Source: Beijerinckiaceae bacterium (GTDB taxonomy: Bacteria; Pseudomonadota; Alphaproteobacteria; Rhizobiales; Beijerinckiaceae). Taken from it: a stretch of DNA of 33,250 bases. The notes under the pieces are model-generated. The model saw only the letters and a program-made list of their open reading frames with translations. It had not been told where the DNA came from and did no database searches. A program made the translations under genes and the position numbers. Each line of letters starts with the position of its first letter. The stretch's first letter is position 1. Shown piece after piece: positions 1 to 33,250 of this stretch. The stretch lies in the NCBI GenBank assembly GCA_022702195.1, contig JAKONB010000402.1, positions 1 through 33,250 on the forward strand, given 5' to 3'.

Positions 1-52
1 CCCTCTAGAACACCTGTCGTGATCCGAGGATCACGGCAGGTGTTCTAGAGGG
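1..52. repeat. Long palindromic element (24-bp stem, 4-nt loop, one G-T mismatch) with CTAG near both ends; possible interspersed repeat or terminator downstream of the permease gene
   Basis: CCCTCTAGAACACCTGTCGTGATC-CGAG-GATCACGGCAGGTGTTCTAGAGGG, followed by a second small hairpin CCGGGG-TTT-CCCCGG at 53-67. It may extend beyond the window edge. Confidence 0.7.
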
Positions 53-146
53 CCGGGGTTTCCCCGGTCCTTCCACGTCTCGTCCGGTTGACGGCGCTCC
101 GGCAGGGATGAACGACGACACGGCCTCGATCCCGGCGCTGGCCGCA

Positions 147-1022
147 TCAGCGGACCATGCCCCAGCGCCGCACCGTCACCCGCTCGATGCTCGCGAACAC
201 CCCGTTCTCGACGACGAGGCCGATGCCGATGACCAGGAGCAGACCGGCGAAGACGCGGTCGGTGTAGAGCTCGTTCCGGTTCTGGAAGATGTACCAGCCC
301 AGCCCCCCCTTGCCCGAGGCCGCACCGAAGACGAGTTCGGCCGCGATCAGGGTGCGCCAGGCGAAGGCCCAGCCGATCTTGAGCCCCGAGAGGATCGCCG
401 GCAATGCGGCCGGGATCAGGATCCGCCGGACGTAAGGCAGTCCCTTCAGACCGTAATTGCGCCCGGCCATCCGCAACGTCTCGGGCACGCCCTGGAATCC
501 CGCATAGGTGTTGAGCGCCATCGGCCACAGCACCGCATGGATCAGCACGAAAACGAGGCTCCCGGAGCCGAGGCCGAACCAGAGCAGCGCCAGGGGCAGA
601 AGCGCGATCGCCGGCAGCGGATTGAACATCGCCGTCAGCGTCGAGAGCAGGTCACGGCCGAACTGGGTCGAGACCGCCAGCGTCGTCAGGAGGAAGGCCA
701 GCACGATTCCGACCACGTACCCCTGGGCCAGGATGACGAGGGAGATCCGGACCCGCTCCAGCAACTCGCCGCTGGCCAAGCCATCCACCAGGGCCGACAC
801 GGTGGCGAGGAAGCCGGGCAGCAGAAGGTCGTTGTCCTTCCAGCGGGCGAGCCCCTCCCAGAGCAGGGCGAGGGCTGCCAGGATCAGGCCCTTGCGCAGC
901 CAGCCCTGCTGCCAGAGCCGGGTCGGGAGCGGCAGGATGCGCTCGACCGGGACATCCGTGAAGGGGGCCAGGACGCGATCGTATTCCGGACGGATCGGAG
1001 GCAGGACGCGTGGGTTCGTCAC
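147..1022 (-). CDS. ABC transporter permease, NitT/TauT (SsuC/TauC-like)
   Basis: C-terminal 291 aa of the 147..2954 ORF. GTG start (VTNPRVLPP) overlaps the ATPase stop as GTGA. Multiple TM helices and family segments 'PLPAIALLPL' and 'ILIPAALPAILSGLKIGWAFAWRTLIAAEL'. Confidence 0.9.
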   Translation of the reverse strand: MTNPRVLPPIRPEYDRVLAPFTDVPVERILPLPTRLWQQGWLRKGLILAALALLWEGLARWKDNDLLLPGFLATVSALVDGLASGELLERVRISLVILAQGYVVGIVLAFLLTTLAVSTQFGRDLLSTLTAMFNPLPAIALLPLALLWFGLGSGSLVFVLIHAVLWPMALNTYAGFQGVPETLRMAGRNYGLKGLPYVRRILIPAALPAILSGLKIGWAFAWRTLIAAELVFGAASGKGGLGWYIFQNRNELYTDRVFAGLLLVIGIGLVVENGVFASIERVTVRRWGMVR

Positions 1023-1915
1023 GGGCCGGCCCTCGCTGGGGTGGGATCGGTGTCGAACAGCCGGTCGTGCAGGCGTTGGACCGCCGCCTGGAAATCGCGG
1101 CTCCCGATGCTCGTCAGGTCGAAAGCGTGGCTGTTGACCTCGCTGCGGACCCGTCCGGGATGGGGCGAGAGCAGAGCCACCCGGTTGCCGACCACCAGGG
1201 CCTCCTCGATGGAGTGGGTGACGAACAGCAGCGTGAAGCGGACCTCGTCCCAGAGAGCCAGCAACTCCTCCTGCATCTTGCGGCGGGTGAGCGCGTCCAG
1301 CGCCGCGAAGGGCTCGTCCATCAGCAGCATCTTCGGCTGGGTGGCGAGCGCCCGGGCGATGGCGACGCGCTGTTTCATGCCGCCGGAGAGCTGGTGCGGG
1401 TAGCTGTCGGCGAATTGCGAGAGGCCGACCTTGTCGATGTAGTGCCGCGCCCGCGCCTCCGCCTCCCGCCGCCCGACGATCCCGGTCGCCCGCAGCGGGA
1501 AGGCGACGTTCTGGGCCACCGTCTTCCACGGGGGCAACTGGTCGAATTCCTGGAACACGACGATGCGGTCCGGCCCCGGCTCCGTCACCGGGACGCCGCC
1601 GAGGCGGATCTCGCCCTCCACCGGCCGATGGAATCCGGCCACCGCCTTGAGCAGGGTGGACTTGCCACAGCCGGAGGGGCCGAGCAGGACGAAGCGGTCG
1701 GCCGCGTGGACGTCGAAATCGACGCGGTGCGTGGCGCGGACCACGCGCTCCGGCGTGCGGTATTCCAGGCTGACGCCCCGGACGCTCAGGAGCGGGGATG
1801 CCGCGTCCACCGGCACCGGCGGCGCTGCCATTGCCTCCGCCCGCCCGCCGAAGAACGCGGCCCTCGGCTTCGGATCCCGCGCAGCGAAAGCCGCGCGTGT
1901 GGCGACCAGAGTCAT
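1019..1915 (-). CDS. ABC transporter ATP-binding protein, NitT/TauT (SsuB/TauB-like)
   Basis: Walker A GPSGCGKS, signature LSGGMKQR, Walker B LLMDEPF, H-loop VTH. The true start may be slightly downstream. Confidence 0.93.
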   Translation of the reverse strand: MTLVATRAAFAARDPKPRAAFFGGRAEAMAAPPVPVDAASPLLSVRGVSLEYRTPERVVRATHRVDFDVHAADRFVLLGPSGCGKSTLLKAVAGFHRPVEGEIRLGGVPVTEPGPDRIVVFQEFDQLPPWKTVAQNVAFPLRATGIVGRREAEARARHYIDKVGLSQFADSYPHQLSGGMKQRVAIARALATQPKMLLMDEPFAALDALTRRKMQEELLALWDEVRFTLLFVTHSIEEALVVGNRVALLSPHPGRVRSEVNSHAFDLTSIGSRDFQAAVQRLHDRLFDTDPTPARAGP

Positions 1916-1927
1916 GCGCGCATCCGC

Positions 1928-2974
1928 TCAGCTGCCCGCGGCCACGCGCGGATTGACGAAGAAGTAATCCGTGAGCGTCTTGGGCGCGGTCTTGATGGCG
2001 CCGACCCGGTGCATGAACTGGCCGAGCCCGAGGGTGTTCTGCGGCGCGATCTTGAAGGAAACTTCGGGATTCGTGATCACCTTGAGCAGCAGGTCGCGAT
2101 CGATTCTGCTGGTGTTCGCCTTGATGTAGATGTCCGCCGCCTTCTCCGGATCGGCCGTGATGAACCGCGCCGCCTCGTCGAGCGCATCGACGAAGGCCGC
2201 GTAGGTCTTGGGGCTGTCCCTGTAGAACCCCTCCGTGGCGTAGAGCACGGTGGAGGAGGCCGGGCCGCCCTGCACGTCGTAGGAATTCAGGACGATGTGC
2301 GCGTTGGGGTTCCCGGCCAGTTCCTGCTCCTGGAACGGCGGGTTGCCGAAATGGCCGGTCACTTCGGTGCCGCCCTTGACGATGGCCGCCGTGGCCTCCG
2401 GATGCGGGAGGGCGACGCTGATCGTGTCGAGCCTGGCGAAGTTCTTGTCGCCCCAGAGCTTGGCCGAGGCCCATTGCAGGATGCGCGACTGGACCGAGAC
2501 GCCGACGGCCGGCACCGCGATCCGATCCGCCTCGGTGAAGTCCGCGAGAGTCTTCACCGCGGGGCGGTTGCTGACGAGGTAGTAGGGAAAGTTGCCGAGC
2601 GAAGCGACGCCCTTCACGTTCTGCCGTCCGCGCGTCCGGTCCCAGAGCGTGAACAGGGGGCCGACCCCGGCACCGGCCACCTCGATATTGCCCGACAGCA
2701 GCGCGTCGTTGACGGCCGAGCCGCCCGAGAGCTGCACGTAGTCCACCTTGATGTCGAGACCGGCCGCCTTGCCGTGCTTCTCGATCAGCTTCTGATCCTC
2801 GGCCACGTTCAGCAGCAGGTAGACGACGCCGAACTGCTTGGCGATGCGCAGCTGGCCCTCCGCCGCCGCGACCGGCCCCGCGAGGATTCCGGCGAGGGCG
2901 GCGCCTCCGAGGAAGAGGGCGGCCTGCCTGCGCGAAAGCCATGTGCCAAGCCATGTGCGTCGCGTGCCCGTCAT
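1928..2974 (-). CDS. ABC substrate-binding protein, NitT/TauT/SsuA-NMT1 type
   Basis: N-terminal signal peptide with twin-Arg-like SRRQAALF and an AAA cleavage site; RBS GAGGAG upstream; first gene of the SBP-ATPase-permease operon. Confidence 0.88.
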   Translation of the reverse strand: MTGTRRTWLGTWLSRRQAALFLGGAALAGILAGPVAAAEGQLRIAKQFGVVYLLLNVAEDQKLIEKHGKAAGLDIKVDYVQLSGGSAVNDALLSGNIEVAGAGVGPLFTLWDRTRGRQNVKGVASLGNFPYYLVSNRPAVKTLADFTEADRIAVPAVGVSVQSRILQWASAKLWGDKNFARLDTISVALPHPEATAAIVKGGTEVTGHFGNPPFQEQELAGNPNAHIVLNSYDVQGGPASSTVLYATEGFYRDSPKTYAAFVDALDEAARFITADPEKAADIYIKANTSRIDRDLLLKVITNPEVSFKIAPQNTLGLGQFMHRVGAIKTAPKTLTDYFFVNPRVAAGS

Positions 2975-2989
2975 GTCGCTCCTCGATCC

Positions 2990-3120
2990 TGCGGCCCGCC
3001 AGAAAAAGGCGGTGTAAAACCTCGTTTTATTCTTGCTGGTCAGTCTATTTCTGTCAACAAGAAGGTTGTTTCCAAAAACAAACCGCCAATAGGCAGCGGA
3101 TCTACTATCAAAAGGATGGA
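2990..3120. promoter_or_regulatory. AT-rich promoter region of the first ABC operon
   Basis: Sharp AT-rich intergenic island in a GC-rich background; contains a GAA-N6-TTC box at 3061-3072. Confidence 0.55.
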
Positions 3121-3183
3121 GGGACGATGGTTCTCCCGACCCGCCGCGTGAAAGCCTCGGCTTCCTCGGCGGCCGTGCCGGCA

Positions 3184-3205
3184 GAACCGGCGTCGCCGCC
3201 GGTTC
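3184..3205 (-). terminator. Stem-loop downstream of the cupin gene (possible terminator or mRNA stabiliser)
   Basis: GAACCGGCG-TCGC-CGCCGGTTC is a perfect 9-bp stem 21 nt after the stop codon, but it has no U-tract. Confidence 0.4.
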
Positions 3206-3226
3206 GCCCCACGGCCGGATCCCGCC

Positions 3227-3790
3227 TCACGGATGCTTGTGGATGGGGTCGACCCAATGGACCGTCTCCGGGCGTTCGACCGGGTCGACATCGGTGATGT
3301 TGACCACCACCGCCTCGTTGTCGGAGCGCACCAGCACGCATTGCAGGGGTTCGTCGGGGGAGGCGTTGATCTCCTGGTGCGGCACGTAGGGCGGCACGAA
3401 GATGAAGTCGCCGGGGCCGGCCTCGGCGACGTATTCGAGCCGGTCGCCCCAACGCATCCGGGCGCGGCCCGAGAGCACGAAGATCACGCTCTCCAGGGCG
3501 CCGTGATGATGCACGCCGGTCTTGGCGTCGGGCTCGATCGCCACGGTGCCGGCCCAGATCTTCTGCGCGCCGACGCGGGCATGGTTGATCGCCGCCTGCC
3601 GGAACATGCCCGGGGTCTGGGCGGTGTTGGCGTCGAGCTTGTCGCCGGGGATCACCCGGATGCCGTCGTGCTTCCAGCGGGCCGCCCCGTCGCCTGCAAC
3701 CGGCGTTGCAGTCTCGTGCGGCGTTTCATGGTCGTGCGGATGTTCGTGGTCGTGCGGAGTTTCATGGTCGGGATCGTGCATCGCTCGCAT
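3227..3790 (-). CDS. Cupin-domain protein with a His-rich N-terminal repeat
   Basis: Cupin motif 1 'GVHHHGALESVIFVLSGRARM' and motif 2 'GDFIFVPPYVPHQEIN'. Start is 3790 or 3781. Confidence 0.88.
   Translation of the reverse strand: MRAMHDPDHETPHDHEHPHDHETPHETATPVAGDGAARWKHDGIRVIPGDKLDANTAQTPGMFRQAAINHARVGAQKIWAGTVAIEPDAKTGVHHHGALESVIFVLSGRARMRWGDRLEYVAEAGPGDFIFVPPYVPHQEINASPDEPLQCVLVRSDNEAVVVNITDVDPVERPETVHWVDPIHKHP
3717..3770. repeat. Three 18-bp tandem repeats encoding DHETPH/DHEHPH/DHETPH
   Basis: tgcggcgtttcatggtcg / tgcggatgttcgtggtcg / tgcggagtttcatggtcg. Confidence 0.85.
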
Positions 3791-3806
3791 CCTGTTCGTC
3801 GGCCGC

Positions 3807-4742
3807 TCACCGCACCGCGGCGGGTTGGGAGAGGCCCGTCTCGAAGATCGCGTCGGCCTTCGGCGCGCGTGCCTTCGGGATCAGTCCCGCCCGCACGTAG
3901 AGGTCGATATTGGCCTGCTCGTCGGCAATCACCGCCCGGTCGATCGGAACATGGCGATACTGCGCTCGGCCGAACCAGCGCAGAGGCACGGCCTCCGGCA
4001 GGCCGATGAGCTTCGACCAGACCGTCGCGTAGGGGGCGGGGTCGGTGAGCGCCCAGGCCCGCGCCCTGGCGAGCCGCTCGCCGAAATCGGCGAGCAGGGC
4101 GCGCTTGTCCCTGAGGGCCGCGTGACTCGCCACCGCGAAGCTGAGCCCCGGCGTGATGCCGTTGCCGTCGCGCAGGACCCGCACCAACCCGGCGAGTTCG
4201 GCGGTGGAGGTGTAGGGTTCCCAGGTCGCCCAGGCATCGACGCTGCCCGAGGCCAGGGCGATCTTGGCGTCGGCCGGCGGCAGGAAATTCAGCGTCACGC
4301 TGTCGGCGGGCATCCCGGCCTCCTCAAGGGCGGCCAGTACCACCTGATGACCGATCGAACCCCGGTTCGTCGCGATACGCTTGCCCTTGAGGTCGGCGAC
4401 CGTGCGGATCGGCGAATCCTTCGCCACCAGGATCGCGAGACCGTCCTGCCGGTTCCGGAAGGCCAGGAAGGCTTTGACCGGCACGCCCGCGGCGGCGGCG
4501 AAGGTGAAGGGCGCGTCCCCCACGCCACCGGCATCGATCGCACCCGCGTTCAACGCTTCGAGCAGGGGGGCGGCGGCCGGGAACTCGCTCCAGGCGAGGG
4601 TATAGGGCAGATCGCCGAGGACGCCGGCGGCCTCCATCAGGGCGCGGGCATTGCCGCGCTGGTCGCCGACCCGGAGGACGTCCTCGGCCCGCGCCGGGAC
4701 GAGGATGCCGAGAAGCGCCAGCATAGTAAGGAGCGCGCGCAT
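3807..4742 (-). CDS. Aliphatic-sulfonate-type ABC substrate-binding protein (SsuA-like)
   Basis: Signal peptide; 'WSEFPAAAPLLEALNAGAIDAGGVGDAP', 'DLKGKRIA..RGS.GH' and 'VDAWATWEPY' are typical SsuA segments. ATG overlaps the upstream stop (TGATG). Confidence 0.88.
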   Translation of the reverse strand: MRALLTMLALLGILVPARAEDVLRVGDQRGNARALMEAAGVLGDLPYTLAWSEFPAAAPLLEALNAGAIDAGGVGDAPFTFAAAAGVPVKAFLAFRNRQDGLAILVAKDSPIRTVADLKGKRIATNRGSIGHQVVLAALEEAGMPADSVTLNFLPPADAKIALASGSVDAWATWEPYTSTAELAGLVRVLRDGNGITPGLSFAVASHAALRDKRALLADFGERLARARAWALTDPAPYATVWSKLIGLPEAVPLRWFGRAQYRHVPIDRAVIADEQANIDLYVRAGLIPKARAPKADAIFETGLSQPAAVR

Positions 4743-5845
4743 CAGGCAGCTTTCGTGGTGGCGGCGCGGCGGGCGAGCTGCGCCCGGAACGCCGGGAGCA
4801 GCGCGCGGCCATACTGGATCGCGTCCTCCAGCGGGTCGAAGCCGCGGATCAGGAAGGTCCGCACGCCGAGGTCGTGATAATCGAGCAGGGCTTCGGCGAC
4901 CTGATCCGGCGTGCCCACCAGGGCGGTGGAGTTGCCGGCCGCCCCCGTCTCGGCGGCGATCGCGGTGTAAAGGCGCTTGTCGAGGCGGGTGCCGCTGGCG
5001 GCGGCGGCGAGGAGCCGTCGCGCGCCCTCGTTCGGCGGAGTGGCGGCGGGGCCGAGCCCCTTGGCCGCGCGCACCGCCCGGGTCCGGGCGAGGATCGCCT
5101 CAGCCCGCGCCCAGGCCGCGTCCTCGGTATCGGCGAGGATCGGCCGGAACGACAGGCTGAACCGGGGCTCGCGGCCATAGGGAGAAGCCGCCGCGCGGAC
5201 CCTGGCGATCAGGTCGCGAACCTGATCCAGCGTCTCGCCCCAGAGGGCGTAGGTATCGGCGTGGCGCCCAGCCACCTCGAGGGCGGCGGGCGACGCGCCG
5301 CCGAAGAACACCGGGATGCCGGTCGCGTCCACCGGCTTCACCTCCGAAAACCCCTGCTCAACCTGATAGAAGGTGCCGGCGTAGTCGAACGGCGTGTCCG
5401 AGGTCCAGGACAGGCGGGCGATGTCGAGAAATTCACGCGTCCGCGCATAGCGCGCGTCCTTGGTCAGGTGATCGCCGTCGCGGGCCAGATCCCGGTCGTC
5501 GCCACCGCTGATCGCGTGGAGCGCGATGCGCCCGCCGGTGAGCTGGTCCAGGCTCGCGAATTGCCGCGCCGCCACCGTCGGGGCGGTGAACCCGGTGCGG
5601 TGGGCGATCATCAGGCCGATCCGCTGCGTCACCGCCGCGATCCGAGCAGCGATCAGCAGAGGGTCCGGTGCCGTCGCATAGGCGGCGACGAGGACACGAT
5701 CGAAGCCGCCAGCTTCGTGCGCCCGGGCGAGACGATCCAGGTAGTCGCGGTCGATCGCCGAACCTTCCGCCGGATGGATCTCGGAGGTAAGGCGCGGCGC
5801 CACGAAGCCGATGAATTCGACCGTGTCGGCAGGGAGGTGGCTCAT
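4742..5845 (-). CDS. LLM-class (luciferase-like) FMNH2-dependent monooxygenase, SsuD/MsuD/SfnG superfamily
   Basis: 'AHEAGGFDRVLV', 'AARQFASLDQLTGGRIALHAISG', 'PVFFGGASPAA', 'ALVGTPDQVAEALLDY.DLGV..F'. Start set at MSHLP (RBS CAGGAG) instead of 6097. Confidence 0.9.
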   Translation of the reverse strand: MSHLPADTVEFIGFVAPRLTSEIHPAEGSAIDRDYLDRLARAHEAGGFDRVLVAAYATAPDPLLIAARIAAVTQRIGLMIAHRTGFTAPTVAARQFASLDQLTGGRIALHAISGGDDRDLARDGDHLTKDARYARTREFLDIARLSWTSDTPFDYAGTFYQVEQGFSEVKPVDATGIPVFFGGASPAALEVAGRHADTYALWGETLDQVRDLIARVRAAASPYGREPRFSLSFRPILADTEDAAWARAEAILARTRAVRAAKGLGPAATPPNEGARRLLAAAASGTRLDKRLYTAIAAETGAAGNSTALVGTPDQVAEALLDYHDLGVRTFLIRGFDPLEDAIQYGRALLPAFRAQLARRAATTKAA

Positions 5846-5870
5846 GGGAATCTCCTGATCTCGCGCTCGC

Positions 5871-7013
5871 TCAGACACCGAGGGCGGTGCGACCCGCGGC
5901 CGTGCGCACCGCGTCCCCCTGCGGCCAGTGGATGCGCGCGCAGAGCACGTCGCGCAGGTACCGCTCCAGCGGATTGCTGCGCGTGAGGCCTGGATTGCCG
6001 GACAGTTCGACGGCCCGCTGGACCAAGGCGACGGCGTTCTCGGTGACGGTGATCTTGAGGAAGCCCGCGTCGCGCGGGGTGGGCAAGCGCCCGGCATCGA
6101 CCTCCGCGGCGATGCCGGCGATCAGCCGGGCGTTCACCGCGAGCAGGCGCTCGTTCTCGCCAATCGCCTCCTGGAAGCGCGGGAGCGTCGCCAGCGGCGC
6201 CCCGAGGCTGCCGGGCTTGCGCTCGGAGACGAAGCGGATGAGCCACGCCTGCGCGGCCCGCGCGACGCCCTCATAGAGCGCGGCCAGCAAGGTGCAGCTC
6301 CAGGCCTGCTGGAGCGGATCGGGCTTGCGCCAATCGTCCGGCGCCCGCAGGTCGACGGCGTGGTCGGCCGGGACGGCGACGTCGTCCAGCAGGACATCGT
6401 GGCTGCCGCTCGCCCGCAGGCCGAGATGGTCCCAGGTTTCCACGATCCGCAGGCCGGGGGAGCCCAGCGGCACGAGAAAGTTGCCGATGCGCGGCTCGGC
6501 CTCGTCGGTGCGGGCGAAGACCAGCCCGTAGGTCAGCGCCGGGGAGCCGGTGGCGTAGATCTTCCGCCCGGTGATCCGCCAGCCCGCCTCGGAGCACCGA
6601 GCCACCGTCTCCGGCATGCCGCCGCGGGCCGGGGTGCCGAGGTCCGGCTCGACCCGCAATGCATTGATGAGCGCTCCGCGCTCCGTCGCCGCACGGCCGA
6701 CCGCGTCGGCAATGTCCCGCGGCCAGGCGGCATGGGTGTGGATCAGGCCGTGCTGCAGGAACTGCATGGCGAGGACGAGCGCGGTGGCCGGATCGCCTTC
6801 GGCGATGATCCGGACAACTTCGGCCGCACGGGAGAGACCGGCGGCGGCTCCTCCGAGCCGGCGCGGCACGGCCAGACCCAGCACGCCCGCTTCGCGCAGG
6901 GCCGCGATGTTCTCGTGGGAGAAGCGGCCGGTGCGGTCATACTCCGACGCTCGGCCCGCGAAGGCGCGGGCGAGGGCCGAAACGGTTTCGGTCGGGGAGA
7001 CGGGGGCGTTCAT
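5871..7013 (-). CDS. Acyl-CoA-dehydrogenase-fold flavoprotein, probably a DszC/SfnB/MsuC-type monooxygenase
   Basis: 'GWRITGRKIYATGS', 'WDHLGLRASGSHDV', 'PLERYLRDVLCARIH'. It has His instead of the IYEG catalytic Glu of true ACADs. Start set at MNAPV. Confidence 0.85.
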   Translation of the reverse strand: MNAPVSPTETVSALARAFAGRASEYDRTGRFSHENIAALREAGVLGLAVPRRLGGAAAGLSRAAEVVRIIAEGDPATALVLAMQFLQHGLIHTHAAWPRDIADAVGRAATERGALINALRVEPDLGTPARGGMPETVARCSEAGWRITGRKIYATGSPALTYGLVFARTDEAEPRIGNFLVPLGSPGLRIVETWDHLGLRASGSHDVLLDDVAVPADHAVDLRAPDDWRKPDPLQQAWSCTLLAALYEGVARAAQAWLIRFVSERKPGSLGAPLATLPRFQEAIGENERLLAVNARLIAGIAAEVDAGRLPTPRDAGFLKITVTENAVALVQRAVELSGNPGLTRSNPLERYLRDVLCARIHWPQGDAVRTAAGRTALGV

Positions 7014-7528
7014 CCGGGGCGGGCGATCCAGGCAAAGGCCGCGTCCCATCCGGAGCGGACGAGAGCGACGACAGTCGTAGAAAGTCCTGCCGGGGCGCCA
7101 CGAAGTCAACGAAACGGTATTCTTAATCCAGAACCGATCCGAGAAAGACGGTCTCCCATTCAGGGGGCGACCGAAGAATGATTGCTTTAATTTGCTGGGG
7201 GAAACCGTGTGCGGCGAAGCCGATCCGATAAGGGCGGCCGGGCATCGCGAGGCGGATCCAAAGGCAGGCCGACTCAGGATCGGCGTTCGAACGCCCCATA
7301 TTGTCTCCGATCCGCCGGAGGGATGGCCGAGGCGTGGTTCCTCGGCTCGACGATCCCGAGCTTCTCCGCCGCCGCTCAGGAATAGGATGATCGCCACGTA
7401 GAGGCGCCATAATTCAAAATACCATTCTGTTGTAAGCTGCCCCCCACGTCACTTACGATCGCGAACAGCTTTAAAAATCCGTCACGTCGCACCACGCGAC
7501 GGCGACCTCATCTGTTCAGCGCCCCAAC
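7014..7528. promoter_or_regulatory. Divergent promoter region between the monooxygenase operon and the osmC-ABC operon
   Basis: 515-bp intergenic stretch with two AT-rich blocks (about 7080-7200 and 7380-7480). Confidence 0.6.
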
Positions 7529-8056
7529 ATGACTGATCTCAACGCGTATCTCGCGCAGAAACGAACGGCTCTCGACCGGCGTCGGGAGCGCATCGGGCGC
7601 GGCGAGGTTGGCCCGGTGGCACTCAAAGCCGAGGCGACGGTGGAGGGGCGCAGCGGCGTGCGGCGCATCCGCATCCGGGACCACGCGGTGATCAGCGACA
7701 GCCTGCCCGATTTCGCCGGTTACGACCTCGGACCGGGCTCGCCCGAATTGCAGCTCGGCGTCCTCGGCTCCTGCCTCGCCCATTCCTTCCTGATCCAGGC
7801 GGCGGCCCTGGGCGTCCCGCTCGACTCCGTCACGGTGGAGTTGACGGCGACCTTCGATCCACGCTCCGGGGAGGCCGGGTACGAGGATGTACCGGTCCCG
7901 CCCCACGACCTCGCCTACACGGTCGGCCTTGCCTCGAGCGCGAGCGAGGCCGAACTCGATGCGCTGCATGCCCGGGTAGACCGCGCCTGCCCGATCCTGA
8001 ACCTGTTGCGGGGGCCGCAAGCCATCCGGGGCCGGATCGTGCGCATCGCCGCCTGA
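7529..8056 (+). CDS. OsmC/Ohr-family protein
   Basis: 'GPGSPELQLGVLGSCLAHS' and 'RACPILNLL' supply the two conserved OsmC-family cysteines. Confidence 0.85.
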   Translation: MTDLNAYLAQKRTALDRRRERIGRGEVGPVALKAEATVEGRSGVRRIRIRDHAVISDSLPDFAGYDLGPGSPELQLGVLGSCLAHSFLIQAAALGVPLDSVTVELTATFDPRSGEAGYEDVPVPPHDLAYTVGLASSASEAELDALHARVDRACPILNLLRGPQAIRGRIVRIAA

Positions 8057-8109
8057 TCCCATCGCCCTGCACCTGCCGAGATGGGTCCCGCGCGGCCCAG
8101 GAGACGACC

Positions 8110-9207
8110 ATGCCCGAGACCGAACTGCATCCGTCCCACCCAGACGCCACCCTGTCGCGCCGCCGCCTCCTGCGGGCGGGGATGAGCGCCGCGGCGGCCT
8201 TGCCCCTCGGCTTCGTGACGAGCACCGGCCGCGCCTGGGGGCCGGGACCCGGAACGCCGTTCGATCCCGGCCCGCTCTGCAGACCGACCGCCGCCGAGGC
8301 AGCCACCGGCCCGTTGCGGCCGATCAAGCTCGCTTGGAACGCCAACGCCATCTGCACGGCCGCCGCTCCCGTAGCCAAGGAGCGCGGGATCTTCGCCCGG
8401 CACGGGCTCGACGTGGATTTCGTGAATTTTGGCGGCTCCACCGAGGTGCTGCTGGAGGCGATCGCCACCGGCAAGGCGGATGCCGGCATCGGCATGGCCC
8501 TGCGCTGGCTGAAACCGATGGAGCAGGGCTTCGACGTGAAGATCACCGCCGGCCTGCATGGCGGATGCCTGCGGCTCCTCGGGGCGAAATCCGCCAACGT
8601 CACCGACATCGCGTCCCTGAAGGGCAAGACGATCGCCATCAGCGACCATGCGAGCCCTGCCAAGAACTTCTTTGGCCTGCTGCTGGCCGATGCGGGCCTC
8701 GATCCCGAGCGCGATGTCGAGTGGCGGCCCTACCCGGCGGACCTCCTCAACCTCGCGGTGGAGAAGGGTGAGGCTCAGGCGCTGGCGGATTCGGACCCGC
8801 GCACCTGGATCTGGCTCAAGGATCCGCGGCTCACCGAAGTCGCCACCAACCTGTCCGGCATCTACGCCACGCGCTCCTGCTGCGTGGTGGCTGTGCGCGG
8901 CTCCCTCATCCGCAACGACCGGGCCGTGGCCGGCGCCCTGACGCGGGCCGTTCTGGAGGGCGGACACCGCGTCCAGGACGATCCGACGGACGCGGCGGCG
9001 ATCTTTGGCAATTACGGCGGCAAGGGTTCGGTGGAGGATCTCGCCGCCATGCTGTGCAGCCAGACCCACCAGCACCGCCCCGTCGGAGCCGACCTGAAGC
9101 AGGAACTCGTCCTCTACGGCGACGAGCTGAAGCGGGTGAACGTACTGCGCCGAACCACCGACACGGCGAAGTTCGCCGAGCGCATCTATGCCGACGTGCT
9201 GAGCTGA
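8110..9207 (+). CDS. Tat-exported, Cys-rich NitT/TauT-type ABC substrate-binding protein
   Basis: SRRRLL twin-arginine motif; NMT1-like 'GIFARHGLDVDFV' and 'SLKGKTIAI'; RBS AGGAG; six Cys. Confidence 0.87.
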   Translation: MPETELHPSHPDATLSRRRLLRAGMSAAAALPLGFVTSTGRAWGPGPGTPFDPGPLCRPTAAEAATGPLRPIKLAWNANAICTAAAPVAKERGIFARHGLDVDFVNFGGSTEVLLEAIATGKADAGIGMALRWLKPMEQGFDVKITAGLHGGCLRLLGAKSANVTDIASLKGKTIAISDHASPAKNFFGLLLADAGLDPERDVEWRPYPADLLNLAVEKGEAQALADSDPRTWIWLKDPRLTEVATNLSGIYATRSCCVVAVRGSLIRNDRAVAGALTRAVLEGGHRVQDDPTDAAAIFGNYGGKGSVEDLAAMLCSQTHQHRPVGADLKQELVLYGDELKRVNVLRRTTDTAKFAERIYADVLS

Positions 9208-9215
9208 GGAACACC

Positions 9216-10235
9216 ATGTCCGGCAGCCTCGCGGGCACGCTCCGCCACGATTCCACCCGCGCCCGCTCCGGCACATCCCCCGGCTGGCTGTCGCGGATCC
9301 GCTGGGGTGGCCTCCTCGTCGGGGCCGTCTGGCTGGCCTTGGCCGCCGTGACCCTGCACCTGCCAGAGGATGGCGACTTTCCCTACACGACGGATTTCGC
9401 CATCGGTACCGCCCTTATCGGGGGGCTGCTCGCCGTCGCGCTTCCCCTTTCGGCGTCGCTGGGGCGCTTCGGGGGACGCTTGTCCGACCGGGGGCCATGG
9501 CTCGCAGTGCTGGGCCTCGGCCTCATCGTCTGGGAGCTTGTGACCGCCAAGTTCGCACTCCTGCCGATGCCATTCTTCCCGCCGCCGCAGGCCATCGTCG
9601 AAGTGTTCTTCGAGGATTGGCCCAAGCTCGGCGGCAGCACGGTCAATTCGCTGGTCCTGCTCGCTGGAGGCTACCTCATCGGCGCGGGAATCGGCTTCGT
9701 CCTCGGCATCGCCATCGGCTGGTCGCGGAGTGTCGGCTACTGGGCGCATCCGGTCCTACGCCTCGTCGGGCCGCTGCCGGCTACCGCCTGGCTGCCCATC
9801 GCCTTCTTCGTATTCCCCTCGTCCTGGTCCGCCAGCACCTTCCTGGTGGCCCTGGCTACCGGGTTTCCGGTCACGGTGCTGACTTGGTCCGGGGTCGCGG
9901 GTGCCAACAAGGCTTATTACGATGTCGCCCGCACGCTTGGGGCGTCGCAAACCTTCCTAATCCGCAAGGTCGCGATCCCGGCGGCCCTGCCGCATGTCTT
10001 CGTCGGGCTGTTCATGGGGCTGGGCGGCTCCTTCGCCGTGCTGGTGGTGGCCGAGATGCTCGGGGTAAAGTCGGGCCTCGGCTGGTACTTGCAATGGGCG
10101 CAGGGATGGGCCGCCTACGCCAACATGTATGCGGCGCTCATCGTCATGGCGCTGATGTGTTCGGGGCTGATCACCGTGCTGTTCCGACTGCGTGACCGCC
10201 TGCTCGCTTGGCAGAAGGGCCTCGTGCAATGGTAG
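9216..10235 (+). CDS. ABC transporter permease, NitT/TauT family, with an N-terminal membrane extension
   Basis: RBS GAGGA then MSGSL; TM helices; 'YYDVARTLGAS...KVAIPAALP...LVVAEMLG'. Confidence 0.9.
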   Translation: MSGSLAGTLRHDSTRARSGTSPGWLSRIRWGGLLVGAVWLALAAVTLHLPEDGDFPYTTDFAIGTALIGGLLAVALPLSASLGRFGGRLSDRGPWLAVLGLGLIVWELVTAKFALLPMPFFPPPQAIVEVFFEDWPKLGGSTVNSLVLLAGGYLIGAGIGFVLGIAIGWSRSVGYWAHPVLRLVGPLPATAWLPIAFFVFPSSWSASTFLVALATGFPVTVLTWSGVAGANKAYYDVARTLGASQTFLIRKVAIPAALPHVFVGLFMGLGGSFAVLVVAEMLGVKSGLGWYLQWAQGWAAYANMYAALIVMALMCSGLITVLFRLRDRLLAWQKGLVQW

Positions 10236-11026
10236 GCGTGCTCGCTCGTCCCCATGGGCCGGAAGCGGCCACCGCCACGGGCGCCCGGCTGACGGTGGTG
10301 GATGTGTCCCACGCCTTCGACCTTCGCGGTGCGCGCCTGCCCGTGCTCGAGCACGTTGACCTCGCAGTGGCACCGGGCGAGTTCGTCGCCCTGCTCGGCC
10401 CTTCGGGCTGCGGGAAATCCACCTTGTTGCGCCTCATCGCCGGGTTGGAACCACCGGATTCCGGAACCCTCACCGTCGATGGAAGCCCGATCATCGGGCC
10501 GGACCCGAGCCGCCTCCTCGTGTTCCAGGACCCGACCCTCTATCCCTGGCGCACCGTACGGGGGAACGTCGCCCTGGGCCTGGAGGCGCGGGGCCTGCTC
10601 AAGGCGCAAGGAGCACGCATCGACGAAGCGCTGCGCCTCGTCGGGCTGGCCGATTTCGCCGACGCCTACCCGCACCAGCTCTCCGGCGGCATGGCCCAGC
10701 GCACGGCGGTCGCCCGGGCGCTGGTGAACGAGCCACGCTTGCTACTGCTGGACGAACCCCTGGGCAAGCTCGACGCCCTGACGCGGCTGGCCATGCAGGG
10801 CGAGCTGGTCCGCCTCTGGCAGAAGAAGGGGTTTTCGGCCCTCCTGGTGACCCACGATGTCGAGGAGGCTCTGGTCCTGGCGGCTCGCGTCATCGTGCTG
10901 AGCGACCGCCCGTCCCGAATCCGGGCGGAGATCGTCAACGAGGCCCCCTATCCACGCCATCGCGACGATCCGAACCTCGTGCGCCTGCGCCGCGAGGTGC
11001 TGGAAATCTTGGGTCATGTCGCCTGA
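10229..11026 (+). CDS. ABC transporter ATP-binding protein, NitT/TauT family
   Basis: GPSGCGKS, LSGGMAQR, LLLDEP, VTHD; start overlaps the permease stop. Confidence 0.92.
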   Translation: MVGVLARPHGPEAATATGARLTVVDVSHAFDLRGARLPVLEHVDLAVAPGEFVALLGPSGCGKSTLLRLIAGLEPPDSGTLTVDGSPIIGPDPSRLLVFQDPTLYPWRTVRGNVALGLEARGLLKAQGARIDEALRLVGLADFADAYPHQLSGGMAQRTAVARALVNEPRLLLLDEPLGKLDALTRLAMQGELVRLWQKKGFSALLVTHDVEEALVLAARVIVLSDRPSRIRAEIVNEAPYPRHRDDPNLVRLRREVLEILGHVA

Positions 11027-11414
11027 ACCCACCGCCCCATCCGGCGACGACCGTCCCTCCGCGACGACCCCATTCGACGATGTCCGTCGCGCCCTGCCCT
11101 TCGGCGTACCGCGATCTCCGAGCGCGAACGAGATCTATGCGGTGAACGTCGATCTCCTATATCTCGGTGACGTCCTGCCTGGAGAGGCCGGACTCGATGC
11201 CCGGCTGGCCATGCCGAATCGGGATGGATCACCGGCGATCCCCGCCCCGACCTCCCGGCCACCGCGCGCCGAGCATGCGTCCTCGTTCCTCCACCGATCC
11301 CGGATCGGCGCCAACCCATCCCGCCCCCTCTCAAGGCACCTCTCCGCATGCTCCGTTCCCTCCGGTCTGCTCTCGCCGCTGCCGTGGCGCTCATCTCCAT
11401 CGGCACCGTCCTGA
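11016..11414 (+). CDS. Possible small hypothetical protein or gene remnant
   Basis: ATG overlaps the ATPase end and the ORF fills the 320-bp gap. The central part (EIYAVNVDLLYLGDVLPGEAGLDARL) looks protein-like, but the 3' end is low-complexity and overlaps the next gene by 67 nt. Confidence 0.3.
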   Translation: MSPEPTAPSGDDRPSATTPFDDVRRALPFGVPRSPSANEIYAVNVDLLYLGDVLPGEAGLDARLAMPNRDGSPAIPAPTSRPPRAEHASSFLHRSRIGANPSRPLSRHLSACSVPSGLLSPLPWRSSPSAPS

Positions 11415-12310
11415 ATGCCGAGGCGGCCGACACGAAAACCCTGCGGATCGGCTACCAGCGCTCCTCGACTCTGATCGCGCTGCTGCGCCAGGATTCCGCC
11501 CTGGAGACCAGCTTGAAACCGCTTGGCGTCACCGTGTCCTGGCATGAGTTCACCAGCGGCCTTCCGATCATGGAAGCCCTCAATGCCGGGCAGATCGACG
11601 TGTCGGCCGATGTGGCCGACACGGTCCCGATCTTCGCGCAGGCGGCGGGGGCGAAGATCAGCTACATCGCGCAAGAGGCGCCCTCGCCGGAAGCCCAAGC
11701 GATCCTGGTGCCGGCCGACTCAGTCCTCACATCCGTGGCCGAGCTGAAGGGCCGGCGGGTGGCGGTGACCAAGGGCGCGGGCAGCCACTACCTGTTGCTG
11801 GCTGCGCTCACGGAGGGCGGCCTGTCGTTCAAGGCGATCACCCCCGCTTATCTCACGCCGGCCGATGGCCGGGCGGCTCTGGCGAGCGGCGGGGCCGATG
11901 CCTGGGTCGCGTGGGATCCCTTCCTCTCCGCAGCGCGCCAGCAATCGGGAGCCCGTGTGTTGCGCGACGGGACCGGTCTCTCGCTCTACAAACGCTACTA
12001 CCTCGCCTCAGACGACTATGTGGCCAAGCAAGGTGACGTGCTGACCGTGCTGTTCGGCAAGCTCGCCGAGACCGGCGCCTGGGTGAAGGCCGAGCCGGAG
12101 GCCGCCGCCGCCCGCCTGTCGCCCGTCTGGAAGATCGACGCCGACGTGATCGTGCGTGCCAATGCGCGCCGCAGCTACCGGGTCGAGCCCGTCACCCGGG
12201 CCGGGCTAAGCGAGCAGCAGAAGATTGCCGACGCGTTTCGGGGCGAGGGCCTGCTGCCCCGTGCGGTGGATGCTTCGGCCCTCGGGATCTGGCAGCCGCC
12301 AGCCCGCTAA
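11348..12310 (+). CDS. ssuA: Aliphatic sulfonate ABC substrate-binding protein (SsuA-like)
   Basis: Signal peptide; 'LRIGYQR', 'VSWHEFTSGLPIMEALNAGQID', 'LKGRRVAVTKGAGSHYLL', 'DAWVAWDPF'. Confidence 0.85.
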   Translation: MLRSLRSALAAAVALISIGTVLNAEAADTKTLRIGYQRSSTLIALLRQDSALETSLKPLGVTVSWHEFTSGLPIMEALNAGQIDVSADVADTVPIFAQAAGAKISYIAQEAPSPEAQAILVPADSVLTSVAELKGRRVAVTKGAGSHYLLLAALTEGGLSFKAITPAYLTPADGRAALASGGADAWVAWDPFLSAARQQSGARVLRDGTGLSLYKRYYLASDDYVAKQGDVLTVLFGKLAETGAWVKAEPEAAAARLSPVWKIDADVIVRANARRSYRVEPVTRAGLSEQQKIADAFRGEGLLPRAVDASALGIWQPPAR

Positions 12311-12410
12311 CCGGGCGGGACCGATCCCCCGGCAACGGACGGAGCACGGCCCCGGTGATGGCGCCAGCGCGGGGCGTTCCCGATCCGCACCGAACCCGGC
12401 AAGGCTCACG

Positions 12411-12755
12411 CTACCCATCGTCGCCTGGAGAAGGCGAGAGAGCGGCCAGGAACGGCCCAGCCGAGATCTCCGCCGCGCGCTCGATCGCGCGGTACTGGGC
12501 GACGACATTGGCGCCGAACGGAGACAGCTGGGCGCCCCCGCCGGCCTTGCCGCCGATCCGGACGACCACGACGGGTCGTCCGAAGCCCGTGCTCATCGTC
12601 TCGACCAGCATCCACGCCCGGCGATACGACATGCCGAGCGCCCGACCCGCCGCCGAGATCGAGCCATGCTCTGCGATCATCTCGAGCAGCCGCACCTTTC
12701 CGGGACCGAGCCGATGGCCGGGACCGAAATCGATGCGGATACTCAAGCGTTCCAT
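12411..12755 (-). CDS. Stand-alone ModE N-terminal winged-helix DNA-binding protein
   Basis: 'GPGKVRLLEMIAEHGSISAAGRALGMSYRRAW...GGKAGGGAQLSPFG' matches the ModE HTH; no TOBE domain; RBS GGAGG. Confidence 0.88.
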   Translation of the reverse strand: MERLSIRIDFGPGHRLGPGKVRLLEMIAEHGSISAAGRALGMSYRRAWMLVETMSTGFGRPVVVVRIGGKAGGGAQLSPFGANVVAQYRAIERAAEISAGPFLAALSPSPGDDG

Positions 12756-13036
12756 CGCATCCTCCCGCGCATCCGCGACCTGGATCAGGATCGTTCCCCC
12801 GCGCTTGTCACACCTTCCGGAACCAAGGAGGGGCCGCCCCTCATGCGAGGCGGCGGGGGCGACGGTCGAGCCATTCCATCCGTCCCTGTGGGCCTTACAT
12901 GAGAACGGTCAGGGCGTCGCCGGCCACCGCCGTGGCACTTGGATGGCGACGACACCGGCGGGATCAGCCTGTCCTCCGGCCGAGGGGACGCAGGGTCGTT
13001 GCCCGCGCTGATGGACCGGGATGGGAAAGAGTGACG

Positions 13037-13570
13037 ATGGTCAGCTGGCGCGATACGCCACAGGGATATGGCCGGATCAGCCGCGGCTTCCATTGGCTGA
13101 TGGCGGCGCTCTTCGCGTGGCAGTTCGCGGGAGCATTGCTCTACGTCGGCACGGGCGATACGGCGCTCACGCGTTTCGTCGGCGCGAGCCATTTCTCCCT
13201 GGGCTTCACCCTCTTCGTCCTCGTGCTGTTGCGCGGGGCCTGGGCCTTGGCGAATTTGAGACGACGCCCCCCGCATCCAGGCCGCATCGGCCGCGCGGCA
13301 GCGTTGGGCCATGCCCTGATCTATGCCGTGATGATCGTCCAACCGGGGATTGCCCTGCTGCGCCAGTACGGGTCGGGCAAGCCCTTCTCGCCCTATGGCA
13401 TCCCCCTCATGCCTGCGCGGGACTACAAGATCGAGTGGATGATGGTCCCGGCCGATTGGCTGCATTATTGGCTGGGTTTCGCCTTCCTGGCGGTGGTGCT
13501 CGGGCACGTGTCCATGGCCGTGCTCCACCGGGTGCTGTGGAAGGAGGACGTGCTGGCGCGCATGACCTGA
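13037..13570 (+). CDS. Cytochrome b561 (CybB/YceJ family)
   Basis: 'YGRISRGFHWLMA', 'HFSLG', 'LHYWLG', 'GHVSMAVLH': four TM helices with heme-ligand His residues. Confidence 0.9.
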   Translation: MVSWRDTPQGYGRISRGFHWLMAALFAWQFAGALLYVGTGDTALTRFVGASHFSLGFTLFVLVLLRGAWALANLRRRPPHPGRIGRAAALGHALIYAVMIVQPGIALLRQYGSGKPFSPYGIPLMPARDYKIEWMMVPADWLHYWLGFAFLAVVLGHVSMAVLHRVLWKEDVLARMT

Positions 13571-13775
13571 CACGCGCCGGCCATCAAGCGCCGCACCCGA
13601 AGTCGGCGGGGCGACAGCTGCCCCCATGGGCAGGCCGATGGGATTACGCTACCACCCAGCCGGTGCGGCCTGCGGTCCCGACGGGGTACGACCGGCACCG
13701 CCGAAAGGCCGCATGGCCCGGCGGGACGCTGTCCCACCTGGGCGACGGCCCGTTCTTCGAGACGCGACGGACCCC

Positions 13776-15500
13776 ATGCTGAAGGCTTTCCTGGCCTATT
13801 ACCGGCCGCACCGGACGTTGTTCTTGGTCGATTTCGGCTGCGCCGTGCTGTCGGGCCTGCTCGAACTCGGCTTCCCCATGGCGGTGAAGACCTTCGTCGA
13901 CGTGCTGCTGCCGCGCCAGGATTGGCAGCTCATCCTGCTGGCCGCCATCGGTCTCGGGCTGATCTATCTCGCCAATGCGGGTCTGATGGTGGTGGTGACC
14001 TACTGGGGCCACGTACTCGGCATCAACATCGAGACCGAGATGCGGGCGCGAGCCTTCGAGCACCTGCAGAAGCTTTCATTCCGTTTCTACGACAACCAGA
14101 AGACCGGTCACCTCGTCGCCCGCGTCACGAAGGACCTGGAGGAGATCGGCGAGGTCGCCCATCATGGCCCCGAAGATCTGTTCATCGCCGTGATGACGCT
14201 GCTGGGGGCCTTCGCTCTCATGCTGTTCGTCCACCCGCCCCTCGCCCTGATGACGGCCGCAATCCTGCCGTTGATCGCCTTCGTGACGCTCCGCTACGGC
14301 GGGCGCATGACCCGGAACTGGCAGGCCCAGTACGGACGGGTCGGCGCGTTCAACGCCCGCATCGAGGAGAATGTCGGGGGCATGCGCGTGGTCCAGGCTT
14401 TCGCCAACGAATCCCATGAGCGGCGGCTGTTCGCCCTCGACAATGCGCGCTACCGTAGCACCAAACTCGAAGCCTACCGGATCATGGCGGCCAGCCTGTC
14501 GATCAACTATCTGGGCATGCGCCTGGTGCAGATCGTCGTGTTGCTCGGCGGCGCCGCCTACGTGGTGCGGGGCGAGCTGAGCCCGGGGGGCTTCGTCGGG
14601 TTCCTGCTGCTGGTGGGCGTGTTCTACCGGCCTCTGGAGAAGATCGGGGCCGTCGTCGAGACTTATCCAAAAGGGATCGCCGGATTCCGGCGTTACGCGG
14701 AGCTGCTGGCCACCGCGCCGGACATCGTCGATCGCCCCGATGCGGTCGAGGCGCCGTCCCTACGCGGAGACATCCAGTTCGAGGGCGTTCGCTTCGGCTA
14801 TGCGGAGGGCCGGCCGGTCCTCACCGACCTGAACCTCGCCATCCGGGCGGGCGAGAATGTCGCTTTCGTCGGTCCCTCGGGTGCCGGCAAGACCACCCTC
14901 TGCTCGCTGATCCCGCGCTTCTACGAAGTCGAATCCGGTCGGATCACCATCGATGGGCTCGACATCCGCAACATCACCCTGGCCTCGCTGCGTCGGCAGA
15001 TTGGCATCGTCCAGCAGGATGTCTTCCTGTTCGGGGGTACGATCCGCGAGAACATCGCCTATGGCCGCCTCGATGCCGACGAGGCCGAGATTTGGGAAGC
15101 GGCTCGCCGGGCACGGCTCGACACCCTGGTGGCCGATCTGCCCGACGGGCTCGATACGCTCGTCGGGGAGCGCGGGGTGAAACTCTCGGGCGGTCAGAAG
15201 CAGCGCCTAGCCATCGCCCGGGTGTTCCTTAAGAACCCGCCGATCCTGATCCTCGACGAGGCCACCTCGGCCCTCGACACCCAGACCGAGCAGGAGATCC
15301 AGCGTTCCCTCGTGGAACTCGCCGCGGGCCGCACCACGCTGGTCATCGCCCACCGCCTCGCTACCATCCGGCAGGCCGACCGCATCGTGGTCGTGGGTCG
15401 GAACGGGATCGTCGAGGAAGGCCCGCACGAAGCTCTGCTCGCGTCCGGTGGTGCCTATGGCCGCCTCTATGCGGCGCAGTTTCCGCAGGCGCGACTGTGA
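13776..15500 (+). CDS. Fused ABC transporter (TMD+NBD, MsbA/MdlB-type fold)
   Basis: N-terminal TM domain; GPSGAGKT, LSGGQKQR, ILDEATSALD, IAHRL. Start set at MLKAF. Confidence 0.92.
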   Translation: MLKAFLAYYRPHRTLFLVDFGCAVLSGLLELGFPMAVKTFVDVLLPRQDWQLILLAAIGLGLIYLANAGLMVVVTYWGHVLGINIETEMRARAFEHLQKLSFRFYDNQKTGHLVARVTKDLEEIGEVAHHGPEDLFIAVMTLLGAFALMLFVHPPLALMTAAILPLIAFVTLRYGGRMTRNWQAQYGRVGAFNARIEENVGGMRVVQAFANESHERRLFALDNARYRSTKLEAYRIMAASLSINYLGMRLVQIVVLLGGAAYVVRGELSPGGFVGFLLLVGVFYRPLEKIGAVVETYPKGIAGFRRYAELLATAPDIVDRPDAVEAPSLRGDIQFEGVRFGYAEGRPVLTDLNLAIRAGENVAFVGPSGAGKTTLCSLIPRFYEVESGRITIDGLDIRNITLASLRRQIGIVQQDVFLFGGTIRENIAYGRLDADEAEIWEAARRARLDTLVADLPDGLDTLVGERGVKLSGGQKQRLAIARVFLKNPPILILDEATSALDTQTEQEIQRSLVELAAGRTTLVIAHRLATIRQADRIVVVGRNGIVEEGPHEALLASGGAYGRLYAAQFPQARL

Positions 15501-15582
15501 GCTCGACGAATGCGCAAACCGTCGCGTGCCCGCAGCCGGATCCTTATGCCGGCCCCGGTGTCACCGGGGCCAGATTTTTGCC

Positions 15583-16173
15583 TCAATCGACAACCTTGCC
15601 GTCCGGACCGACCTTCACGGTCTGCTCATTGTCGGCGCCCGCGACCTTGATCGCGTATTGCACCGTCGACCCATCTTTGGAGACCTCGGCCTCGTAAGCC
15701 TTACCGCCGCTGGCCTTCTGCTCGGCGATCGACAGAGCCTCCTTGAGCGAGGTTCTGGCATTCTGGAAATCCGCCGGCTTCAGGCGGGTGAAGTGGCGCT
15801 CAATGGGTTGGTTCTCGGTCTTGTACAGGGTGCCGGTCTCGGCGTTGATGCCGTATTCCACAAGCTTACCGCTCGGATAGACCACCTTGACCGCGTAATG
15901 GACCGGGTCCTTACCGCCAGCCTTCTCGAAATCGGCATCGATCGCCCGGCCCTCCTTCTCGTCGCCCTGTTTCTGGGCGGTGTCGATGGCCTGAAGCAGG
16001 CTGACCTTGGCCACCTTGGCGAGCTGCCATTCCTTCAGATCGCCATTTGCCGAATTGCCTGGCAGCGTGGTGACACCGCCAGCGGCCGGCGGCGTCGGCG
16101 TTCCGGTCTGCGCCAGCGCGAGACCCGTGCCGAGAGCAAGAAGGCCGAGGGTGGCGGTGAGACGTTGCAGCAT
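15583..16173 (-). CDS. Secreted protein with two PepSY domains
   Basis: Signal peptide (ALA-Q); two repeats of 'AK/RxSLxxAIxxA...Y.V.V...I.A.TG'. Confidence 0.85.
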   Translation of the reverse strand: MLQRLTATLGLLALGTGLALAQTGTPTPPAAGGVTTLPGNSANGDLKEWQLAKVAKVSLLQAIDTAQKQGDEKEGRAIDADFEKAGGKDPVHYAVKVVYPSGKLVEYGINAETGTLYKTENQPIERHFTRLKPADFQNARTSLKEALSIAEQKASGGKAYEAEVSKDGSTVQYAIKVAGADNEQTVKVGPDGKVVD

Positions 16174-16206
16174 GGAAGAGTCCCTTCAGGGTGAGCGGAC
16201 CCCAGC

Positions 16207-16231
16207 AACGCCCGGTATGGGGCAAGGTTGC
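16207..16231 (-). promoter_or_regulatory. Sigma-EcfG-like promoter (GCAAC-N16-CGTT) upstream of the PepSY gene
   Basis: One mismatch to the alphaproteobacterial general-stress consensus GGAAC-N16/17-(C/G)GTT; 33 nt upstream of the ATG. Confidence 0.5.
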
Positions 16232-16284
16232 GCGCATCGGTGAGCTCGGATCGCTCGTCCGGCAATGCTCGACCGGCCCTGGCC

Positions 16285-17175
16285 TCAGGCCGCGATCCGG
16301 GCCGCAACTCCCGCGATCCCCAGAGCCGCCTCCACCACCGCGTCGGCGCGGAAGTGATGGAGCATGTGGCCGTAACCCGGAAGCCAACGGAACCGGGCGT
16401 CGGGGATCCGCCACGCGGCCTGCCACCCATGAACCCACGGATTGGTGACGATGTCGGCACCGCCGCAGAGGATAGCGACCGGCACCCGGCAGCGCGCATA
16501 GAGACTGGCGCTCCGCGCCAGATCCGCCCAGAGGGCGTTCGCATTCTCACCATCGGCCAGGAGGCGTTGGGATTCCCCGGCCAAGGCGAAGGGAAACGCT
16601 TCAGCGAACGCCATCGGCATGGTTTGCGGCAGGAACATCGCCCGCCACAGCAGCGGCAGCAAGGCACCATCCGGTGCTTCGAGGAGACGCGACACGGTCT
16701 GTCCCATCCCCGGCAGCGCGCGGGGGCCGAACAGGAGCTGCTCCAGGCGCGGCTCGGGAAAGCAGATCGGCGAGATCGCCACCAATCCGGCCATATCATC
16801 CGGGAACGCCATTCCGTGCGCGAGGGCCACGGCTCCGCCGAAGGAATGGCCGACCAGGACCGGACGCCGCAAGCCGAGGGCGCGCGAGAAGGCCCGTACA
16901 ATCTCGGCCTGCCGCCACACGGAGGCGTCTTTCAGCCTGACATGCTGACTCTGGCCATGGCCCGGCCGGTCGATCGCCACCACGCGGAAGTGGCGGGCGA
17001 GCGCCGACATCGGCCCCAGCCACATGTCATCCAGGCTCATGAGCGCGCCGTGAATCAGGATCAGATCGGGGCCGGTCCCAGCCTCGACATAGGCGATCTG
17101 GGGTCCGTCCGGTACGTCGAGGAAACGCCGCGTTGGCACGGCCTCTCCGGCGATCCCCGCGGCTGGGCTCGACAT
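16285..17175 (-). CDS. Alpha/beta-fold hydrolase
   Basis: 'LIHG' oxyanion loop, 'DRPGHGQS', nucleophile elbow GHSFG, catalytic His in 'GYGHM'. Confidence 0.9.
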   Translation of the reverse strand: MSSPAAGIAGEAVPTRRFLDVPDGPQIAYVEAGTGPDLILIHGALMSLDDMWLGPMSALARHFRVVAIDRPGHGQSQHVRLKDASVWRQAEIVRAFSRALGLRRPVLVGHSFGGAVALAHGMAFPDDMAGLVAISPICFPEPRLEQLLFGPRALPGMGQTVSRLLEAPDGALLPLLWRAMFLPQTMPMAFAEAFPFALAGESQRLLADGENANALWADLARSASLYARCRVPVAILCGGADIVTNPWVHGWQAAWRIPDARFRWLPGYGHMLHHFRADAVVEAALGIAGVAARIAA

Positions 17176-17178
17176 CCC

Positions 17179-18183
17179 TCAGCCCTTCCGCGTGGCACGC
17201 GACAGCAGTAGGGCCGCCACGGTGGCGAGCCCCGCCACGGCACCCGCACTGGCGAGGGGATGGAGGCTGACGCGGGTATAGGCGCTGGAGCGCATGACGT
17301 AGATCGGAGGGTCGCCCCGGACTTGACCGGCCCGGCTCGGATTGTGAAGGGTGCCCTCGGGAGCTTCCGGCGGGCCGGACCGCTTCTGCATGGCGATGAT
17401 CGCCGGGGCGAGTTCGTCATAGGCACCAGGGGCGAATTCCTTGCCCATCACGAACAGCTTGCCGCCCCCACCGACAATGATATCGCGCTGCGGGTTAACC
17501 GCCGCGTGCAGGATCGCGTGGGCGACCTCCTCCGGCGGGTAGATCGGCGGCGGCAGGGTCGGCCGGCGGTCCATGTAGTTGCGCGCGCGATCCGGGAGCG
17601 GCGTGTCGATGGAAGCGGGCTTGATGAGGGTCACCGAGATCTGCGCACCCTCGGCGATCAGCTCCATCCGCAGGGTGTCGGTGAAGCCCTTCACCGCGTG
17701 TTTGGAGGTTGCGTAGAGGCCCTGGAACGGGAAGGCGAGGTCTGAAGCGATGCTGCCGACATTGATGATCGCCCCGCCATGGCCGCGCAGGTGCTCTGCG
17801 GCGATGAGGGATCCATTCACCGTGCCCCAAAGATTGGTCTGAATCAGCCGCTCTTGATCCTCCTGGCTGATCTCCCGCAACGGCCCGTAGACGGTGACGC
17901 CCGCCACGTTGACCCAGGTGTCGAAGCGTCCGAACCGGGCGATCGCCGCATCGGCCACAGCCTGTACGTCCGCACGCTGACCGACATCGGCAACCACCGC
18001 GATGGCACGGTCTTTGGGACCACCGAGTTCGTTGGCCAACGCAGCGAGAACGTCGCCACTCCGGGCGACCAGCACCAGGCATGCGCCGAGCTCGGCAGCT
18101 TTACGCGCCGTCGCCAGGCCGATCCCGCTCGACGCGCCAGTCACGACGATGACCTGTTCGGTCAACGGCTTGTGTTTTGCCAT
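17179..18183 (-). CDS. SDR-family oxidoreductase with a C-terminal hydrophobic tail
   Basis: TGASSGIG, 'NVAG', catalytic YATSK. Start set at MAKHK. Confidence 0.9.
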   Translation of the reverse strand: MAKHKPLTEQVIVVTGASSGIGLATARKAAELGACLVLVARSGDVLAALANELGGPKDRAIAVVADVGQRADVQAVADAAIARFGRFDTWVNVAGVTVYGPLREISQEDQERLIQTNLWGTVNGSLIAAEHLRGHGGAIINVGSIASDLAFPFQGLYATSKHAVKGFTDTLRMELIAEGAQISVTLIKPASIDTPLPDRARNYMDRRPTLPPPIYPPEEVAHAILHAAVNPQRDIIVGGGGKLFVMGKEFAPGAYDELAPAIIAMQKRSGPPEAPEGTLHNPSRAGQVRGDPPIYVMRSSAYTRVSLHPLASAGAVAGLATVAALLLSRATRKG

Positions 18184-18420
18184 CCTGACGATTCCCAGTT
18201 GCCGGACGGTGCCGGCATTGGGTCTACGCATCACCCTTCTCGGCGTTGCACGGGAACGAGGGGGGCGCGTGGTTATTACACGCCCCCCCCTGAGTGCGAG
18301 ATCGTCCGAGGCGCTCGGGATCGACATCCCCGCCTCCACTGGGACGCGAAACGCCGATCTGAGCGGGTCAGATCGGCGTGGCGGGGTTCATGGGAAGTCC
18401 GGCTCGGCGCGGGTGCGGCT

Positions 18421-18642
18421 CTACTGAGCTGGCTGGGCGTTGCCCTGCTGCCTGTCCTTCTTGTTCGCCTTGTGGTGTCCCACGGCGCATCCGGCGGCCG
18501 CACCCATCTTGCCGTGACCGGCCATGTGCCCGGCGATCCCGCCCACCACGGCCCCCTTGATACAGCCTTTGGCCTCGGCCGCTGGCGTGCCGACGAGAAG
18601 GCCCAAGGCGACGGCGCTCAGGAATGCGAGACTGGGTTTCAT
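18421..18642 (-). CDS. Small secreted glycine-zipper-like protein
   Basis: Signal peptide (AEA-K); 'KGCIKGAVVGGIAGHMAGHGKMGAAAGCAVGHH'; RBS GAGGA. Confidence 0.8.
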   Translation of the reverse strand: MKPSLAFLSAVALGLLVGTPAAEAKGCIKGAVVGGIAGHMAGHGKMGAAAGCAVGHHKANKKDRQQGNAQPAQ

Positions 18643-18672
18643 GATCGAATCCTCAAACCGTTATGGGCCGAC

Positions 18673-18698
18673 AACCACACGGCGGTTGGAAGCGTTCC
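18673..18698 (-). promoter_or_regulatory. Sigma-EcfG-type promoter (GGAAC-N17-GGTT)
   Basis: Full consensus match 30 nt upstream of the ATG at 18642. Confidence 0.65.
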
Positions 18699-18832
18699 AG
18701 GGCAGGCCCGGGCACCGGATCGGAACCGAGACATCGGCCTCGCTAAAACTTTAAGAAATCGTGAATCGTCTTGCGGTTCGGTCCAGGCCGTGCTTGTCTG
18801 TGAGCATATCCAAATCTTCGCGAGACACCGCC

Positions 18833-18946
18833 ATGACTTTATTCGGTTGGGTTCGCACACCGCTCGTGACAGACGCACGCGGAACGATGGTGGCAAGTGC
18901 CGTCGTCGTGCTCACGCTCGGCATGTCCCTCGTCGGCATGTTCTGA
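18833..18946 (+). CDS. Possible 37-aa single-TM small protein
   Basis: MTLFGWVRTPLVTDARGTMVASAVVVLTLGMSLVGMF; has a hydrophobic C-terminus and an AT-rich upstream stretch, and fills an intergenic gap. Confidence 0.4.
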   Translation: MTLFGWVRTPLVTDARGTMVASAVVVLTLGMSLVGMF

Positions 18947-18982
18947 TTCGTCCCCTCCGCTCGGAGGGAAACCGGATCGCCG

Positions 18983-20257
18983 TCAGGCCGACGCGCTGAC
19001 TCGCGCGTACCGGCTGACCGCGAGGTCCTGGCTGGGGATCTCGGGCGTGCGGCCAGAGACCAGATCCGCCAACAACCGTCCCGAACCGCAGGCCATGGTC
19101 CAGCCCAGCGTGCCATGACCCGTATTGGTGAACAGGTTGGACAGGCACGTCGCACCGACGATGGGCGTGCCGTCCGGCGTCATCGGGCGTAGGCCGGTCC
19201 AGAACCGGGCCTGTGCCACGTCCCCGCCCGCCGGGAATAGGTCGCCAAGGGATCGCGCCAGAGTCTCCCGCCGCGGCAGACGCAGGATCTGGCTGAAACC
19301 GGCGAGTTCGGCGGTGCCACCGACCCGGATGCGATCGCCCAGGCGGGTGATCGCGACCTTGTAGGTCTCATCCATCACGGTGGAGACTGGCGCCGCCTCC
19401 GGATTGGTGACCGGCAGGGTCAGGGAATAACCCTTCACCGGATAGACCGGCAGGTGGATGCCGAGGGGGCGCAGCAGAGCCGGGGTGTAGCTGCCCATGG
19501 CGGCCACGTAGGCATCGGCCGCCAGCGTCTCCCCCTGCCCCGTGATCACGCCGGCGATCCGGTCGCCGTCGCGCCGCAGTCCCGTGATGGCCGTGCCATA
19601 TCGGAACACGACGCCCAACTCCGCGCAGAGCGCCGCGAGCCTCTGGGTGAACAGGTGGGCGTCGCCGGTCTCGTCCCCTGGCAATCTCAGGCCGCCCACG
19701 AAGGTGCCGGTCACCCTGGCCAGGGCCGGCTCGGCAGCGACGCAGCCGGCTGGGTCGAGCACCCCGTAGGGCACGCCGTACACGTCGAGGATGCGAGTGT
19801 CGTCGCCCACGTGGTCGAGTTGCTTCTGCGTCCGGAAAAGCTGGAGCGTACCCTGCTCGCGGTGGTCGTAGGCGATTCCGGTCTCGCCCCGCAGGTCCCT
19901 CAGAACGTCGCGGCTATACTCGGCCAAGCGCACCATCCTGCCCTTGTTGCGCTGGTAGGCCTCCTCGGTGCAATTTGCCAGCATGCGCGCCAGCCAGCCG
20001 TAGAGGCGCGGCTCGACACTTGGCCACAGCACCAGGGGCCGGTGCCGCATCATCAGCCACTTCAGGGCTTTCACCGGGATGCCGGGCGCGGCCCAAGGCG
20101 CCGAATAGCCGGGAGAAACCTGGCCGGCATTGGCGAAGCTCGTCTCAAGCCCCGCGCCGGGCTGACGCTCCACCACCGTGACCTGGTGCCCGGCCTTGGC
20201 AAGGTAATAGGCCGACGTGATTCCGACGACACCGCCGCCGAGGATGATGACATGCAT
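18983..20257 (-). CDS. dadA: D-amino acid dehydrogenase
   Basis: '[19 protein letters not shown]', '[22 protein letters not shown]', 'YPVKGYSLT', '[12 protein letters not shown]', '[16 protein letters not shown]'. Confidence 0.96.
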
Positions 20258-20268
20258 GGCCGAGGCCC

Positions 20269-21420
20269 TCAGGAAGTCAGGTAGGTCCGGTGATAGCGCG
20301 CGCCGAGGCTCGTTAGGATCTCGTAGCCGATGGTGCCGGCGGCCTCGCCCAAGGCGTCGACGTCGTTGTACGGTCCCACGAGATCCACGAGGTCGCCCAC
20401 TGCGGGCGATCCGGGAGGGGCGGCGGCCAGATCGACGATGATGCTGTCCATTGAGACCCGGCCCACCACCGGCAGGCGATGCGCGCCGAAATAGGCGGCA
20501 GCGCGCCCGGAGGCGCTGCGCAGATAGCCGTCGGCATAGCCGGCCGACACGATAGCGAGGCGCATCGGCCGGCGCGCCACGGCGGTATGGCCGTACCCGA
20601 TGCCGGTGCCGGCCGGAATCTCCCGCACCTGTACGATCCGCGCTTGAAGGCGGATCACCGGCCGCATCGGGTTGGGCCGGCCGGAAATCGGGTTGACGCC
20701 GTAGAGCGCGACCCCGGGGCGGACCCGGTCGAACTGGTATCCGGGGCCAAGCAGGATGCCGGACGAGGCCGAGAGGCTGGCTGGCACGCCGGGCAGGCGC
20801 CGGCAGATCGCCGCGAAGGCGTCCCGCTGGGCGGCGTTGGCGGGATGTCCCGGCTCACTGGCGCAGGCCAGATGACTCATGACGAGGCGTAGCGCGATGC
20901 CATCGAGCCCGCCGGGCGCGGCGAGCAGCGCCTCGAACTCGCGCCGGGACAGGCCAAAGCGCGACATGCCGGTATCGACCTGGAGGATGGCCGGCAGCGT
21001 CTGCCCCCGCGCGCGGGCGAGGTCGGCCCAGGCGGCGACATGCTCCGGGGCGCTCAGAACCGGCAGCAGGGCGGCGGCGTAGCACTCCGCCTCGGTGCCC
21101 GGGGGCGCCCCGTGCAGCACCGCGATCTCGGGCTCAGAGCCTAGGATGGCGCGCAGGTGGATGCCCTCGTCGAGATGCGCCACGAAGAAATGCCGGCATC
21201 CGGCTGCGGCGAGGCTCGGCGCCACGGCGGCGGCGCCGAGCCCGTAGGCATCGGCCTTGACCACCGCCGCGCAGGTCGCGGTGGTCCGGGCGCGCAGGAT
21301 ACCGTAATTCGCCACGATCGCCGACAGGTCGATGGTCAGGACGCCGCCGGCCATCCGCGAATCCCCGGTGGAGACCGGAGCGGCCGAAATGCCGAGGGGA
21401 GCTCGATCGATCGACGTCAT
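20269..21420 (-). CDS. alr: Alanine racemase (catabolic DadX-type context)
   Basis: PLP-Lys motif '[11 protein letters not shown]', 'VDTGMSRFG', 'MSHLACA', 'IGYG', 'GYADG', 'GRVSMD', 'GTIGYEILT'. An alternative start is MAGGV at 21354. Confidence 0.95.
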
Positions 21421-21459
21421 GGCGGGTCGGGTCGCTGCGTGAGAAGCCGCGGTGCTAAC

Positions 21460-21849
21460 TTACAATTCGCCGGTAAGGAACTGCGCCCGGCCATGGCCGA
21501 ATGACCAATCCGCGTCGGTGTTCTCCACGGTGGAGATCATCACGTCGGCGGGCGCGATGCCGCAGGCGGTCTGGAGCTTCTCGGTGAGCAGCCGGTAGAA
21601 TAGGGCCTTCTTCTCGGTGCCGCGCGGGCGGGTGATCATCTGCACCACCACCACGTCCTTGGTCCGCGGGATGCCCAGCCCCGTATCCTCGACGATCATG
21701 CGGGAGGGCTTGTGCTCGGTCACGACCTGGTAGCGGTCGCCCTGGGGCACCTGAAACGCCTCCACCATCGCCTCATGCGCAGCGTCCAGCAGTGTCTGCA
21801 GTTCCGCGTCGGTGCGGCCTTCCAGGATGTCGAAACGCATCAAGGGCAT
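21460..21849 (-). CDS. Tautomerase-superfamily protein, malonate semialdehyde decarboxylase (MSAD)-like
   Basis: 129 aa. After Met removal it has Pro1, Asp37 (GDRYQ), Arg73 and Arg75 (TRPR), plus the C-terminal 'ENTDADWSFGHGRAQFLTGEL'. Length and catalytic positions match my recollection of Pseudomonas pavonaceae MSAD. Confidence 0.85.
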   Translation of the reverse strand: MPLMRFDILEGRTDAELQTLLDAAHEAMVEAFQVPQGDRYQVVTEHKPSRMIVEDTGLGIPRTKDVVVVQMITRPRGTEKKALFYRLLTEKLQTACGIAPADVMISTVENTDADWSFGHGRAQFLTGEL

Positions 21850-21886
21850 AGATCTGAGAACCTTGTGTGGGGTCGAGAACGTGCGA

Positions 21887-23236
21887 TCAGGCTTCGGCGC
21901 GGATGAGGCCGCGCAGCATCTCGATCATATCGGTGATCTGGGTGGGCGTCGCGATGAAGGGGGGACCCATCGCGATGGTGTCCCCGGTGCAGCGCAGGAG
22001 GATCCCGTCGCGCAGGCCACGCTCGAAGATGCGCAGCGCCCGGGCGCCGGGCTGGCCGGGCGTCGGTTCGAGATCCACCGCCGCGGTCAGCCCAAAATTG
22101 CGGATGTCACGGATGCCCGGCTCGCCGCGCAGGGTGTGGACGGCGCCTTCCAGCACCGGCTCCAGTTCGCGCACGCGGCCGAACAGGTCGCCTTCCTCCA
22201 TGAGGTCGAGGGTGGCGTGCGCCACCGCGGCGGCCAGGGGATGGCCCGAATAGGTGTAGCCGTGGAACAGCTCCACTGTCGCCGCCGGACCGGTCATGAA
22301 CGTTTCGTAGACGTCCTGACGGACGAGGACGCCGCCCATCGGCACGATGCCGTTGGTGATGCCCTTGGCGAAGGTGATCATGTCCGGCGTTACGCCGAGG
22401 CGCTGCGCGCCGAAGGGTGCGCCCAACCGACCGAAACCGGTGATCACCTCGTCGAAGATCAGGAGGATGCCGTGCCGGGTGCAGATCTCGCGCAAGCGCT
22501 GGAGGTAGCCGAGCGGCGGCACGATGACGCCGGCCGAGCCCTGCAGCGGCTCGACGATCACGGCCGCGATGGTCGCGGCGTCGTGCAGTGCCACGAGGCG
22601 CTCCAGATCATCGGCCAGGTGCGCGCCCCAGGTCGGCTGCCCCTTCGAGAAGGCCATCTCTGCGTAATCGTGGGTATGGCGCAGGTGGTCAACGCCGGGG
22701 ATCATCGCGGTGGCGAACATCTTGCGGTTGGCCACCATGCCGCCCACCGACATGCCGCCGAAGCCGACGCCGTGATAGCCCTTTTCGCGCCCGATCATCC
22801 GGAAGCGGCCGGCCTCGCCGCGCAGGCGATGGTAGCCGAGGGCGATCTTGAGGGCGGTGTCGACGGCCTCGGAACCCGAATTGGTGAAGAAGACACGGTC
22901 CAACCCGTCGGGCGCCAGTTCTGTCACCCGCTCGGCCAGCCGCAGCGTCACCGGATTGGTCATCTGGAAGGCGGTGCAATAGTCGAGGGTCTCGGCCTGA
23001 TGGCGCAGGGCCTCGACGATCCGCGGCTGGGCATGGCCCAGGGGGCAACACCACAAACCGGACAGGCTGTCGAACAGGTCGCGCCCCTCCGCCGTGCGGT
23101 AATAGGCGCCCTTGGCCGAGACGATGACCCGCGGATTCGGGTCGGCCTTAACGTGGCGGTTGGGTGTGAACGGCATCCAGTACGGCTCGATGTTGAGCTG
23201 CCGGGCGCTGTCGTGATCGATGATCGTCTGATCCAT
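21887..23236 (-). CDS. Class III omega-amino acid:pyruvate aminotransferase (beta-alanine-pyruvate/BauA-like)
   Basis: 'YWMPFT.NR', 'SGLWCC.LGH', 'NSGSEAVDTALK', 'GYHGVGFGGMSVGG', 'IFDEVITGFGR', PLP-Lys 'FAKGITNG', 'FHGYTYSGHP'. Confidence 0.92.
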   Translation of the reverse strand: MDQTIIDHDSARQLNIEPYWMPFTPNRHVKADPNPRVIVSAKGAYYRTAEGRDLFDSLSGLWCCPLGHAQPRIVEALRHQAETLDYCTAFQMTNPVTLRLAERVTELAPDGLDRVFFTNSGSEAVDTALKIALGYHRLRGEAGRFRMIGREKGYHGVGFGGMSVGGMVANRKMFATAMIPGVDHLRHTHDYAEMAFSKGQPTWGAHLADDLERLVALHDAATIAAVIVEPLQGSAGVIVPPLGYLQRLREICTRHGILLIFDEVITGFGRLGAPFGAQRLGVTPDMITFAKGITNGIVPMGGVLVRQDVYETFMTGPAATVELFHGYTYSGHPLAAAVAHATLDLMEEGDLFGRVRELEPVLEGAVHTLRGEPGIRDIRNFGLTAAVDLEPTPGQPGARALRIFERGLRDGILLRCTGDTIAMGPPFIATPTQITDMIEMLRGLIRAEA

Positions 23237-23454
23237 GGCCGTCCCGCCGTTCCGCGCCGTTCGTCTCGCGTCTCGGGGAATGACGTTAGCGCGGGCACGC
23301 GAGACTGCCTATTGACAGTTGGCACCCTGAGCGGTGCAGCTGTATCGGCCACGGAACTGAGACAGTCGCCCCAGCGATCGTCCAATCCGAAGTCCCCGCA
23401 TTCGACCGGGGATTGCCGCCGGATCCGGTGCCTGGCCACGTACGGGAATTGTGT
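23237..23454. promoter_or_regulatory. Divergent promoter with candidate MocR operator repeats
   Basis: ACTG-N8-CAGT at 23304-23319, CAGCTGTAT at 23337-23345, ACTG-N3-CAGT at 23356-23366; GACAGT occurs twice. Confidence 0.5.
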
Positions 23455-24867
23455 ATGATCAGTCTCGATCCGGCCAGCACCGCGCCCCTGGTGGTGCAGC
23501 TGGTGACGGCGTTCTCCGAGAAGATCCGGGCCGGCGCCGTCACGCCGGGTGCACGCCTGCCGTCGGTGCGCAAGCTCGCCGCCCAATGTGGGGTCAGCAC
23601 CCTGACGGTGTCGAACGCCTACAACCGGCTCGTGGCGGACGGCCTCCTCGAGGCGCGCCGGGCGAGCGGCTACTTCGTCTCGGCCCGGCTGCCCGACCGG
23701 GTGCCGCCCGCCCCGCGCGGCCAGCCGGTGGCGATCTCGGTGGATTCCGGATGGCTGCTCCAACGGATCTACGAAGAGGACACGCTGACCATCAAGGCCG
23801 GCTGCGGCTGGCTTCCGGACAGCCACCTGTTCGCGGACGGCATCAAGCAGGCCCTGTCGGCCCTGGCGCGGCAACCCGACCGGCTCGTTTCCCGCTACGG
23901 CCATCCCCTCGGCCACGCCCCCCTGCGCCGGGCGATCCAGCGGCTACTCGTGCAACGCAACATCGACTGCAACGCCGAGCAGATTGTCCTCACCCACGGG
24001 GCCAGCCAAGCCCTCGACCTGACCATGCGCAGCTTCCTGCGGCCAGGCGACGTCGCCCTCGTCGACGATCCCGGCTATTGCAACCTCTACCCGTCGCTCC
24101 ACGCCATGGGCGTGACGATCGTCGGGGTCGAACGCACGCTCCAGGGGCCGTCGGTGGCCGCACTCCAGGCGCTGGCCGAGCGGTACAAGCCGAAGCTGTT
24201 CTTCACCAACACCAATTTCCACAACCCCACCGGCACCCCCTGCTCGCCGGCCACCGCCCACCAGATCCTCTGCATCGCCGAGAAGCACGATTTCCAGATC
24301 GTCGAGGACGACATCTATGCGAGCTTCTCGGAGGAGACGGCGCCGAGCATCGCCAGCCTCGACCAGCTCGGGCGCGTGATCCATATCGGCAGCTTCTCGA
24401 AGACCATCTCGCCGGCGCTGCGGGTGGGCTACCTCGCCTGCAATCCCGACACCGCGCACCGGCTGCTGCACCTGAAGATGGCGGCGGGACTGACCAGCTC
24501 CGAGATCTCCGAGAGCCTGGTCCACGCGATCCTCACCGAGGGACAGTACCGGCTGCACATCGCCCGCCTGCGCGACAAGCTCGCGACCGAGCAGAAGGTC
24601 GTGGCCGACGCCCTCCTGTCGGTGGGGCTGTCGCTCTTCCACCGCCCGGCCAACGGCCTGTTCCTCTGGGCCGGGTTCGGCGACCGGCGCGACATGGCGG
24701 CCATGGCGCAGCGGGCGGCGGCCAAAGGCATCATGCTCGCCCCCGGCCACCTGTTCCGGGCGCATCAGGAGGCGACGCCCTGGCTGCGCTTCAACGTGGC
24801 GCATGCCAATGCGGCGCCGCTGTTCCGGTTTCTCGAACAGGAGCAAGGGCGCGTCGAGGGCGCCTGA
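23455..24867 (+). CDS. MocR/GabR-family transcriptional regulator (GntR HTH plus PLP aminotransferase-like domain)
   Basis: 'GARLPSVRKLA...VSTLTVSNAYNRLVADG', 'HNPTG', 'EDDIY', 'GSFSKTISPALRVG'. Start set at MISLD. Confidence 0.93.
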   Translation: MISLDPASTAPLVVQLVTAFSEKIRAGAVTPGARLPSVRKLAAQCGVSTLTVSNAYNRLVADGLLEARRASGYFVSARLPDRVPPAPRGQPVAISVDSGWLLQRIYEEDTLTIKAGCGWLPDSHLFADGIKQALSALARQPDRLVSRYGHPLGHAPLRRAIQRLLVQRNIDCNAEQIVLTHGASQALDLTMRSFLRPGDVALVDDPGYCNLYPSLHAMGVTIVGVERTLQGPSVAALQALAERYKPKLFFTNTNFHNPTGTPCSPATAHQILCIAEKHDFQIVEDDIYASFSEETAPSIASLDQLGRVIHIGSFSKTISPALRVGYLACNPDTAHRLLHLKMAAGLTSSEISESLVHAILTEGQYRLHIARLRDKLATEQKVVADALLSVGLSLFHRPANGLFLWAGFGDRRDMAAMAQRAAAKGIMLAPGHLFRAHQEATPWLRFNVAHANAAPLFRFLEQEQGRVEGA

Positions 24868-24882
24868 GACCGTGGGTCTGGA

Positions 24883-26511
24883 TCAGCCGAGTCGCCGCGT
24901 GTCGACGAAGGTCCGCCCATCGGGAAAGCGGTAGCTGACGCTCTCGGACAGCCGCCCGTTGGCCCGGACCAGGATCGCGGCCGGGCGGGTCAGGTCGTCG
25001 GTGCGGGCCAGGGCCTCGGCGACGCTCATGGGCACGTCGCGCCCGCCACCGAGTTGGCGCCACCATTGCACCGCCTTCTCGCGGGGATAGCCGGTCTGCT
25101 CCAGATCGATCCGCACCCGGTGGCAGCCGCCATCCTCGGTGTGAAGGAGAACCTCGAGGCTGTCGCGCTCGCCCAGCACGGCGTGGCGGCTCAGACGCCA
25201 GCCGGCGACACCGCGCCAGATCGGCGTCGCGCGGGACAGGATCGGATGTTCGTCCTCGGCCGCCGCCTCGTGGGGAACCCCGTCCTCCTCCGCGTCCTCC
25301 GGCTCCACCCAGCAGCCCTCGCAGGTGCTGGCGTTGAGGGGGATCAGCGCGCCGCAGCCCGGACAGGGTTTCGCCCGCACCTCGCCTTCCCGCCCCTTGA
25401 TCGCGGCGGCCGAGCGCGCGGTGACGATGTCGACCGGGCCGTGCATCCGCACCAGCCCGGCATAATCGAGGATCAGCGCATCCGTCTTGCCCGGCGCGTT
25501 GCGCAGGGCGCGCCCCACCTGCTGGACGTAGAGGCCGGTGCTCTGGGTCGGGCGCAGCAGGGCGATGAGGTCGACGCGGGGCACGTTGAAGCCCGTGGAG
25601 AGGACGCCGATGGACGTGAGGCAGCGCAGGCGCCCCTCGCGAAACTCGCGCACGATCCGGTCGCGCTCGCGCTTGCCGGTCTCGCCCGTCACCATCTCGC
25701 AGGGGATCCCGTGCGTCCGCACCGCGTCGCGTACCGCCTCCGCATGGGCGAGACCGGCGCAGAAGGCGAGCCAGGAGCGGCGCCCGCGCCCGAATTCGAC
25801 CATCTCCTCCACCGCCGCGCGGGTGATCCAATCCTGGTTCACCGCCGCCTCCAGGGCGCTCGGGATGTAGTCGCCGCCGCGCTTGGCCACCCCGGAGACG
25901 TCCAGAGCCGTGGCGGTGGCCTTGCAGATCAGGGGGGCGAGGTAGCCCTGGTGGATCAGGTCACCGACATTCACCTCGTAGACGATCCGCTCGAACAGCC
26001 GGCCCTCGCCCTCGTCGAGGCGACCGCTGTCGAGGCGGTACGGGGTGGCGGTGAGGCCGACGACCCGCAGATCCGGCCGCGCGGTCCGCAGCTCGGCCAG
26101 GAAGCGGCCGTAGCGGGTCTCGGCGGCGCGGGGGATCAAGTGGGCCTCGTCCACCACCACGAGATCGAAGGCGCCGATGGCGGCGACCCGGTTCCACACC
26201 GATTGGATGCCGCAGAACAGGATCTGCGTGTCGGTGTCGCGCCGGCCGATACCGGCGGAGTAGATGCCCGCCGGGGCCTCCGGCCAGGTGACGGTGAGTT
26301 CCCGGTGGTTCTGGGCGATGAGTTCGCGGGTATGGGTGACGATGGCCACGCGCGACGCCGGTCGACGCGCGATCACCTCCCGCACCAGGGCAGCGATGAC
26401 GAAGGCCTTGCCCGCCCCCGTCGGCAGGACGATCAGCCCGTCGCCGGCCTCTTGCCGCCAAAAGGCGTAGAGGGCGTCGAGGCTGGCGCGCTGGTAGGGT
26501 CTGAGCTCCAT
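24883..26511 (-). CDS. Superfamily 2 DEAH helicase with a C-terminal Zn finger (RadD/YejH-like, phage-helicase-like)
   Basis: Q-motif LRPYQ, Walker A LPTGAGK, DEAH, motif III TAT, motif VI QQVGRALR, CPGC...CEGC. Confidence 0.9.
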   Translation of the reverse strand: MELRPYQRASLDALYAFWRQEAGDGLIVLPTGAGKAFVIAALVREVIARRPASRVAIVTHTRELIAQNHRELTVTWPEAPAGIYSAGIGRRDTDTQILFCGIQSVWNRVAAIGAFDLVVVDEAHLIPRAAETRYGRFLAELRTARPDLRVVGLTATPYRLDSGRLDEGEGRLFERIVYEVNVGDLIHQGYLAPLICKATATALDVSGVAKRGGDYIPSALEAAVNQDWITRAAVEEMVEFGRGRRSWLAFCAGLAHAEAVRDAVRTHGIPCEMVTGETGKRERDRIVREFREGRLRCLTSIGVLSTGFNVPRVDLIALLRPTQSTGLYVQQVGRALRNAPGKTDALILDYAGLVRMHGPVDIVTARSAAAIKGREGEVRAKPCPGCGALIPLNASTCEGCWVEPEDAEEDGVPHEAAAEDEHPILSRATPIWRGVAGWRLSRHAVLGERDSLEVLLHTEDGGCHRVRIDLEQTGYPREKAVQWWRQLGGGRDVPMSVAEALARTDDLTRPAAILVRANGRLSESVSYRFPDGRTFVDTRRLG

Positions 26512-26744
26512 CGCGGGGTCTCTACGGCGCTTCGCGACGATCGGGAACACCCGGTTCGGTCAGTCGCCCATACCGGCTCGAACATCCCGGCTCGAGCATG
26601 CGATCTCGGGTCGGCGGCCGATTCCCAGGCGCCGACCATCGAAATTCGGCGTGAATGATAGGAACGAATCGTGTCCGAAACCTTCATGATTTGGTAGTCA
26701 GGCTGACGCCACGTGGGTGGCGAAGCGCGGGATGCGGGGAGAGC

Positions 26745-27761
26745 ATGCTCAAGGCACTGACGGCGATCGACCTGTTCGCGGGCGCTGGCGGCTTGAGCCT
26801 CGGCCTGAAGGCAGCCGGTTTTCATGCCGTCGCCGCCATCGAGCGCGACGCGGATGCCGTCGCCACCTACAAAGCCCATGTCGGTGCCGACGAGGTGATC
26901 GAGAGGGATGCCGGCGCCGTCGATTTCACCCGTTTCAAGGGCATCGACCTGGTCGCGGGCGGGCCGCCCTGCCAACCGTTTTCGACCGGTGGGCTTCGGC
27001 TGGGTCAGGGGGACGGACGGGACTTGCTGCCGGTTTTCGTTCGGGCGGTTCTGGAGGCGAAGCCACGCGCCTTCCTGCTGGAGAACGTTCCGGGTCTGGC
27101 GACGCTCGCCCATCGGGACTACCTGGTGGAGGTGCTCGCGCCGCTGCAGCGCCTGTACACCTTCTCAGGGCCGCATCTCCTCAACGCCGCCGATTATGGT
27201 GTGCCGCAATCGCGCCGGCGGATGATCCTGGTCGGCCTGCGAGAGGGGGAATTCCGTCTCCCGCCCGGCGCCCCCCTCCATCGTGTCGCTGCGGGAACCG
27301 TCCTGTCGCCCAAGCCGAACGGTGAACCGAACCGTTCGCAGGTCGTCTATGCCCGGACACCGGACCTTCGTCCGAGCCCTTATCATGGCCACCTCTTCAA
27401 CGGTGGCGGTCGTGCGATCGACCTGAACGGTCCGGCTCCGACCATGCTCGCCTCTGCCGGCGGCAACAAGACCCACTGGATCGATGTTGGCGGCCACGTG
27501 CCCCCCTACCATGCCCACCTCCGCGAGGGCGGAAAACCACGGGTCGGTCACGTTCCGGATGCGCGCCGTCTCACCGTGGAGGAATGCGCGGCGATCCAGA
27601 CCTTCCCGGATGGCATGACGTTCACGGGCTCGCGGTCGTCCCGTTATACGCAGGTCGGCAATGCCGTTCCGGTCCGTCTGGCCCAAGCCGTCGGCGAAGG
27701 CATCTTCGATCAGCTTCGCGCGCAGGTCTCACGGCGCCGCCGTCAGACCGTGAGCGCGTAA
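26745..27761 (+). CDS. DNA (cytosine-5)-methyltransferase
   Basis: Motif I DLFAGAGG, IV GGPPCQPFS, VI ENVPG, VIII QSRRR, IX RRLTVEECAAIQTFP, X QVGNAVP; RBS GGAGAG. Confidence 0.95.
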   Translation: MLKALTAIDLFAGAGGLSLGLKAAGFHAVAAIERDADAVATYKAHVGADEVIERDAGAVDFTRFKGIDLVAGGPPCQPFSTGGLRLGQGDGRDLLPVFVRAVLEAKPRAFLLENVPGLATLAHRDYLVEVLAPLQRLYTFSGPHLLNAADYGVPQSRRRMILVGLREGEFRLPPGAPLHRVAAGTVLSPKPNGEPNRSQVVYARTPDLRPSPYHGHLFNGGGRAIDLNGPAPTMLASAGGNKTHWIDVGGHVPPYHAHLREGGKPRVGHVPDARRLTVEECAAIQTFPDGMTFTGSRSSRYTQVGNAVPVRLAQAVGEGIFDQLRAQVSRRRRQTVSA

Positions 27762-28811
27762 CAGCCTCACATAGGTGTTCGTGCGCGCGATATCGGGCTG
27801 AAACCGGTCGAGGAGCTGATAGAGGCGGATGAGAGCCGCCGCGCGCGCCGGCTTTCGCATGGTCGCCACGAGCGTCCGGAGGAACGCCGCCACGTCGATG
27901 ACCGTGACGTCCTCGCCGGCCCGGGCCAAGGCGTCGGAATGGTCGGGAAAGCTCGCCTCGACCGACGCGACGATGTGGATCCGCTGGAGATCCGCCTGCC
28001 GCAACGAGACCACCGCAGCCGCCACCTTCGTGCGCCAGTCATTCGCCGTGACCTCGAAAGCCTCTTCGACGCGGTTGCCACGCAGGATCTGCACGTCACC
28101 GGCGACCCGCGACGCGGCATCGGTGGCATTCAGCCGTTTGGTTTCCACCCGCAGGCCACCGACCCCACCCTGCCCGGCCTCCTCGATCACCGCTTCGAGG
28201 CAGGCCGCCACGGCATATTGTTGGTAGGCCCCGCCTGACGGGACGGCGAGAAGCGCGTGCAGAAAGACGACGCATCGGTGGAAGGTCAGCGCGCTCCGGT
28301 CGAGATCCGGTTCCGGAAGGACGTTTCGGGCCGTCAGGGAGACCTGCGCGAGAACGTATCGGAACGCGGCGGCGCGCTCGGGATCGGTCGCCTCGTCCAG
28401 CCAACGGAGCGCCTGGTCGAAGGCGGGGACGTTGCCGCGGGCCAGCTGGTCGGTGTTCTTGCCGATGTTCTGGTAAGCGTCCCGAACCCCGGCGATATGG
28501 CGCTCGGCCAGCAGGATGCCGATGCCCTTGGCGACACCGCGCGCGCCATCGGGTCTGCGTGTGTAGCCACCGGCCGCGAGACCGCCTTCCAGGCCGAAGC
28601 CGAGTTGAACGATCAGGCCATCCCGGTAGGAGGCGCGGCTATCCGTCAGGACGGCATCCAGGAGAGTCGCCTTCTCGGCCGGCAACACTGCGCGGTCGGC
28701 GGAGGCTGACAGCGCGGCTTCGTCCGCGTTCTGGAGAGACCGATCCAGCGTCGCGCGAATTCTCGCCAGGACGCGGTCGGACGTCGTCGGTGTCCGCGGT
28801 GCCCTGGCCAT
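27729..28811 (-). CDS. Putative type II restriction endonuclease (PD-(D/E)xK-like; resembles the SacI family)
   Basis: 360 aa, RBS GGAGGGAG, convergent with and overlapping the MTase by 33 bp. 'SGGAYQQ...NATD...AGDVQ...EAFEVT' resembles a nuclease core. The family call is by recall only. Confidence 0.6.
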   Translation of the reverse strand: MARAPRTPTTSDRVLARIRATLDRSLQNADEAALSASADRAVLPAEKATLLDAVLTDSRASYRDGLIVQLGFGLEGGLAAGGYTRRPDGARGVAKGIGILLAERHIAGVRDAYQNIGKNTDQLARGNVPAFDQALRWLDEATDPERAAAFRYVLAQVSLTARNVLPEPDLDRSALTFHRCVVFLHALLAVPSGGAYQQYAVAACLEAVIEEAGQGGVGGLRVETKRLNATDAASRVAGDVQILRGNRVEEAFEVTANDWRTKVAAAVVSLRQADLQRIHIVASVEASFPDHSDALARAGEDVTVIDVAAFLRTLVATMRKPARAAALIRLYQLLDRFQPDIARTNTYVRLLRAHGLTAAP

Positions 28812-28959
28812 GTCGCTCCCTCCGGGGCGGCCATACCAGTCGGGACCCCGACGATCCAGGTTCGCGTGCGGCGCGTCCCGCCCGTGCGGGAGCCCCGCCG
28901 GCGCTCCGGCGCGGCACCATCCGTGTCACCCAACACCCCACAGCCCAAACACAGCCCTT

Positions 28960-29090
28960 GCAAATGCGAGATCACCTTCGATATTATACAGAACAACGGC
29001 CGATCAGAAGCAAATTCTACTTTCATAACGACCAGCAAAACAACAATTTTCCATCTCGCGGCACGGACGAAGGTGATTGTTTTTCCTGCC
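28960..29090. promoter_or_regulatory. AT-rich promoter region between the nuclease gene and the small ORF-cysE unit
   Basis: AT-rich island with A-tract/T-tract boxes at about 29006-29017, 29038-29049 and 29070-29084. Confidence 0.5.
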
Positions 29091-29155
29091 CCCCCTGGCT
29101 ATCGGGCGGCGGGACGCACGGATCACCCTCGCGGCGTGTGGCACGGAGGATCAGA

Positions 29156-29347
29156 ATGGCTCAAGGCGACCAAGTCATCTTCGCAAGGCTCGACGTGGCG
29201 GAGGCGCTGGGAATCTGGCGTCACGCCACCGGCCGGATCGTGGGCATCCACCCGACGCCGGACGCTCCCCTCGCGGTCGACGTGGCGTTCGACGGTCACG
29301 AAGTCCTGGTCGGCTACATCGCCGCCCTGTTCAAGCGCGTCGCCTGA
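29156..29347 (+). CDS. 63-aa hypothetical protein (small beta-rich domain)
   Basis: Strong RBS GGAGGA; GC3-rich codons; MAQGDQVIFARL...GRIVGI...VDVAFDG. Confidence 0.7.
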   Translation: MAQGDQVIFARLDVAEALGIWRHATGRIVGIHPTPDAPLAVDVAFDGHEVLVGYIAALFKRVA

Positions 29348-29434
29348 GCCATGCCGTCCGGCGCCGCCGCGGAGGCCGACCGCATGAACGCGGCCTTTCA
29401 TGCAACTGCAACGCAGACTGCAACGCAACACGCC

Positions 29435-30259
29435 ATGAATCGGCCTCCGTTGCGCACCATCAGTCACAGCGTCGCGGAAACCGACGTGTGGCGCGCCATG
29501 CGGGCGGAGGCGGAGGCCGCGCTGATCGAGGAACCGCTCTATGCGGGGATCATCCAGGCGACGATCCTTGACCAGCCGAGCCTTGCCCATGCCTTCGCCT
29601 ATCGCCTCGCCCACCGGCTCGGGGATGGCGACCTCGCGCGGCTGTCGATGCGCGACCTCTGCCTGTCGGCCTTCGAGGCCGACCCGCATGCCAGCGCCCA
29701 TGCGGTGCGCGACCTCGTCGCCATCCGCGAGCGCGACCCCACCTGCCGGCGCTACCTCGACCCGTTCCTGTTCTACAAGGGGCTGGCCGCCCTCGAAGGC
29801 TACCGGGTGGGGCACTGGCTCTGGCACCAGGGCCGCGCCACCCTGAGCCTCCACGTCCAGAGCCGGATCTCGGAGGTGTTCGGGGCCGACATCCACCCGG
29901 CCGCACGGATCGGGTCGGGGGTGTTCATCGATCACGCCACCGGCGTGGTCATCGGCGAGACCACCCGGGTGGCCGACGACGTCTCGATCCTGCAATCGGT
30001 GACGCTGGGGGGCAACGGCAAGGAGAGCGGCGACCGCCATCCGAAGATCGAGCGCGGGGTGCTGCTCAGCGTCGGCGCCAAGGTGCTGGGCAACATCCGG
30101 GTCGGCGAGGGGGCGAAGGTCGCCGCCGCCGCGGTGGTGCTGCACGACGTGCCGGCCCACACCACGGTGGCCGGCGTGCCGGGCCGGGTGGTGTCGCGGC
30201 TGTCGCCCACCGAGGAACCGGCCCAGAGCATGGACCAGTTCTTCGGCGACGGGATCTGA
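29435..30259 (+). CDS. cysE: Serine O-acetyltransferase
   Basis: 'RERDPTC', 'FYKG..ALEGYRVGHWLW', 'DIHPAARIGSGVFIDHATGVVIGET', 'TLGGNGKESGDRHPKI', 'VAGVPGR'. The start could be 29384. Confidence 0.95.
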   Translation: MNRPPLRTISHSVAETDVWRAMRAEAEAALIEEPLYAGIIQATILDQPSLAHAFAYRLAHRLGDGDLARLSMRDLCLSAFEADPHASAHAVRDLVAIRERDPTCRRYLDPFLFYKGLAALEGYRVGHWLWHQGRATLSLHVQSRISEVFGADIHPAARIGSGVFIDHATGVVIGETTRVADDVSILQSVTLGGNGKESGDRHPKIERGVLLSVGAKVLGNIRVGEGAKVAAAAVVLHDVPAHTTVAGVPGRVVSRLSPTEEPAQSMDQFFGDGI

Positions 30260-30395
30260 TCCGGCCTCCGCTCGCTTCGCGCGGCGGCGGCTCCTGGAGC
30301 ATCGTCCCGGAAACAGGATCCGGGGCGATGCCTCAGGCCCTCGATTTTGCACCGGCTCTTTCCGAGAACCGGCAACCACCTTTCGGGACGATGCC

Positions 30396-31265
30396 CTACC
30401 GCGACGCCGGCTGGTGCGCCCTGACCCGGGCCTCGATCGCCTCCAGCAGCCCCCCTTCGAACAGCATCGCCGAGCCGTAATGGAACTCGATGTCGAAGGG
30501 GCGCCGCGAATTCATCGACAGGGAGGCGCTGTGGAGGGCGAGGAGGCGCCCCTCGGCGTCGAACAGGCCGGACCCGGAACCGCCGAACCCGTTGCTGCAA
30601 TCGTGGCGGATCCGCCGGATGCCATCCTCGCTCGGGGGGTCGATCTGCCGGATCGCGCAGGATTCCAGGCTGGCCTGACCCGGATAATTGGCGTGTCCCC
30701 CGGGTGAGACCATGACGACCGGAAGGGTCTCGGACCCGGTGGCGAGGTCCGGCGCGTGGGGCACGGGCTGCGCCGGCACCCCCTCGACGGGGCGCGCCAG
30801 ATCCAGCAACGCCCAATCGTCGGTGATGTGCAGGGAGACCGCCCCCGGGGCGGTGCCGAGCCGGAGCGTGCCCGGCGCGAAATCGTAGTTCCGGCCGCCG
30901 ATCTGGAAGAAGCAATCGGCGACCTCCCGGGTCGGCTCCAGGTGGCGGCTGCGGAAATTGTGCGCGTTCAGCACCACCAGGCGCGGGCTGCCGATCAGCC
31001 AGGCGGCCGCCGCCTTGCGGGGAATGCCGTCCGCCCGGCAATAGAGCACCCCGGCCCCCGGGTAGCGCCGGTAATCCGCGCCGTCGAGTTCGCGTCTTCC
31101 ATCCCGGGGATACAGGGCGGCGCGCTGGACCGCCGCCCCGCCCGCGCCGGCGGGGACCGGCGGAGTCAGGCCCCCGAGCGCCGCCGCCCCGAGCGCCAGC
31201 CAGGCCCGCGCCCGGATCCAGGCGGCGCGGCCGGCAAAGCCCGTTCGGTGTCGGCACGGCCGCAT
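30396..31265 (-). CDS. Secreted trypsin-like (S1/V8-type) serine protease
   Basis: Hydrophobic signal peptide; triad motifs 'LNAHNF' (His), 'DDWALL' (Asp), 'HDC..GFGGSGSGL' (Ser). Start uncertain. Confidence 0.8.
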   Translation of the reverse strand: MRPCRHRTGFAGRAAWIRARAWLALGAAALGGLTPPVPAGAGGAAVQRAALYPRDGRRELDGADYRRYPGAGVLYCRADGIPRKAAAAWLIGSPRLVVLNAHNFRSRHLEPTREVADCFFQIGGRNYDFAPGTLRLGTAPGAVSLHITDDWALLDLARPVEGVPAQPVPHAPDLATGSETLPVVMVSPGGHANYPGQASLESCAIRQIDPPSEDGIRRIRHDCSNGFGGSGSGLFDAEGRLLALHSASLSMNSRRPFDIEFHYGSAMLFEGGLLEAIEARVRAHQPASR

Positions 31266-31403
31266 CGCTGTTTCCCCTCTTGTGGTTTCTGTCGATGGCG
31301 TCCGCGCAGGGTCGGCGAGACCGGTGCGGGCTCGGCCTCCCGGATGGCGTCCGACGTCCCAGAGCCTCGACGGACGAGGACGGACGTTGGGGCCGCGCGC
31401 GTT

Positions 31404-31429
31404 CCCCTCCCCCGCAGAGGGGGGAGGGG
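31404..31429. repeat. REP-like GC hairpin
   Basis: CCCCTCCCCC-GCAGAG-GGGGGAGGGG is a perfect 10-bp stem followed by a G-rich tail, in an intergenic position. Confidence 0.55.
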
Positions 31430-31504
31430 CGGTGCGGGGTCCCCGGCCATCGACGACGCGGGAACATCCTCACCCGAGCGGAAGCCGCATCCGCCCGGAC
31501 CGCC

Positions 31505-31804
31505 CTACTCGCTGGCCTTCTGGTGCACCGAGACGCAGATCTTGACCGCCTGCTCGAGCTTGATGTCGCCCGGGTTGCCGATATTGGCGGTCTCCTCCAG
31601 GCACCGGATGAAGTAGTTCATGTCGAGTTCCGGGGAGAGGCTGGAGAACGCCTTGCCCATCCGGGTCGCGAAATCGACCTTGTCGTCGGTGGAGGCGCGG
31701 GGCCAGCGGGTCACCGTATCGTCGAGGGCGAGCTTGGCCGCCTGAGCACTCCCCGCCAGCCCCACAGCAAAACATAAGACAAAACTAAGATAACGGACGA
31801 CCAT
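31505..31804 (-). CDS. Small secreted protein divergent from mxaF (occupies the position of mxaW)
   Basis: Signal peptide (AQA-A), two Cys, GC3-rich codons. mxaW identity is positional only. Confidence 0.75.
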   Translation of the reverse strand: MVVRYLSFVLCFAVGLAGSAQAAKLALDDTVTRWPRASTDDKVDFATRMGKAFSSLSPELDMNYFIRCLEETANIGNPGDIKLEQAVKICVSVHQKASE

Positions 31805-32177
31805 TCCAAACTCCGCGTGAGATCAAGACACGCCACCGGACCGATACCTTCGGGCCGGACAAGCAGGCGTGTCAATTCCATCGGTCGATCCGTATCGCAG
31901 GGCCGCCTGACCATGCCTGATCGCACCGGAGACATTGCCGATTTGTCCTGCCAAAAAAATGCCATCTGCCGGAAGACAGCGCTCGGGACAAATGCTTTTA
32001 TCAATAGCCAGAAGGTCAGTAATAAAACTTTTCTAAGACCGCTGAATACTTATGAGGCACTTAGAATGAGGGTGATTTTCGGCCGAAGGCGCGAGAACAC
32101 AGGCTGATCTGGTGAAATCAAGGCTGCGGCGGGCCTCCGGGTCAACGCGCGCGGCGTTCAGGGTAGGAGACGTTCAG
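31805..32177. promoter_or_regulatory. mxaF / divergent-gene promoter region
   Basis: AT-rich, with an A-tract AAAAAAATG at 31953-31961, AAGAC(A/C) elements at 31972-31978 and 32034-32040 and TAGAAT at 32062-32067. These resemble the known AAAGACA/TAGAAA mxaF promoter, but the spacing does not match exactly. Confidence 0.6.
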
Positions 32178-33250
32178 ATGAACAGGTTTCTGACATCGGT
32201 CTCGGTGCTGGCGTTCAGCGCCTTCGCACCGATGGTTCTGCCGACCATCGCCTCCGCGAACGACAAGCTCATCGAGCTGTCGAAGAGCGACGACAATTGG
32301 GTGATGCCGGGCAAGAACTACGATTCCGACAATTACAGCACGCTCAAGCAGATCAACACCGGCAACGTGAAGGACCTGAAGGTTTCCTGGACCTTCTCCA
32401 CCGGCCTGCTGAACGGGCACGAGGGCGCGCCGGTCGTCGTCGACAACAAGATGTACATCCACACCTCGTTCCCCAACAACACCTTCGCGCTGGGCCTCGA
32501 CGATCCGGGCCACATCCTGTGGCAGGACAAGCCCAAGCAGAACCCGGCCGCCCGCGCGGTGGCCTGCTGCGACCTCGTGAATCGCGGCCTCGCCTACTGG
32601 CCGGGCGACGGCAAGACCCCGGCGCTGATCCTCAAGACGCTGCTCGACGGCAACGTGGTGGCGCTGAACGCCCAGACCGGCGAGACCGTCTGGAAGGTCG
32701 AGAATTCCGACATCAAGGTCGGCTCGACGCTCACCATCGCCCCCTACGTGGTCAAGGACAAGGTGATCATCGGCTCCTCGGGCGCCGAGCTCGGCGTGCG
32801 CGGCTACCTCACCGCCTACGACGTGAAGACCGGTTCCCAGGTCTGGCGCGCCTACGCCACGGGTCCCGACCAGGACCTGCTGCTCGCTTCCGACTTCAAC
32901 ATCAAGAACGCCCATTACGGTCAGAAGGGCCTGGGCACCTCCACCTGGGAGGGCGATGCCTGGAAGATCGGCGGCGGCACCAACTGGGGCTGGTACGCCT
33001 ACGATCCGGGCACCAACCTGATTTATTTCGGAACCGGCAACCCGGCGCCGTGGAACGAGACCATGCGTCCCGGCGACAACAAGTGGACGATGACCATCTT
33101 CGGCCGCGACGCCGATACGGGTGAGGCCAAGTTCGGCTACCAGAAGACCCCGCACGACGAGTGGGATTACGCGGGCGTCAACGTGATGATGCTCTCGAAC
33201 CAGAAGGACAAGGACGGCAAGGACCGCAAGCTCCTGACCCATCCGGACCG
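32178..33250 (+). CDS. mxaF: Methanol dehydrogenase large subunit, PQQ- and Ca-dependent (5' part; runs off the window)
   Basis: Not in the ORF track because it has no stop in the window. RBS AGGAG; [48 protein letters not shown]; vicinal Cys '[11 protein letters not shown]' (32565-32570); 'DEWDYAG' (33156-33176). Confidence 0.97.

What the first reader, a model, noticed from the sequence alone, without database searches (positions are those of the whole stretch)
18983..24867. Candidate undescribed beta-alanine catabolic cycle: omega-transaminase, malonate semialdehyde decarboxylase, Alr and DadA under a MocR regulator
Seen: four tightly spaced co-directional genes (gaps of 37, 39 and 11 bp) divergent from a MocR/GabR regulator; the tautomerase keeps Pro1, Asp37, Arg73 and Arg75. 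Known: BauA-type enzymes convert beta-alanine + pyruvate to malonate semialdehyde + L-Ala, and the semialdehyde is normally removed by a CoA-acylating dehydrogenase (BauB/MmsA type), which is absent from this window. MSAD converts malonate semialdehyde to acetaldehyde + CO2 and is best known from 1,3-dichloropropene/3-chloroacrylate degradation. Alr plus DadA convert L-Ala to pyruvate + NH3. Inference: the operon forms a closed loop that regenerates pyruvate, giving net beta-alanine -> acetaldehyde + CO2 + NH3 + reducing equivalents without CoA or NAD. This would give MSAD a natural physiological role and the organism a nitrogen source. I know of no description of this operon but cannot confirm novelty.
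Basis: partly seen in the sequence, partly recalled or inferred. Interest (0 to 1): 0.85.

Follow-up and report, generated by a model that had tools for sequence, protein, structure and literature searches.

The report
Beta-alanine operon ending in acetaldehyde
A plant-dwelling Methylobacterium carries a gene set that likely strips nitrogen from beta-alanine and discards the carbon as acetaldehyde and CO2, using a small enzyme best known from fumigant breakdown in the gene slot where related bacteria have a CoA-dependent dehydrogenase, which would give that enzyme an everyday natural job.

Summary
Observation confirmed. The genes are an omega-amino acid:pyruvate transaminase (AptA/BauA type), a close homologue of P. 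pavonaceae MSAD (about 59% identical, all listed active-site residues kept), a catabolic Alr and DadA, divergent from an OapR-like MocR regulator with a conserved three-box operator. Comparative evidence favours beta-alanine. In four Gluconobacter loci the regulator-transaminase-MSAD unit abuts the uracil-to-beta-alanine genes. MSAD sits where sister genomes and Cupriavidus have MmsA. Across 146 genus genomes, 39 of 42 lacking MmsA have this MSAD, against 17 of 104 with MmsA. Corrections: the five-gene order was found only here (9 of 9 sister operons lack alr); the regulator-transaminase pair is the known OapR/OapT unit; the transaminase-MSAD link is one clade, not repeated convergence; a natural MSAD context (IolK) was already noted. 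The beta-alanine source in Methylobacterium is unidentified, and nothing was assayed. Ten paper searches found no description of this route, but key older papers were unavailable. The scan has not noted this operon before; it noted an MSAD in an inositol operon. Verdict: new variant of a known kind, interest 0.55.

The parts
21887..23236 (-). omega-amino acid:pyruvate transaminase (AptA/BauA/OapT type), 449 aa
   Evidence: NF052567 AptA 653 bits over cut-off 500; best PDB hits 4B98, 4UHM, 3A8U at E about 1e-128, next family 1e-85; residues matching F24, F89, G120, S121, Y153, D259, K288, T327 and R414 of 4UHM are kept
21460..21849 (-). malonate semialdehyde decarboxylase homologue, PpMSAD type, 129 aa
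   Evidence: best PDB hit 2AAG, E 2e-49, ungapped, 75 of 128 identities counted from the printed alignment; P1, D37, Y39, R73, R75, W114, F116, F123 and L128 present
20269..21420 (-). alanine racemase of the catabolic clade, accessory member of the operon
   Evidence: TIGR00492 over cut-off; 49-52% identical to the single alr of close kin but 68% to an Lrp-alr-dadA cassette alr; tree separates it from those single-copy alr genes with support 100; absent from 9 of 9 sister operons
18983..20257 (-). D-amino acid dehydrogenase DadA
   Evidence: NF001933 667 bits over cut-off 383; only close copy in the assembly; follows MSAD in 9 of 9 sister operons
23315..23365 (.). predicted operator: three boxes in alternating direction, ACAGT-N22-CTGT-N16..21-ACAG type
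   Evidence: conserved in 15 aligned intergenic regions; 1 match in the window, 0 in 100 shuffles; 1 match in the whole assembly; 18 of 226 loci match, all upstream of this transaminase clade. The pattern was derived from 14 of those loci, so the count is partly circular
23455..24867 (+). MocR-family regulator, OapR-like, 470 aa
   Evidence: GntR and Aminotran_1_2 domains; 42% identical to the Ralstonia MocR divergent from omega-transaminase and mmsA; groups with it at only 89/90 support

Best explanation
This is likely a beta-alanine-inducible nitrogen-scavenging operon in which the transaminase would make malonate semialdehyde and L-alanine, MSAD would decarboxylate the semialdehyde to acetaldehyde and CO2, and Alr plus DadA would release ammonia and return pyruvate. 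Shown here: gene identities, conserved catalytic residues, the conserved operator-like motif, the position of MSAD in the slot that MmsA occupies in related operons, and the near-complementary distribution of MSAD and MmsA in the genus. Inferred: the inducer, the substrate, each activity, co-transcription and the net reaction (beta-alanine + H2O + quinone -> acetaldehyde + CO2 + NH3 + quinol). The conserved core is regulator | transaminase-MSAD; DadA is a frequent add-on and the operon copy of alr is optional, a separate alr elsewhere presumably serving. Irreversible decarboxylation would pull the reversible transamination and remove a reactive aldehyde without CoA or NAD, at the price of not conserving an acetyl-CoA thioester, which fits use for nitrogen more than for carbon.
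For: MSAD identity and residues (residue list from PMC10606566). Transaminase closest to beta-alanine:pyruvate enzymes. In 4 of 80 MSAD loci (Gluconobacter) regulator|transaminase-MSAD directly abuts dihydropyrimidinase, RutR-like, PreT-like, PreA and a hydantase-family amidase, the route that yields beta-alanine (PMC7332683). MmsA directly follows a BauA-type transaminase in G001, G007, G013, G017, G034 and Ralstonia; in G007 and G034 dadA-alr-Lrp lies next to it, the same module with MmsA in place of MSAD. Genus-wide: MSAD only 39, MmsA only 87, both 17, neither 3 of 146. 15 of 16 other transaminase-MSAD genomes tested lack MmsA. The two genus genomes with this regulator and transaminase but no adjacent MSAD (G012, G634) have MmsA. 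OapR of C. necator responds to beta-alanine (PMC7057948). No alanine dehydrogenase in 5 of 5 tested genomes, so Alr/DadA is the evident alanine sink. MSADs with the same residues sit after iolC-iolD-iolB and beside nitronate monooxygenases, other sources of the same semialdehyde.
Against: No activity, induction or expression data. All transaminase-adjacent MSAD cases fall in one transaminase clade and inside one MSAD clade, so they may be a single origin; the genus counts are of kin and not independent. 46 of 56 close MSADs in the genus are not next to this transaminase, and only 13 of 80 MSAD loci and 2 of 80 transaminase-anchored metagenome loci show the pair. PreA was not found in 19 of 19 Methylobacterium genomes tested, so uracil is not the beta-alanine source there; no transporter is in the operon. 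G072 (Acetobacter conturbans) has both the pair and MmsA, and G631 and G636 hold MSAD and MmsA in one cluster. BauA-type enzymes are promiscuous (PMC4907197; P. putida PP_0596 also serves 3-aminobutyrate and 3-aminoisobutyrate). Orthology of the regulator to OapR is only moderately supported.
Confidence: 0.75

Rival explanations
1. Same chemistry, other main substrate: the operon chiefly handles a beta-alanine analogue, such as 3-aminoisobutyrate or 3-aminobutyrate (giving propionaldehyde or acetone after decarboxylation) or hypotaurine (giving acetaldehyde by loss of the sulfinate).
For: The transaminase family is promiscuous; OapR also responds to 3-aminobutanoate; thymine goes through the same Pyd genes (established knowledge); sulfonate-type scavenging genes lie 7-19 kb away in the window; no uracil route in Methylobacterium.
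Against: The MSAD pocket residues listed for PpMSAD are unchanged. The sulfur genes do not flank the operon in relatives: nucleotide matches of four sister loci to the window cover only the operon genes. Beta-alanine is reported as the primary OapR ligand.
Confidence: 0.12
2. MSAD is a general clean-up enzyme for malonate semialdehyde in lineages without MmsA, and its place here, like that of alr-dadA, is convenient clustering; the operon trims beta-alanine and alanine pools but does not support growth on beta-alanine nitrogen as a closed cycle.
For: Most close MSADs stand alone; alr is missing from sister operons; an Lrp-alr-dadA cassette exists on its own in G012; in the P. putida passages read, beta-alanine fitness is tied to PP_0596, PP_0597, davT and gltBD, with no mention of dadA for that condition; MSAD and MmsA can share one cluster.
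Against: DadA stays behind MSAD in 9 of 9 sister operons; alr-dadA is beside the transaminase in two other arrangements, Gluconacetobacter L063/L064 and G007/G034; the operator is conserved.
Confidence: 0.1
3. It is a GABA-use regulon, as first predicted for OapR, with the tautomerase doing something unrelated.
For: PMC5320631 assigns OapR/OapT/OapD to GABA.
Against: That was a prediction; OapR was later shown to respond to beta-alanine. Succinic semialdehyde is not a beta-oxo acid and is not an MSAD-type substrate (established chemistry); no succinate-semialdehyde dehydrogenase gene is in the operon.
Confidence: 0.03

Closest known systems
OapR-OapT-OapD (MocR H16_A0271, aptA, mmsA1) of Cupriavidus necator H16 and Ralstonia (PMC5320631, PMC6572756, PMC7057948)
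   Same: MocR regulator divergent from an omega-amino acid:pyruvate transaminase, followed by a malonate-semialdehyde-removing gene; similar operator boxes
   Different: MSAD occupies the MmsA slot, and alr-dadA follow; regulator only 42% identical
Beta-alanine transaminase plus MmsA operons of Pseudomonas (KES23458/KES23460, PMC4907197; PP_0596/PP_0597, bioRxiv 2021.12.09.472016)
   Same: same transaminase family and active-site residues
   Different: LysR control in P. putida; the product is acetyl-CoA through NAD and CoA
MSAD of Pseudomonas pavonaceae 170 (PDB 2AAG), 1,3-dichloropropene pathway
   Same: about 59% identity without gaps; all listed catalytic and pocket residues
   Different: fed there by chloroacrylate dehalogenase (PMC7318290); here no dehalogenase neighbour, but a transaminase
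IolK of the Lactobacillus casei BL23 iol operon
   Same: MSAD homologue in a natural pathway that yields malonate semialdehyde; I saw the like in an Agrobacterium plasmid, iolC-iolD-iolB-MSAD
   Different: inositol rather than beta-alanine; IolK seen only as a listing, its activity not read
Taurine:pyruvate aminotransferase Tpa coupled to alanine dehydrogenase Ald (PMC5320631)
   Same: pyruvate-alanine recycling linked to an omega-transaminase under a MocR regulator
   Different: Alr/DadA instead of Ald; different substrate and end step
Extended Pyd pathway endings PydD-PydE and MSDH (figure legend in PMC7332683)
   Same: nitrogen release from beta-alanine after uracil reduction
   Different: listed endings are a reductase or a dehydrogenase; no decarboxylase ending is named in that paper

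Membership tests
MSAD, PpMSAD type | N-terminal Pro1 on a fused beta-alpha-beta tautomerase of about 129 aa | tested here: met
MSAD, PpMSAD type | Asp37, Arg73, Arg75 and pocket Trp114, Phe116, Phe123, Leu128 (not the FG41 Thr72/Gln73/Tyr123 pattern) | tested here: met
   residue list from PMC10606566
MSAD, PpMSAD type | measured decarboxylation of malonate semialdehyde | not testable with these tools
   needs an assay; PMC5818174 warns that subgroup members may not catalyse the founder reaction
MSAD, PpMSAD type | homotrimer | not tested
   no structure or complex prediction was run
beta-alanine:pyruvate transaminase (AptA/BauA) | score over the AptA equivalog cut-off; nearest solved relatives are beta-alanine:pyruvate enzymes | tested here: met
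beta-alanine:pyruvate transaminase (AptA/BauA) | PLP lysine, Asp259, Tyr153 and the carboxylate-binding Arg414 of 4UHM | tested here: met
   K291, D262, Y154, R415
beta-alanine:pyruvate transaminase (AptA/BauA) | beta-alanine is the physiological donor | tested here: inconclusive
   Pyd linkage in Gluconobacter supports it; no such source in Methylobacterium
OapR regulon | MocR gene divergent from an omega-amino acid:pyruvate transaminase | tested here: met
OapR regulon | three boxes in alternating direction, as described for Rhizobiales | tested here: met
   the paper's motif figure was not visible, so the box letters were not compared with it
OapR regulon | orthology to betaproteobacterial OapR | tested here: inconclusive
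   89/90 support with a long unrelated branch inside; unrelated MocRs are also 40-42% identical
OapR regulon | OapD/MmsA dehydrogenase downstream of the transaminase | tested here: not met
   MSAD is in that place; 4 of the 13 published OapR regulons also list OapT without OapD
DadAX alanine catabolism | catabolic alr next to dadA | tested here: met
DadAX alanine catabolism | adjacent Lrp/DadR regulator | tested here: not met
   Lrp hits lie on other contigs; Lrp is adjacent in G007, G034, G012 and Gluconacetobacter

The most novel reading that the evidence does not exclude
PpMSAD-type enzymes are a widespread natural substitute for MmsA/IolA: a cofactor-free exit for malonate semialdehyde recruited to beta-alanine and uracil, inositol, nitropropionate and perhaps 3-hydroxypropionate catabolism, with the fumigant pathway a recent borrower. 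This operon is then a self-contained, CoA- and NAD-free beta-alanine deamination cycle, and a decarboxylative ending of reductive pyrimidine degradation exists in acetic acid bacteria.
Probability: 0.55. Interest if true: 0.68.

Novelty: new variant of a known kind. Interest (0 to 1): 0.55.

Why it matters
MSAD is known mainly from breakdown of a man-made fumigant, and most members of its subgroup are uncharacterised (PMC5818174). A named natural pathway in culturable strains (Methylobacterium bullatum, Gluconobacter wancherniae, Gluconacetobacter johannae) makes its native role directly testable. It would add a further ending to beta-alanine and uracil catabolism, explain how 39 of 146 Methylobacterium-genus genomes do without MmsA, and flag an unannotated drain on malonate semialdehyde in hosts engineered for 3-hydroxypropionate (the passages of PMC5663086 that I searched do not mention acetaldehyde).

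Tried and rejected
Conserved five-gene operon: rejected; found in 1 of 146 genus genomes and in none of 80 MSAD-anchored loci in this order; two Gluconacetobacter loci have all five genes rearranged. An alr remnant between MSAD and dadA in sister genomes: not found. Many independent transaminase-MSAD pairings: not supported, one clade (quick and FastTree methods, the careful MSAD tree did not finish). Independent recruitment of dadA: the DadA tree is badly rooted and does not decide it. Uracil as the local beta-alanine source: PreA not found; the dihydropyrimidinase on contig C240 sits with a cyanuric acid hydrolase and looks like another pathway. Link to the window's sulfur genes: not conserved. 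Promoter and terminator scan: at chance level. GMC oxidoreductase next to MSAD as HpdH: only placed in the choline dehydrogenase subfamily, so left as a lead. A Fisher test on the first 34 genomes is not used, as kin are not independent. No structure or complex prediction was run, as the sequence match to 2AAG was clear. PMC6816092 and PMC7082587 are not held.
Full report
Observation. The window is contig C270 of a 70% complete, 3.7 Mb assembly. The nearest named MSAD loci, up to 91% identical, are Methylobacterium and Methylorubrum, so I take the host to be a Methylobacterium. GC3 is 0.86-0.92 in all five. Plant metagenome contigs of two studies bridge the same junctions.

The enzymes. The 129-aa protein matches P. 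pavonaceae MSAD (2AAG) at E 2e-49 without gaps, 75 of 128 identities by my count of the printed alignment; FG41 MSAD follows at 1e-28, and the other tautomerases are far weaker. It keeps P1, D37, Y39, R73, R75, W114, F116, F123 and L128; the PpMSAD signature is given in PMC10606566 (passages). Of 103 homologous loci scored, 96 keep all nine, one is cut short and six deviate. The transaminase passes the AptA cut-off, is closest to beta-alanine:pyruvate enzymes 4B98, 4UHM and 3A8U, and keeps the PLP lysine and the arginine that PMC4907197 places at the beta-alanine carboxylate (passages; numbering). Alr and DadA pass their cut-offs. The Alr is of the catabolic type: 68% to the alr of an Lrp-alr-dadA cassette in G012, 49-52% to the single alr of close kin.

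Synteny. Of 80 MSAD loci from species genomes, 13 have the transaminase adjacent, 12 the MocR, 8 DadA and 5 Alr. In the whole genus sample (146 genomes), 12 have this transaminase clade: the window, 9 with MocR | transaminase-MSAD-DadA and no alr, and 2 with MocR | transaminase but no adjacent MSAD. Two Gluconacetobacter loci have all five genes rearranged, with Lrp-alr-dadA between the regulator and the transaminase. Four Gluconobacter loci have MocR | transaminase-MSAD directly beside dihydropyrimidinase, a RutR-like gene, a PreT-like gene, PreA and a hydantase-family amidase. Among 80 transaminase-anchored metagenome loci only 2 have MSAD; 5 have MmsA and 6 others a Pyd-type gene. So the five-gene order is local, and the conserved core is regulator | transaminase-MSAD.

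MSAD in the MmsA slot. In G001, G007, G013, G017 and G034, MmsA directly follows a BauA-type transaminase, and in G007 and G034 dadA-alr-Lrp lies beside it. Ralstonia has MocR | transaminase-mmsA, as does C. necator (PMC6572756, passages). Over the genus, a close MSAD (E <= 1e-45) is in 56 of 146 genomes and MmsA in 104 of 146: both 17, MSAD only 39, MmsA only 87, neither 3. Of 16 other distinct genomes with the transaminase-MSAD pair that I tested, 15 lack MmsA; G072 is the exception. Against over-reading this: kin are not independent; the 18 labelled transaminase-MSAD rows fall in one 20-row transaminase clade (support 99) and inside one MSAD clade, with the acetic acid bacteria nested among Methylobacteriaceae rows, which suggests one origin and a transfer; and G631 and G636 carry MSAD and MmsA in one nitronate monooxygenase cluster.

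Other contexts. MSADs with the same residues follow iolC-iolD-iolB on an Agrobacterium plasmid, lie beside nitronate monooxygenases, one of which is closest to 4Q4K, and follow a LysR-linked GMC oxidoreductase in three acetic acid bacteria. That inositol breakdown and class I nitronate monooxygenase give malonate semialdehyde is recalled, not from a call. HpdH is a choline-dehydrogenase-annotated GMC enzyme, but I did not show that this one is HpdH. Most MSAD loci have no informative neighbour. In a draw of 400 phylum genomes, 13 had an MSAD at E <= 1e-30.

Regulation. The intergenic regions share three boxes in alternating direction. The pattern occurs once in the window (0 of 100 shuffles), once in the assembly and in 18 of 226 loci, 17 with transaminase-MSAD plus G012; it was built from 14 of these. 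PMC5320631 (section 13 and supplement rows) describes this layout for OapR in Rhizobiales, lists Acetobacter pasteurianus, and predicts GABA. PMC7057948 (passages) shows that C. necator OapR responds to beta-alanine (Km 201 uM) and to 3-aminobutanoate. The Ralstonia upstream region has similar boxes by eye. The window's MocR joins the betaproteobacterial OapR-like rows at 89/90, with one unrelated long branch inside, so orthology is likely but not shown.

Mechanism (inferred). Beta-alanine would induce the operon; the transaminase would give malonate semialdehyde and L-alanine; MSAD would give acetaldehyde and CO2; Alr and DadA would give pyruvate, NH3 and electrons to the respiratory chain. 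No alanine dehydrogenase was found in 5 of 5 genomes tested. Aldehyde dehydrogenases to take the acetaldehyde further are in the assembly. The source of beta-alanine is open: PreA is in 6 of 6 acetic acid bacteria but 0 of 19 Methylobacterium genomes tested, and PanD was not found in the incomplete assembly. Plant-derived beta-alanine or polyamines are my guess.

Literature. Ten full-text searches. 'Malonate semialdehyde decarboxylase' with 'beta-alanine' gave 0 papers; the term alone gave 13, of which I read passages of four (PMC10606566 with its introduction, PMC5818174, PMC11641302, PMC7318290), none linking it to beta-alanine. I also read passages of PMC4907197, PMC7142369, PMC5663086, PMC6572756, PMC7057948, PMC7332683 and bioRxiv 2021.12.09.472016; other papers were seen as search listings only. 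The library lacks most subscription papers: the Pyd extension papers were not held, and the Whitman-lab primary papers and 1960s Pseudomonas beta-alanine work, which by my recall may mention decarboxylation to acetaldehyde, were not seen. Supplements other than that of PMC5320631 were not read, and those of the bioRxiv paper are closed; they may bear on whether dadA matters for beta-alanine in P. putida. The scan's notes held no look-alike by sequence or place; by words they held an MSAD in an iol operon and other endings for the same semialdehyde, unchecked notes that I do not count as support.

Verdict. A real operon; every part belongs to a known family, and the regulator-transaminase unit is known. 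What appears undescribed is MSAD standing in for MmsA in beta-alanine and uracil catabolism, and its complementary spread in a genus. New variant of a known kind; best explanation 0.75; interest 0.55.

Noticed in passing
window 150-12310: Cluster of NMT1-type binding proteins, ABC transporter parts, a luciferase-like monooxygenase, an acyl-CoA dehydrogenase-like gene, a cupin and OsmC; looks like organosulfur scavenging.
   Followed up: partly
window 24883-27761: RadD-like helicase convergent with the MocR gene, then a C5 cytosine methylase; these flanks differ from those of sister operons, so the operon has probably moved.
   Followed up: no
G000:C49:5917-6285 (L213): Second tautomerase of the MSAD group, 44% identical, with P1, D37, R73 and R75 but Y39F; a cupin-like neighbour scores weakly as mandelonitrile lyase.
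   Followed up: partly
L266 4997-10090; also L296, L297, L299, L265: Recurrent cluster of nitronate monooxygenase and MSAD, with DUF485, ActP and a second nitronate monooxygenase in M. nodulans; in G631 and G636 MmsA lies alongside. Possibly nitropropionate use.
   Followed up: partly
L095 5350-9053; L097, L100: LysR, GMC oxidoreductase, MSAD and (in two loci) an aldehyde dehydrogenase in acetic acid bacteria; would fit 3-hydroxypropionate to acetate through acetaldehyde.
   Followed up: partly
L044 3058-4500 and about 20 similar loci: The stand-alone MSAD of many Methylobacterium and Methylorubrum genomes lies near Wadjet JetA and DUF4194 genes, a LysR gene and an MFS transporter.
   Followed up: no
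L199, L201, L202: In G022, G029 and G032, which lack MmsA, the BauA-type transaminase is followed by formate-tetrahydrofolate ligase, with MSAD elsewhere.
   Followed up: no
L033, L035, L039, L040 at about 7390-7750: A roughly 370-bp spacer with long inverted repeats by eye, between MSAD and dadA; REP-like, not an alr remnant.
   Followed up: no
G000:C240 (L212): Dihydropyrimidinase, cyanuric acid amidohydrolase, allantoate amidohydrolase-like and ureidoglycolate lyase-like genes with an ABC transporter: another nitrogen-scavenging cluster.
   Followed up: no
L073 7181-8462: preA of Gluconobacter roseus NBRC 3990 is in two pieces in this assembly.
   Followed up: no
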